Of a DNA stretch of 64,000 bases, positions 1-64,000 are shown in pieces. This stretch comes from Phycisphaerae bacterium (lineage in GTDB: Bacteria > Planctomycetota > Phycisphaerae > UBA1845 > Fen-1342), in contig CAXXWX010000026.1 in NCBI GenBank assembly GCA_963675745.2, positions 96,001-160,000 on the forward strand, in the 5' to 3' direction. A program made the position numbers and the translations under genes. Position 1 is the stretch's first letter; each line of letters opens with the position of its first letter. The notes under the pieces were generated by a model that saw only the letters and a list, made by a program, of their open reading frames with translations, was not told the DNA's origin and made no database searches.

Positions 1-321
1 CTGAAGCTGGCGCCATTACGGCCGCGGCCCAGCACGATTGGCTGGACACCCGCTTCGTCCAGCCAGCGGCGGACCGATGAACGGTGCGCGTCGAGCAGTC
101 CGGCGAGCGTCTTCAAGCTCACAGTGAGCCGCTGAGGCCTTTGGTGTGGGGCGGAAGCTGGCATGGAAGTAGTGTCGCACACTGCCGCCCGCACAGGCTG
201 CGATCTTCATGACTCTCCAGCGCCGTTTGCGGCCATGCGGCGACTACGGGTGAATGGCGTCGGACTGGTGGACGACCGACAGCGTCGCGGGTGTGTCCGG
301 GTTGCTTTGATGCTGTTGGGT

Positions 322-1464
322 TTACGCAGGTGTGAGGCGCGCGGGTTCTTCAAGGACCGCGAGCAGTTCCCTCGCACAAAAGACCCGATCGCGGCGGCTC
401 TTCGTTGTCTCGGACAAGATCCGTGCCTTCACGAGTTTGTCGATTGCTCGTTGCGCCGTGGTGAATGCGACCTTGAGGCGGCTCGCGGCGCCGTTCGTGG
501 TGATGAACGGGTTCTCCGCGATGAGGTCGAGCGTGCGTTGGACATTCTGCGAGCCGGCCCCGGCGGTCTTCCTGCGCCACTTGGCAATCATCGCATTGAT
601 TCGCTGTGATCGCCCGACCGCGTCTTCCGCCTGGCGCGCGACGCCATTCAGGAAGTACTCGAGCCACGGTTCCCATTCGCCGCGCTGCGTGATGCCGAGC
701 AGCCGATCGTAGTACTCCCGCCGTGTCGCTTCGAAGAACGCACTCAGGCAGAGCAGAGGGGTGGGTAGCACGTTGCGTTCGATCAGCAAAACCGTGATGA
801 GCAGGCGGCCAACGCGACCGTTGCCATCGAGAAACGGGTGGATCGCTTCGAACTGGCCGTGAATGAGCGCCGCATGAACGAGCGGCGGCGACTCCGCTTG
901 GCGAAGCGTCTGCTCCCATTCCGCGAGGCAGTTCATCAATTCATCCGGCGGCGGCGGAACGTACGTCGCATTCGCGAGCGTGCATCCGGGCGGGCCGATC
1001 CAGTTCTGTGTGCGACGGAATTCTCCGGGCGTCGCCTGGTCCCCGCGAACGCCGCGCATGAGCTTCTCGTGAAGCTCGCGAACCAGCCGCAGTGACAGCG
1101 GCAGCTTCTTCAGGCGTTTGACGCCGTACTCGAGTGCGGCGACGTAGTTACCCACCTCACGCAGATCTTCAGCGCTTCGTTCAACCGTCGCCCCGGCTTC
1201 CGACGCGAGCAGTTCCCCAAGCGTCGCCTGCGTGCCCTCGATGCGGCTGGAAAGCACCGCCTCGCGGCGGACGAACGTATGGATGAGCACGTGGGGATTC
1301 GGGAGCTGCGCGCCCTCACCGGCCAGCCGGCCGATGAGCCGATCCGCATCCGAGAGCACGCGAACAAGCTTCGGAGACCATGTAATAGCCGGCGGAAGCG
1401 GATCGGGTACGAAGGCGATGTATCCGCTCTGGCTGCGAATCGCCCTGCCGGGGGGCTTGGTCAT
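322..1464 (-). CDS. Fic family protein (AMPylase-like, class II) with C-terminal HTH-like region
   Basis: Canonical Fic motif HPFLDGNGRVGR; N-terminal autoinhibitory-type motif SSRIEG; ATG at 1464 preceded by GAGGAG. Confidence 0.92.
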   Translation of the reverse strand: MTKPPGRAIRSQSGYIAFVPDPLPPAITWSPKLVRVLSDADRLIGRLAGEGAQLPNPHVLIHTFVRREAVLSSRIEGTQATLGELLASEAGATVERSAEDLREVGNYVAALEYGVKRLKKLPLSLRLVRELHEKLMRGVRGDQATPGEFRRTQNWIGPPGCTLANATYVPPPPDELMNCLAEWEQTLRQAESPPLVHAALIHGQFEAIHPFLDGNGRVGRLLITVLLIERNVLPTPLLCLSAFFEATRREYYDRLLGITQRGEWEPWLEYFLNGVARQAEDAVGRSQRINAMIAKWRRKTAGAGSQNVQRTLDLIAENPFITTNGAASRLKVAFTTAQRAIDKLVKARILSETTKSRRDRVFCARELLAVLEEPARLTPA

Positions 1465-1933
1465 GTGTCTCTCCTCAGTTGCAGGGGCGAAAATAGCCGC
1501 ACCTGTTATTTTCGGAATCATAACGAATCGCAAATAGGGTCGCAATCTGCCAGCACCGCTTTGTGCTTGCGGGCAACCAATGCCGGATAGTGGGCTCAAC
1601 GCGACACGTATCACGCAACGCACCTCAGCCTGCCGATTTCGGACCTGTCGTGGCGCAATTCGGCCGATGCAGCCGTCGAGTTCGAGGACAGCAGGTCACT
1701 TCCGCACATGCCGAACGGGCCGTCAATTGAGGCGGGAATCCGCATATTTCGCTGTCAAACGACCGGGGCGACCGTCTATGCTGTAACGGTGGACGGCGAC
1801 CGCGCTCGGGGCCGACGCCCGGGGGTGCTGTAACCCGAGTCGGTGCAGCCACAGGGCGAGTCCGCGGCGCCGTAACCGGAGGGTTCTGACACGCGAAGTC
1901 ATATCTCCAATGCCCGGAGCAGGAGGATTTACC

Positions 1934-4900
1934 ATGTCTCGTCCAATACCCCGCACATCAATGCTCGCCACTGCTACGCTGCTGACGTTGACCGCACTAC
2001 TGGTGACAGCGACGGCGTCGGCCACGCAGTGCATCGCACCCGACAACGGAACCGGAACTGTGACGTTGCCCGCCGACTGCGCGTACCTCGCCCCAGATGA
2101 GCCGATGTACATCATCGAGGGTCTGCCGCCCGGTTCGACGCTGGAGCTCGATCCGAACTTCCACGGCTTTTCGTGCGATTCGCACTCCCTGTGCAGCCTG
2201 CCGCTTGCCCCGGGTGAGTGCGAGACGGCCGGCGGCTCGCTGGGCGGAAATGGACACTGCTTCCAGGGGTACCTGCGACTGGAAGTGAACGGCACCGGCG
2301 ACTTCGCCGGCTATTATCGCGTCCTGTCCGTCCCGGTGGAGTGTGAGATTCACACCGGCCCGCGCAACCCCGGAGACCCCGTCCAGACCTTCTCCGCCGA
2401 CGTCTATCGGCTGTACGGGGAGCTCTTCGGCGACCCGGACTTCTGCATGTTCAGAGTGCTGGCCGGCAGCGACTACGGGCTGCCGTGCCCAGGCGCGACC
2501 ACGCTCACCGAGCTGCCCGGTGACGACTTCAATGTGGACAGCTTCTTCGACATCACCTACCAGATCGAATTCGAGGGTTGTCCGGGATCGCCGCTCGACG
2601 GCTACATGGGGGTGACCACTGCCACCGTCCGCTGGCAGCAGGGGGAGGTGGCTTTGCCACCCGGCACCTGCGTCGCCCCTGACAACGGGTCCGGCACCGT
2701 CGACCTGCCCGCCGCCTGTCCGTTCTATGGCCCTGACGGCGAACTCATGTACATCATCGAAGGCCTGCCTCCGGGCACGACGCTTGAGCTCGACCCGAAC
2801 ATGGTTAACCACACCAACATCGCGCGCACGCCGGGCGGCACGCTCGGCGGGGAGATCGAGACCTTCGACTCGACGCTGGTGCTCGCGGTGGCCGGCACCG
2901 GCGATCTGGAGGGTTATTATCGCACTCTGGCAGTGCCGGTATCGTGTGAGGTCCATACGGGGCCGCGTAATCCGGGCGATCCAGTGCAGACCTTTCAGAC
3001 GGAGATGTACAACCTGCAAGGCGAGCTGTACGGCGACCCGGACTTCTGCACATTCCGCGTGCGGGCCGGCGGCGAGCTCGGCCTGCCGAGCCCCGGTTAT
3101 ACCACGCTGACCAAGCTGCCCAGCGGCGACTTCGCCGTCGACAGCTTCTTCGACATCACCTACGAGATTGAGTTCGAAGGCTGCCCGGGTTCGCCGCTTG
3201 ATGCCTATGCCGGCACTACCCAGGACACGGTCCGCTGGCTCCAGGGCATCGGCGAGATCACCTATGTCGGAGCGTGTTGCGCTGTGGATGGCGCCTGCAC
3301 GCTCGAAACCGAGGCGAACTGCGCCGGCGAATACCACGGCGACGGCACTTTCTGTCTCGGGGACAGCGATGGAGACGGCAACGACGACGCCTGTGTCGAT
3401 CCGCATTCCTGCGTCGCACCGGACAACGGCGGCGGGACGGTCGATCTGCCGGCCGATTGCCCCTACATCGCGCCGTATGAGCCGATGTACATCGAGGATG
3501 GCCTGCCGCCCGGCACCACCATCGAGGCCGACCCCACGCTCGATGGCTACACCGGTATCAGTCGAATGCCTGGCGGCTCACTCGGCGGCGAGATCGAGTA
3601 CTTCAGCTCGGAGTTGCAGCTCATGATGAACGGGACCGGCGACCTGCTGGGATTCCACCGCACGCTGACCGTGCCGGTCTACTGCGAGGTGCACACCGGG
3701 CCACGCAACCCGGGCGATCCGGTGCAGACCTTTGCAACCGAGTTCTACGAACTGAACGGCGAGCTATTCGGCGACCCGGACTTCTGCACGTTCCGCGTGC
3801 GGGCCGGCGCAAACCTCGGCCTGCCGAGCCCCGGTGAGACAACGCTCACCCAGCTCCCGAGTGGCGACTTCGCCGTCGACAGCTTCTTCGACATCACCTA
3901 CCAGATCGAGTTCGAAGGCTGCCCGGGTTCGCAGCTCGAAGACCTTGCCGGCACGACGACCGCAACGGTGCGCATCCTGCAAGGTGATCCGACGTATGAC
4001 GAGCTGGTGGTGACCGCCGGCTCGGACCTGTTCGTCACGCCGGCTCCGTCGAGCTCACCCGCGCCGACGCATCTGGACCTCGGGAGCAGTGAGCTCCCGT
4101 CTGACTTCTTCGGACCGGGGTCTGACCCGTTCGACGGCATCATCTACTTCCGTGGCAGCCCGCTGACCGGGACTAATCTGCCGGCGGACACCGACACCAT
4201 AGTCGAGCGCCTGGACGACATGGTCTTCTACGATTCTCAGGATGCGGACACGGTTGACACTCAGATCGTCGCACTGAACCTGGTCAGCATCGAGCCGATC
4301 ACGGTAACGTTCTGGGGCGGAACGGAGAGCTCGATCTACGACGTCGAGGTGTGTCTATCGTCCTATGCGACGCAACCGATCGGGGTGCTTGCGGCCGTTA
4401 AGGAACACCAGAATGGCGGGACATTCACTGCGTACCTGCCGGTCGTACCCAAGCTGGTATTCACCAAGGTGACGGGCCCTGAAGGTGCGTCGCAGGCTGT
4501 TCAGGATCCGGGGCCAGCGCTCGATCTCAACCTCGAATACGGCTGCTGGTCCTCGTGGGATCCGGGCTTCAACATCTACCCGTCGCCCGGCGGAGTGGTC
4601 GACGACGACTGCGACCAGGTTGCTGACGTGCCGTATCCGCCAACGTCGAACTTCTACGTCGGCGTGTGCTGGTTGCCGCCCGACTATTCAGACGCGGTCA
4701 AGCGGCTCACCCGGTACACCGCACCCAACGCGGCTCATGGCGTGCTCCCCAGCGAGTTGGTGGGCCCCGACAGCGATGGTGACGGCATCCACGACCTCGC
4801 CGACAACTGCCCGGATGACTTCAACCCACTGCAAGAGGACGACGACCACGACACCGTGGGTAACGCGTGTGAGTACGATGTGGGCGACCTGAACTGCGAC

Positions 4901-5068
4901 GGCTTGATCAACAACGGTGACATCGACCCGTTTGTGCTGGCGGTGACGAATGAGGCCGGCTACGAGGCGGCTTATCCGGATTGTGATCGTACGCTGGCCG
5001 ACTGCAACGGCGACGGGATGGTCAACAACGGTGACATAGACCCGTTCGTCGCGCTTCTCAGTGGGTAG
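1934..5068 (+). CDS. Secreted Cys-rich multidomain protein: three ~190-aa 'DSFFDITY' repeats, GACC spacer, further beta domain, thrombospondin type-3-like repeat, C-terminal dockerin-like domain
   Basis: AGGAGG before ATG 1934; signal peptide; 3x CxAPDNGxGTVxLP...VDSFFDITYxIEFEGCPGS; DSDGDGIHDLADNCP; GDLNCDG..NNGDIDPFV twice. Confidence 0.85.
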   Translation: MSRPIPRTSMLATATLLTLTALLVTATASATQCIAPDNGTGTVTLPADCAYLAPDEPMYIIEGLPPGSTLELDPNFHGFSCDSHSLCSLPLAPGECETAGGSLGGNGHCFQGYLRLEVNGTGDFAGYYRVLSVPVECEIHTGPRNPGDPVQTFSADVYRLYGELFGDPDFCMFRVLAGSDYGLPCPGATTLTELPGDDFNVDSFFDITYQIEFEGCPGSPLDGYMGVTTATVRWQQGEVALPPGTCVAPDNGSGTVDLPAACPFYGPDGELMYIIEGLPPGTTLELDPNMVNHTNIARTPGGTLGGEIETFDSTLVLAVAGTGDLEGYYRTLAVPVSCEVHTGPRNPGDPVQTFQTEMYNLQGELYGDPDFCTFRVRAGGELGLPSPGYTTLTKLPSGDFAVDSFFDITYEIEFEGCPGSPLDAYAGTTQDTVRWLQGIGEITYVGACCAVDGACTLETEANCAGEYHGDGTFCLGDSDGDGNDDACVDPHSCVAPDNGGGTVDLPADCPYIAPYEPMYIEDGLPPGTTIEADPTLDGYTGISRMPGGSLGGEIEYFSSELQLMMNGTGDLLGFHRTLTVPVYCEVHTGPRNPGDPVQTFATEFYELNGELFGDPDFCTFRVRAGANLGLPSPGETTLTQLPSGDFAVDSFFDITYQIEFEGCPGSQLEDLAGTTTATVRILQGDPTYDELVVTAGSDLFVTPAPSSSPAPTHLDLGSSELPSDFFGPGSDPFDGIIYFRGSPLTGTNLPADTDTIVERLDDMVFYDSQDADTVDTQIVALNLVSIEPITVTFWGGTESSIYDVEVCLSSYATQPIGVLAAVKEHQNGGTFTAYLPVVPKLVFTKVTGPEGASQAVQDPGPALDLNLEYGCWSSWDPGFNIYPSPGGVVDDDCDQVADVPYPPTSNFYVGVCWLPPDYSDAVKRLTRYTAPNAAHGVLPSELVGPDSDGDGIHDLADNCPDDFNPLQEDDDHDTVGNACEYDVGDLNCDGLINNGDIDPFVLAVTNEAGYEAAYPDCDRTLADCNGDGMVNNGDIDPFVALLSG
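2030..3985 (+). repeat. Three intragenic domain repeats (~570-600 bp each)
   Basis: Units start near 2030, 2669 and 3409; recurring DNA such as GACAGCTTCTTCGACATCACCTAC and GGCGACCCGGACTTCTGCA. Confidence 0.85.
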
Positions 5069-5217
5069 GCGTGGTTGGGAGTGCTGACCGGCCGCGCGGC
5101 ATGCGTCCCGCTTGTGGATTGTGCCGGGCGGCCTGGTCTCACCCGCCGAGCTGCGCGCACGGGAACCGCTGCCGCTGTGTGCTTTGGCGCTCCCGCCCGT
5201 GGATCCGGGTTTGACGG

Positions 5218-7285
5218 TTAGTGTGCCGGTCGTGCGGTGAGCACAACAACCGAGCGCTGGGCCACGACTTGTGACAGCAAACCGCAACGGCGATTCTCGA
5301 CCTGGCTCGCGGATGTCGTCGGGCGCTTCGCGTGCGGTGTCAATGACACGCGACCAATGACCCGCGCGGCCCTCCTGAACCTTAAACGTCACGTCCTCGG
5401 GTGCCATGTTGATCATGGCATAAAGGTCGACACCGTCCTGCGATGCGCCATGCAGGCAGAATGCGAATTGCCGCGAGCCAGGCGACAGATCGACTGGGCC
5501 CTGCGGACCGTACCAATGTACGTCGTCGCGCCAATAGCGCGAGCGGCACAGCGACGGGTGCGCCTTCCGAAATGCGATCATGTACTGGAAGAACCGAAAG
5601 ACGTCCGCATGTGTATCGCGCCGGCCCCAGTCGAGCCAGGTTGTCTCGTTGTCCTGGCTGTACGGGTTGCTGTTGCCGCCTTGCGTTTGCATGAACTCAT
5701 CGCCGGCGCGAAACATCGGGGTGCCGTTCGAGAGCATGAGCAGGCAGCAGAAGTTTCTCACCTGCCGCTTGCGCAGGGCCATGACCTCGGCGGGGACATC
5801 CTGTTCACCCTCCCAGCCGCAGTTCCAACTGAGTTCCTCCGGCGGGCCGTCAGTGTTGCCGTGCCCATTGGCCCAGTTGTGCTTGTGGTCATACGCGACC
5901 AGATCGTAAAGCGTGAAGCCGTCGTGCGAGGCGATGTAGTTGACGCTCTGAAACGGATGATAGGTTTCGGCCAGCGCGTCGGGGAACAGGTCATCGCTGC
6001 CGTACAGCCGTGTCATGACCGAGGAGACCAACCCAAGATCACCGCGCACGAAGCGGCGGATATCGTCCCGGAAGCGCGCGTTCCACTGGGCCCAACGGGT
6101 TCCCGGGAAGGCGCGTCCCAACTGTTGCAGACCAGTGTCCCAAGGCTCGGCGATCAGGCGAACGTTGGCCAAGGCGGGATCGGCGGTGATATCGCCAAAG
6201 ATCGGTGGATCTTCGAGGTTGACTTCCCCGTTGGCCCCCCGCGCGAAGATCGATGCGAGGTCAAAGCGGAAGCCATCGACGTGCATCTCCTTGACCCAGT
6301 AACGCAGGCTGTCCAGGATCATCTTGCGCACGTACCGGTTCATGCAGTGCAACGTGTTGCCCGTGCCCGTGTAGTTTGCGTAGGGATCGTGTGGATTGTC
6401 GGTCATGAGGTAGTAAGTGCTGTTATCGATCCCCTTGAAGCTGTACATCGGGCCCCGATGGTTGCCCTCGGTCGTGTGGTTGTACACTACGTCGAGAATC
6501 ACCTCGATGTCGGCCGCGTGCAATGCCTTGACCATCGCGCGAAACTCGTCGTGCTGGTGGCATTCCTCGCTGGCGCAGGCATATTGCTGGTGCGGCGAAA
6601 AGAAATTCAGCGGCATGTAGCCCCAGTAGTTGCCCTCCTGTGGATCAAACTGGAACACCGGCATCAATTCGACCGCCGTAATGCCCAGATCCTTCAGGTA
6701 CGGGATCTTGGCCTCCACGCCGGCGAACGTGCCCCGTTGCTCAGGTCGCACGCCGGAATCTGACCGGGCCGTGAAGCCCTTTACGTGCAGTTCGTAGATC
6801 ACAAGCTCCGCTTCGTGCCGCGGGGCGGCCCCGTCGCCCCACAGAAAGCACGAGCGCTCCGGCTGAAGCAGGCCAACCGGAGCCTTACCGATGTTCGGAC
6901 CGAATCCCGCGGCGGCTGCCCGACTGAAGTCCGCCGGGAAATGCACGGCCCGGGCGTATGGGTCAAGCAGGATTTTCTCCGGATCGAACGTGTGCCACTC
7001 CGTCTGACCCTCCGGGTTCGGGCCGTTGACGGAGTACGCGTAGTACATGGCATCGGCGAGATCAGCCTCGGCAAACCGGCAGTGCCAGATCCGGCCGGTC
7101 TTGTTCGTCAGATGCGACAGCGGATGCGTCGCCACTGGTTGAACCAGATCGTCCTTGCGATAGAGCAGCAGCGTTACGGCCGTCGCGTGCTTCGAGTAAA
7201 GCGCGAAGTTATACGCCCGTTCCTCGGCGATCCATGTGACGCCCAACGGCGTCGGCGTGCCTTCGGATGCGGCCCAGCTCGTCAT
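5218..7285 (-). CDS. glgX: Glycogen debranching enzyme / isoamylase (GH13 + CBM48); apparent +1 frameshift near 5280
   Basis: IYELHVKGFT, ELMPVFQF, NYWGY, DVVYNHT, DGFRFDLA, IAEPWD, HDGFTL. The usual C-terminal RSVVVL lies in another frame ending at TAA 5218-5220; removing one base gives 688 aa. Confidence 0.9.
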
Positions 7286-7320
7286 GCGCGTCCCTTCAAT
7301 ATCGAGCGCGTCCTACAATA

Positions 7321-8721
7321 TCAGGTCGGCTCGAGTGCGCGAAGCTGATCCTCGTCGATCCGTCGCGCGGGCACATTCGCGATGATTGGGGTATCGAGCG
7401 ATCCTGCCGACGGCCGCACGGAGAGCGTTCTGATGCCGATTGAGGCGGGCCTCCGCGTGATCGACGTGATTCTGAAGAGAAGCGGCAGCGCCGCCGCGCG
7501 TCCGAGCGACGACAGCGCGAAAATCAGCATATAGGCCTCTCTTTGCTGACCCAGCAGCTTCAGGATCATGCCGCCGAACAGCGAACCCCCGAGGATGGCC
7601 AGTGCGTTGAGGAGGTTGAACGTGGTCAGCATGCTGGTGCGTTCCTCGTCACGAACGGTATCGAACAGCAGGAGGAACGCCCCCAGCTCATAGGCTCCCC
7701 ACGCGAACCCGGCAGCGACCTGCACGGCAAGCAGAAACGCAAACGAATCCGAGACCAGCCAGAGGGCCGCCATCGGCGCTATGCCAATGCCGCCGATCCA
7801 GAGCAGGCGTTGCGGCCCGAAGCGATGGGCCAGATGTCCGAATGCGGGCATTGCGAGGATCTTCGCGGCGAATGCCACGGCGAGCAGTGAAACGTACGTG
7901 GCGTACGAGAACTGCGCTTCGCGAAGCATGAACGGGGTGAAATAGGGCCCGGCGACTTGCGTCGCGAGTTGGATGATGAACATGTACTTGAAAAGCCGGC
8001 CCTCTCCGTTACTGAGCCGTCGGACGAACTCGCGAAGCGTTACCGCTCGATCTGGGGAGGCGGCGAAGCTGGTCTCACCCTGCGCGGCCAGAAAGCCTGC
8101 GGAGACAAGCCGGAACACGCCCGCCGCCGCGAACAGCAGGGCGAAGCCGATGAATGACCGACCTGCGGCAGCGCTGAAGTGCAGTACCACGCCGCCGATG
8201 ATGAGCCCCCCGAGAACAGCCAGTTGTGTGGCCAGTGTGCGCACGGCAAAAAACCGCGCTCGCAGCGGCCGCGGTATCAGACGCCCGATCCACGTATTCC
8301 AGGCCGGCCCGGCGCTCATTCCGGCGGTCCAGTAGCAGGACGCCACGATCAGGACAGCGAGCGCCGATATGTGTCCGATTGCGGCCGCGATGACGAGGGG
8401 CAGGAAGCTCAGCGACTGAACACCCGCGCACGCCAAAACCCAGCGTTTGTGGGAGCCCAGGAGCCGCACGCCGGATGGAGCAGCAAGTTGTACCACAGCG
8501 CCGACGAAGAGTGGCACGGTGGCGACCAGTCCGGCGGTGACTTCACCGAGTCCGACCGCGAGGACGAATGCCGGCAGGTAGGACTCACCCAGGCCGACCG
8601 CGAGACTGAAGACCGTGCCGTCGGCGATGCTCGCGCGCAGGTTGCGACGCAGTCGGTTTGGCCGACCAACGGGCGGGGGGATGTCCGCCGCGACCTGGGC
8701 TGTGGCGACAGTTGAACTCAC
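7321..8721 (-). CDS. MFS transporter
   Basis: About 12 hydrophobic segments; GHLAHRFGPQR resembles MFS motif A; GTG start overlaps the upstream stop (GTGA). Confidence 0.85.
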   Translation of the reverse strand: MSSTVATAQVAADIPPPVGRPNRLRRNLRASIADGTVFSLAVGLGESYLPAFVLAVGLGEVTAGLVATVPLFVGAVVQLAAPSGVRLLGSHKRWVLACAGVQSLSFLPLVIAAAIGHISALAVLIVASCYWTAGMSAGPAWNTWIGRLIPRPLRARFFAVRTLATQLAVLGGLIIGGVVLHFSAAAGRSFIGFALLFAAAGVFRLVSAGFLAAQGETSFAASPDRAVTLREFVRRLSNGEGRLFKYMFIIQLATQVAGPYFTPFMLREAQFSYATYVSLLAVAFAAKILAMPAFGHLAHRFGPQRLLWIGGIGIAPMAALWLVSDSFAFLLAVQVAAGFAWGAYELGAFLLLFDTVRDEERTSMLTTFNLLNALAILGGSLFGGMILKLLGQQREAYMLIFALSSLGRAAALPLLFRITSITRRPASIGIRTLSVRPSAGSLDTPIIANVPARRIDEDQLRALEPT

Positions 8722-8951
8722 CGGCGAGACGGCTCACTGGCCTGGGGTAGATTCACTTGACCGCAAAGTCCAAACTCGGTCCGGGGCCAATCGCCGGGGT
8801 GATCGCCGGCGAGACGCGGTTGGATGCGCATCTGGTAGATCTCGAACGCGTGTAGCCGAAGCTGCTCTTCATCTGCCGCAGGCCGGGCTTCGACGACCTT
8901 GGCAATCGATTTGGTCTTGGGTGGCTTTGTGCGAGTTGCGGGCACCGTCAT
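8718..8951 (-). CDS. Small DUF2934-like protein (possibly degenerate)
   Basis: Lys-rich N-terminus, then EEQLRLHAFEIYQMR...GDW..E; AAGGAG upstream (true start may be GTG 8945). Confidence 0.55.
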   Translation of the reverse strand: MTVPATRTKPPKTKSIAKVVEARPAADEEQLRLHAFEIYQMRIQPRLAGDHPGDWPRTEFGLCGQVNLPQASEPSRR

Positions 8952-9109
8952 CTCCTTACAGGATCACTGCGATTATTCTCGGCTGCGCGCGAGTATCTGG
9001 TGAAATCGGGATTAAACGAAGTTCATCCCCAAGCCCATTGCCGAGAATAAACCGACGGCGAAGCCGCTCCCGTAGACGGTCGGCGTCGTTCAGCGGGGCG
9101 GAACTGCCA

Positions 9110-10297
9110 CTAGTTGCCGAAGTGCAGCACGCCCAGCGACACGAGCTCCAGGCCTATGGAGCCGGCGATAAGGATGATGATTATCCACTCCAGAAGTTCG
9201 GCGCGACGATGCGCGGCCAGCGTCGAGACCTTGTCGCACGCGCTCTCCAGCGCGTCGAGTTTGCGGAGGATGCTCGTGTCCCAGTCGGCCAGGTGCAGTC
9301 GCTGTGCCGCAAGCCGGTAGAGACGCGCCAAGTACTGGTCACCAATCAGCTTCAGCGCGTTGTTTACGCCTTCGAAGAGGGCCATGCTGTCCATGCGCAA
9401 CCCGATCAGCTCACGCAGGCTTGCCACCGCCGGATCGGGCCAGATCCGCCCCCGCCGCAGTTGCCGGGCGAGCAACGTGTGGGCGCGATCCAGCGCGGCG
9501 TCGAGCTGATCATCCAGGTAACGCATTTCCAGCAGCTCGACATTGGCGTATTCCAACACGGCCCGGGCGTCATCGAGTGCTTCATCAATTACGATGGCGG
9601 CATTCCAGTCGACGATCGCAAGGTCCGCCTTGCCGAACGCGATACGGCACGTCAGGGCATCTTCGATCTCCTGTTCCGCGAGCGGTGTTCCCTCCGCGCG
9701 CAGCACCTGTGCCAGCGCCTCGGACCGGGTGGCGATCAGATCGGCCGCGGCGGTCACGGGGGCGATCTCACGGACGCCGTAAATCACGTAGTCCTCGACC
9801 AGCTCGGAGAGGTTGGGCTTGGTCACGGCTGGTGCGACCATGCGGAGCACCTGCGCGGCGACGTCACTCGATCGACTCAGGAGATCCTCGTTGTCGTAGA
9901 GCTGCTCGCTGAGCTCCTGCAAGCCGGCCAGGTCAAGCGTCAGAGGGAACTCAAACGTCACCGAGATTGCGCCGAAGTCGAAGAGGACCACGTTCGCACA
10001 GGGGGTGGACGCTACGCCGGCCACCGTCACAGACGGGTGGTCGAGGGCTATGCGCAGTGGTGCCGGCTCGTACTGGAAGTACGACGGCAGCTTCCGGCGC
10101 CGTTCGAATAACTTGCGATGACTGGGTCTGGCAAGCGCTCGCTCCGCGGCATCCAGGTCGAGGCCCAGGCCGATATCGTGGGCGAAGACGGCGTAGCAGG
10201 TGCCGTGGAGTGTCGGCGCTTGACTGACAGGTCTGGCTTCGCTGACACCCTCGACAGCCCTTTCGGCCGCCGGCGGCAACTTCGTTGGCTCGCTCAT
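9110..10297 (-). CDS. Hypothetical protein, RMD1/DUF155-like, with one C-terminal TM helix
   Basis: FDFGAISV, LEYANVELLEMRYLD, LARLYRLAAQRLHLADW, RAELLEWIIIILI; ATGA overlap with the upstream gene. Confidence 0.7.
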   Translation of the reverse strand: MSEPTKLPPAAERAVEGVSEARPVSQAPTLHGTCYAVFAHDIGLGLDLDAAERALARPSHRKLFERRRKLPSYFQYEPAPLRIALDHPSVTVAGVASTPCANVVLFDFGAISVTFEFPLTLDLAGLQELSEQLYDNEDLLSRSSDVAAQVLRMVAPAVTKPNLSELVEDYVIYGVREIAPVTAAADLIATRSEALAQVLRAEGTPLAEQEIEDALTCRIAFGKADLAIVDWNAAIVIDEALDDARAVLEYANVELLEMRYLDDQLDAALDRAHTLLARQLRRGRIWPDPAVASLRELIGLRMDSMALFEGVNNALKLIGDQYLARLYRLAAQRLHLADWDTSILRKLDALESACDKVSTLAAHRRAELLEWIIIILIAGSIGLELVSLGVLHFGN

Positions 10298-11037
10298 GCG
10301 ATCTTCCTCGAGAAGTGACTGCGCGACGAGCGCAAGAGACCGAGAGTCTCCCGCAGGCTCGCGGATAGAGCCGTGAAGACGTGCTCTGTGTCGACAGGTT
10401 GGGCAAGCAGTCGCTGGCTCACTTCCAGCTCGATCCCCCAATAGGTGCCGTTTGGATACGTCTTCCGCAGCCACGTGGGCAGTCCGTCAGAGGTGCCGCG
10501 GTACGGGTAATTGCGGCGCACGCGCAGCGCGGGCGCCGTCTCGGCCAACACGTCTTGCCAAAGCTGACAGAACGTCCGTTCGCCAGCCCGGTCGGGATCA
10601 TAGAGCAGCCCGACATCGGCGTTCCGCTCCACGCCAGCCAGTCGCGGCGTGAACGAATGGACGGCAACGTGCAGTACCCGATTGCCGGCGGACACGATGT
10701 CCTCGACGGTGGCCGCGACGCGCCTGCGATAACGACTGTGATACGTCGCCAGGATGCGGGATTGCTCGCGCCGGTCTATGCCGCGGGTGATCTCCGAGAA
10801 CACGCTGCGGTTGGTCGGCGCTCGATTCAGATCGACCAGGAGCCGCGTGGTCGTGCTGGCAATCAGCGGGCAGCGCAGCTCGGACGCGAGTCGACGGGCC
10901 AGTGCGAGCGCGCCCGGATCGTACGCGCGATGACTGGCCAGCAGCCGCTTGTGTCCGCGAAACAGGTGACTATGTCGCCTGGGCACGCGATTGCCGCCGT
11001 GCGCGCATGTGAGCAGCAGGCGCATGGGCTTGCGCAT
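10294..11037 (-). CDS. N-formylglutamate amidohydrolase family protein
   Basis: LLLTCAHGGN, HRAYDPGA, RLLVDLNR, HSFTP, DVGLLYD, RRNYPYRG, GIELEV. Confidence 0.88.
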   Translation of the reverse strand: MRKPMRLLLTCAHGGNRVPRRHSHLFRGHKRLLASHRAYDPGALALARRLASELRCPLIASTTTRLLVDLNRAPTNRSVFSEITRGIDRREQSRILATYHSRYRRRVAATVEDIVSAGNRVLHVAVHSFTPRLAGVERNADVGLLYDPDRAGERTFCQLWQDVLAETAPALRVRRNYPYRGTSDGLPTWLRKTYPNGTYWGIELEVSQRLLAQPVDTEHVFTALSASLRETLGLLRSSRSHFSRKIA

Positions 11038-12265
11038 CAAAACACCGTCCTTCGGCGAGACAGTGACACAGGGCGTCGTAAACATCCGCCAGACCCTCAC
11101 GAGTGCGGTCCGCACTTAACGCGCGCACAATGCGGCGTGACAACGTACCCTGCTCGAAGATCAGGCGCAGCGGGTGGCCAAACTGCTCCTTCCACTCCGC
11201 CGGCAACGCGCGCTCATAGAGATGCGCCCAGAGGTCGCCGACGCGACAGGGTACGGGCAGGGTGCAGCCTAGGGCGCGCAGGTAGCTGCCATGCGGAATC
11301 CGCGCCTCTTCTCCATGGCGAATCGTGTCGAGCAGGATCTCCTCCAGCGGTGCGACACGCCACGATTTCTGGTCGTCGAGCGAGGAAAAACGCTCCCGCA
11401 CCAAGGCCTGTAAGACGCTGACAACCATCGCGAGAATGGCAAGATCGGCGGCTGGACACTCCTGTATATCCAGCACCCGGATTTCGATCGCGCTGCGGTC
11501 GAAGCGGGCGATGGCGCCGCGCGCGTTGAGCCACTCGCGCTGCAGAATGCCATCCGGGTCGTGCGGCGCGATGTCCTTATACATGGGTTCGAGGATATAC
11601 CGCTGGTAGTCAGCGCTCGTGAATATCGGCTCCGGGATGATCTTCCCAGCCACCGACGGAATGCGGCGTGAGTTGCTGCGGTAGTGCTCCATGCGCCCGT
11701 CGGCCAGGTCCAGCACCCGCCCCGCCACCACCGGCGAACTGGCCGCCAGTGCCGGCAGAATCGGTAGCACCAGGCGGATCGCGGCGTGCAGCCGGCCAAA
11801 CTCCTCGTCATTGGCGAAGGGCAGGTTGAGGTGGGTGCTCTGGAGATTCGCCCAGCCGTGACCGCGGCAGTCAAAGATGCGGTTAAAGGCCTCGTAGACC
11901 GCGTTGTACTCGTGCGGCCAAAGACGCGTTTCAGTATCGGGGTTCATCCACGGGTGCATGGCCGTCGGCATGAGTTGTGCGCCCAGAGGCTCGAGGGCTG
12001 CGTTCACCCGGCGTACATGATGCTGGAATACTCGGTCGAGCCCATCCAACCGGGCGGCCGGACCGTTGGTCTTGAACTCGATCACGTGCAAGACTAGTTC
12101 GTTGGACCAGCTCAACTCTCCCATCTCGATCTCTGACTCGTGCGCACCGCAAACGGCGTGCAGCAACTGATCACAGACAGGCAGGACGCTGAGGTCGTCG
12201 CGCGCGACGATCATGTATTCGAGTTCGACTCCGAAACACTGAAAGAGACTGTACGGCGCGCTCAT
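10970..12265 (-). CDS. Glutamate-cysteine ligase family 2 (GCS2) carboxylate-amine ligase
   Basis: FGVELEYMIV, NELVLHVIEFKT, PTAMHPW, QSTHLNL, LAASSP, NARGAIARFDRSAIEIRVLD. Confidence 0.88.
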   Translation of the reverse strand: MSAPYSLFQCFGVELEYMIVARDDLSVLPVCDQLLHAVCGAHESEIEMGELSWSNELVLHVIEFKTNGPAARLDGLDRVFQHHVRRVNAALEPLGAQLMPTAMHPWMNPDTETRLWPHEYNAVYEAFNRIFDCRGHGWANLQSTHLNLPFANDEEFGRLHAAIRLVLPILPALAASSPVVAGRVLDLADGRMEHYRSNSRRIPSVAGKIIPEPIFTSADYQRYILEPMYKDIAPHDPDGILQREWLNARGAIARFDRSAIEIRVLDIQECPAADLAILAMVVSVLQALVRERFSSLDDQKSWRVAPLEEILLDTIRHGEEARIPHGSYLRALGCTLPVPCRVGDLWAHLYERALPAEWKEQFGHPLRLIFEQGTLSRRIVRALSADRTREGLADVYDALCHCLAEGRCFDAQAHAPAAHMRARRQSRAQAT

Positions 12266-13740
12266 GCGTTGTTGTTTCCGTTGGTGGCCTTCGACTGCAC
12301 AATCCGTTGCAGGAAGACCTGCATCACGCTGCGATACAGGTCTTTCTTCAACACCGTATCTTCATAGCCATGATCGATGTTGGGGTTGTCGTTAATCTCG
12401 ATCACGTACACACGCCGGCCAACCTGCTTCAGATCGACGCCATAAAGACCGTTGCCGATGAGGCGTGCCGCGCGGAGTGCGGCTGTCATCACGTTCCGCG
12501 GCACATCAGCGAAAGGAACGGCGACGACGCGTCCGTCCTTCGTATGGCCGCTCTCATCCGTCTGTGCGATCTGCCAGTGAGCACGGACCATGTAGTATCG
12601 ACAGGCGTACAGCGCCTGGCCGTCAAGCACGCCGATGCGCCAGTCGAATTCGGTCGGCAGGAACTCCTGGGCGATGACGAGCTCGGAGACCTCCAGGAGC
12701 TGGTCCAGCGAAGCCTGAAACGCCTCGGCGGTCTCACACTTGCGCACGCCCTGTGAGAACGCGCTGTCAGGCTGCTTCAGGACGCACGGCAGGCCAAGCC
12801 GGTCGACGACGGCGTCGCGGTTGTCCCGATGCGCGATCATGGTTTTCGGTTGCGGCACGCGGTATCGTTCGAGCAGTTCGGCCAGAAAGACCTTGTTGGT
12901 ACACTTCAGGATCGACTCCGGGTCATCGATGACGATCAGTCGCTCGGCCGCGGCGCGACGCGCGAAGCGATACGTGTGGTGGTTAACCGCCGTCGTCTCG
13001 CGGATGAAGAGCGCGTCGAATTCGGCCAGCCGGGCATAGTCGTCTTTCTGAATGAACTCCACGTTGAGCTGGCACTGGCGAGCGGCATCTCCGAAGCGGT
13101 CCAGGGCCTTCTGATTGGACGGGGGGAAACGCTCGTGTTCGTCTTGCAGGATGGCCAGGCTGTAGGTGGTGTCACGGCGCGCATAGGAACGCTCACGCTT
13201 CTGCCCGAAGTACGCCTGGGCGGCCTCGGCCACGAACTCGCGATGCGGCTCGGGGATCTCGCTCGCGGCGATGGCCCGGATGCCCTGAAGACGCCAGCCG
13301 TCCTTCTCACGCTCAAAGTCGGCCCGCAGGAACGGCGCCCGAAAGAGCCGAAAGAGCTGGCTGCTCAGCCGGTCGTAGCGCTTGGCCAGGTTCTTGCCGA
13401 AGTAGATGCTCATGGTGAAGTTCGGCGACTGAACGGGCTTCAGACTGTGCTGGAGCAGTTCTTCCAGCTCCTCTGACACGATACGTTTGATCGTCAGCGA
13501 CTTCATGTCCTGGATGGTCGTGATGCTCGGAAGTGGCCGGTGTCCCCGCGCCGTTGCCAGGAGCGATACGTAGTAACCCGCGGCCTGGTATCGGTACGAG
13601 CGACACAGGTTGAACACACGCACGCCGCGACGACTCGCGAACCCCGGATCGGTCAGGTACGCGCGGGCTGCGATGACTTCGGCGCTGGGGATTTTCAGTG
13701 GCCAGGTGTTTGGATTGTCAACCACAATCAGTGGCTGCAT
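12262..13740 (-). CDS. RimK-like ATP-grasp ligase with N-terminal RLAN domain
   Basis: NLCRSYRYQAAGYYVSLLA.ARGH (RLAN-type); DALFIRETT, CTNK, LKQPDSAFSQGV, QEFLPTEFDWRIGV, YGVDLK, IEINDNPN. Confidence 0.9.
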   Translation of the reverse strand: MQPLIVVDNPNTWPLKIPSAEVIAARAYLTDPGFASRRGVRVFNLCRSYRYQAAGYYVSLLATARGHRPLPSITTIQDMKSLTIKRIVSEELEELLQHSLKPVQSPNFTMSIYFGKNLAKRYDRLSSQLFRLFRAPFLRADFEREKDGWRLQGIRAIAASEIPEPHREFVAEAAQAYFGQKRERSYARRDTTYSLAILQDEHERFPPSNQKALDRFGDAARQCQLNVEFIQKDDYARLAEFDALFIRETTAVNHHTYRFARRAAAERLIVIDDPESILKCTNKVFLAELLERYRVPQPKTMIAHRDNRDAVVDRLGLPCVLKQPDSAFSQGVRKCETAEAFQASLDQLLEVSELVIAQEFLPTEFDWRIGVLDGQALYACRYYMVRAHWQIAQTDESGHTKDGRVVAVPFADVPRNVMTAALRAARLIGNGLYGVDLKQVGRRVYVIEINDNPNIDHGYEDTVLKKDLYRSVMQVFLQRIVQSKATNGNNNA

Positions 13741-14521
13741 GTCGTGTCCTCTTCTGCTTCGCGTGTGGCTCGATGATCAGCATATTGGCGTCGTAGGTCA
13801 GGACGCCCAGCAGGATCGCGCACAACACGCGTTCGATCGTGATCGAGTACATCGTGCCAAGGCCGAGCGGATTCGGGTGCAACGGGTCCGCTACCCGCAC
13901 CGTCCGCCGGTCTTTGTCGTAACCGCACAGCACCACGAAGTGCCCGGCGGGTAGGCCGCGTATGTCGTCTGTATCATCCTCGGGCCCGAACTCGCGCGCG
14001 GCCCGGTACAGGTAAGTGGAGCTCAGGCCGGTCAGCACCGGCGCTCCAGCCACCAGATGCTTGCGAATGAGGCGGGTCGTCAAGTCTTCGAAGCGGATGA
14101 CACCGCCGCGCTTGAGGTATTCGAGGTAGGCGCCGGTTGCGATCCGCAACTTCTGATCCTGCTTCGCGGCGGCTTGCGCGACGAGCTTGGCTTGCAGGTC
14201 GACGCCCGGCTGCGCAAACCAGGTTGGATCAAAGAACTGCACATTGTACGTGTAGATCGTGGCACGATAGCCGCGCTGCAAAGCGTGGTTTGCCAGCATG
14301 ACTGCGAGTGTTCCGCCGTTCTCGAGTTGCGTCACCTCGCAAATGACGGTCTGAAGGTCGGCTGGATCACCCAGGTAGCGGTAGACGGCGTGCAGGCACG
14401 TCGGTCCGCAGGCCGTATCGTCCGGTTGCGGGAGGATCTCGAGTTCGAGCGCCCCGGGCGTCGTCCCAGAATTTGTGGCGGGGTCGCCGCCGTCACTAAA
14501 AGCGTCAGGCGGTGTGTGCAT
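13718..14521 (-). CDS. Papain-fold peptidase C39-like protein (stand-alone, no ABC domain)
   Basis: QPDDTACGPTCL (Gln, catalytic Cys); GHFVVLCGYD (His); VADP (Asp). Confidence 0.82.
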   Translation of the reverse strand: MHTPPDAFSDGGDPATNSGTTPGALELEILPQPDDTACGPTCLHAVYRYLGDPADLQTVICEVTQLENGGTLAVMLANHALQRGYRATIYTYNVQFFDPTWFAQPGVDLQAKLVAQAAAKQDQKLRIATGAYLEYLKRGGVIRFEDLTTRLIRKHLVAGAPVLTGLSSTYLYRAAREFGPEDDTDDIRGLPAGHFVVLCGYDKDRRTVRVADPLHPNPLGLGTMYSITIERVLCAILLGVLTYDANMLIIEPHAKQKRTRHAATDCG

Positions 14522-14711
14522 CTGCCGTCACGCCGATGTCCTTGAGCCAGGCCAACAGTCCTCGAACACCGCCGGTCGCGAAGGAGATCGAGGTGTCGAC
14601 CGCTCCCTGGTAATCAAGCTGATGATATCGCCATCGTCTGTAATAGAGTAGCCACACGGAAAAACCGCGCGTCAAAATCGCCAGTGCGGTCGTAATCCGC
14701 CTTGGGGTCAT
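14505..14711 (-). CDS. Possible small protein at the head of the C39/ATP-grasp operon
   Basis: 68-aa ATG ORF overlapping the start of the C39-like gene; hydrophobic N-terminus; no family recognised. Confidence 0.3.
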   Translation of the reverse strand: MTPRRITTALAILTRGFSVWLLYYRRWRYHQLDYQGAVDTSISFATGGVRGLLAWLKDIGVTADAHTA

Positions 14712-14987
14712 GATCCACTCGGGGGTGTAGGATGCAGCGGGCCGGGCGCTTCAGGTCAAACAGCGCCAGGGAAACGCCGGGGCCGCCGGACACGTGGGTC
14801 GTGCGACTTGCCGGACATGTCGTCTTCCGAGTACCGACGCTCAAAAGACCCTGGCGATCATAGTGGCCTGCGCCGGAGGGCTATACGCACCGTCACGGGC
14901 GGCGCAATATCCGTGGACACTGACACCGCCGTCTTCCTTCCATGCCAACCCGTGAGGGTTGTGGCACGCGGCCGGTTCACCAGGCTA

Positions 14988-15098
14988 TCAGCCGCCGGTC
15001 AGCAGTGCCACGAATGGATCGATGTCGCCGTTGTTGGCGTCACCGTCGCCGTTAATGTCGCCGGCGGCAACATCGCAGTCGGGATAGGCCAGGGCGTA
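14988..15098 (-). pseudogene. Orphan second half of a dockerin-like domain
   Basis: Translates YALAYPDCDVAAGDINGDGDANNGDIDPFVALLTGG*, in frame directly after the TAA of the upstream gene; matches the C-termini of 1934-5068 and 58036-60471. Confidence 0.8.
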
Positions 15099-16778
15099 TT
15101 ACGTACCGAAGAGTTCGTGGAATGCGGCGAAGTCGCCCAGATCCACGTCCCCATCGCCGGTCAGGTCGCTGTTGGTGAAGTGCGGCGGGTCGCAGCCGGG
15201 GTTGGGCTGGTCGGGGCCGGCCAGGCAGCCACTGAGCAGTTCGAAGTCGGCGAACCGCACGAGACAGTTCTCGTCGATGTCGCCCAAGGGCGCGGCGTTG
15301 CACAGCGTCACGCTCGCCGCGGCGGGGTCGATCTGCATGAAGTCGAACAGGTCGCCGCCCGGGTTGCACTGGGTGTGGGCGGCGGACAGTGTGCCCAGCG
15401 AGATCGTCACCGAGCCGGCCGCGCCGACCTGCACGTCCAGCGTTTCGATCAGCAGGTCCGTGCCCGGGGCCATGCCATCGCCGCCGTCGCATGGCGGGTC
15501 GGTGAATTCGAGTCGCCCGAGCACCTCGATCCACGAGCCCGCACTCAGATCCTGCGGCAGGTTGTTCTCGAACGGGTCCTGGCTCGTCTTCGAGATATAG
15601 CTCAGCCCGCCGGGGGCGTTGGGGTCGGCGGAACGCGCGACCAGCGTGGCCGTCGTCCCGCCCGCGGCGCTCAGCTCGACCGCCACGGTTGCCAACGGCG
15701 CGTCGAACGTCCCGCGCAGCTCCAGCGTCACGATATCGTTCGGATCGACGACGTGCACGCCCGGATTCACCAGCCCGAGCGTGAGCGTAGGCGTGGGGCA
15801 AGGTGCGCTCAGCGCCTCCCACACAAACCCGGCGGTCTCGACCGTATCCCAATAGCACGTCCCGACTACGTCGCCGAAGTTGTTGATGTCGCGCGCGATC
15901 CGCAGATCGGTCAGCGTGTCCGGCGGTAGGGCCGCGTTCAGCATCGAGCGTCCGCCGTTGACCCAGATGCACGCACCCCACTGATCGGAATATCCGACGA
16001 TCACGCCGTCATCGTTGAGCGCGTACGCCTCGCTCCATCCACGGGCGTACGGATCGAGGTCGATCATCACGCCGTCGTAGAGGAATGCGTGGCGCGTGCC
16101 GTCGGCGAGCGTCGCCCAGCCGACGATCTCGCCCAGCGCGTTGATGTCGTGGGCTTCGCTGCGGATACCGCCGAGCGTGCCGAGGTCGGTCATCACGCCC
16201 GTGTCCCAGAGAAACGCGTGGATCTCGCCGCCGGCCGTTTCGGCCGCCCCGACGACCTGCCCGGCCGCGTTGATGCCGTACGCCACGCTCCACGTGCCGC
16301 CCAGCGTGCCGAGATCGGTCCAGGTGCTGCTCTGCCAGAGGAACGCGTGCGTCTCACCGCCGGCGGTCTCGGATGCGCCGACGACCTGGTTGCTGTCGTT
16401 GATGTCGTAGGCCACGCTCCAGCTTCCGCCGAGCGTGCCGAGGTCGGTCAGCGTGGCGTCGTAGAGGAAGGCGTGCCGCTCGCCGCTTGCCGTCTCGGCC
16501 CAGCCGACGACGTCGGCGGTGGCGTTGATCGCGCGTGCTTCGCTGCGGTCGCCGCCGAGCGTGCCCAGATCGACATACGCCCCGCCGTTCCACAGCCGCG
16601 CAGTGCCGTCGTAGGCACCGACGACCTGTCCGGCGTCGTTGACGCCGTAGGCGCGGTCGAACGTGTGCTCGATGAGCGCATCGGGGCAGGTGCCGTCGCC
16701 CGCCCGCACTTCTGGGCCGTGGCCCAGCAGCATGACGGAAACCACCAGCATCATCGCGATCTCAGTTCGCGGTCGCAT
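15099..16778 (-). CDS. Secreted HAF-repeat protein with cohesin-like beta-sandwich and C-terminal dockerin-like domain
   Basis: Signal peptide; 4x HAFL[WY] and 4x DLGTLGG; C-terminal GDIDENC..DF...CLAGP...DLTGDGDVDLGDFAAF; GGAG before ATG 16778. Confidence 0.85.
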   Translation of the reverse strand: MRPRTEIAMMLVVSVMLLGHGPEVRAGDGTCPDALIEHTFDRAYGVNDAGQVVGAYDGTARLWNGGAYVDLGTLGGDRSEARAINATADVVGWAETASGERHAFLYDATLTDLGTLGGSWSVAYDINDSNQVVGASETAGGETHAFLWQSSTWTDLGTLGGTWSVAYGINAAGQVVGAAETAGGEIHAFLWDTGVMTDLGTLGGIRSEAHDINALGEIVGWATLADGTRHAFLYDGVMIDLDPYARGWSEAYALNDDGVIVGYSDQWGACIWVNGGRSMLNAALPPDTLTDLRIARDINNFGDVVGTCYWDTVETAGFVWEALSAPCPTPTLTLGLVNPGVHVVDPNDIVTLELRGTFDAPLATVAVELSAAGGTTATLVARSADPNAPGGLSYISKTSQDPFENNLPQDLSAGSWIEVLGRLEFTDPPCDGGDGMAPGTDLLIETLDVQVGAAGSVTISLGTLSAAHTQCNPGGDLFDFMQIDPAAASVTLCNAAPLGDIDENCLVRFADFELLSGCLAGPDQPNPGCDPPHFTNSDLTGDGDVDLGDFAAFHELFGT

Positions 16779-16798
16779 CGTCTCTTCTCCCATTGCAG

Positions 16799-18748
16799 CT
16801 AATGGCACCTCATGCAGAACCCCAGCGTCACGCGAATCGAGTGCGTGCCGTCCGGGCTTACGCGGCAATGGCCGATCTGGTAGGCCATACCGTATTCACT
16901 ACACTCAGTCGCTCCAGGCTGGCCGAAGAGTGAACACCAGGAATCTGCAAGGGAGTTGTTGATCCCGCCGCCACTCACAATCCCATTCAAGAAGCCCGCC
17001 TGAAACTCCGCCGGGTCGGTGCAATCGACCGGAATCCCCGGCGCCAGCTCGGTCATGTCGAAATACGTCACCGGAATAATCTGCACGTCCGGACCGACGA
17101 ACGGCGACGGATCGAGCGTCTGGTCGATCGTCGCGCCGCTGCCTGGAATCCAGAGCTCGCCCGTGGAGAGCAGCAGCGCGTACGTCAGACCAACGCCGCG
17201 GTGGCGCGGGACGAAGCCCGTCTCGCGGGCCAGGATGACATCGACCAGCGAGATCGCGCCGTCGCCGTCGAGGTCACACTCGGGGCACTCCTCCAGCGGG
17301 TTCTGCCACAGGTGCTCGCGGACGGTTGTCAGCTTCGTGTGCGGGTCGCATTCGATGATGGTCTGGCCCTGCACCTTGCCGCAGCGCGTGCCGCCCCATG
17401 TGGCGACCTTGTAGCTGTCGCCGCCGAAGTTGTAGCAGGTCAGGTTCCACTGGTTCATCTCGAAGTCGACCATCGTGTAGCCGTCGCCGCAGCATGCGGC
17501 GCAGTAGGCGTCGGCCGCGGTTTTCGCTTCGCTGAACGTCGGTGGGAACGGCGTATTCGGATCGCGGTTGGCGCAGTCGCAGTTCGAGCCGGCGAACTTG
17601 ACCAACCGCACCGTCGCCGGCGGGATCGGCCCCGCGTACGGCGGCGGGCCGAGCGTCAGGCCGTAGGGCAGTTGATAGCGGGCCTGATAGAAGTAGCCGT
17701 CATCCCAGATGAAGTTGCCGTAGTATTGCCCGAGCGTGCCGGTGATCCAGTTGAGCGGGTCGTTGGCGGGGCGCTGCGGATCGCGCGCCAGCGCGCCCAT
17801 GACGGGGACGAACCAGTGATGATCGCCCAGCAGGTCGTATTCGACATCCTGGGCGTAGGTCAGCGGGTCCATGGGCGGGTCGCAGCGCGAGCCGCGGTCA
17901 CTCCCCTCCCTGGCAGAGAGGGACTGGGGGAAGGTCGGGATGCTGTCTGCCCGATGACTCTTCGACTTCGCAGCGATCGCCCCCCCTGTGGTCCCCCCTG
18001 CCAGGGGGGACGGTCTTGGCGTCGGCATCCGAAACGCCGCGATCGGCAGCGTGATCTCCGGCTGGTGCGGCGACGTGGTCGTGAGCGTGACGCGGCCGGA
18101 CTGGCGTTCTTTGTCGCCGAGGCCGGCGGTCAGCTTGGCGACGATCTCGTAGCGCTTGCCGGCTTCCAACTCGTTGAGCTTGATCTGGAAGGCCGCGTTG
18201 TCGACCGCGGTCTTGGTGATGGTGACCGGCTCGGCGAGCAGGTTCGTAATCGTGATCTTCCGCTGCGTCGGCTGCGCCTTCTCCGTCCACGCGAAGATGA
18301 GGTTCCGGCTGGGCGTGATCTCAAAGTGTGGCTGGACACGTCCGGCCAGCGCAAACTCGATCCGCTGGGCGTGCGGCTCGGCGACCTCTACGACGACGGT
18401 CTTCCGCACATCGCCATGCAGCCGCTCGGTCTTCAAAGTCACGGGCAGCGACCACGTCCCGCCCGCGGGCACCTCCCGCTCCCAGTCGTCGGTGGTCGTG
18501 CAGCCGCAGTTGGCGCGGACGGATTCGATCGTCAGCGGGGCTGAACCAGGATTCGCCAACTCGAAGACGTGGTGGATGTCCTCCCCGGCGACTGCGTTGC
18601 CAAAGGCGTGCATCAGCTCCGGGACGGTAATGCAAGCTCGGCCCGACCACGTTTCTGACGACTGGGCGCCGCCGACCACGCCGACCGCCACAAACGCGGT
18701 TACGGCGAGTAGAGTTGCCACAGCACCTGCGATACGCAACCTGCTCAC
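16799..18748 (-). CDS. Secreted DUF1573 (Ig-like) protein fused to an unrecognised Cys-rich domain
   Basis: Signal peptide; HVFELANPGSAPLTIESVRANCGCT; second Ig-like unit; EF-hand-like CDLDGDGAISLVD; AAGGAGG before GTG. Confidence 0.75.
   Translation of the reverse strand: MSRLRIAGAVATLLAVTAFVAVGVVGGAQSSETWSGRACITVPELMHAFGNAVAGEDIHHVFELANPGSAPLTIESVRANCGCTTTDDWEREVPAGGTWSLPVTLKTERLHGDVRKTVVVEVAEPHAQRIEFALAGRVQPHFEITPSRNLIFAWTEKAQPTQRKITITNLLAEPVTITKTAVDNAAFQIKLNELEAGKRYEIVAKLTAGLGDKERQSGRVTLTTTSPHQPEITLPIAAFRMPTPRPSPLAGGTTGGAIAAKSKSHRADSIPTFPQSLSAREGSDRGSRCDPPMDPLTYAQDVEYDLLGDHHWFVPVMGALARDPQRPANDPLNWITGTLGQYYGNFIWDDGYFYQARYQLPYGLTLGPPPYAGPIPPATVRLVKFAGSNCDCANRDPNTPFPPTFSEAKTAADAYCAACCGDGYTMVDFEMNQWNLTCYNFGGDSYKVATWGGTRCGKVQGQTIIECDPHTKLTTVREHLWQNPLEECPECDLDGDGAISLVDVILARETGFVPRHRGVGLTYALLLSTGELWIPGSGATIDQTLDPSPFVGPDVQIIPVTYFDMTELAPGIPVDCTDPAEFQAGFLNGIVSGGGINNSLADSWCSLFGQPGATECSEYGMAYQIGHCRVSPDGTHSIRVTLGFCMRCH
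17901..18013. repeat. REP/REPIN-like inverted pair of GC-rich palindromes inside a CDS
   Basis: Perfect 9-bp stem GTCCCCCCT-GCC-AGGGGGGAC (17991-18011) and a related imperfect copy CCCTCCC-TGGCA-GAGAGGG in opposite orientation at ~17904-17922. Confidence 0.65.
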
Positions 18749-19230
18749 TCTCCACCTCCTTTATGGTGGTGTCAGACTGAATTGACATCGGTGGGAGCCT
18801 GTCCGGGAGATTCGGACCAGGCGCGAGGCGACGATTTGCGGAACGGCCAGGCGATTGCCGCCCCTCGAAGTGCGCTGGGTAGGCTCCGCATCCGTTTAAT
18901 GTACCCGTTCGCCACGCTCAACTGCAACATGAAACACGGGTCAGGTCGTGCGTTGGCGAGCTTGTGGCGTCATTGGGAGAATCTGCGTGCTCACGTCGCC
19001 AGCACAGCGGGTGGAGATCCTGCCTCGCTGACGGGTTGTCCCAGCGGAGCAGTCATCGCGCTCCAACCGGCGACGTGCCATTACGCAAAGTCGGCCGCCG
19101 GAGACACCTGGCTCCGGCGGCCGCGGGACGCTCAGCGTGGTTCGTTGTCGGGGCCTGCTCGGTGGCTTGCCACGTCGGCGGCGGTCCAGCCAATGTTGTG
19201 CGAATCTGCGCCGTCGGCAGCGAACGATCG

Positions 19231-20118
19231 CTACCAGCGGCGGCGGAGCATCGCCAATACCGCGATCATGAGCAATGACGCAGGCTCGGGCACCGGCGCA
19301 ATAGCGATGTCACCCGGCTCGACAGGCGGGTAACCGTAGGGGTCCCCATCGAAGTACTCGTTCGGACCGAAACTCGGACCCAGCACATAGCTCGAGCCGT
19401 CTGTCGTAAACGTATTGATCTGGCTGAAGTAATCGGGATAGATGCCCTGGCCGACGGCCGCATGATAGCCCATGTCATCGCGCGACCAGTCGATGGTCAT
19501 CCCCTGCGAATAGCCCGTGTCCTGCGTCAGCGAATACAGCTCCGTCATGGCCATTCCGCTGCTCTTGTAGATCTTGTCCACCAGGTTGTCGTGGATGTAA
19601 AAGGCGCCCGTCGAGTCGATCGCAAAGCCGATCGCGCGCGGTGGATCGGGCATGCCGGTGAAGTTGCCGATGTGCGTGGTCCCGCCGGTCATCAGGTCAA
19701 CGCTGTACAAGCGCATGTCCGCTCCCTGAGAGCGAATGCCGTACATCGTGCCGTCGACCGGGTTGAAAGCCAGGTCGTCGAGCGGTTGATAGCTGTTCCC
19801 GACCAGGGTTGCCTGCCCGGTGGTGGTGTCAACTGAATACAGACCGCTCGCGGCACCGCCGGTGCTCTTGTAGAGGGAGGCGTAGGCCCAGAGGCTACCG
19901 CCAGCGTCGAAGTCCATGCCGCCAAAGCCAGTGTCGGTCACGCCCATCGACCCGACAACCTCGAAGCTGGCGGGGTCGTCCGTATCGAACCTGACGAGCT
20001 CGTCCGGAGCGGAAAACGGGTACGGTCGCGGCAGTGCGTTCGGGGCGTAGGCCTCGACCGCGAGGGCACCGGTCGCCGTGCAAGCAGACACGAGTGCAAG
20101 GATAAGCAGTTTGCGCAT
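19231..20118 (-). CDS. PEP-CTERM sorting domain protein (beta-propeller-like)
   Basis: Signal peptide; DLAFNPVDGTMYG and LYSVD repeats; C-terminal VPEPASLLMIAVLAMLRRRW. Confidence 0.88.
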   Translation of the reverse strand: MRKLLILALVSACTATGALAVEAYAPNALPRPYPFSAPDELVRFDTDDPASFEVVGSMGVTDTGFGGMDFDAGGSLWAYASLYKSTGGAASGLYSVDTTTGQATLVGNSYQPLDDLAFNPVDGTMYGIRSQGADMRLYSVDLMTGGTTHIGNFTGMPDPPRAIGFAIDSTGAFYIHDNLVDKIYKSSGMAMTELYSLTQDTGYSQGMTIDWSRDDMGYHAAVGQGIYPDYFSQINTFTTDGSSYVLGPSFGPNEYFDGDPYGYPPVEPGDIAIAPVPEPASLLMIAVLAMLRRRW

Positions 20119-20144
20119 TGGATGTCTCCTCTCTGCATCTCGAC

Positions 20145-20750
20145 CTAGCGGCGGCGAATCACGAGACCGGCGGCGAGCAGCAGCAACGTCAGAGAAGCCG
20201 GCTCGGGTACGGTGGCGCGCAGGTCGTCAAACGTCAGACCCAGGCCGGGGCTCACGTTACCGAGGATCTCAATCCGCGCGATTGGTGTGTCGCTATGCCA
20301 GCCACACCAAGTCCACACCGGGTGAGGCAGAGTGACCGGGACCGCATCAATGACACCGCCGGCCGCATCCTTGAAGGTGAAAGTCGTGCCGACCAGATCG
20401 TCAGCGGTACCGATGTAGCCGCCGAAGTCCACGACCGGCGTGTCGAACTCGATGCAGCCCCACCCAGTTGGCAAGCCGCCCATCAGGTTGCCGTTATAGG
20501 GGTAGATGGACTCGTCGGTAATGCCGCTGTAGAGGCTGTAGGCGATCATGACCGTGTGGGCAAGGTCGTCGTCCATGGCGGCCTGCCCCCCAAAGATGTC
20601 GAGCGGCCCTGGGTAGCCGCCGGGCGAGCCAATCGCCTCAAAGCCCTCATACATGTCCCCGGTGAATTCGCCGATTGAGACAACCGCCGCACTCGCGGAT
20701 CCGACCGCGATCATCAAGAGTGCGCAAAGCAGTGATCGTCGCAGGTTCAT
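20145..20750 (-). CDS. PEP-CTERM sorting domain protein
   Basis: Signal peptide ending ASA; C-terminal VPEPASLTLLLLAAGLVIRRR; GAGG RBS. Confidence 0.88.
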   Translation of the reverse strand: MNLRRSLLCALLMIAVGSASAAVVSIGEFTGDMYEGFEAIGSPGGYPGPLDIFGGQAAMDDDLAHTVMIAYSLYSGITDESIYPYNGNLMGGLPTGWGCIEFDTPVVDFGGYIGTADDLVGTTFTFKDAAGGVIDAVPVTLPHPVWTWCGWHSDTPIARIEILGNVSPGLGLTFDDLRATVPEPASLTLLLLAAGLVIRRR

Positions 20751-20947
20751 TCCTCTACCTCCTCAGTTTTGCGTGACGCTGACGCGCTACGAGCGTGTCC
20801 TCTGTAAGCACCATATATCTTCGCGAATGCCCGTGCAACCTTTTTCACGGTTTCTCGCACAAAAATTCGCACGAACAACACTGGCAATCGGTCGCAGCTT
20901 GGTTACAATACGACTTGGGTCACCGAAATGCTGATGCGGAGCTGAGG

Positions 20948-22177
20948 ATGCCTACCCGAACACCGGAACCGCCGATAATGCCCTTTCCTGTTCACGCCCG
21001 CGACGTGATGCGCTCAGTCCGCGGAGCCTTCGCCGAGTTAGCTACCAGCGTGGGCGCTGATCCACAGGACTCTCAGCGATTAAGCAGCATTTGCGGGCTC
21101 AACAAGAATCTGGCGTGGAAGGTCTCGAAGCTCATTCAGACCGAGGATCCGGCTATCGCGATACAGCAGATGCCCGGCTCCAGTGGTATCAGCATATTCT
21201 TGCGTAGCATGGAACGGGCGGGCGCCAAGAAGGAGCTTCTTGGCATGGCGCGCGAGGCCGTCAAGCACTTCGAAGAGCTCATCAAACTCCATTCCGGCGA
21301 TCGGGCCACGCTGGAAATGATGGGCAGCGCGCTGAGCACAAGCGGGCGTCAGCAGCGCGATGAGTATCACCGCAAGCTGCTCTTTCAGGGCGGGAGCTAC
21401 GTCTGGGGTGCCCAGGCACGTGTCATGGTGAAAGTCGGTGTTGTCGGCCCCGGGAAGGAGGACGGTCTGCTCGACTTCCTGTCGCTGAGCGCCCTGGTGG
21501 GTTTTCGCCGACTGCGGCCGGACGTCAGTTGGACGATGGCCGCCAGACGCGCACGCCACGACGATGGCAAGGCGATGTTCCCACCGACCCCGGAGCCCAT
21601 TGACCCGAGGTGCGCGGGCGAGGAAGACGCCCCTCTCATGCTCGATTACTGCTCCGGACCGGTGCCAAGCTTGCGGCGTGTTGTCGACGCGACCGGGATC
21701 AGCTTCGAGCTGCCGGAGGGCCCGGTTGGAAACACCGGCGCGATAACTTGTGTCACTGGTACGATCCAGCGCGGCATCCCGTACTACCGTTCGCCGTCGA
21801 ATGACCTGGGCGAGCACCGCGCTATGTGTGACTTGCCGGCCGAACTGCTACTCTTCGATCTCTATATGCACAACAGCTTCACGTTCGCGTTGCCGCCAAG
21901 GATGGCGTTTTACAGCGATCTGAGCCCGTACGGTACGTACCCTGGGCGCGGGCGCGAGTTCAACCGCTTGCCGATCCATGAGGAATTGCAGGATCTTGGT
22001 TGTGGACCGTTACCAGTGGCAACGCCCGATGTCGCGAGCTACAACCAGATGGTGCAGAGCATGTTTGATCGTGTCGCGTGGAGCCCGACCGACTTCCACG
22101 GATACCGGGTGAAGATCGCGTACCCGGCGTGCCCCGCATCGATCGTGCTGCGGTACAACCTCCCCGAAGCGCCGTAG
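20948..22177 (+). CDS. Hypothetical cytoplasmic protein, putative regulator with HTH-like N-terminus
   Basis: Long ORF divergent from the PEP-CTERM pair; SQRLSSICGLNKNLAWKVSKLI is HTH-like; start codon uncertain. Confidence 0.65.
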   Translation: MPTRTPEPPIMPFPVHARDVMRSVRGAFAELATSVGADPQDSQRLSSICGLNKNLAWKVSKLIQTEDPAIAIQQMPGSSGISIFLRSMERAGAKKELLGMAREAVKHFEELIKLHSGDRATLEMMGSALSTSGRQQRDEYHRKLLFQGGSYVWGAQARVMVKVGVVGPGKEDGLLDFLSLSALVGFRRLRPDVSWTMAARRARHDDGKAMFPPTPEPIDPRCAGEEDAPLMLDYCSGPVPSLRRVVDATGISFELPEGPVGNTGAITCVTGTIQRGIPYYRSPSNDLGEHRAMCDLPAELLLFDLYMHNSFTFALPPRMAFYSDLSPYGTYPGRGREFNRLPIHEELQDLGCGPLPVATPDVASYNQMVQSMFDRVAWSPTDFHGYRVKIAYPACPASIVLRYNLPEAP

Positions 22178-22362
22178 CGGCGCGATTACGTTTGATCAAG
22201 CTGATGGCCATTTGTCCCGGGCGTCACGCGGCCGACGTGATGCTCCGCGCGACTGGGCGCAATGGAGCAGCGGTGCCGGCGCCAACCGCGCTGCCAGCTG
22301 ACCCGCATATTTCGTACATGGTCGTAATCGGGTCGGCGCGGCGTGGGTGGCGCCCGTAGCGC

Positions 22363-22809
22363 GGAAGCCAACGGCTCCCCGGCATCCGGCGTCTGCGCCG
22401 CCAGCGTTTGCAGCAGCGGATCGTCGCGCAGTGTTTGGTGGTCGTTGAGATCTTCGTAGCCCAGGGCAAAGCCATGCACACGCTGGGCCGGCATCGTGCG
22501 TTGTTCGTGCTGGATCAGCACTGGCTTGCTGGGATCGGGGATGACCTCGGCCAGCGCGGCTGTCAGGCCCAGCCAGCGGACGACCTCCCGCAACAACAAC
22601 CCGCCCGCGCCGAACGTGATCGTCCCGCCAACAAAACCGGCGACGATGTCCTTGCGATTGAGGTTCGAAAGGCGAGCCGGTTTGCGGTTACACTCTGTCA
22701 CACGCGGCCCACTTGCCTCTGGCTTCGATAGCCGTCTCAACCATCGAATACACAGAGGCCTGGAGCCCCGCGCTACTTCGGCATTTTGGCAACATATGAG
22801 ATATCCGGG
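22363..22809 (-). mobile_element. IS1380-family remnant (left end plus degenerate 5' third of transposase)
   Basis: GTG 22701: VTECNRKP...GGTIT..GGLLLRE...QRVHGFALGYEDLNDHQTLRDDPLL...LAS; terminus CCCGGATATCTCA ending at 22809; no DDE core. Confidence 0.85.
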
Positions 22810-22812
22810 CTA

Positions 22813-23907
<1,095 letters not shown>

Positions 23908-24054
23908 ATGCTCGTGGCTTCTCGACAACGCCGCCAAGCCTCTGCGCAGGCTCCGTGAGCAGGCGCTATCAGTGTCCGTGTGCATGATCGCGTGCAAGGC
24001 CGGTCGAGTCGGCGCGCAACATCTCTCTGCCGGTAGCAACGGATAGTGGAATCG

Positions 24055-24197
24055 TTGGGTTTGGCTGGGCTTGTAGCTATTGACAGTTGCATGGATGAAG
24101 CTGAGCTTTCGATCTCCGCCGTCACGCACTCCGCACTCGCTCAGCCCAACGCAGCATACACAGATCTCGACGGACACCTCGACCTAGTCGGCGATCT
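24055..24197 (+). pseudogene. Degenerate C-terminal fragment of a dipeptide epimerase (enolase superfamily)
   Basis: CMDEAELSISAVTHSALAQPNAAYTDLDGHLDLVGD resembles the GCMxE...DLDG motifs of L-Ala-D/L-Glu epimerases; rest of gene not seen. Confidence 0.6.
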
Positions 24198-24415
24198 GAG
24201 AGCCTCTGGGAAATCCACGTGCCCCCCCGTCGCCGACCTTCTCCCGGTCTTCGGGGGCGGTTACACTGGCTGGCTTGGCAAGGCAGCACGCGTCGCCCCG
24301 CCGGCCAAGCATCAACCGGGAACCCGGCTGGAAACGGTTCTCGGCGTGGATCGGCGGTCGTCTGTTGACAGCGTGTGCCGATGTTGACTCCGTTTTGGAT
24401 TGAGGGACCGATTAC

Positions 24416-25702
24416 ATGAGCACCAAGCCGTTCAACGCGTTCGCGATGGCGCAGGCCCAATTCGACAAAGTCGCCGAGAGTCTCGGGTTGGATCAAGGGA
24501 CCAAAGACCTCTTGCGACAGCCAATGCGCGAGTATCACTTCAGTCTGCCGGTGCGGATGGATGACGGCACAACCAAGGTGTTTCACGGGTTTCGCGTACA
24601 GCACAATGATGCCCGTGGCCCGGCCAAGGGCGGCATCCGATTCCACCCACAGGAAACGGCCGATACCGTGCGGGCGCTGTCGATGTGGATGACATGGAAG
24701 TGTGCCGTCGCCAACCTGCCACTGGGCGGCGGTAAGGGTGGCGTGATCTGCGAGCCACACAACCTGAGCATGCCCGAGCAGGAACGTATTTGCAGGGCGT
24801 ACGTGCGTCAGATCGCGCGAGATGTCGGACCGCTCCGCGACGTGCCCGCACCCGACGTGATGACGTCCGGTCAACACATGCTCTGGATGCTGGACGAGTA
24901 CGAGCAAATCCGCGGCGCGCACTATCCGGGCGTCATAACCGGTAAACCCGTCGGCATGGGAGGATCGCTCGGAAGAACCGAGGCCACGGGCTACGGCGTG
25001 ATCTTCGCCGTGCGTGAAGCGCTCAAGGAACTGAACGTGCGGCCGCAGGACACGATCGCCGCCGTGCAGGGCTTTGGTAACGTTGCCCAGTTCGCAATCG
25101 AGTTGTACAACGAGATTGGCGGCACCATCATCGCCGTTTCGTGTTGGGATCAGGAAGATCAGCAGCCCTACACCTTCCGAAAGAAGGACGGCGTGGACCT
25201 CGCTGAATTGCGGAAGATCACGGACCGCTTCGGCGGCATCAACAAGCAGAAGGCGGCCGGACTCGGATATGAGCAGTTGCCGGGAGATGCGTGGATTGAG
25301 CAGGACGTCGACATACTCATGCCTTGCGCCCTCGAGAACTCAATCACCGGCGACAACGTGTCGAGTATTTCCAGGCGCGTCAAGCTCATCGCCGAGGGGG
25401 CGAATGGGCCCACCACGCCCGACGCCGACCACGTGCTGCACGAGCGCGGCGTTTTTGTGATTCCCGATTTCCTGGCCAATGCCGGTGGCGTAACTTGCAG
25501 CTACCTCGAACAGGTACAGAGCAACATGAACTACTTCTGGGAAAAGGACGAGGTGCTCGGCAAGCTCGACACCATGATGACCTCGGCCTTCATTGCCGTG
25601 AGTGATATGGCACGCAAGCGCAAGCTTCACATGCGCGACGCGGCGTACACGATCGCCATTGCGCGCGTGGCCCAGGCCTGTAAGGACCGCGGCTGGGTAT
25701 AG
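24416..25702 (+). CDS. gdhA: Glu/Leu/Phe/Val dehydrogenase, likely glutamate dehydrogenase
   Basis: GPAKGGIRFHP, GGGKGG, DVPAPD, TGKP, ATGYG, QGFGNVA, EGANGP. Confidence 0.93.
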   Translation: MSTKPFNAFAMAQAQFDKVAESLGLDQGTKDLLRQPMREYHFSLPVRMDDGTTKVFHGFRVQHNDARGPAKGGIRFHPQETADTVRALSMWMTWKCAVANLPLGGGKGGVICEPHNLSMPEQERICRAYVRQIARDVGPLRDVPAPDVMTSGQHMLWMLDEYEQIRGAHYPGVITGKPVGMGGSLGRTEATGYGVIFAVREALKELNVRPQDTIAAVQGFGNVAQFAIELYNEIGGTIIAVSCWDQEDQQPYTFRKKDGVDLAELRKITDRFGGINKQKAAGLGYEQLPGDAWIEQDVDILMPCALENSITGDNVSSISRRVKLIAEGANGPTTPDADHVLHERGVFVIPDFLANAGGVTCSYLEQVQSNMNYFWEKDEVLGKLDTMMTSAFIAVSDMARKRKLHMRDAAYTIAIARVAQACKDRGWV

Positions 25703-25735
25703 CGACGACAACCAGACAACTTGGCGGGCAAGTCG

Positions 25736-27481
25736 ATGAGCGGTTCGCCGGATACAGGCATGTTCCCGCCATTCGACCGCAAGTTCTTCGAGTCGGATGA
25801 AGACTTCACGGTCATCGGCGGCGGCGAGTTGGGCGGAAAGGCCCTGGGGCTGGCCGCCGCGAAACGCATCGTGCAAGAGGCATTTCCGCCGGAGACAATC
25901 CCCGGCGTGCAAGTCAGCATTCCGCGCCTGACCGTGCTCGGGTCCGAGGTCTTCGAGCAGTTCATGGCCAAAAACGACCTCTACGAGGTCGCTCTGGCGG
26001 ACCTGTCCGACGAGCGGATTGCACACGCGTTCGTACACGCGGAGTTGCCCGCTGCATTCGTCGGCGACCTGCGCGCCCTGATCGCCGAGATCCACACGCC
26101 GCTGGCCGTACGCTCGTCCAGCCGGCTGGAAGACGCGCTCAAACACCCTTTCGCGGGCGTCTACGCGACCAAGATGATCCCGAACAACCAGGCCACGGTG
26201 GGCGACCGTTTCAAGAAGCTGGCCGAGGCGATCAAGTTCGTCTGGGCCTCGACCTTTTTTCGAGATGCAAAGAGCTACATGCGCATAATCGACCACCCGC
26301 TCGCGGACGAGCGGATGTCGGTCATCATCCAGGAAGTCGTGGGAGAGCGCTTCGGAGAACGGTTTTACCCGGTCATCTCCGGCGTAATCCGCACGCACAA
26401 TTACTATCCAAGCGGTCCCGCGGCCCCCGCCGACGGCGTCGTCAGCCTGGCATTGGGGCTCGGGAAGACGATTGTCGATGGCGGCGTGACCTGGACCTAC
26501 AGCCCGCGCTTTCCGAGACATCGTCCGCCCTTCGCTTCGGCGCGCGAGTTGCTGAAGAACACGCAGACACGGTTCTGGGCGGTCAGCATGAAACCGGCGC
26601 CGTACGCCCCCATCAGTGAGGCCGAGCACCTGGTGCAGTTGGGGCTCGACGCAGCCGAGTGGGATGACGTGCTGCGCTACACCGCTTCCACCTTCGACGC
26701 CGCCTCGGATCGACTGACACTCGGTACCGCCACAGAGGGCCCCCGCGTCCTTACATTCGGCCGAATCCTGGAGCTTGGCGATGTTCCGTTGAACGACGTT
26801 GTAAATCGGCTGGCGGACTGCTGCAAGGACACACTTCAAGCGGAGGTTGAGATCGAGTTCGCGCTGACGCTGGACCGCCGGGAGGGCCTGCCAGCCCGAT
26901 TTGGCCTGTTGCAGGTGCGGCCGATGATGGTGGCGCGCGATCATGTTACGGTTGATGATGCAACTCTGAGCAGCAGCCGGGCGCTGGTGGCCAGCGAGAT
27001 TGTCCTGGGCAACGGTCAGAACAACGGGATCAGCGACGTTGTCTATGTGAAGCCCGCGACATTTGAGGCGAAACACACGCCGGCGATCGCCGCTGAAATC
27101 GAGGCGTTGAACCGGGAACTCGTCGCCGCCGAAGCGATGTACGTGTTGATCGGCTTCGGCCGATGGGGCAGCAGCGACCCCTGGCTGGGAATCCCCGCTA
27201 CATGGCCGCAGATCTCCGCCGCACGGGTGATTGTCGAGGCCACGCTGCCCGAGATGAACGTCGACGCCAGCCAGGGATCACACTTCTTCCACAACATGAT
27301 CAGCTTTGGGGTGCTCTACTTCACGGTGCGACACACGGGCGGTTACGCGATCGACTGGGAGTGGCTTGACGCGCAGCCGGCGGCGTCCGAAACTCACTTC
27401 CTGCGGCACGTGCGGTTGCGCGCCCCCCTGGACGTGCGTGTTGACGGTCGTCATGGCCGCGGCGTGATTCTACACCCCTGA
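25736..27481 (+). CDS. PEP-synthase/PPDK N-terminal (ATP-grasp) domain protein lacking the C-terminal PEP-utilising barrel
   Basis: GGKALGL, AVRSSSRLED, FAGVYAT, IQEVVG, GLGKTIVDG, EIEFA, LLQVRP; C-terminal GRWGS...SQGSHFFHN. Confidence 0.85.
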   Translation: MSGSPDTGMFPPFDRKFFESDEDFTVIGGGELGGKALGLAAAKRIVQEAFPPETIPGVQVSIPRLTVLGSEVFEQFMAKNDLYEVALADLSDERIAHAFVHAELPAAFVGDLRALIAEIHTPLAVRSSSRLEDALKHPFAGVYATKMIPNNQATVGDRFKKLAEAIKFVWASTFFRDAKSYMRIIDHPLADERMSVIIQEVVGERFGERFYPVISGVIRTHNYYPSGPAAPADGVVSLALGLGKTIVDGGVTWTYSPRFPRHRPPFASARELLKNTQTRFWAVSMKPAPYAPISEAEHLVQLGLDAAEWDDVLRYTASTFDAASDRLTLGTATEGPRVLTFGRILELGDVPLNDVVNRLADCCKDTLQAEVEIEFALTLDRREGLPARFGLLQVRPMMVARDHVTVDDATLSSSRALVASEIVLGNGQNNGISDVVYVKPATFEAKHTPAIAAEIEALNRELVAAEAMYVLIGFGRWGSSDPWLGIPATWPQISAARVIVEATLPEMNVDASQGSHFFHNMISFGVLYFTVRHTGGYAIDWEWLDAQPAASETHFLRHVRLRAPLDVRVDGRHGRGVILHP

Positions 27482-27506
27482 GCCGCTTCACTGGCGGAGG
27501 CCTCTG

Positions 27507-30500
27507 ATGCCTGATCCAGACGAACGCGTTGCCGACATCCTGCGCTCGCTCCAGGAGCGCGCGAAGGAGCTTAACTGCCTATATCGAGTCGAGGAGATCA
27601 TCAGTGCCGAAGAGCTGACGCTCGATGACGTGTTTCAAGGCGTGGTCGAGGTCGTTCCGCCCGGTTGGCAGTATCCCGACGTGTGCGTTGCGCGCATTCG
27701 CTATGAAGACAAAGACTATGCCTTTGGTGACTTCCGCGAAAGCGAGTGGAGCCAGGAGGCCACGATCCGCGCGTATGGCGAACCGGTCGGCGCGCTGAAG
27801 GTCGTCTACTTGCAGCAGATGCCACAGGCCGACGAGGGCCCGTTCCTGAAAGAGGAACGCAAGCTGCTCGAAACCATCGCCGACCGCCTTGGGAGCTGCA
27901 TCACGCACCACCGGCTGCTGGAGGCCATGCGGGATGTGCGCGGGACTGCTCGTGCCACCGCCAAACGCGGGCATGAGTGGCTGGCGATCCTGGACCTCTT
28001 GCGTCGCACGGATCAGAGCCTGCTCATGCGCGTCGCCCGGAAGATGATCAACCACCTATGCTGGAGTGGTGTGAAGGAGGCGGGCGCGCTGCTGCGCGAC
28101 TTCCGTCCGCCGGGCGATGCGAACGAATCGGACGTGTTCTTTGAGTCGAATCGGCCGCGCGGCCGCGATGCGGCCCCCTCGGCGACGGACCTGGCGGATC
28201 AGGTCTTCGACCTGGCGGCCATGCACCTCAGCGACGACGAGATTATCTCGTGCGTCCACAACTGGATTAAGCAAGACCGCGCCAGCTTCCTGGTAAACAC
28301 GCTGGAGAACTACCACACCTCCATCTCCGAGGTCGGCGACGCCATCCAACGCTATCAACATGCCGGCCACGGCGAAGTGGAGCTCTCACCCTCCACGCGC
28401 AAGGGTCTGCTGGTGTCGCTGGTGCGACGTTTCCTGTCGGACCAGCTTGAGTACATCAACGTTGCCAAGAACTACGTCGAGATCGCCGACTTTCATCAGC
28501 TCATTCGGCGTTTGATCTATCCGGCCCGGGGGCACGGGAAGACTGGTGGAAAAGGGGCGGGGCTGTTCCTGGCCTACCAGATCGTGCGGCGTCATCACGG
28601 CGAAAACGAACTGCTGGCCCAGATCAAAACCCCCAGAACCTGGTATCTCACGTCTGACGGCATGCACGATTTCGTGTATTGCAATCACCTCGAGGACGTG
28701 TTCTCGCAGAAGTACAAGGAGACCGACGAAGTCCGCCAGGAGTATCCGGACATCGTGCAGGTCTTTAAGAACTCGCAGTTTTCGTCCGCGATCGTCAAGG
28801 GGCTCTCGCTGGCACTCGACGACCTGGGCGACCGGCCGCTAATCGTCCGGAGCTCCAGCTTGCTGGAAGACCGCTTCGGGGCGGCGTTTTCCGGGAAGTA
28901 CAAGAGCTTGTTCCTGGCAAACCGCGGCACGAAGCAGGAGCGGCTCGACGCACTGATGGACGCCATCGCCGAGGTGTATGCGTCGACCTTCGGTCCCGAC
29001 CCGATCCAGTACCGCGCCGAGCGGAATCTGCTGGACTTCCAGGAAGGCATGGGTGTGCTGATCCAGGAAGTGGTTGGCACCCACATTGGTGATTACTTCC
29101 TGCCCGCCTTCGCCGGTGTCGCCTTCAGCCACAACGAGTTTCGGTGGTCCCCGCGGATCAAGCGCGAGGACGGCCTGGTGCGGCTGGTGCCCGGACTTGG
29201 GGACGCGCGCTGTGGATCGCCTGGGTGACGATTTTCCGATCCTCGTCTCTCCCGGCCAACCGGGACTGCGGGCCAACGCGACGCCGGAGGAAACCGCGCG
29301 CTACGCTCCGCGCTACGCGGATGTTATCAATCTCAACACGAACCAGTTCGAAACGATCGATGTCGTAGAGTTCCTGCGTGGCGCCGGCGAACGCATGCCC
29401 GCCCTCGAGCAACTCGTCTCCGTATATGAGCACGGCCACCTGCGCCAGCCCATGCTGGGCAGTGTGGATTTCGAGAAAGACGACCTGGTGGTGACGTTTG
29501 AAGGGTTGCTGAATCGGACACCGCTGGTGAAGCAGCTTCACGCCCTGCTCAATCTGCTCGAGCGCGAATTGCGCCATCCGGCCGACATCGAATTCGCCTC
29601 GGATGGCGAGCACCTCTACTTGCTGCAATGTCGCGCACAGGCCCCGGCGAAACACGTTGAGCCGGCCCCCATTCCGCGTGATATCCCCCACAACCGGCTG
29701 GTCTTCTCCGCGAATCGTTACGTCTCGAATGGGACGGTGCCGAACATCACGCACATTGTTTATGTAGATCCCGAGCAATACGCCAACCTCGGCAGTCGGG
29801 AGGAGTTGATTGCCGTCGGACGGGCGGTAGGCAAGCTGAACAAGCTGCTTCCCAAGCGGCAGTTCATCCTGATGGGGCCTGGCCGATGGGGCAGCCGCGG
29901 CGACGTCAAACTCGGCGTGCCCGTGACGTACTCCGACATCAACAACACCGCGATGCTGATTGAGATTGCGCGCAAAACCGGCGAGTACACGCCGGACGTG
30001 TCCTTTGGTACCCACTTCTTCCAGGACCTCGTGGAGGCGGAGATCCGGTATCTGCCGCTCTATCCGGACGACGACGAAGTCGAATTCAATGAGCTGTTCC
30101 TGACGCGCAGTCCGAACCTGCTCGCAAAACTGGCGCCGGAGCACGCCGCGCTGGGCGACACGATTCGCGTAATCGACATTCCACAATCGGCGGATGGTCA
30201 GGTGCTGTACGTGCTGATGAATGCCGAGTTCGACGAGGCTGTGGGTGTGCTCACCGAGGCCACGGAATACGTCGATCACGAAACTGACGCGCGGCGTGCG
30301 CTCACGGCCCAGGACGGGCCGGATTGGCGCTGGCGCGCCCGCATGGCGGAGAGCATTGCGGCCCGCCTCGACGCCGCGCGATTCGGCGTCAAGGCCATAT
30401 ACCTGATCGGCAGCACGAAGAACGCGACCGCCGGCCCCGCCAGCGACATCGACCTGCTCGTGCATTTCGCCGGGACGGACGATCAGCGCCGCGATCTCGA

Positions 30501-30702
30501 GCAGTGGTTTGAGGGTTGGAGTCTGTCACTCGGCGAGATCAATTACCTGCGCACCGGGTACCGAACCGAGGGTCTGCTTGACGTTCACATCATAACCGAC
30601 GAGGACATCGCCAGACGCACGAGTTACGCCGTCAAGATTGGCGCCGTGACGGACGCGGCCCGTGAACTGTCGCTCGGCCCGGATAATTCACCGGCTATAT
30701 GA
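27507..30702 (+). CDS. GAF-like N-terminus + PPDK_N ATP-grasp + C-terminal nucleotidyltransferase protein; apparent +1 frameshift at GGGG 29199-29202
   Basis: LQERAKELNCLY..GPFLKEERKLL; GGKGAGL, IVRSSSLLED, FSGKY; GLG|TRAVDR split across frames; DIEFA, LLQCR; GRWGS..SFGTHFF; YLIGS..GPASDIDLLV. Corrected length 1064 aa. Confidence 0.85.
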
Positions 30703-31558
30703 GCGTGCGCGAGGCCTGCGCCGGTTTTTCCGGATCAAACCTCACCAGCGCAAGCTCCGGGCCGTCGTGCGCGGCAGTGTAGCAATGCGTGCGACCGATG
30801 CGCTGTGACCACGCGCCGGTGATCCTGGCCGATTCGTGGACATGGCCGTGCAGCGTAATCAGCGGCTGCCTCTCCTCGATAAACCGCTGAACGGCGATAC
30901 TGCCCACATGAACGTCAAGCGGCGCGTGGTCGATCATCTTGCCGTCGAGCGCCGCGCGATCCAGCTTGGTGTTGTGAGGCGGAGAGTGAAAGAGGAAGAT
31001 CGCCCGATCCACTGATCGGCTGCCGACCAACGTGTCCAGCTCGCCTCTGATTGTGGCATGACGGAGCTGACTCTCCGGAACGGGGACCGAGCGATAACCT
31101 TGCTCCGGCGCGACGCAGCCGGGGTCAACATACCGCGAAACGTCGTATCGTTCCCAGTCCTTGAGCAGGAACGGCGTGGGCGGCACATAGGCGAGTCCGT
31201 AGACATCGTAGCCCTCGAACCCAACCCGGCGATCGTGAACGTACCGCCAGATACCGGTCGTTGCCGCCGCGATGATCGTCGCCTCTTCAGATCGACTGTC
31301 ATCGTTGCCGAGGATCACGAACACACGCGGGTAATCTCGGCCCAGATCCTCGCGGAGCCGCTGCAACTGTCGCACAAGGAAGCCGTTAACAAAGTCCTCG
31401 TGATCAAAGTCCAGCGAGTCCAGCGCGGTGAGGCCGGCGGGAAGCAAGTCCCCCCCCATAAACACGGCAGTCGGGCGCTCGTCGCCGATCAGCCGGAAGA
31501 GCGTTCGGTAACGGTCCAGTTGGCCGTGGAGGTCGGAAACAAAAAAGCAGTGCGCCAT
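30695..31558 (-). CDS. Metallophosphoesterase (calcineurin-like)
   Basis: SDLHG, GGDL, LGNDD, HSPP, HGHVHE. Confidence 0.88.
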   Translation of the reverse strand: MAHCFFVSDLHGQLDRYRTLFRLIGDERPTAVFMGGDLLPAGLTALDSLDFDHEDFVNGFLVRQLQRLREDLGRDYPRVFVILGNDDSRSEEATIIAAATTGIWRYVHDRRVGFEGYDVYGLAYVPPTPFLLKDWERYDVSRYVDPGCVAPEQGYRSVPVPESQLRHATIRGELDTLVGSRSVDRAIFLFHSPPHNTKLDRAALDGKMIDHAPLDVHVGSIAVQRFIEERQPLITLHGHVHESARITGAWSQRIGRTHCYTAAHDGPELALVRFDPEKPAQASRTLI

Positions 31559-31797
31559 CCGTGCCCTCAACCGGTTAGGCGATGAATATCATGGCGAAGC
31601 GCCCACATGATACGCCTGCTCGGTCTCGGGAGCGATCATTGTCCAACCGGGCCGACCAGATTCAGGCACAGCGGCCGCGTGGGTTCATGGGACCCGATTC
31701 CTCGATCGCGTTGCAACTCCGCCCATGACCTGCTATCTGTACCCACGTAATAAGTGATGCCCGCACCGAACAGACGAACCAACACGGAGATGATGTG

Positions 31798-33813
31798 ATG
31801 ACGGACGCGCCCGCCGAGACCCTCTGCACGAACACCATTCGCACGCTGGTGATGGACGCCGTCCAAAAGGCGAACTCGGGCCACCCGGGAGCGGCCATGG
31901 CGCTGGCGCCGCTCGCCCACCTGCTCTATGGGAAGTACCTGCGGTATAACCCGGCCAACGCCGCCTTTCCCAATCGGGACCGCTTCGTGCTGTCGGCCGG
32001 TCACGCCTCGATGCTGCTATACGCCACGCTACACCTGAGCGGCTACGACGTCTCGCTGGACGACATCAGGCAGTTTCGTCAACTCGACAGCCGTACGCCC
32101 GGTCATCCCGAGTTCGGCCACCTGCCCGGCGTCGAAACGACCACCGGCCCACTGGGCCAGGGAGCGGCCACCAGTGTCGGCATGGCGGTCGCACAAAAGT
32201 GGCTCGCGAGCCGCTTCAACCAGCCGGGACACGCCATCGTCGACTATCGTGTGTACGCCGTGCTCGGCGACGGGTGCATGATGGAGGGTGTGGCGTCGGA
32301 GGCGGCTTCGTGGGCGGGGCATCTGGGGCTCGACAACCTTATCTGGTTCTACGACAGCAACAAGATCACAATCGAAGGCGGGACCGACCTGACGTTCAGC
32401 GAGGACGTCGGCAAGCGCTTCGAAGCCTACGGCTGGCGCGTTCAGCAGGTCGCCGATATCGAAGACCGCGCCGCCCTCTGCAAGGCGATTGAGACTGCGC
32501 AAGCCGGCCGCGGGCAGCCGAATCTCATCATCGTCCGCAGCATCATCGCGCGCGGCGCGCCCACTAAACAAAACACGGCCAAGGCTCACGGCGAACCGCT
32601 CGGCGACGAGGAAATCCGCGGCGCCAAGGCGTTTTACGGCTGGCCTTACGACGAGCCTTTTCAGGTTCCGGACGAAGTGCGCACGGCTTGGACCGAGGCG
32701 TCCCGGGCGCACGGGGCGGAGATTGAAGCGAACTGGAACAAGGCGTTTGCGGCATACGAGGCGGCCTTCCCGCAACTGGCCGAGGAATGGCGACTGATTC
32801 AGCAGCGCGGCCTGCCAAAGGGCTGGGATGCCGATTGGCCCGTATTCGCGCCGGACGCCAAGGGGCTGGCTTCGCGCGCGTCGGGTGGCAAAGTGCTGGT
32901 CGCCGCCGCCAAGCGCATTCCGTGGCTGCTCGGCGGCTCCGCCGACCTGGCGCCTTCGACCAAAACGCTGCTCGAGGACACCGTCGATCACCAGGCGGCG
33001 ACGCCCGAAGGTCGCAACATGCGCTTCGGCATCCGCGAGCATGCGATGGCGGCCGCCTGCAACGGCATGGCCCTGTCGGGTCTGCGGCCGTTCGGCGCCA
33101 GCTTCCTCGTCTTTGCCGACTACGCCAGGCCTGCGATCCGTCTCGCCGCGCTTATGCAACAGCCGGTCATCTACGTCTTTACGCACGACAGCGTCGGCGT
33201 CGGGGAGGACGGCCCGACGCATCAGCCGGTCGAACACCTGGCGTCGCTGCGGGCTATTCCCGGTCTCGACGTATTCCGGCCCGGCGACGCAAACGAAGTC
33301 GCGCTGGCCTGGAAGCACGCCATCCAGACGACCGATCGGCCCGTGTTGCTCGCCCTGAGCCGGCAGAGCCTGCCGACGCTCGACCGCGGCAAGTACGCGT
33401 CGGCGGACGGCGTGCTCCGAGGTGGATACGTCGTCGCGGACTGCGATCAGACGCCGGACATCATCCTGATCGGCACCGGCTCCGAGTTGCAGCATTGCAT
33501 CGCAGCGGCCGAGACGCTGGCGGCCGAGGGTGTGGCGGTGCGCGTTGTATCGCTGCCTTGCTGGGAGCTGTTCGACCGACAGGATGAGGCCTACCGCGCG
33601 TCGGTGCTGCCGCCGGCGGTAACCGCCCGCGTCGCGATCGAAGCGGGCGTCGCGCAAGGCTGGGAGAAGTACGTCGGAAGAGATGGGGCGATCATCGCGA
33701 TGTCATCGTTCGGACTGTCTGCCCCCGCCGGCCAGGTAATGCAGCGTTTTGGCCTGACTGCTGAGGGCGTGGTGGCCGCGGCCAGGAAACAACTGGCCCG
33801 AACGCCTCACTGA
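31798..33813 (+). CDS. tkt: Transketolase
   Basis: SGHPG, RDRFVLSAGH, GHPE, TTGPLGQG, GDGCMMEG, GEDGPTHQP. Confidence 0.96.
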   Translation: MTDAPAETLCTNTIRTLVMDAVQKANSGHPGAAMALAPLAHLLYGKYLRYNPANAAFPNRDRFVLSAGHASMLLYATLHLSGYDVSLDDIRQFRQLDSRTPGHPEFGHLPGVETTTGPLGQGAATSVGMAVAQKWLASRFNQPGHAIVDYRVYAVLGDGCMMEGVASEAASWAGHLGLDNLIWFYDSNKITIEGGTDLTFSEDVGKRFEAYGWRVQQVADIEDRAALCKAIETAQAGRGQPNLIIVRSIIARGAPTKQNTAKAHGEPLGDEEIRGAKAFYGWPYDEPFQVPDEVRTAWTEASRAHGAEIEANWNKAFAAYEAAFPQLAEEWRLIQQRGLPKGWDADWPVFAPDAKGLASRASGGKVLVAAAKRIPWLLGGSADLAPSTKTLLEDTVDHQAATPEGRNMRFGIREHAMAAACNGMALSGLRPFGASFLVFADYARPAIRLAALMQQPVIYVFTHDSVGVGEDGPTHQPVEHLASLRAIPGLDVFRPGDANEVALAWKHAIQTTDRPVLLALSRQSLPTLDRGKYASADGVLRGGYVVADCDQTPDIILIGTGSELQHCIAAAETLAAEGVAVRVVSLPCWELFDRQDEAYRASVLPPAVTARVAIEAGVAQGWEKYVGRDGAIIAMSSFGLSAPAGQVMQRFGLTAEGVVAAARKQLARTPH

Positions 33814-33879
33814 CGGCCTTCCATCTCGCAGAACCACGCGCTTATCACGGCACACGTGGAGCGCCACACGTACGACACA

Positions 33880-36477
33880 TCAACGAAGCTTGGGACCGGC
33901 CCGCCGAGTGGTGGCTGTTCGCGGCGTGCCGGTTTCGGCCCGCGCTGTGCCGGACTCGACGCACTCCAGTTTGGCCCAGAAGCCGGCGTAAGGCGGGCTT
34001 TCGCCGGTGAAGATTTGTCCACATCCCCACGGGGCCTCGTCCGATCCGAACAAGTCGGCCGTGTAGCCCGTTTCCGCGGAACCGGCCACGATCCACCCAG
34101 CCTGAGCCGTCGAGAATGACACAACCATCCACACCGAGTCAGGTATGGTAGCCGGAGCGGCGGCCAGATCGGCCGTCAGAACATACACGTACTCATCGTC
34201 AGGGATACCATTCCAGGTGAACGTCGTACCGGCGATGATGCTCCCGCCGTTACCGGGACAATCCGTGTACAGGGAGACCGTCGCATCGAACGCCCCCCCG
34301 CCGTTGTTGCCGCCGTACGCCGCCAACTCGTAGGACACCAGTTTGCGGGCTCCGAGGCCCGTCAGCGTCATGTCGTCGGCGAGGTCCGCGCCGTTGCCGT
34401 AGAAGCTGGTGATGGGATCGATCTCGTTACTGTAGCGGCCGAAGGGACAGATGACGGCGGCGCAGGTGTCGCCGTCTCCGTGGTACTCACCGCCGGCGGC
34501 CACGCAAGCGGCCTCGGTCACCTCCGTGCAGACGCCGTCGGCATCACAGCAGGCTCCAGTAAAGGTCGTCGCGGTATCGAACGCCGGCTGGAACTGAGCG
34601 AAGTCGTGCACATCCACGTCCCCGTCGGGCTCGAAATCGCCGCACGCGCAACCCGGCAACAAACCGCCGCCCGGTCCGGCCAGACACGCCGTAAGCTCCA
34701 CGAAGTCCCCCACATCGATCGCCGCGTCTCCATTCCAGTCACCGGTGATACGCTCGCTGACCAACACGTTGTCCGCGCTCTCACAGCCGCCGTCGCAGGA
34801 GGCGTGCAGCGTATAGGTGCCCGCGGCGTCCACCGTGGGGGTAAGTGTGTCCGCGCCGGAAACGATGTTCCCACCGGCGGACGTCGTCCAGGAAATGCTG
34901 AGGCTGCCGGCACATCCGGCGGCGCTGCCGTTCAACTGCAACGGGCCACCTTCGCAAGGCAGGCTCGTAGTAGCGCCGGCGTCAACGGCCGGGCCGGAAT
35001 CGTCCAGGGCCACGATCACGCTGTCTATCGCAGCGCATGCGCCACATGAGGTGGTCAGGAAATACTGCCCGGGAGCACTCACCGTAGGCGAAAACGTGTC
35101 CGCTCCGGACACCACGCACAACCCGGACCATGAAGGGGAATGGTCGCCGGGGCAACTGCCGCCGCTGCCGCCACTGGCGTTACCCTCCAGCACAGCGGTC
35201 CCATCGGGACACAGCGTCTTGTCGGGGCCGGCGTCGGCCGAGGGTGCGGTGCAGGTGGGGCATCCGTTGTCGAGCACCAGCAGCAGGTCGTCGAACGCCG
35301 CGCCGTTGGCGGACGACGATCCGGACGAGAACTTGAGACGCACGTCGGCTAATCCCACGAAGTCGCCCAGGTCCAGGCACTCGGCGACACAACCGCCGGC
35401 AAAGCTGAAAGGCGCGTTCCAGACGGTCGAGAATGACCCGCCGCCGTCGATGCTGATTTCGATTCGCGGGCCCAGGCTGCCGCCGGTCTTGGTGTACGCG
35501 AAGTTCAGCGACGCCGCCGCGGCTGTGCTCAGGTCCAGACACGTGGTGGTCGCGGCCGAATACGGGTAACCGGTATTGAAGCTCATCGCGTAGTCGCCGG
35601 AGCCGCCGCAAGCCGTCCCGGATGTGATCCACGGCCCGTAGCCTTCACAGGTCTCAAACTTCGCGGGCCAGAGATCGCACACGGAACCGGACTGGAAGTA
35701 GTTGCCGAAGTCGGCGTTGAACTCGGTAGCACAACCGCCGCCGCCGCACGTGCCGCAGCCGAAACTGTCCACTTCGGCGACACACTGCGCATCCCACTCT
35801 ATCTCGCAGCAGTAGGCATCCTGCGCGCACACGCACGCTTCGACAACGGGGTCATCGCACCCGGGTCCGCCGATCTCGCAACATCCGTGGTCCGGCTGCG
35901 TGCCGGCACAATCGCACGTCTCCAGCGACACGCGCACGTTGTCGAGGAAGAACGCGTTGGTGCTGGGTAGCCCGTGGTCGAACTTCCAGTACACAGAGCG
36001 CTCTCCCTCAGACAACGTCACAACATGCTCCGCCGAGTAACACACGCCGTCAGGGAGATCGAGGCTGCCCGCGTAGTTGTCAATGGACGCCGAGCAGTTC
36101 AAAGTGGTGTCGGGGGAAGTGGCATACTTCAGCACCGTCCCGGTGGTGGCGAACTCCCCGAAGTCGAACTCCAGCTTGACCGCGGTGCAGCCGGCCCAGC
36201 CAACGTGGACCCAGATGATCGGGTCGTGAGAGGAGGAATTCAGGCGATAAGTATTGCCGGTCAAGCATAACTCGCTGCTCGACACGGAGGCGCCGCTCTC
36301 GCACCATTCCACGCGGTAGGTTCCGTTATCGAAATCCACCGGCCCACCGAAGGATGCGAAGCCCTCGAAGTACAACTCACAGAACTGCCCCAACGCGCTG
36401 CCCGAGCACAGCAACAGAAGAGCCAGCGCGGTCGCGGTGCGCAGTTGTGCGTGACGTCGATGCGTGCAATCCGGCAT
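33880..36477 (-). CDS. Secreted Cys-rich multidomain protein with PKD-like repeats and internal dockerin-like domain
   Basis: Signal peptide; two jelly-roll-like domains; CC...C..D.YCC..WD..C module; ADAGPD/VDAGA repeats; GDWNGD..DVGDF...CLAGP...DGDVDVHDFAQFQ; GACC. Confidence 0.8.
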   Translation of the reverse strand: MPDCTHRRHAQLRTATALALLLLCSGSALGQFCELYFEGFASFGGPVDFDNGTYRVEWCESGASVSSSELCLTGNTYRLNSSSHDPIIWVHVGWAGCTAVKLEFDFGEFATTGTVLKYATSPDTTLNCSASIDNYAGSLDLPDGVCYSAEHVVTLSEGERSVYWKFDHGLPSTNAFFLDNVRVSLETCDCAGTQPDHGCCEIGGPGCDDPVVEACVCAQDAYCCEIEWDAQCVAEVDSFGCGTCGGGGCATEFNADFGNYFQSGSVCDLWPAKFETCEGYGPWITSGTACGGSGDYAMSFNTGYPYSAATTTCLDLSTAAAASLNFAYTKTGGSLGPRIEISIDGGGSFSTVWNAPFSFAGGCVAECLDLGDFVGLADVRLKFSSGSSSANGAAFDDLLLVLDNGCPTCTAPSADAGPDKTLCPDGTAVLEGNASGGSGGSCPGDHSPSWSGLCVVSGADTFSPTVSAPGQYFLTTSCGACAAIDSVIVALDDSGPAVDAGATTSLPCEGGPLQLNGSAAGCAGSLSISWTTSAGGNIVSGADTLTPTVDAAGTYTLHASCDGGCESADNVLVSERITGDWNGDAAIDVGDFVELTACLAGPGGGLLPGCACGDFEPDGDVDVHDFAQFQPAFDTATTFTGACCDADGVCTEVTEAACVAAGGEYHGDGDTCAAVICPFGRYSNEIDPITSFYGNGADLADDMTLTGLGARKLVSYELAAYGGNNGGGAFDATVSLYTDCPGNGGSIIAGTTFTWNGIPDDEYVYVLTADLAAAPATIPDSVWMVVSFSTAQAGWIVAGSAETGYTADLFGSDEAPWGCGQIFTGESPPYAGFWAKLECVESGTARAETGTPRTATTRRAGPKLR

Positions 36478-36870
36478 GGCTTCTTCCTCCGCTTACGCAA
36501 CGGCCTGCTGCGTCATACTCAGGGGTGGAACTCGAATGTCCCAGATACTCAGTATAGCAACCCTCCGGCGGCCGCAGGTTGGAGTCTTGCCAGTGGTGGT
36601 TTAAGCACCTGTCACCACCGGAATTAGCGGCGTATCTCGTGTGTGTTGGGCCGAGGCTTCAACCAGCCGTTTCCACGCCAGTTCTCGACGTCGCCCCGCC
36701 GACTCCCCGCATGGTGTGGGAAACAGAAGGTCCAGGACGACAACAGCGGAGCGCGTGTTCAAAACACGCACTCCGCCGTTGGTCACTCTTCCGCTGTTGC
36801 TCCCGGCACCTGCTACGGTACAAGCGCCAGCCGTGCCGGGGCGGGCATCTTGCGCGTCAGCGCCTCGACA

Positions 36871-39800
36871 TTAGAACTCGATCGTCACGCTGTTTGAGCA
36901 TTGGGTGGCGCTACCTTCCTCGCATACCTCGTAGGTAAACGAGCCGGTAATGTCCTTGCCCAGGCTATCGCGATAGGCACCGTCATTGGTCGTTGTCGCA
37001 ATTAAGGCGCCGTTGCGATATATGTCCACGTTGGCCCCTACCGCGCCGGTCCATTCGAGATCGACCGTCTGCTTCTGGCCCAGCTTAAAGCCCACGCCAG
37101 TGAGCACGATGCCGGGACTGTCGGGCGTCGTTGCGCTGGCGGTGTTCGAGTACGCCGAGTCGCCGAACCCGTTGGTGGCCCGGACGCGATAGAAGTAGGT
37201 CGTCAGCGCGGACAGGCCGCTGTCAGAGTACGTAGTGACGTTCGCCCCAACCGTGTCGATGGTCGCCCAGGACGCACCATCGAGAGAGCGGTCGATCTCA
37301 AACCCGGACTCGTTGTCCGCGTTGTCGGTCCACCCGAGATCGATCTGGTTGTATGCGACCGCCGTCGCTCCCAGGGCGCTCGGGGCCGCCGGCGGGTCGC
37401 CCGGTCCCGTGTCGGAACGAATGAACATGTGATCGACATAGAGACTGTCCAGCACACGGTTGCCGCTGGTCTGGTCGGTGTCAACCACGCGGATGTACAC
37501 GGTGCCGGCGGTTGATGCTGGCAACGTAAAGGACTGGTACGCGCCGTCATCGCTGGTCTTGACCACCGTGACCATGGGGGTGTAGCTCGCATCGTCGGTC
37601 GAATAAGCGAAGATGAAATGGTCACCCTCGCTCGTCGGATCCTGATACGCGTTGAGATAGAACGTAACCGCGGTGCCGCCGGTCACGTTGATGGTCCACT
37701 TATGCTCCAGGTAGCTGTAGCGGTTCTGCGGCTTGCCGCCCGACTCGCGCTCAGTGAGTATCTCGCTCACGCCGTTGTCGGTCTGCGTGTCCACATACGA
37801 ACCGGATACCGAGCCCTGGACCGGCACGTCAGCGTTGGCAACGTCGTCCACATACTCCGGCGTTTCAGCGACCGTCACCGTTAGTTGATCGCTGGCGGTC
37901 AGAGCGCTGTCGTCGGCTTCCAGTTGAAGCACGTAAGTGCCGGCCGTGTCGAACTGCGCGGTCGTGTCCTCCGTGTTAGCGTCGCCGAACGTCACCGTAC
38001 CCGGGCCACTGACCTTGCTCCACGTAACCGTGAATGCCGCCGGCGGATCGGGCAGGCCATCGTCGGTCACCGTTCCGTCGAGATTCGCGGTCTCCTGGAG
38101 CCCGATCGACTGATCCGGACCGGCGTCAACCGTCGGCGCCTGGTTCGGGCCATCAACCGTGATCGTCACATCGTCGCTCGCCGTCAACTCGCTGTCATCG
38201 GCGGTAAGCCGCAAGACATATGTGCCGGCAATGCTGAACGCCGCGTTTGTATCCTCTACGTTGGCGTCACCGAACGTCACCGTGCCCGGGCCGCTGACCT
38301 TGCTCCACGTAACCGTGAATGCAGCCGGCGGGTTGGGCAGACCGTCGTCGGTCACGGTCCCGTCCAGGTTAGCGACGGCCGGCAGCGTTACGCTCTGATC
38401 GACGCCTGCATTAACACTCGGCGGCTGGTTTGTGATTGTGACCGTGATGACCACATCATCACTTGCCGTCAGTTCGCTATCATCGGCCGTGAGCCGCAGG
38501 GTATATGTGCCGGCAGCGCTGAACGAGGCGGTCGTGTCCTCCGCATTGGCGTCGCCGAACGTCACCGTACCCGGGCCACTAACCTTGCTCCACGTAACCG
38601 TGAATGCCGCCGGCGGGTCGGGCAGACCGTCGTCGGTCACCGTCCCGTCGAGATTCGCGGTCTCCTGGAGCCCGCTCGACTGATCCGTACCTGCATCCAC
38701 CGTCGGCGCCTGGTTCGGGCCATCAACCGTGATCGTCACGTCGTCGCTCGCCGTCAACTCGCTGTCATCGGCGGTAAGCCGCAAGACATATGTGCTCGCA
38801 ACGCTGAACGCGGCTGTCGTGTCCTCGGCATTGGCGTCACCGAACGTCACCGTGCCCGGACCACTGACCTTGCTCCAGGTAACCGTAAACGCGGCCGGCG
38901 GGTTGGGCAGACCATCGTCGGTCACCGTGCCATCCAGGCTTGCGACAGCCGGCAGCGTTACGCTTTGATCAACGCCGGCGTTAACGCTGGGCGGCTGGTT
39001 GACCGGCTCACCGGTCAACCTGGGCGCTGCACAGATCGAGAACGCCTGGGGGCCCTGCGGCACGCTGTACCCTGTTACTTGCACTGTCCACGTGCCCGCC
39101 GCCGGGTTGTTCACCAATACCTGCTCGATGTTGTTTACATGATCGGCCTGCGTCTGGACCGCGGGCGAACTCGGGCTGGCCGGGTTGAGCGTCCATGGAT
39201 ACGCCGGGTGACCGAGCGGATCGAGCACCACCAAGTCCAGGTCATTCACGAGGGCCGGGTTGACGTTCGGCGTGCCGGGGTGATCGTCCCAGGCCAAAGT
39301 CACTTTCAGCAGCGACTCGCCGGCGTTTACGGTGATCGGGTAGGTGACCGTTCCGCCCTGGCTCACCTGATTCTCTTCGAACGCGCCGCTGCGCATGAAA
39401 TCGATAGTGTCCTGGACGCGCACCGAGCCATAGCCGTAAACGTAATCCGGCCCGGTGTTACCCAGATCGACGGCTGTATGCGCGAGCAGGATCTTGCATG
39501 TCGAGTTGCGCGGCGCCGGTGCGGATGGGAACTGGGCGTAGTAATCCTCGAGCACCAGCACGAGGCAACCCGTCACGGTTGGAGCGGCCATCGATGTACC
39601 ACACAGCGTGGTGTATGCCGTGTCGCTCGATGAGTAGCATGATGTGACGCCGTAGTCGCTGCTGCTTTGGCAGCCGGGGCCCACGATGTCGGGTTTGAGG
39701 CGTCCATCGTCAACCGGCCCCCAACTGCTGAAACTGGTCATGGTGTCATTGTTCGAATTGATGGCGCCGACGCAGATGTGGTTCTTTGCGCCGGATGGCG

Positions 39801-41025
39801 GAGCGGTGCTGTAGTAATCGCCATAGCCTTCGATGTCGCAGCGGCTGCCCTGTCGCTCGTTGCCGGCGGACCAGACAACGCGGAACGGAGCACCCAGGCT
39901 CCCGCCGACGATGGCGTCGATCAGCGCCGACGTCACGCCGTAGTCGCCCTGGATCGAACACGAGAACCCGTTCGTTTCGGTGTTGGTGCCGATCGAGTTA
40001 TTCGCGATTTCGGCGCCGTATGTGTTGATCGCCTGGTTGTAATCAGATTCGAGATCGCCCGGGTTGCTGTAGAGGAAGATGCCGCTGCCATCGTACTGGA
40101 ACCCGTACGACACCATCGTGACTCCCGGAGCCATCCCCGCATAGGTGCCACCGCTGGCGGCGCCGCTGCCTCCGACGGTGCCCGCGACGTGCGTCGAATG
40201 ATAGTGCGTGCCGGAGCTGTCACGCACGGTCAGCCGTCCGCCGAAATCGTCGTGCGAAGCGCGTGCCGTTCCGCCGTCGTAGATCATCGCGGTAATCCCC
40301 GAGCCATCCAGGCCGTACGGGGCGGCTTGCACCGTGTCCGCTTGCACGCGCGTCCGGTTGTTGTCGTTGGTCACGGTCATATAGGGCAACGGCGGTTCGA
40401 TCCACATCACCGCGTCGGTATCGGCCAGCGCTTCGAGGTTGGCCCGCGGCAGTTCGATCACCAGGCCGTTCAGCGAAGCAATCTCGGATACGATCAGCGC
40501 GCCGTGCTGCTCCGCGATGGCGAGCCCGTCGTCATACAGCGACACGTCACCATGGAACAGCACATATGCCGCTACAAACTCCTCATCGGTGAGCGGATCA
40601 ACGCCGACTGCGAACTCGGGGTATGCGTTATTGAGGATCGCGGGTGCGAGCTTGTGGGCCCGCGCGATGCCCTGTGCGGCGCGCAATGAGGAGACCGCGC
40701 CGATGGCGCCGGCATCGCAATCTTGTCGCAGCGCGGCGAAGAAGGCGTGATCTCCCAGGTAATTCAACAGACTCAATCCGGCGTCTTTGAGTTCGGCGCG
40801 CTCAGCCGGCGTCACGGGACGCTCAAACTCAACGATTACATGCCGTTCAGCCGGTCGTTCGGCGAGCGCGGTCAACGCTTCGTGGACGGCAACCTGCGCT
40901 TGCGGGCCGTTCGCGACCGCCTCGGCTCTCCAATGAACCGCGGCGGGCACAGGGCGCGCGGCTAGAATCACCATCCCGACACCGACTATGCCGGCGAACA
41001 TCACACGATTCACTCTTGCTCCCAT
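36871..41025 (-). CDS. Secreted S8 (subtilisin-like) serine peptidase with four PKD-like repeats and FN3 domain
   Basis: Triad MIYDGG / HSTHVAGT / [43 protein letters not shown] (FN3). Confidence 0.92.
37861..39000 (-). repeat. Four tandem 285-bp PKD-like units in ABAB order
   Basis: Units start at 39000, 38715, 38430 and 38145 (NQPPSV / NQAPTV alternating); near-identical DNA at 570-bp period. Confidence 0.92.
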
Positions 41026-41482
41026 TAGGGTTCTCCTCTCGCGAACGCGTTCTGCCCGCCATCACGCATTGCCCGTGCGTTTGTACGATTGTATCAAGCA
41101 TGTGGTCACAATCGGGCAACAACTAACGACGGTGAAGATTCGGTCGCCGCTGCTGCGCGCAGTCATCTCTGCCGGCACGCGCGCAAGCGAATATGCACCC
41201 CGGGCATAACTTCACTGTAGTGCTTGGTTTACACAGCGCAGCACGCCACTGAGCGACCAACCATGGCCACCGGCCCACGACGGCCACGGTAACCAGATTC
41301 CATCAGGAATAGTGTCTGTTTGATTCGCCCCGTCCTCCGCGACAAAGAAAGGCTGGCGCGATTTGCGTTAGAGCGGGACAACCCTGGCGATATGACGTCT
41401 TGTGAGATGTGATCGAGAGCCTGTATTACTGAACCCGCAACCACCGCGCAGCCATGCACCACACACCGCCGTCCCGTGTACG

Positions 41483-44400
41483 CTAATCCGGATCTCCGTA
41501 CAGCACGAAGGCGGACCAGTAGTATGGGTGTTCGTACGGGTGGACCGCGTCATCCGGTTCCGGCGGTCGTTGATGGGCCACTTCAGTACCGCGCTCTACC
41601 GCCGGCCCACCAACACTCATGGCGAGCGGACCGCTGCTCTGTAGCTCGCGCACCTCGGCTCGTGTCGCACAGCGCAGCCAGTGTTTCGCTTCGCGCAGCG
41701 CTGCGGCTTTCGGCATGGCAGCGCCGGCGTCATACGTGCGACCAGCAACCGCGCGCGGCGTGTCGAAGCGCCCCAGCAGGTTCTCGTAGAACCGCGTCAT
41801 CAGCAGCGCCGTCGCCGTGTCATCAACCTTCCACAGACTCAGCACCAGGCTGCGCGCCCCCGCCGCGAACAGCGCTTGTGAGAATCCCAGAAAGCCCTCA
41901 CCGCCGCCGGCCTTGCCCAACGCGGTCTGACACGCGCTGAGGGTCACCAGATCCGCGTCCAGCTTCCAGTTGCGGGCGATCTGGTCGGCGGTCAGTCGGT
42001 TGTCGTAGACCCGCCGATCTGCCGGCGCTGTCGCGGGAGAATCCGACGGTTCGTCTTGCGCCAGCAGCAGGGCCGAGCGCATCGAGACCTGATCATCCAT
42101 CACGCCATGTGTCGCGAAGTGGAGGACGCGATAGGTCTGCAACTCACCAGAGTTGGACAGTTCCTCGAGTTTGTGCTCGCTGGCGGCGGCGCCCAGGAGA
42201 ATCGTGGGCGGCTCAGTGGCTGGTAGCCCCTCAAACAGCTTCGCGACCGCGGCGACCTCGCGACGTGACGCCGGCAACGGAGCATAAGACTCGCCACGGA
42301 CGGCCAGCGCACGGGCCAAACGGTGTCGGGCGTTGACGGCATCGGCAACCGGCTGCCGGCTTACGCGCAGGCCGACTTTGCCCGGCGCCACCGACAAGGA
42401 TCGCGTCTGGCCGTCGCGCCACACCTGCACCGGCACGCGCGCCGGTGCAACCTCGGTAGCCGCCGCGCTTGCCTGGTCACCGGCGTCGGAATGCTCACCG
42501 GGCGCCGCGCGGCGCTGGGCGGCGGACTTTATCGCCGGTCCAAGGTCACGGGCGGTCGCCAGTTGCTGGCCATCATAGCTGAGGACAACGTCGCCGGCTC
42601 TCAAACCGCCGCGCTCGGCGTTGGAGCCGGGCAGCACGCTGGCAACCAGTACGCCGTACTCCGGCGGCTCGGACTCGGCGTCGGCATGCTTGTCCCGCTG
42701 CGGGAAGGCCGGATCACCCAGAGCTAGCAACGAGCGCCGGCCCTGCTGTTTTCCCGGTTCAGTATCCTGCCGCCGTTTTTCCACCAGCCACGCGTGCATC
42801 GTCCCGGATGGTGCATAGCTGACCGTGTACTCATCCGTCAGCACCTCGATCGGAATAGGGCTCATCACCCCGGCCGGCAGGATGATCAACTGCTTCACCG
42901 GCGGCCTGGCCGCACCACCTGCGAGGTGTGGTTGTATGGGGGCGATCCGCTGCGCGTACACCCGCTGAATGAGCTCTTCACGTGCCGCCGCCGTGCCGCC
43001 GCCCACCTGGCTGAGGGCGTTGCGGAGCTGGGGAAGCAGTTGGCTGTCCGCCTTGGTCCACGCGCCATCTTCACCACTGCCGGGCAGCTTGACCCAGGCG
43101 GGTGTACCCTGATGCCGCACCACGCAGGCCCAGTGCTCGTCGCCGGCGGAGTTGGCAAGGGCCGTGCTGTTAACATCGAGCCAGGCCACCAGGGCCGCGT
43201 CGATGGGAATCTCGCGTTGGATTTGGGACAGCTCGCGGACCTCGCCGGCCGTGGGACCGTGCCGCTCCCGCATCGTGAGGTTGAACCGAATGAGCTCGGC
43301 CTTGAGCGTCTCGCGCTCGCGCTCCAGCGTGTCGAGCAAGGCATCGCGCTCAGACGTTGCGGGCTTGGCGCGCATGACCGCGATGCGCTCATCCAACCGG
43401 CCGAAGCGACCGACCATGTTCTGTTCGGTCTCGCGCTCCGTCTTCGTCAACGGCCGTGCCTGGCGAAAGGCGATTTCGTCGAGCACGCCGCGTGCGAAGT
43501 GCGCCTCCAGGTGTTGAAAGGCAGCCGCCGGACGATCGAGGTACGCTTGAACGGCGGCGAGGGCGGTGAGCGGTGTGCCGCGCAGCTTGGCCCGTTCGAG
43601 ACCGCCGCTGGCGCTGGCGTGCAGGCGCGCCTTTTCAAACAGCTCGGCGGCTTCGATCAGCAGCGTCTCGGCCTCCGCGTACTCGCCGTTGTCCTTCAGC
43701 AGGATCGCCAGGTTCATCAGGCTGCGCACCGTGTCCGTGTGCTCGCGGCGTGCCGATTCGCGGATCACCGCCAGCGCCTCGCGCAGCAAGTGCTCCGCCG
43801 CCTCAGAATCACCTCTGTCGCGTAGCAGGCCGGCCAGGTTATTCAGCGAATACACGACGTCCGGGTGGTCCGGCCCCAACAGCCGGCGTCGCATGGCCAA
43901 CGCCTCTCGGAGCAACGGCTCGGCCGCGTCGTAATCCCCCTTGGCCGCCAGCAGCGACGCCAGGTTGTGCAGAGTGGCGGCTACGTCCGGGTGCTCATCG
44001 CCCAGCAACTTCCGGCGCAACGCCAGCGCTTCGCGGTAGATCGGCTCGGCCGCCTCGTAATCGCCTTTCTGCTTCAGCAACAACGCCAGGCTGGTGAGGC
44101 TGAGCGCCACGTCCGGATGCTCGTCGCCGAGTAAGCGGCGTTTCATCGCCAGCGCCTCGCGATAAAGCTGTTCGGCCGCGGTGTCGTCGCCTCGGACGTG
44201 CAGCACGTACGCCAGGTTGTGCAGACTGCTCGCCACCTCCGGATGATCGTCGCCCAATGCGCGGCGCCGCCCCGCCAGCACCTCGCGCCTGTACGCCTCG
44301 GCTTCGGCGAACCTGCCCATATCGTCCAGCAGTCCGGCCAGATTATTGAGCGAGGTCAACGTGTTTGGATTGTCCTCACCCAGCACGTGTCGACGTCTGT

Positions 44401-46106
44401 CGAGAACTTCGTGATAGTAGCCTTCCGCCTCGGCGTACGCGCCCATGCGCTCGAGCACAAAGGCCATGTTGTTGATCGACGTCAGAGTTCTCGGATGGTC
44501 GTCGCCCAATATACGACGGCGGGTCTGCAACACGTCGCGAAAATACGTCGCGGCCTCTTCATAGCGGCCCATTTTCTCCAAAAGCCAGCCCAGGTTGTTG
44601 ACCGTGGTCAGCGTATTGGGGTGATCCACGCCGAGCACGCGCCGGCAGCCGTCGACCGCCTCACGTTGGTAGTGCTCCGCCTCGCTGTACCTGCCCAGCG
44701 TAACCAGCACACTGCCCAGACTGCTGAGCGTTGCCAGTGTTCCGTAATGCTCGTCGCCAAACACGCGCTGCCTGATTTCCAGGGCCTCGCGGAGATGACG
44801 CTCGGCCTCCGCGTACTTGCCCATCTGGGCCAACAGCAGCCCCATGCCATTGATGATCGTCAACGTGCGCGAATCTTCATCGCCACAGACCTTGCGGAAC
44901 CCGGCCAATGCCTCACGGTAGTACGGCTCGGCTTCCTTGGGCTTTGCGCATGTAGATAAGCGCTGTGCCCATGCTACCGATGGCCTCCAGTGTCCGAGTG
45001 TCTTCCGGGCCCAGGACACGCCGCGCGGTCGCGATGGCCCGTCCATAGACTGTAGCGGCATCCTGGTAGGCGCCCATGTCGAGGAGGATGTCACCCAGGC
45101 CTCTGAGCGCGTTCAACGTGTCTGGGTTGTCGGGGCCAAGCAGTCGGCACCTCGCCGCAAGAGCCGCGCGGGTCAACGCCCCCGCCCGCGCAGCGTCGCC
45201 ATTCTGTTTCGTCGACACCGCCAGGTTGACCAGGCTCACCACCGTATGGGGATGCTCGCCGCCCAGAGACGCCTGCCAGTGCGCCCACGCCTGTCGATAG
45301 AGCACTTCGGCGGCCTCTTCGCCGCCATTTTCCCGCAACAGCGATCCGAGATCGTTGAGTAGTCTGGCCACGTCCGGGTGCTCGTCACCCAGCATGTGGC
45401 GACGGATCGCCAATTGCTGTCCGATTTCCGCCAGTGTCTGGTCCGTTGTTGTCTCTTCTGATTCGGACCTAGCACGGTAGGCGGCGCTCAGGCCGACGCG
45501 CCCTTCAGGCGGGAGTCTCAGTTGATGACGCAAGTCGTCGATCAGCCGCTGAGCGTCGCCGATCTCGAACCAGGTAGCCGGCGCACCGTCAGCATTCGTC
45601 CAACCGGACTGATATCTCTCGCGGATCGCCAGCACACGTTCGGCCAGTTCCAGCGCCTCGGCTAACGCGGCGTCTTGCGCCTCGGTGTCGTCACCTTGAA
45701 GGCCGCTGCGGCGTAGTCCGTCGACGCGTTCCTTGAGTGCATCAACTTCGAGTTTGACATCCTCGGGCAGCTCAGGCCTCGGCAACGCGGCCCCATCGAG
45801 CAGCGCCAGGACTTCCTCCAACGTCGGGATCGGCGCCAATGAGCTGAGAATCTCGTCAGTCGTCGGCGGGCTCAGGCTCTTGATGAACGCATCCAGATCA
45901 AACGCCGCCCCGATCGCCAGCAGCTCCTCTTCACTCATTGACCGCTCAGCGCCCTCTCGAGACGCGGCGGTTTGTTCGGCATCGACGTCACCGTTTCCTC
46001 GGGAGTTCGCTGTCTGGCCACAAGCCGCATGAGCCGTGACCGTTGTCATGGATAGAGCCACCGCCAGGAAGGCGCCGTGCGTGATCCAACTGCTTTTGCG
46101 TCCCAT
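41483..46106 (-). CDS. Secreted TPR-CHAT protease with PDZ insertion (copy 1); apparent +1 frameshift near 44940-44945
   Basis: Signal peptide MGRKSSW...TAHA; ~14 42-aa TPRs; HFATHG and LSACQT dyad; SLWKVDD; HPYYWSAFVLYGD; PDZ GVLVASVLPGSNAERGGLRAGDVVLSYDG. Removing one base restores an exact 42-aa repeat and gives 1540 aa. Confidence 0.88.
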
Positions 46107-46190
46107 GCTTGTTCCCCGATGGTTGATCAACGTTGTTCGTGGTCCGCGTCGTGCCGGTCTCAACTGCGCCCTGGGAGGAATCGACAATCG

Positions 46191-47984
46191 CTACGGCTCC
46201 CTGGGCCGAACCGGCATCGCTATGACTCGCACGGCATCAAACGCGGGGTCGCCGGCGAGTTGCCGCGCGACCGCCTCCATGGCGCCGGGCGCAGTCCGAT
46301 GCTCCATCTCAATGCCGCGATTGCCGGGCTCCTGACGCCAGATGGCCTGGCCGTCCGAAGTCCACACGGTCGGCGTGTTGGCGGCGAATGAACCTGGATT
46401 CGAGCTGCGCCACGCCGCTTCGAGCAATGCGCGGCCCGGCCAGTCCGCGTAGCGCGGCAACGGCTCCCGTGAAGCTACCACTGCGAACGCTTGCAGGCCC
46501 GGCCCGTCGGTCAAGTGATAATGCACGTTTCCGCCGGGATAACGCGCTGCGGCAAGCCGATCCGGCGGAACGCCATCCTGCCGAGGGTACTTGCAGGATA
46601 CGCTGCCGTTCGTGTCAAAGACCAGCAGGTAGTAATAGGCCGGTTGGCTTAACGTTGTTGCAAGCTGGACACCGTCGTCGCCGACGACCGCCCAGGAATC
46701 CACGCCGATCCGGCCGAGCAGTCGGCCGGCGGAATTCGGATCGCGGTAGTCGTCGTAACGATAGTGCTCCAGCGCCAGCGGATCGATGCGCAGGTCGCCG
46801 GCCATCGCGCGTTTGGTCTGGTGACCCTTCATTGGCTCGATGGGCTTTGGCCAGATACCGTTTGCGAATGCGATCATCGCGATCACGGCCGCGGCGATTG
46901 CGCCGATCCAGATCCACGCCCCGCGACGAGGTGGAGCAATTTCCACCGCGGCGCCCCCGGCATTCCGAAGCGCGTCGGCGACGTCCTTCATCGACGGAAA
47001 ACGCTGGCTCTTGTCCTTGGCGATGCAGCGTTTGATGGCCCTGGTCAGTGCCGGTGCCACACCCCGGGTCAGCTCTTGCAGCGCGCGCTGCGGCACCAGT
47101 GACTCGTGCGGCGACACACCGGTGAGCAATTCCGACAGCAGCACGCCTAGCGCGTACTGATCCGCCGCCGGCGTACCGGGCCCCTCGGGGGGGCAGTAGC
47201 CACGCGTGAAGCCGCGCCCGCTGGATTCATCCTCGCTGCGCCGCATGAGCCCGTAGTCGGTCAGTTTCCACGCGCCGCCGTGGCGGATCACGTTGCCGGG
47301 CTTTACATCGGCGTGTACAGCGCCGCACTCGTGCAAATGCGCGAGAGCATCGGCGAGCGCGGCCCCGATCTGGGCCGCTTCGCGGGCCGGCAGGTGTCCG
47401 GCGCGGTTGAGCTTGATGCGCAGCGTCAGCGGCTGATAGTCACCAGGAACCACGACCGGCGAGCTGCCGTTGGCGTTGTCGGCCAGCGGCATGAGGGCGT
47501 AAAGCCAGTCACCGGCCGCCCCGACATCCTCGATGGCCAGCAAATGCGGGTGTTCGCCGACGCGCTGCTTGAGCGTTCGCAGGCCGTCCAACTCGAGTGG
47601 CGTGTCGCGACGGAAGAGCTTGGCCGCGCGAAAGTGCTCGGTGTAAGTGTTCCGCGCCAGCCAGACCTGGCCAAAGCCACCCTTCCCCAACAGACGCAGC
47701 AGCTCGTGGTTCGGAATCTGCACAGGCGGTTCACACGCGGTTTCGGGCTGCACAGCCCCGTCAGAGGCCGGCTGCGGGGAGGTGATCGTCTCGTCTGGCG
47801 CGCCAGGTGATGAAGTCAGCACGGGGTCCAGGTTTGCCCGCCTGGCCACGAAGTCGGCGAAGCCACCATCGAAGCCGCGCCGACAAGCCCGCTCAAAGGC
47901 CTCATGCACCGACTCCAGCCAGCCGCCATCAGTCCGGCGTGATGGCTCGTCGCGCTCCCCGGTATGATTGCTGCTGCTCGCCAT
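46191..47984 (-). CDS. Membrane Ser/Thr protein kinase with extracytoplasmic DUF4384-like domain
   Basis: LGKGGFGQV, AAK, HADVKPGN, DYG, TRGYCPPE, DQYALG; TM WIWIGAIAAAVIAMIAF; GDDGVQL..SQPAYYYLLVFDTNG...GLQAFAVVASREPL. Confidence 0.88.
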   Translation of the reverse strand: MASSSNHTGERDEPSRRTDGGWLESVHEAFERACRRGFDGGFADFVARRANLDPVLTSSPGAPDETITSPQPASDGAVQPETACEPPVQIPNHELLRLLGKGGFGQVWLARNTYTEHFRAAKLFRRDTPLELDGLRTLKQRVGEHPHLLAIEDVGAAGDWLYALMPLADNANGSSPVVVPGDYQPLTLRIKLNRAGHLPAREAAQIGAALADALAHLHECGAVHADVKPGNVIRHGGAWKLTDYGLMRRSEDESSGRGFTRGYCPPEGPGTPAADQYALGVLLSELLTGVSPHESLVPQRALQELTRGVAPALTRAIKRCIAKDKSQRFPSMKDVADALRNAGGAAVEIAPPRRGAWIWIGAIAAAVIAMIAFANGIWPKPIEPMKGHQTKRAMAGDLRIDPLALEHYRYDDYRDPNSAGRLLGRIGVDSWAVVGDDGVQLATTLSQPAYYYLLVFDTNGSVSCKYPRQDGVPPDRLAAARYPGGNVHYHLTDGPGLQAFAVVASREPLPRYADWPGRALLEAAWRSSNPGSFAANTPTVWTSDGQAIWRQEPGNRGIEMEHRTAPGAMEAVARQLAGDPAFDAVRVIAMPVRPREP

Positions 47985-47987
47985 GGG

Positions 47988-50900
47988 TCACTCCGAATCG
48001 CCGTAGAGGACAAAGGCGGACCAATAGTATGGATGTTCGTAGGGTCGGCGTACACTGGTTGCATCCGGTGCCGCGTGGTGTGTCATCTCTGTCCCACGGT
48101 CGGCAGCCGGGACATTGTCCACCATCGCAAGCGGCCCGGTGCTTTGTAGCTTGCGCACCTCGTCCCGCGTCAGGTGTCGCAGCCAACGCTTGGCCTCATC
48201 CAGCGCGGCCAGTTTTGGCATTGGCGTGCTCGGGACATACGTCCGGCCATGCACTTCACGTGGTTGGCTGTACGTCCCCAGCAGGTTCTCGTAGAACCGC
48301 GTCATCAGCAAGCTCGTCGCGGTGTCATCCACTTTCCAAAGGCTGGCGATCACCGTCTCCGCGCCTGCGGCGAAGAAACCAAGCGGCAAGGTCATCATGC
48401 TGCCACCGCGCTGTACGCCACGGCCGGTATCGCAGGCGCTGAGCACGACCAGCTCGGTGCCGTCGAGACGCCCCAGCCAGCGCTGGAACAACTCGTCGAG
48501 TGTCAGGAAGCCAATGTCGTCCGGCGTCGGCTTGTCGGGACGCGCCAGCGCCAGGCTGGCCTGCTCGGGATGGTCGGCATTGCCCGTGAGCCCGTGCGTG
48601 GCCAAGTGCAAGATGCGCGGCGGCTTTTTGCCGAAGGACACATTGCGCAGGCGCGGGGCCGATGCGGCGCCGCCAAGCAGGGTGACTGGTTCGACGCCAG
48701 CTTGATCCAGAAGCTCCGCAATCGCACCCGCTTCGCGCCGCGTGCCGGGCAGAGGCCTGAGCGACCCGCCGTGCAGGCGGATCTGGTCGAGCGCAGTGGC
48801 GTCGGCCCACTGTTCACTCGGCGCCTGATCGAAGAATGCCATTGAACGCAAGCCGGAGGCGGGCGAAGCCGGCGACGGCACGATTCCCAAGCGTCCGACG
48901 GCCAGGCGCGCTTCGAACGTCTCACCGTCACGCCACACGCCGGCAACAACAGGGCGACTGCTGTCGTCCCGGCTTTCGCCCGCAAAGCGTTTACTCGCGG
49001 CTGCAATGGCCGGGCCCAAGTCAGCGACGCTGCGCAGCGATTGCTCGGCATAGCTGAGCAGCACATCACCACGCCGCAGGCCGCCAGCAGCGGCATTGGA
49101 GCCGCGCTGCACCATCGCCAGCAGCACGCCACCCTCCGGATATTTCGGCTCAGCGACTCCGCCGCCGCCGAAATCGGGATCGCCTATCACAACTGCCCGC
49201 GCCGCGACCGCCCGCGCCCGCGCGGCGGCCCGGCGACGATCCATGGCGACGGTCGCCGATGGTGCGTATGCAATCGGCTTGTCCTCGGTCAGAAGTTCGA
49301 ACGGGATACCGTGCAGCGGCCCATCCGGGACAACGATCAACGTTGCGGCGTCGGCGATCGTGGCCTGCAACATTGCCGGTAGCAACGCCTCTCGCAGCTC
49401 AGCAACCGATGTCGGATTCAAAACCCGCGCTGTGCTCGGGCGCTTGGCAAGCGGTTCTCGGAGCCGCATAACCAGCTTCTCCAGCCGCTGGACCTCTTGC
49501 GGGCCCTTGGACAAGCGCCAACCCTGCACGCCGTTCCGATCGGCCGCAAGAACCGCCACGAGGTCGTCGGTCCAAATGATTGACAGCAGCATCTCGCCGG
49601 TTGCCAGAGCCGATTGAATCTCTGACACCTGCAACGGCTCAGCGGCCGGGATCAGATGTCGAATCTCGGCGAAGACTGCGGCGGCCTTTTCGCCGAGTTG
49701 GCGACGCAGGCTCGTCACCCGCGCATCCGCTTCCGTGATAAGTTGATCGAACTCGGCGACTTTGGTCGCGCGCTCGGTATCGGTCAGCGATTCGAGCGCT
49801 TCACAGGCTTTGCGCTGTCCGCGCAGGACCGGCAGGCGCCATTCAGCGGCGCGCACAGCCGTCTGCGCCGCGGCCTCAGCTTTCAGAGCCTGTTCGAGCC
49901 GCGCCGCGGCTCCGGTGTCACTGTTCGCGCGGGCCGCGCCGATCAGGTCCGGCTCTTCGCGCGATAGCAGGTCCAATGCCGCCCGCGCGCGGCCCCGCTC
50001 AGCGACCGCCAACGCTTCCACGAAACGCTTGTCCTCAATCAGCAGATCGCAATAGGCCGCCGCGATGGCGGAGAGGCGCAGCCGGCCCGCGAAAGCCGCC
50101 CGCTCCTGCAACCCGCCGACGACATCGACGCGCAGGCGCTCCGCCGCGGCCAGCGTCTCCCGATAGAGCGGCTCGGCATCCGCCAGCCGGCCCTGCGCCG
50201 CCAGCGTGCGGCCCAGGCTGTTGATGGTCGCGAGCGTTCGTGGGTGCTCAGCGCCCAGCGCGCGACGACTTATTTCCGCCACACGCCGCAAGCAACGCTC
50301 GGCCTCCGCCGGTTTGTGCTGTGCGAAAAGCAGGGCGCCCATGTTGTTGAGCGCAGCAAGCGCGGCGGGATGTTCCTCGCCCAGCACGCGGCGGGTGCCC
50401 TCCAGGGCCTGTCGATAGTACGGCTCCGCCTCCGCCAACCGGCCCTGCAATTCGAGCAAAACGCCCATGTCGTCCAGCGAGCGCAGCGTCTCCGGGTGAT
50501 CCACGCCCAGAACGCGCTTGCGGCCCTCCAACGCCTGCCGCAGGTACGGCTCGGCCTCGGACAGTCGACCACGCTCCGCCAGCAAGATCCCCATGTTCTG
50601 GAGCGAAGCCAGCGTGTCAGGGTGCTCGTCACCCAGCGCGTATTGCCGGTCCTCGAGCGCCTGCAGCAAATACATTTCCGCCTCGGTATAACGCCCCTGT
50701 TCCTGAAGCAGAGCGCCCACACTGCTGATTGCGCTGAGGGTGTCAGGGTGGCTATCGCCCAAAACGCGGCGGCGGCCTTCCAGCACCTGTCGCCAGTACG
50801 GTTCCGCCTCGGACAGTTGGCCCCGGGCCTGGAACAGGTACCCCATCCACGCAATCGAGCTCAGCGTGTCCAGATGCTCCGCGCCCAGTACGCGGCTGCG

Positions 50901-52457
50901 GAGATCCAGCGCCTGCCGCAAATACGGCTCGGCCTCGGACAGCCATCCCTGCTTCGCGAGCAGGGCCCCCATGTTGCTGATCAGCGTCAACGTGCTCGGG
51001 TGCTCCGCGCCGTAGACGCGCTGATGACCCTCCAGCGCCTGCCGGTAATAAGGCTCAGCCTCGGCAAGCCGGCCCTGCGCGACGAGCAAAAGGCCCATCC
51101 TGTTCATCGATTCCAGCGTCTCTGGGTGATCGGCGCCAAGTACATGCAGTTGGCCGTCCAGCGCCTGTCGGCAATACGCCTCGGCTTCGGGCAGGCGACC
51201 TTGTGATCGAAGCAGAGAACCCATTCTGCTCAGCGACATCAGCGTTTCCGGGTGGTTCGCACCCAGAGTGCGGCGACGGCCCTCCAACGCACGCCGATAG
51301 TACTGCTCGGCTTCCACAAGTTGGCCCTGCGCCTCGAACAGACTGCCCAGATTGTTGCAGCTGGTCAGCGTATTGGGGTGATCCTCGCCCAGCAAACGTT
51401 GCTGGCCCTCCAGTGCCAGCCGCCAGTAGTGCCCGGCTTCGGCCAGCCGACCCTGGGCATGAAGCAGCACGCCCATGTTGTTAACCGCAGTCAGGGTGCT
51501 TGCGTGATCCTCGCCCAGCACACGGCGGCGCCCTTCCAGTGTCTGCCGATAGTATGGCTCGGCCTCACCGAGCCGACGCTGCTCCATAAGCAGGATGCCC
51601 AGGTTGCTGGCGGCGGTCAGTGTTTCCGGGTGTTCCGCGCCCAGCACGCGGCAATAGCCCTCCAGTGCCTGCCGATAGTATGGCTCAGCCTCGCACAGGC
51701 GCCTCTGCGATCGAAGCAGGCGCGCCAGCCAGGCAATCGAGTTCAGCGTTTCCGGGTGTTCCGCCCCCAGTGTGCGACGATAGCCCTCCAGTGCCTGCCG
51801 CCAATACTGCTCGGCCTGCGCCAGTTGGCCTTGGGACTGAAGCAGGCAACCGACCCAGGACTGCGCGCTGAGTGTGTCCAGTTGCTCTTCGCCAAGTGTA
51901 CGACGGCAGATGCTGAGTTTGCGCTTGGCCAGCGCCAGGGCTTGGGCATGCTCCCGGGCAGCGTAGAGGCGGGCGAGTTCGGCCTCCGCCCCATCGAGCG
52001 AGGCGATCTCAGCCCGGGAACCGGCATCGAGCGCGCGTAACCGACGCAAGCGTTCGAGCTTCCTTGTCGCGTGAACTACCTCGTACCACACGCTCGGTTC
52101 ACCGGACGTTTCGCGCCAACGAACCACCTCCAGCGTGTTTCCCTGATGCTTCTCACGCAGCCCTAGCACGCGTTCGGCAAGCCGGATTGCCTCATCGAGC
52201 GCGGCATCCTGCTTCACCGTCGACTCCATCGTCAGCCCGTGCTTCTCCAAATCAGCGACCCGCTGCTCCAATCCGGCCACCTCCGCCGCGAGTTCTTCCG
52301 GCAATGTCGGGCGCGTAATTTCGAGTGGGCGGAGTTCCGCCGGTGGCCGGTTGGGGTCGGGCGTCGCTGTGGCAATGCTTGGCTGAGCAACGCAAGCCAG
52401 CAAAGCAGCGATCAGCATCGCTGATTCACTCAATCGGAGTGGGATGGCTGAGAGCAT
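47988..52457 (-). CDS. Probably secreted TPR-CHAT protease with PDZ insertion (copy 2)
   Basis: GGAGG before ATG; hydrophobic N-terminus MLIAALLACVA; ~14 42-aa TPRs; VPDGPLHGIPFE, HLATHG, LSACDT, SLWKVDD, HPYYWSAFVLYGD; PDZ GVLLAMVQRGSNAAAGGLRRGDVLLSY. Confidence 0.9.
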   Translation of the reverse strand: MLSAIPLRLSESAMLIAALLACVAQPSIATATPDPNRPPAELRPLEITRPTLPEELAAEVAGLEQRVADLEKHGLTMESTVKQDAALDEAIRLAERVLGLREKHQGNTLEVVRWRETSGEPSVWYEVVHATRKLERLRRLRALDAGSRAEIASLDGAEAELARLYAAREHAQALALAKRKLSICRRTLGEEQLDTLSAQSWVGCLLQSQGQLAQAEQYWRQALEGYRRTLGAEHPETLNSIAWLARLLRSQRRLCEAEPYYRQALEGYCRVLGAEHPETLTAASNLGILLMEQRRLGEAEPYYRQTLEGRRRVLGEDHASTLTAVNNMGVLLHAQGRLAEAGHYWRLALEGQQRLLGEDHPNTLTSCNNLGSLFEAQGQLVEAEQYYRRALEGRRRTLGANHPETLMSLSRMGSLLRSQGRLPEAEAYCRQALDGQLHVLGADHPETLESMNRMGLLLVAQGRLAEAEPYYRQALEGHQRVYGAEHPSTLTLISNMGALLAKQGWLSEAEPYLRQALDLRSRVLGAEHLDTLSSIAWMGYLFQARGQLSEAEPYWRQVLEGRRRVLGDSHPDTLSAISSVGALLQEQGRYTEAEMYLLQALEDRQYALGDEHPDTLASLQNMGILLAERGRLSEAEPYLRQALEGRKRVLGVDHPETLRSLDDMGVLLELQGRLAEAEPYYRQALEGTRRVLGEEHPAALAALNNMGALLFAQHKPAEAERCLRRVAEISRRALGAEHPRTLATINSLGRTLAAQGRLADAEPLYRETLAAAERLRVDVVGGLQERAAFAGRLRLSAIAAAYCDLLIEDKRFVEALAVAERGRARAALDLLSREEPDLIGAARANSDTGAAARLEQALKAEAAAQTAVRAAEWRLPVLRGQRKACEALESLTDTERATKVAEFDQLITEADARVTSLRRQLGEKAAAVFAEIRHLIPAAEPLQVSEIQSALATGEMLLSIIWTDDLVAVLAADRNGVQGWRLSKGPQEVQRLEKLVMRLREPLAKRPSTARVLNPTSVAELREALLPAMLQATIADAATLIVVPDGPLHGIPFELLTEDKPIAYAPSATVAMDRRRAAARARAVAARAVVIGDPDFGGGGVAEPKYPEGGVLLAMVQRGSNAAAGGLRRGDVLLSYAEQSLRSVADLGPAIAAASKRFAGESRDDSSRPVVAGVWRDGETFEARLAVGRLGIVPSPASPASGLRSMAFFDQAPSEQWADATALDQIRLHGGSLRPLPGTRREAGAIAELLDQAGVEPVTLLGGAASAPRLRNVSFGKKPPRILHLATHGLTGNADHPEQASLALARPDKPTPDDIGFLTLDELFQRWLGRLDGTELVVLSACDTGRGVQRGGSMMTLPLGFFAAGAETVIASLWKVDDTATSLLMTRFYENLLGTYSQPREVHGRTYVPSTPMPKLAALDEAKRWLRHLTRDEVRKLQSTGPLAMVDNVPAADRGTEMTHHAAPDATSVRRPYEHPYYWSAFVLYGDSE

Positions 52458-53161
52458 TGCCCGGACCCTCCCGAAAATGGTCCTTGCGAGATATGTGCAC
52501 TCCCCAGCAGAGTTACTATGGCAGCGCGATGCGGCCGCGCCAAGTGAAACGCCGGAATCAGGCCGCGCGCGGGCGCGGCACGACGCCCCCCCCCTGAGCC
52601 GTCGTGCCTGCGCCGCGTGGAACGTGTTCGCCGACTACACGGAAAAGACTTCCCAGAGTCTGGTGAGGATCGCCGACACGAACTCGCCCGCGTTGTAGAG
52701 CAACGGCTGAATGAAGGCCTGCTGATACATGTGCAATCTCCTCATGGCACGCGTGGCCAGGCGATGAATCCGGACGATCCGAATTCCTGCTCACGGTCGC
52801 CTGCTTACCGTGGCGGGCGGTCGCGATTGTGTTGCTCAAGCAACCGCCTGCCTTTCACCCCTTCATGCGTAATTGCGGGCGGACATTGCGGAAAACTCCT
52901 GTTTTTTTTCTGAGAGAGGAACGGAAGCCGACATGGACGACGTACTAACGGGCTTCAGGAGAGTCTGTTGCTCAGAAGTGTGCCACGGCTCTGTGAGCCG
53001 TGCGTTTTGCGGCAAGGCGGTACTGCTCAAGAGCACTCCACCCGTTTCATGACGACGGCCTGCGAGGCGCAGGCCGCTACTGTGCCATACGCGCAAGACA
53101 ATCGCATCGGAGACGGCGCTAGTGCGTAAGACGCCAGGGTTGCGCCGGGGAACCCACGTGA

Positions 53162-53725
53162 TCACGTGTCGAGGGTTGCCGCCCGCGCCAGCCAGTCCTT
53201 GGCCTTCTGCCAGTCGCGGCGAACAGTCTTGACCTCGACACCCAGAATGTCAGCGATGTCGGCGTCTTTCAGGCCGGCGAAAAACCGCAGCCGCACCACC
53301 TCCGCGGCGCGTGCGTCGACGTGCTCGAGTTTGCCCAGAACGGCGTTGACATCGACCGCATCGAGCGCGCGCTCATCGACGGCGATCTGGGCGGGGTCAA
53401 TATCGGCTCTCTGCGCCTCCCCGCCGCGCTTCGCCGTGCGCCGCTTGCGGGCCGCATCGATCAGCACCTGGCCCATGGCTTGGGCGAAGGCCCCGAACAG
53501 ATGACGCCGGTTCGCCAGCGCCGCCTCGTGCCCGCCGAATACCTTGCAAAACGCCTCGTTTACCAGAGCCGTCGGCTGCAATGTGTGATCCTGGCGCTCG
53601 CGCGCCATCCGGGCGGCGGCCATGGCGCGCAACTCATCCACAACCAGCGACATGAGCTGGTCGAGCGCTCCCGACTCTCCTGTCCTGACCCCTTGCAGCA
53701 GTTTCGTGATCTCGGCGGGTTCCAT
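53162..53725 (-). CDS. ECF sigma factor, TIGR02999/ECF43-type
   Basis: ITKLL..ALDQLMSLV.DELRAMA, HTLQPTALVNEAF, VVRLRFFAGL, TVRRDWQKAKDWL. Confidence 0.92.
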   Translation of the reverse strand: MEPAEITKLLQGVRTGESGALDQLMSLVVDELRAMAAARMARERQDHTLQPTALVNEAFCKVFGGHEAALANRRHLFGAFAQAMGQVLIDAARKRRTAKRGGEAQRADIDPAQIAVDERALDAVDVNAVLGKLEHVDARAAEVVRLRFFAGLKDADIADILGVEVKTVRRDWQKAKDWLARAATLDT

Positions 53726-53835
53726 CTGCGGGCGCTCGCCCCATCTGCTTTTGTCGGATTTGATGTCCGCGCGCCTGTACAGCGCCCGCATGGTACTACG
53801 AGGACCGCAGGGTAGCCACAGAAGGAGGAACTTCA

Positions 53836-54090
53836 ATGCACGACCAGGCAACAGACCAGGCAACAGACCAGGCAACCGCACCGGCCCCGCGTGTTCGCAC
53901 GGAAACCGGCCGCTGGCTCACGCACGCCGCCCGGCTCGTCCGCGATCCGCGGGCTGAGCTTGTGAGGCTCGTCCGTGAACTGCGCAATCAAACCTCGTTG
54001 CCAAGCGCCAGACGCCACCGAAGGCGCCACGCGGCCGCCGGGTTTGGCGGGCGTGACGCCAAGACACGTTTTGCCGAAGCAGAAGACTGA
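53836..54090 (+). CDS. Small basic hypothetical protein with DQAT repeats
   Basis: Strong AAGGAGG Shine-Dalgarno at normal spacing before ATG 53836; divergent from the sigma gene. Confidence 0.5.
   Translation: MHDQATDQATDQATAPAPRVRTETGRWLTHAARLVRDPRAELVRLVRELRNQTSLPSARRHRRRHAAAGFGGRDAKTRFAEAED
53842..53877 (+). repeat. 12-bp tandem repeat x3 (GACCAGGCAAC[A/C])
   Basis: GACCAGGCAACA GACCAGGCAACA GACCAGGCAACC read directly. Confidence 0.9.
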
Positions 54091-54183
54091 ACAGAGGACG
54101 CGCGGGCGCCGGTCAGATTCTCCCGGACCATCATAGACCGCCGCAGGCAAAACGTGCGGAACGGAATGACGATCGTACGCGCC

Positions 54184-54675
54184 CTAGTCGATTGCCGGCT
54201 CGAGCGGCTCACCACCGTCCGGCGTTGCCCAGGCCGGCGGCTCGTCGTCCGGCCCGGTTGTCTCGTGGTTCTGGAGATCCAGGGTCGCGACAATGCGGGA
54301 AGTGTCGCGCTGCACGAACCACACCTTCTGTCCCGTCTCGTCCCGGCGCGCCTCCACATTCTCAAATCGACATTGTCCGCGCGGAACGCCAAACTTGAGC
54401 TCAACTGTCTTCACAGCCTGCTCGAAACGGAGTTGCTGGCGCGGCCTGACCACCACGCGAAGTTGTTCGCACTCGCGATCCGGTTCTCCAGCCTCATGTT
54501 CCTGCAGTCGGTCGCAGGTCAGTTCAATCTCGCGGCACTCGTCGAGTCCCGCGCTGCACAATGTCTGCATGCGGACTCGCGTGGACGAAGTCCGCGACGA
54601 TGAGCAGCCGACACTTACGACTACCAATGCCGCTACCAGCCCAACCTTGCCGTACCAAGCCATAAGCTGAATCAT
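54184..54675 (-). CDS. Hypothetical lipoprotein
   Basis: Hydrophobic stretch ending VSVGC then SSS; GGGAG RBS. Confidence 0.65.
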   Translation of the reverse strand: MIQLMAWYGKVGLVAALVVVSVGCSSSRTSSTRVRMQTLCSAGLDECREIELTCDRLQEHEAGEPDRECEQLRVVVRPRQQLRFEQAVKTVELKFGVPRGQCRFENVEARRDETGQKVWFVQRDTSRIVATLDLQNHETTGPDDEPPAWATPDGGEPLEPAID

Positions 54676-54821
54676 TGTCTATCTCCCAGCCTGAGCACAC
54701 AATTACTCGAATACCACGCCGACGCCCCGTGTTTCGCGCGTCCGGCTCAGATCGGCAGCTCCGCCACACGCCGGCGATACGCCTCTACCCCGGTTGCAAA
54801 CAATGCCTGCGGTGAACATGG

Positions 54822-56654
54822 TCACCGCATTCGCCTGGCGGCAATCGAGCCGCTTGGGCGATGGACTACCGCCCCTGTCACGCGCCCGCTCTCGTCATAG
54901 CTGATCTCGATCTTCGAGCGCCCCTGGCCGATGATCTGCAAGAGAGTCGTGCTGTAGGGCGCCATCTCGCGCTCCGGCTCGCCGGGCACCTGCACGATCA
55001 ACTTGGGGCCGTCTCGCAATTCCACGTTGATAATGACGCCTTGGAATTCATACTGCCCGGCAATCGTGCGGAGGAACTCAGGGTTGTTACGCAGCGCTTC
55101 ATCAAACACACGGGCGAACACGATGTCGTCAATCCCGCGTCCTTCCACTTCGGGCTGAAGCTCGATCTCGACGCTTTCAATCTCGCCGAACATGCTGACC
55201 GGAAAGCGGACAGGCAGGTTGTCGAATTCTGCAACTTCGTGCTTCGTGAGGAAGATGTTGTATCTAACGTGCTCGAGTGGCGCGGCTGTCTCGCCATTGA
55301 AGATGACGCTCAGCGAACCCCCTTCGACCTTCACCGCTACACGGCCATACGCCGGGTGTTCGTACACACCGGCCAGGTCCTTAAGTTGATGCGTGGGCCC
55401 GGCGGCATGATCGCTACCGGCGTCAACCCGAGTCTGCGCGCCCGCTTCATCGCTACTCTCATCTGTTGAGGGCAAGACACGGGCTGTCCAATCATCGCCA
55501 AGGTCCAGCAACCTGTGGTAGACATGGTAGTTGAGCCAGAGTGGCAGCAACTGGTGCCCTCTGTTGCTCAGCACGACCACGCCAATGTTGTCGCGGGGCA
55601 TGATGCTCACCCATGACACAAAACCATCAATCCAGCCGCCATGGTGTACAAGGTAATGGCCGCGATACGGCCGAATGGTCCAGCCCAGGCCATAGGCCTC
55701 CATCGGCCCGGAGGCGTCCTCGGGTGTGTATCGAATGGGCATCTGCGGCGTGTGCATTTCCCTCAGGACGGCGGGCGAGACGAGTTGGCGACCGTCTATC
55801 CGACCCTGATTCAAATACAGTTTCAGCCACTCGGCCATCTCCTCGGCGCTGGAGATGATCCCGCCGGCGGGAGCGGCCACGGATCTTGTGGGGAAAGGCA
55901 CGACGGCCACCTCGCCGTGCTTCTTCTCGTACGGGATGGCGACGTCATCCAGCTCGCTGACGTGTCTGCCGCGAAACGTGCTGCGCTTCATGCCCAGCGG
56001 CTTGAAGACCCGCTCGGAGATGAACTCTTCCCAGGTCCCGCCGGCGACCTTTCCCACCAGGTACCCGGAAGTCATGTACATCAGGTTGTTGTACTGGTAA
56101 ACCTCGCGGAGCTCCGCCGTGGGTTCCAGATACCTCAAACGCCGGTAGATCTCCTCTCGGCTGAAGGGCGTGGCGGCTATCATCATGTAGTGGCCGGGAA
56201 GGCCGCTGCGGTGCGCGAGCAGGTCGCGCGGCGTGGCGTGCAGCGTGGCATACTCGGCGTACAGGCGGAAATCCGGAAGATACTCGACCACCGGCGTGTC
56301 CCAGTCCAGCTTGCCCTCATCGACGAGCATTCCGACCGACAGCGCGGTGAACGGCTTTGAGACGGAGCCTATCGCGAAGAGTGTCTGGGGCGTAACCGGC
56401 AGGCCTTTCTCGACATCTCTGACGCCGAATCCCTCCGTGTAGATGACCTCGCCGTCTCTGACGACGGCCACAGCCATTCCCGGCACCTCCCACTGGTCCA
56501 TCAACTTCTCGACATGCTTGTCAAACCCGTCGAATGCCCCAGGCAGAGCAGGCGCCGGCCCGGGGCGATCCTGGGCCTCACCAGTAACCGCGCTCGCGAT
56601 GGACAGGCATACCGCGACCAGGCAAACAACCAGCGGCATTCGTCGCATGCACAT
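54822..56654 (-). CDS. Secreted serine hydrolase (beta-lactamase class C/PBP-like) with DUF3471-like domain
   Basis: FAIGSVSK (SxxK), LLAHRSG, YQYNN (YxN), HHGG, GVYEHPAYG. Confidence 0.9.
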   Translation of the reverse strand: MCMRRMPLVVCLVAVCLSIASAVTGEAQDRPGPAPALPGAFDGFDKHVEKLMDQWEVPGMAVAVVRDGEVIYTEGFGVRDVEKGLPVTPQTLFAIGSVSKPFTALSVGMLVDEGKLDWDTPVVEYLPDFRLYAEYATLHATPRDLLAHRSGLPGHYMMIAATPFSREEIYRRLRYLEPTAELREVYQYNNLMYMTSGYLVGKVAGGTWEEFISERVFKPLGMKRSTFRGRHVSELDDVAIPYEKKHGEVAVVPFPTRSVAAPAGGIISSAEEMAEWLKLYLNQGRIDGRQLVSPAVLREMHTPQMPIRYTPEDASGPMEAYGLGWTIRPYRGHYLVHHGGWIDGFVSWVSIMPRDNIGVVVLSNRGHQLLPLWLNYHVYHRLLDLGDDWTARVLPSTDESSDEAGAQTRVDAGSDHAAGPTHQLKDLAGVYEHPAYGRVAVKVEGGSLSVIFNGETAAPLEHVRYNIFLTKHEVAEFDNLPVRFPVSMFGEIESVEIELQPEVEGRGIDDIVFARVFDEALRNNPEFLRTIAGQYEFQGVIINVELRDGPKLIVQVPGEPEREMAPYSTTLLQIIGQGRSKIEISYDESGRVTGAVVHRPSGSIAARRMR

Positions 56655-56702
56655 CTCGTACTCCTTATGTCTGCGCTCGTATCCGGCCTGAACGCCCCGG
56701 CC

Positions 56703-57668
56703 TCAACCGGGATGACGCCCTCTGCGTCGGCGACGCCATCCGAAGAAGTGGCCGAGGTTCTCCAGCTCCTCTTCTGCAATCACATATGCGATCTTGATCG
56801 CACGGCGGTCCATACGTGCCTCTGGCCCCAGACTGTCCCAAACGCGCGGCGACAGCAGTATCGGCTTGCGTTGTCCACGTGTTCCCAGCAATTCTGAGCC
56901 ACGAGTCACGACGCGGGTCTTGATGCAATACCGGTCGGCCGGAAACAGGACCGAGAGATCCGCGGCGATGTTGCTCGCCATCGGGTCATCGAACTCGCAG
57001 AGCGTCAAAGTCAGGCGCTTGCCGGAAGGGACAATGGTGCGGCGATCTGATGGGAGCTGCGGGTCCGGGTGAATCGCCACGAACCGAATCTCCTGCAAGC
57101 GGTGCGGCCATCGGCGTCGCACTTCGTTGTGATGAAAATACGTTGCCACGATCGGCCCGGGTGGCGGTTCACCCGAACGCGACAAGCACCACGGCCTGGC
57201 TTCCACGTCCCAGTGTTCCTCGATTTCGCGAACGTGGTCGTCGCACTGCGTCTCACTGCACTCAACGACGTGAACAACGCCGGATGTGCCGGCGTGCGCC
57301 GGCGACCAGTTGGCAAGCAAGCGCACGAGATCGTGCCGCTCAAGGCCGTGCTGCGCGCGTCCTTCGCTGAGAATGCGTTCCAGAAAGGCATCCAGCGCGC
57401 TATGCGTCCTGCGGCGTGCCGCGCGGCCCGGCGTGCCGCACACACGCGTTCCCTTTGACCCTCGGATTTCCACCAGGCCGCGCTCCGCCAGCTCCGCGTA
57501 GGCCCGCCGCACCGTGTGCATGTTCACATCCCAGGCCTTGGCAGCGTCGCGTACGGCGGGGAGTCGGTGTCCCGGAGGAATCCGCCCGGTGGCGACCTGA
57601 TAGCTCAGCGCCTCCGCGATCTGGTGATACAGGGGCACCGGGCTGTTGGGGTCCAAGCTCAGCTTCAT
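56703..57668 (-). CDS. GntR family (YtrA-like) transcriptional regulator with extended C-terminus
   Basis: PVPLYHQI..GHRLPAVRDAA..VNMHTVRRAYAELAERGLVEIRGSKGT. Confidence 0.88.
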   Translation of the reverse strand: MKLSLDPNSPVPLYHQIAEALSYQVATGRIPPGHRLPAVRDAAKAWDVNMHTVRRAYAELAERGLVEIRGSKGTRVCGTPGRAARRRTHSALDAFLERILSEGRAQHGLERHDLVRLLANWSPAHAGTSGVVHVVECSETQCDDHVREIEEHWDVEARPWCLSRSGEPPPGPIVATYFHHNEVRRRWPHRLQEIRFVAIHPDPQLPSDRRTIVPSGKRLTLTLCEFDDPMASNIAADLSVLFPADRYCIKTRVVTRGSELLGTRGQRKPILLSPRVWDSLGPEARMDRRAIKIAYVIAEEELENLGHFFGWRRRRRGRHPG

Positions 57669-57694
57669 GAACGTATGATATAGAACATTAGAAC
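57669..57694 (-). promoter_or_regulatory. AT-rich putative promoter/operator abutting the GntR start
   Basis: GTTCTAATGTTCTATATCATACGTTC-ATG: GTTCTA direct repeat, AT-rich in a GC-rich context, no Shine-Dalgarno. Confidence 0.4.
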
Positions 57695-58035
57695 GATGAG
57701 CAAGCCCCGCCCCCAGCAATTCCCGCCCTTTCTCGCCGACGCTGAAGGCGGCCCGGCACTCGGCTTTGAGCTGCGGTGATCCACCGCCGCAGCAGCCCGC
57801 GACACTCTGCGGCGCATCTGCAAAGACGTGCCGCAGCGCGGATTCTTCGCGCTGCGGCCGTGACGCGGAAGTGGGATTCCCGGTTAACTGTGACAAGTGG
57901 TAGGATAGAGGATCAGGACGCGGGGCGAGCAGCACAGAGTCCGGTGCATATCCGCCACGCCGGGCGGTAGTGGCTGATGCGGCAATCCGCCACGCCGCGC
58001 CCGGCTTCCGGCGGGCTTCGCCCGCAAATGGCGGA

Positions 58036-60471
58036 CTACTGCGAACTCAGCAGGTTGACAAACGCATCGATATCGCCGTTGTTCACCCAGCCATCGTCAT
58101 TGATGTCGCCGAGCGCAATGTCGCAGCCCGGATACTCGTTGGCGTACTGCTCGGGGAATGACAGGGCGAGGACAAAGGCGTCGATATCACCGTTGTTGAC
58201 CCAGCCGTCGCAGTTCAGGTCACCCAGAGCCTGCTCCCCGCCCTCAACCACGACCAGCGTCACGGCGGATGTCCCGTAGTCAACGTTCCACTGAAGACCA
58301 GCGTCCAAGGTTGGCAGAGACAGCGTATCGAACTGACCAAAGCGGCTGCCGTAGGTCAGAATCGTGAAGCTGTCGCCCGGGCTGGGCTCGAAGCCGTTGA
58401 TCAGCTCGACCGTCAGCTCACCGCCCAGGCCGACCGCCGCACTGTGGTTGATCTGGTCGTGTTCGGTACCCGCGGTCAGGCCCGCGATCTCGATGATGAG
58501 CTCGCCGGCGTAGTCGACGCTCCCGCGGCTCACGGCGGTGGGGCCGGCATATCCAGGGGCATCGGTGCCGGAGACAGTCACGTGGTCCAGCGTGCCAAGC
58601 CCCGTGACGTATCCGGTCAACTCGATCTGTTCGCCGGCGGAATTCCCGATGATGGAGCCGTCATTGAGCAGCGATTTCGTCGGATCGTTGGGCGTGTCGA
58701 TGACACCGAAGCCGGAGGCGTGCAGGCTTGACGTAATGCCAAAGCCGCCCGGCACGGTCAGCGTACCGCCAGCGATGTTCGTGGAGCCGTAGACGAAAAG
58801 CAGCCCTTGCTTGTTCAGAGTCACATGGTGAGGACCAACGTCGAGCGTACCGCCGATCTGGACTCCGCTGCTATGGCCGATGTCGCCGACCACAAGATCG
58901 CCGGTGGCGGTGACTGAGCCGGTCGTCAGAAATTTGCCGTTGACTATGCCGAAATCGTGGAGGTTTGCATCCTGCAGGTTGAAGAGGTCGGCGTTGATCG
59001 TGCCGCCGCCGATAGTCAATGCGAGTACGTTCTGGACCGTGACCTCCTCGCCCACGGTGACTGTCGTGCCGGGTTGCAGCGACAGGGCGTGAATGTGACC
59101 GTCGCCGTGGCCACTGGCGCCGACCAGAAGCGATCCTGGCATGGACCAGCTCGAGCCAGCATCGTACAGAGCGACGGGTGTCGAGGCGTCGCCGATGATC
59201 GCCCCGTTCAGTGAGCCGCCGCCGGCAATGTCGAGCGGTCCGCCGGACAAATCCAGCGCCCCCGGGTCCAGCACGGTGACATCGCCCGTGATGTTGAGAT
59301 AGGCCGCATCGACCTGGCCGGCGCTGATCTCCATCGAGCCTGCGCAATCCACGGCGTCCGAGGTGATGAGCCCACCGTCGGCGGTAAGCTCAGCGCCGTC
59401 GAAGATGTTCAACGTGGTGCTGTCGAGCGTCCCGCCGGACACCGCGACATAACCGCCGTCCCTGATGTCCAGGTTGTTCATCTGAACCGCCCCATCGTAA
59501 ACGACGATCGCTCCGGGGTCCCAGACAGTTGTGTCCTGTGCCACCTGGAACTGGCCGGCGTAGATGGTGACGATCGCGCCTCCGCCTGCGCCGGCGTCGG
59601 TTCCGCCTACATACAGGTCTCCCTGGGTTTGCCAGTCAGCCGAGTAGATTGAACTGGGCATCAGATACACGTGAGCGGTGGCGCCCGGCTCCGACGCCAG
59701 GTAGCAGTCGCCGTTGTTGGCGAGCGTGCCATACACGTGAATGGTGCCGCTTCCGGCATCGCCGACCTGCAAAAGGCCGTTGTTTGTCCAGGTCCCCTTG
59801 ATTTCAGCCGTGCCGACCGCGCCGGCGACTACGCCCAACGTCGCTGAGCTGTTGATCAGCTCGGCCGTGTCGCGGATGTTCAACTCTCCAGTACCGGCGG
59901 ACCCGACTAAGGTGGGGTAGGCACTTGTCCACGTAACCGGCCCGGTGTCACTGCGTCCAAACTCGAGACGCCCGTCACTGCCGACGGTTTGACCGATGAC
60001 CAGCATTCCGTCCGCGTTGACGGTTCCCGGCGGCGCGCAGTGAGACTCCCATCCCCCGCTCAGGCTCAGAGCCGCCGGCACGCCGGGAGTGACTCCGATT
60101 ATCGCGGCAGTCCTCAGGAAGGTCCCCGAGCCGAGCAGCTCATACGTGACCGGTTCGTCGCACGGGTCCACTGTCTGCACGGCCATGAAAAACTCGACGC
60201 TGCCGGCGTTCACTTTCAGCAACTTGTTCGTAATGACCGGCTGCGCGAGATACAGGTCGAAGTAATCATCCTGATCGAAAACGGCAATGTCTGAACTTCC
60301 CGGTGGCCCGCCGCTCGGCGTCCAGTTTTGCGGTTGGCTGAACCAGGCTTCACCTTCGTATTGGCTCGGGCCGCAATAGTGGTATTCGTCCGCGTCCGCC
60401 GGTTGCAGGCACGCAACCGGAACCAGGCCCACGGCGACGAAGCGAAGCAGAAACGCTGCATTTGTCCTCAT
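58036..60471 (-). CDS. Secreted autotransporter-passenger-like beta-helix protein with C-terminal dockerin-like domain
   Basis: Signal peptide; VG..GTG.L.I repeats; IEIAG....DQI...LGGELTVELINGFEP..GDSFTIL; GDLNCDGWVNNGDIDAFV twice. Confidence 0.82.
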   Translation of the reverse strand: MRTNAAFLLRFVAVGLVPVACLQPADADEYHYCGPSQYEGEAWFSQPQNWTPSGGPPGSSDIAVFDQDDYFDLYLAQPVITNKLLKVNAGSVEFFMAVQTVDPCDEPVTYELLGSGTFLRTAAIIGVTPGVPAALSLSGGWESHCAPPGTVNADGMLVIGQTVGSDGRLEFGRSDTGPVTWTSAYPTLVGSAGTGELNIRDTAELINSSATLGVVAGAVGTAEIKGTWTNNGLLQVGDAGSGTIHVYGTLANNGDCYLASEPGATAHVYLMPSSIYSADWQTQGDLYVGGTDAGAGGGAIVTIYAGQFQVAQDTTVWDPGAIVVYDGAVQMNNLDIRDGGYVAVSGGTLDSTTLNIFDGAELTADGGLITSDAVDCAGSMEISAGQVDAAYLNITGDVTVLDPGALDLSGGPLDIAGGGSLNGAIIGDASTPVALYDAGSSWSMPGSLLVGASGHGDGHIHALSLQPGTTVTVGEEVTVQNVLALTIGGGTINADLFNLQDANLHDFGIVNGKFLTTGSVTATGDLVVGDIGHSSGVQIGGTLDVGPHHVTLNKQGLLFVYGSTNIAGGTLTVPGGFGITSSLHASGFGVIDTPNDPTKSLLNDGSIIGNSAGEQIELTGYVTGLGTLDHVTVSGTDAPGYAGPTAVSRGSVDYAGELIIEIAGLTAGTEHDQINHSAAVGLGGELTVELINGFEPSPGDSFTILTYGSRFGQFDTLSLPTLDAGLQWNVDYGTSAVTLVVVEGGEQALGDLNCDGWVNNGDIDAFVLALSFPEQYANEYPGCDIALGDINDDGWVNNGDIDAFVNLLSSQ

Positions 60472-60741
60472 GAACATCCCTTTCATTCTCCGGCCTCAGT
60501 TCTTCTTTCTTGCTGCCGCAATCAGGGCCAAAGCGGCCCTGTCCGGTTACACCCAAAGGCCAAGCTCCCTGGGGTCCACAAGAGAGTTCGAACGAGACGG
60601 CGAAATCGGCCGCCAGGAGGGGAATTGTTTTCCAAATTTGTGACCAGACCGGCCAAGGACCACGGCGCGTGCAGGATAACTCGATCGCGTTCGTGGCGGC
60701 GGAGAGTGTTGGGTCGGGCACAGGTAAGAAAGGTGCGCGGG

Positions 60742-61566
60742 CTAGGGCTCCGCGGCAGGTCGCGCGCCGGCCTGCATGAAACGCGGTCCTTCCTGATATA
60801 CGAGTGGCGCGACGTACTCCTTAATGAACCTCCGGTTTACGACGTCGGTGTGGCCCCCCGCATGACCGGCGCGTTCGAACTCCGGCACCCAGGCGATGTT
60901 TACGACCTTGGCGTACAGCCGGCGGGTCGTGGCGTTGGCGTTCAGCGGCAGACGAAAGCCTGTCACCCCGGCCGCTTTCCCGCCCACCAACTTCCGGTCG
61001 GCGGTACCTGCCAGCGGCATCAGGAATCGTAGAACCGTGTCCCGGCTTGACGTGAAAACGTACATCCTGTTTCGGACGCGCCTCAGGGCCCTGGTCAAGT
61101 CATAGTCAGCGTTCAATGAAGAACCAAGCAGAATGGCGTTGTCGACGGCGTGATCCGCACGCAGCTCTTCGAGCGCAAAGACCACGATGGCCGTGCCCGC
61201 GGACAAGCCCACAAGATTGACGGCCTCATCAGGATTCGCCTCCTGATACTCCCGAATCGCATGCGCCAACGCGCGTGCCTTTGCGCGTTTCACACCAACC
61301 GGCGTCACCTGGTCAACGGCCGCGCCGGCGCCCACCTGCCAACGGTAGTTGATGAAATCTCCCTGGAAGCCCGCCGCCTTCAGCCCGTCGCGCACGCCAT
61401 TGCCCCAGTTCGTCAACCCCCCACCGCCACCCGCACCGTCCACGTAATACACACGCCCGTCTCGCCCGGCGGGGCCAAACTCAACGGTGTGATGAAGCGT
61501 GCACCCGGCGGACAGAGCCAACACGCCCGGAATCAGCAAGGCAGATAACTCAGATCGTAGCCGCAT
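60742..61566 (-). CDS. Lipoprotein with alpha/beta-hydrolase fold
   Basis: Lipobox LSAGC; nucleophile elbow VGLSAG; SSRDTVL; GHTD. Confidence 0.75.
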   Translation of the reverse strand: MRLRSELSALLIPGVLALSAGCTLHHTVEFGPAGRDGRVYYVDGAGGGGGLTNWGNGVRDGLKAAGFQGDFINYRWQVGAGAAVDQVTPVGVKRAKARALAHAIREYQEANPDEAVNLVGLSAGTAIVVFALEELRADHAVDNAILLGSSLNADYDLTRALRRVRNRMYVFTSSRDTVLRFLMPLAGTADRKLVGGKAAGVTGFRLPLNANATTRRLYAKVVNIAWVPEFERAGHAGGHTDVVNRRFIKEYVAPLVYQEGPRFMQAGARPAAEP

Positions 61567-61676
61567 CCCTTAAGCTCCCGAGGCCATCACGACCAGCCGA
61601 CACACTATCTCGGCTGTGCAATGCACGACCACCCCGGCGGTGGAGGCGCCCTCAGAAATGCCCAAATGGGCCGAGC

Positions 61677-61898
61677 CTAGCCTCCAGTGGGCTTAGCCGT
61701 ACGCTTGCGGACTATTTTCCCGCCGACCAACACGCCGACCACAAACCCAATCGCCAGCGTGACAAACAGCAGCACGGCCCGCGGCATCTCCACGGTGACA
61801 AACAGCAGCCTGGTTTCGACGGACTGCGTGTTCTGCATGACCACGACAATGGCCAGGATCACGACGATGGCTATGGCAACGAGTTTCCAGTGTGACAT
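61677..61898 (-). CDS. LapA/DUF1049-like small membrane protein
   Basis: TM-QNTQSV..LF....P..TM and basic tail; GGAG RBS. Confidence 0.8.
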   Translation of the reverse strand: MSHWKLVAIAIVVILAIVVVMQNTQSVETRLLFVTVEMPRAVLLFVTLAIGFVVGVLVGGKIVRKRTAKPTGG

Positions 61899-61931
61899 GT
61901 CGATCGCTCCTGAGGCTCCATCCGCTCAAAG

Positions 61932-64000
61932 CTAGGCGTGTGAAGATTCCATGTCAACGGCAGACAGTCCGTGCCCCGGCCGGTTGCGATAGAGAAGCCA
62001 GTACGTGACGGGAATAACAAACAGCGTGAACACGGTTGACGCGCCGAGCCCGAAGATCAGCGCCCAGGCCAGGCCGGAGAATATCGGATCGATCACAATC
62101 GGGGCGGCGGACAACATCGCCGTCCCCACCGTGAGCAGAATGGGCCGCAGCCGCACTACGCAGCTTTCGATGATCGCATCGTAAGAGTGGACGCCCCTGG
62201 CGCAGCGACAGATGGATGAAATCGACGATGATAACCGCCTGTCGCGTCACGATGCCGGAGAGAGCGATCATCCCGATCATGGCGGTCGCGGTGAAGAACG
62301 TGGGGTCCGCATACGGGCCAACCTGCCCGCCGGTGAAGATGTTCAGCAGCCAGAAGCCGGGCATGATGCCAATCACAGTCAGCGGAATCGCGAGCATGAT
62401 GACGACCGGCAGCCCGAACGAGCCCGTCTGCGCCACGAGCAGGATATAGATGCCGACCAGCGCGGCCACGAACGCCAGCCCCAGGTCACGAAAGACATCG
62501 AGCGTGATCTGCCATTCGCCTTCGCCGGTGAAAATCACGTCGAATCCTTCCGGCAGCCACCAGCTCACGTCGCCGCCGTTGGCCAGATACGTGCGATTGC
62601 CCACCGGACGTGGAGTGCCTTCGATCCAGCCGTTCCCGATCGCCGATCCTCGCGTCTGGCTTTGAGCATCGGCCCGCACGCGGTCAGTCTGCACGTCCAG
62701 GACAACCTCGGCCGGCGTTCGTCCCGCCACTTCGGCAAACACGTAGACCAGGCGCTCCAGGTTCTTGTGGTAGATCGTCTTGTCGACGTGCGTCTGTTCC
62801 CAGTGGCCGATCTCGTTCAGCGGGACGAGATTGCCGCCCTGCCCCTTGACGTAAACGCGTCCGAGATCATCAACACTTGAACGCCGGGCCCGCGGGAGAC
62901 GCAGTTCGATCATGAGCGGGTGGCGTTCGAGCGGCACCTGCACCGTACCGGCGGACGCCCCTTGCAGCGCGATGCGCGTCGTCTGCGTGATGTCGGCCAC
63001 CGTCACACCATTCAGCGCGGCCTTCTCCTTGTCCGTCACGAAGACCAGCTTGGCGGCGTCGGCTTCAATGCTGATATCCACGTCGACAACGCCGGGCTCC
63101 TTCGTCAGCCGCGCTTGCACGACCCGCGCCGCCGCGATGAGGTCGTCATAGCGATTGTCGGGGCGGCCACGGACCTCAGCGACCAGGGTTGCGATCACCG
63201 GCGGCCCCGGCGGCGACTCGACAACCGACAGCACCGCCCCGTAACGCTGTGCGATCTCCGTCAACTCGTCGCGCACGCGCAGCCCGATCGCGTGGCTTTG
63301 TGTCGAGCGGTTCTTCTTGCCGACGAAATTGGCCCGGATGTCGGCGACCGCGGGCCCCTCGCGCAGGTAGTAGTGGCGGACGAGGCCGTTGAAATCCATG
63401 GGCGAGGCGAGGCCCACATACGACGTGAAATCCACGACTTCCGGTGTGCGCGCCAGGTACCCTTCAAATTCGCGCACCGCCGCATCGGCCCGTTCGAGTG
63501 TAATAGTCTCGTCAAAGTCGAGGACGAACTGGAGCTCGTTCTTGTTGTCAAAGGGCAGCATCTTCAGCGGGACGGCCCGCACGGCCGCCAGCGCGCCCGC
63601 TCCGACCAACAGCACCGCCATCGCGCCGAGCAACCCCCAGGCCAGACGGTTTGAACGCAGTAGCGCGCTCATCAGCGGAGAAAAAAGACGGTACAACACA
63701 CTCGCGCGAACGCTTGCGAGGTCATCCTCCTCGCCCGCGGCCGCGGCGGTGTCGGGCCCGGGAGCCGCCAAGCCGATCCGCCGTCTCAGGACGTGGAAGC
63801 ACAGCCAGGGTGTGATGGTGAACGCCACGACCATCGACATCACCATCGTGACCGGGACGTTGAGCGCCATTGGCGCCATGTATGGGCCCATCATGCCCGT
63901 GATGAAGAACAAGGGCAGGAACGAGACGATGACGGCCAGCGTCGCGGTGATCAAAGGCGGACGGATTTCGGCCACCGCCTCCAACACGATCTCACGCGTC
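61932..64000 (-). CDS. RND efflux permease (AcrB-like), 5'-truncated by the window edge; apparent +1 frameshift near 62183
   Basis: ATLAVIVSFLPLFFITGMMGPY, IMLAIPLTVIG, MIGMIALSGIV; YDAIIESCVVRLRPILLT in the shifted frame. Confidence 0.9.

Follow-up and report, generated by a model that had tools for sequence, protein, structure and literature searches.

TPR-CHAT proteases linked to ECF sigma factors have been described in several settings. In Myxococcus xanthus, DdvA/DdvS links an extracytoplasmic TPR-CHAT protease with a His/Cys dyad to an ECF sigma factor. DdvA combines a zinc anti-sigma domain, a TM helix and TPR-CHAT in a single chain and is released by RseP proteolysis; self-cleavage by its CHAT domain was proposed but left unproven, a trigger to test it being lacking (PMC11506125). 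An earlier note on this DNA presumed a cytoplasmic location for TPR-CHAT proteases, a premise now out of date given the periplasmic TPR-CHAT of DdvA, which controls an ECF sigma factor. In Craspase (Csx29/Csx30/RpoE, type III-E CRISPR), a TPR-CHAT protease likewise cuts a partner controlling an ECF sigma factor, but is cytoplasmic, is activated by RNA via Cas7-11 and acts with no kinase; Csx29 cuts after Met or Leu, and known CHAT sites vary (10.1101/2022.08.17.504292). In EcfK-PknS and EcfP-PknT, a TIGR02999 sigma with QPTA for DAED stands in a string with a single-pass kinase (PMC13147305, PMC8999054, PMC7826278), and the Thr phosphosite lies in the QPTA/QTTA motif region (PMC13147305). A Haliangium locus (SAVED-CHAT/PCaspase/PCc-sigma/PCk) clusters a CHAT protease, a sigma factor and a Ser/Thr kinase, and proteolytic kinase activation has been hypothesised for it; unlike the locus described here, it is a nucleotide-activated CRISPR effector cascade without exported protease or ectodomain (10.1101/2023.06.23.546230). 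The ECF54 context places an ECF beside a TPR-CHAT protein and a subtilase but is actinobacterial and without a kinase, while DUF4384 has already been noted as an outer domain of ECF25 anti-sigmas; a DUF4384-CHAT link is given in neither the ECF54 nor the ECF25 entry (PMC7826278). Our literature search turned up no description of the present arrangement, and the earlier note knew of none, the closest being DdvA/DdvS, Csx29/Csx30 and EcfK/PknS; planctomycete ECF surveys outside the scope of the search could mention it.

We analysed a 64,000-nucleotide window of a Phycisphaerae genome, in which four genes, all on the minus strand, encode a sigma factor, a caspase-like protease (CHAT-A), a kinase and a second such protease (CHAT-B) between 41483 and 53725 (Table 1). 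The four co-oriented genes of the earlier note are thus present, as is the 3-bp spacing it gave between protease stop (that of CHAT-A) and kinase start. CHAT-B begins 84 bp after the kinase, and a 704-bp gap separates the sigma gene from CHAT-A. We lean slightly towards a mechanism in which two TPR-PDZ-CHAT proteases, predicted to be exported, and a single-pass kinase, all with the same Arg-Gly peptide, would form one module: the Arg-directed proteases would cut after that Arg both within themselves, in the loop that bears the peptide, and within the predicted outer domain of the kinase. This cleavage would switch the kinase, and T52 of the upstream ECF43 sigma might then be its phosphorylation target; TPR or PDZ ligands are candidates for the activating signal. 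Rfam matched nothing in 41000-55000, a sigma-70 promoter search gave no match, terminators were no more frequent than in shuffles, and no cas components (Cas7-11, Csx30, Csx31, CRISPR array) were found among the 22 window ORFs scanned. An S8 subtilase gene lies 458 bp downstream of the locus; it has no RG dipeptide and is not counted in the system.

Table 1. Features of the locus, in window coordinates.
Feature	Position	Strand	Description
ECF43-type (TIGR02999) sigma	53162..53725	-	187 aa; QPTA with T52 at the EcfK/EcfP phosphosite position (position per PMC13147305)
Short genomic repeat element	52978..53094	.	ends match exactly 50 and 39 times in the genome
Leader block	52565..52894	-	88% common with region upstream of stand-alone CHAT paralogue on C19
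31-codon ORF in leader block	52730-52635	-	behind GAGGAG; in frame in both copies
CHAT-A	47988..52457	-	1489 aa; 14 TPRs behind a signal-like peptide, PDZ inserted in CHAT
DRGTEMTH peptide (R1454)	48078..48101	-	low-confidence CHAT-A loop before HPYYW box
Hanks-type Ser/Thr kinase	46191..47984	-	597 aa; one predicted TM helix, DUF4384-like beta-sandwich ectodomain
NRGIEMEH peptide (R556)	46299..46322	-	loop of kinase ectodomain; putative site of cleavage or docking
CHAT-B	41483..46106	-	split in assembly; about 13-14 TPRs behind a signal-like peptide, PDZ, CHAT (dyad intact)
ERGTEVAH peptide	41573..41596	-	CHAT-B loop matching that of CHAT-A

The CHAT profile (PF12770, clan CD) scores 200 bits in both proteases, over the cut-off. 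By Pfam profiles CHAT-A has CHAT at E 8e-59, PDZ_6 at E 2e-5 and 14 TPR_10 stretches (13 in CHAT-B), close to the roughly 14 TPRs first read from the sequence. The PDZ insert and His/Cys dyad claimed for both copies were also recovered: the PDZ of CHAT-A sits at about residues 1103-1200, the motifs are whole in both proteases (HLATHG/LSACDT and HFATHG/LSACQT), and the CHAT-A dyad H1288/C1342 is found in 75/75 homologues. The signal-like N-termini previously noted are seen in both by a hydrophobicity heuristic of our own (not SignalP), which flags 77/92 protease homologues versus 57/552 internal windows, and both proteases are likely exported. The best PDB sequence match of the catalytic half is DdvA (8rot; E 1e-12, fold Z 22.5), and the fold of the CHAT-A model matches Csx29, separase and DdvA at Z 22-27 (Csx29 at Z 23-27). 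A three-helix motif is missing from DdvA; in the present model, by contrast, the WKVDD strand is followed by three helices. Here, unlike in DdvA, the protease is separate, likely exported and equipped with a PDZ, and its membrane partner is a kinase; no anti-sigma domain is found in the four genes by Pfam, and the proteases begin with signal-like peptides.

Residue D1378 of CHAT-A is invariant in 75/75 homologues, and the equivalent separase Asp presumably binds the P1 Arg. A Leu-cutting Csx29 has Ser at this position, and Arg is the residue after which separases cleave (PMC11506125). D1378, together with the invariant Arg, points to a putative Arg preference of the proteases.

The earlier note had put DegS-like PDZ gating at the core of the system. 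We find this unsupported because the PDZ, judged by its distribution, is an accessory, optional add-on, present in 10 of 47 partner proteases and missing from the other 37. Its closest fold is the permuted type of RseP, and, as distinct from DegS/HtrA proteases, whose trypsin-like domain is gated by a PDZ that recognises C-terminal peptides, the enzyme belongs to clan CD and carries the PDZ within CHAT. The protease PDZ conserves a carboxylate-loop-like G-x-L-G-I; no PDZ-ligand pattern was found at kinase C-termini when 10 PDZ-partnered kinases were compared with 37 others.

In the assembly CHAT-B is given as two frames, 424 aa and 1203 aa, from one extra base at 44943. This base is absent from one contig of each run in 3/3 runs (one study, two samples, contigs only) and is most likely an assembly error. 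Because the contigs of the three runs are without it, CHAT-B is probably intact, about 1540 aa overall with its TPR_10 stretches divided 3+10; a real frameshift or pseudogene was rejected on the same ground. These runs likewise lack several extra bases that the assembly has in the second module of the genome.

The kinase carries the Pkinase motifs GKGGFG, K122, HADVKPGN and DYG. Consistent with the one TM helix and ectodomain first proposed for it, a single hydrophobic stretch (356-374, predicted TM helix) precedes a predicted DUF4384-like beta-sandwich at about 395-597. DUF4384 (PF14326) scores 22.6 bits on this kinase against a gathering score of 27 (E 1e-4), the homologue P0005 is over the gathering score (30.8), and the top Atlas matches of the ectodomain are DUF4384 at 0.91-0.93. 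A Foldseek search with the ectodomain returned nothing at E 0.001, and its best folds, Ig-like and macroglobulin MG domains (Z 6.7), are not above background. Among Csx30 C-terminal domains, too, one group belongs to DUF4384.

A neighbourhood survey around the kinase genes bore out the pairing of CHAT and DUF4384-like kinase genes. Among 49 scorable loci, defined as those with at least 4.5 kb downstream, a CHAT gene lies within 5 kb of the kinase-ectodomain gene in 43 (within 1 kb in 36), versus 1/49 for other kinases of this genome; six have no CHAT gene within 5 kb. Removal of the three seed loci leaves CHAT beside the kinase in 40/46. One genome search was dominated by TPR matches, and only its rows covering CHAT were used. 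Coupling is one-way, in that a kinase of this type accompanies 0/9 further CHAT loci from the same order. A full-length kinase query of genome contigs matched 13 loci through the kinase domain only, and profiles found no ectodomain or CHAT at these, several of which are short. We are highly confident that protease and kinase would prove functionally coupled.

A loop peptide with Arg-Gly is common to the kinase (NRGIEMEH), CHAT-A (DRGTEMTH) and CHAT-B (ERGTEVAH). The ectodomain Arg is invariant in 13/13, within a gappy loop; among protease homologues R1454 is kept in 72/75 and G1455 in 60/75. In models that are otherwise confident, confidence is lowest in these loops of kinase and protease. Comparison of 8-mers between the ectodomain and protease loops of 37 de-duplicated pairs gives a best-match score of 22.2 for partners versus 17.3 for non-partners (permutation p 1e-5). 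Where both members have RG (17 pairs), scores over the six residues that follow it are 9.5 versus -2.1 (p 1e-5); as the loci are related, these p-values overstate significance. For the four residues before R in these 17 pairs, the difference is not significant (p 0.07). The partner protease ranks first in 11/17 RG pairs; of the six in which it does not, four have negative scores. Against the closest related protease the partner wins in 11, ties in 1 and loses in 5. In 20/37 pairs, RG is missing from one of the two searched windows. The second module of this genome has a different matching code (RGTIRER/RGTVRER), and the six residues after Arg are likely a specificity code insulating parallel modules of one genome.

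Of the earlier proposal that the CHAT proteases act on the kinase ectodomain, the functional tie stands, through co-occurrence and the co-varying peptide. Direct recognition of the peptide is probable. The proteases likely cut the kinase because the peptide is common to both and the pairing is conserved across many related bacteria, and cleavage seems somewhat more probable than docking. The co-variation and shared motif would fit equally well a peptide that is recognised and not productively cut, the protease copy acting as a securin-like pseudosubstrate in the groove and the ectodomain copy displacing it or docking the protease, with the kinase activated by clustering. Some partners carry RD, RS, RA or RQ in place of RG, and separase is held by a groove inhibitor (PMC11506125), both in keeping with docking; however, the dyad is invariant in all 75 homologues, and the fixed point is the Arg and not the residues before it, as a P1 would be, and we regard docking without cutting as unlikely. 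We raise tentatively a bacterial protease-activated receptor kinase, in which a cut after Arg by an exported separase-like protease would free an N-terminal hexapeptide on protease and receptor as a tethered, module-specific agonist. The resulting signal, on this equally tentative view, would be self-amplifying, insulated from paralogous modules and relayed to the sigma by phosphorylation.

A stand-alone protease on C19 carries RGAEVAH, the same code as that of this module. This would suit proteases that are themselves secreted outputs, in competition or defence, with the ectodomain loop, and not the proteases, doing the sensing, as a bait reporting protease activity of own or neighbouring cells, as would the patchiness of the CHAT family (one query at E 1e-30 hit 4/300 genomes from the class) and the control of anti-predator defence by EcfK (PMC13147305). 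We consider this improbable: those CHAT proteases that have been studied act as narrow signalling enzymes under allosteric control (PMC11506125, 10.1101/2023.06.23.546230), and the locus flanks hold no toxin or secretion genes except the subtilase.

The sigma matches TIGR02999 at 183.7 bits (cut-off 126.15) and PF07638 at E 4e-45. It has QPTAL, with T52, where the ECF43 consensus QTTA replaces DAED (consensus per PMC13147305), as first observed. By sequence it is ECF43-type but not part of a canonical ECF43/kinase pair. In the EcfK-PknS type the kinase is described at +1, usually with a TPR ectodomain, whereas here it is at +2, 5.2 kb off behind CHAT-A, with a DUF4384-like ectodomain and without the usual N-terminal module; of the 11 ECF43 sigmas in this genome, 9 have a kinase no more than 141 bp away. 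Against a profile built on the N-termini of ECF43-linked kinases, the window kinase scores 1.4 bits (E 2.8) and its close homologue P0002 E 3e-12. Within the 704-bp gap lie a repeat element that recurs across the genome and probably does not belong to the system, and a block of 330 bp with 88% identity to the upstream region of the C19 paralogue.

The claim that the kinase phosphorylates this sigma is accordingly not established, given the gap, the separate leader, the lack of an ECF43-type N-terminal module and the presence of ECF43 beside 4/59 related kinases (any ECF within 1.5 kb in 21/59). The same features, with the other common kinase N-terminal type matched only at E 0.5, would suit a protease-kinase unit whose output lies elsewhere, the ECF43 gene being a separate neighbour or remnant and the kinase acting on another sigma or substrate. 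Yet the window sigma has no other adjacent kinase, unlike those 9/11, and ECF43-kinase-PDZ-CHAT strings occur in genomes G169 and G772, and in G169 both a PDZ-CHAT and the orthologous type of kinase directly follow ECF43. We hold an output elsewhere to be rather unlikely. The window sigma does not group with the G169 sigmas, and Pfam found no further sigma, missed by the profile, among 22 upstream ORFs. The weakest link of the favoured mechanism is that this sigma in particular would carry the output, with the chances evenly poised.

We know of no signal that activates the Hanks kinases by which ECF sigmas are turned on in these bacteria. In the locus described here, protease, candidate substrate and candidate cut site are distinct and assigned down to the residue, and two modules of different codes are available within one genome. 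If true, the proposed mechanism would provide a substrate for a large, so far unannotated family of exported CHAT proteases and would represent proteolytic switching of a bacterial receptor kinase.

The earlier note's four co-oriented genes were borne out: all lie on the minus strand, with domains matched by Pfam/NCBIfam, and named homologues come from Phycisphaerae and other Planctomycetota. Its roughly 14 TPRs and PDZ insert were likewise found in both proteases, CHAT-A (between sigma and kinase) and CHAT-B (after the kinase). In the kinase the catalytic motifs are present and, as expected from the single TM helix claimed for it, there is one hydrophobic stretch (356-374, preceded by PPRRG), followed by a DUF4384-like predicted outer domain (the ectodomain, ~395-597). 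A simple hydrophobicity heuristic agreed that both proteases have signal-like N-termini; by the same heuristic these occur in 77 of 92 long protease homologues (those starting with Met, out of 120 listed) versus 57 of 552 internal windows. CHAT-B is in two frames in the assembly owing to one extra base at 44943. We treat this break as an assembly error because a contig in each of 3/3 runs (one study, two samples, possibly the assembly's own source data) lacks that base, and the same runs lack extra bases at another place on the window's contig.

Coordinates and domain content of the four genes
Feature	Position	Strand	Description
ECF43-type sigma	53725-53162	minus	187 aa; TIGR02999 above cut-off (NCBIfam)
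CHAT-A	52457-47988	minus	1489 aa; 14 TPR_10 stretches, CHAT ~200 bits, PDZ inside CHAT region (Pfam)
Ser/Thr kinase	47984-46191	minus	597 aa; Pkinase and sub-threshold DUF4384
CHAT-B	46106-41483	minus	13 TPR_10 stretches, CHAT ~200 bits, PDZ inside CHAT region (Pfam)

Loci were gathered by an ectodomain profile alone (A1, built from 13 sequences). The pool held 16 metagenome loci, 15/15 foreign places, one further search set kept whole and most of two others (19/21 and 35/46, the 11 loci omitted from the last having open frames <350 aa). Once duplicates of the window itself and one of each near-identical case (two loci) had been removed, the ectodomain remained at 92 loci, at 68 of them on a kinase. 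A CHAT gene was found within 5 kb in 43 and within 1 kb in 36 of the 49 ectodomain-kinase loci with at least 4.5 kb of downstream sequence, which are partly related and hence not independent, and within 5 kb in 40/46 when the three seed loci were excluded. By comparison, only 1/49 other kinases of this genome had CHAT within 5 kb. Where the downstream sequence was shorter (19 loci), CHAT was still visible in 4 and a TPR fragment in 4 more. The sigma varies more from locus to locus: 21/59 kinases have an ECF within 1.5 kb and 29 have one within 6 kb, with ECF43 in 4. PDZ is present in only 10/47 partner proteases. The whole ECF43-kinase-PDZ-CHAT string was found in two other genomes, G169 and G772, and G169 has a further PDZ-CHAT immediately preceded by a second ECF43. 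In the reverse survey, an ectodomain kinase was found at 0/9 further CHAT loci of the same order. By eye, six of these nine (L125, L126, L127, L129, L132, L133) have an adjoining ECF together with a small single-pass protein, which carries zf-HC2 in two cases, in a split DdvA-like layout; the outer parts look like the ectodomain, judged by eye alone. Kinase-less DUF4384-like domains also occur near or fused to caspase-like C14 peptidases (L033, L062, L073, L088, L122) and, at L066, fused to TPR-CHAT.

One Arg is invariant (13/13 sequences) in a gappy loop of the ectodomain; the proteases have an almost invariant one (72/75), likewise in a gappy loop, which immediately precedes the HPYYW box. 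The peptides at this locus are NRGIEMEH (kinase R556), DRGTEMTH (CHAT-A R1454) and ERGTEVAH (CHAT-B); a stand-alone CHAT paralogue on contig C19 has ERGAEVAH, and in a second module of this genome kinase and protease read RGTIRER and RGTVRER, respectively. That module (L014, G000:C26:7379-17695) comprises a non-ECF43 sigma, a TPR kinase, a DUF4384-like kinase and a PDZ-CHAT, with several frame breaks absent from read contigs. Among 37 kinase-protease pairs (43 before removal of pairs >50% alike), the best ungapped match of 8 residues between the two loops scored 22.2 for partners versus 17.3 for non-partners (permutation p 1e-5; n=37) and ranked the true partner first in 9/37. RG occurs in 25/37 and 23/37 loops on the two sides versus shuffle means of 13.5 and 9.9. 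For the 17 pairs with RG on both sides, the six post-RG residues scored 9.5 versus -2.1 (p 1e-5; partner first in 11/17), the four residues preceding R gave p 0.07, and the partner set against the most similar other protease had 11 wins, 1 tie and 5 losses; 20 pairs fall outside the post-RG scoring and several RG pairs are mismatched. Exact or near-exact matches are locus-specific (e.g. RGSFTGKK/RGSFTGKK, RGTVLSRP/RGTVLARP) and differ between loci. Common descent alone is no explanation for these locus-specific matches, and their position C-terminal to the Arg suggests either prime-side recognition or a tethered agonist.

The ectodomain model is a beta-sandwich (pLDDT 91.6, lowest in the RG-loop block at 66) with no clear fold match in the PDB. 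CHAT-A 735-1489 (90.5 overall, RG loop 46-54) matches Csx29, separase and DdvA (Z 22-27); the best fold match of its PDZ is the RseP PDZ, and sequence matches to HtrA-family PDZs are weak. Consistent with the intact His/Cys dyad noted earlier, H1288 and C1342 of CHAT-A are invariant in the alignment of protease homologues, as is D1378. The position of D1378 is Ser in a Leu-cutting Csx29 and Asp in DdvA, and the equivalent separase Asp presumably forms the Arg pocket. Separases cleave after Arg (PMC11506125). Arg-directed cutting of the proteases' own loop and of the ectodomain, switching the kinase, is most likely, the loops offering candidate sites only; docking without cleavage and a bait role are its rivals. 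With cutting, a ligand bound by the TPR or PDZ region would activate the proteases, which would cleave after Arg in both loops; the ectodomain would be cut ~40 residues before the kinase C-terminus, and the kinase would be switched by release of the last helix and strand or by exposure of a new N-terminus.

It is about even whether the window kinase acts on the window ECF43 sigma or has a different output. The QPTA motif puts sigma T52 at the EcfK/EcfP phosphosite position (PMC13147305). That no other kinase adjoins the window sigma counts in favour of this step, as does the string in G169 and G772. Pointing to another output, a kinase lies within 141 bp of 9/11 ECF43 sigmas of this genome but not of the window sigma, a 704-bp gap holding a repeat element and a leader common to the C19 CHAT paralogue separates sigma and CHAT-A, and the window kinase lacks the N-terminal module of ECF43-linked kinases, which its close homologue P0002 has, and itself fits the other common N-terminal type at E 0.5 only. 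The REP- or MITE-like repeat element (52978-53094) has 28- and 25-base ends that occur exactly 50 and 39 times in the genome. The two CHAT leaders share, at 87% identity, a 31-codon ORF behind GAGGAG (window 52635-52730, minus strand; L017:11733-11825), possibly a leader peptide or small membrane protein, with no further match in the genome or collected loci. Elsewhere, one ECF43-kinase pair is present in identical form at C15:60385-63922 and C27:6114-9651, and CHAT genes at two places (G000:C26:72-2627 and 59147-63544) share their first 70 residues, through either duplication or bin redundancy (6% contamination).

Co-oriented and 458 bp downstream of CHAT-B is an exported S8 subtilase (36871-41025, minus strand) with four PKD repeats and Fn3, in which no RG dipeptide was found. 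The window also encodes a glutamate dehydrogenase with three PPDK_N-domain genes behind it, of which the third has a nucleotidyltransferase domain fused to it (24416-30702, plus strand), and two large exported-looking proteins of 865 and 816 aa (33880-36477 and 58036-60486, minus strand) with no Pfam match, one with cysteine-rich segments.

DUF4384 is known as the C-terminal domain of a kinase (10.1101/2025.01.12.632604) and the separate parts are known from DdvA (PMC11506125), Csx29/Csx30 (10.1101/2022.08.17.504292) and EcfK/PknS (PMC13147305), with related work in PMC8999054, PMC8195603, 10.1101/2023.06.23.546230 and PMC7826278 with its supplement. A search of the literature outside subscription journals and bioRxiv supplements returned no account of an exported CHAT protease alongside a kinase bearing DUF4384, or of the shared peptide, and the combination of DdvA-, Csx29/Csx30- and EcfK/PknS-like parts appears undescribed in the searchable literature. 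Distinctive of this locus and genome are a single kinase flanked by two proteases that both carry PDZ, two differing peptide codes side by side, and the bias of the matching to the prime side. Overall, the locus is a real, conserved, predicted signalling module.
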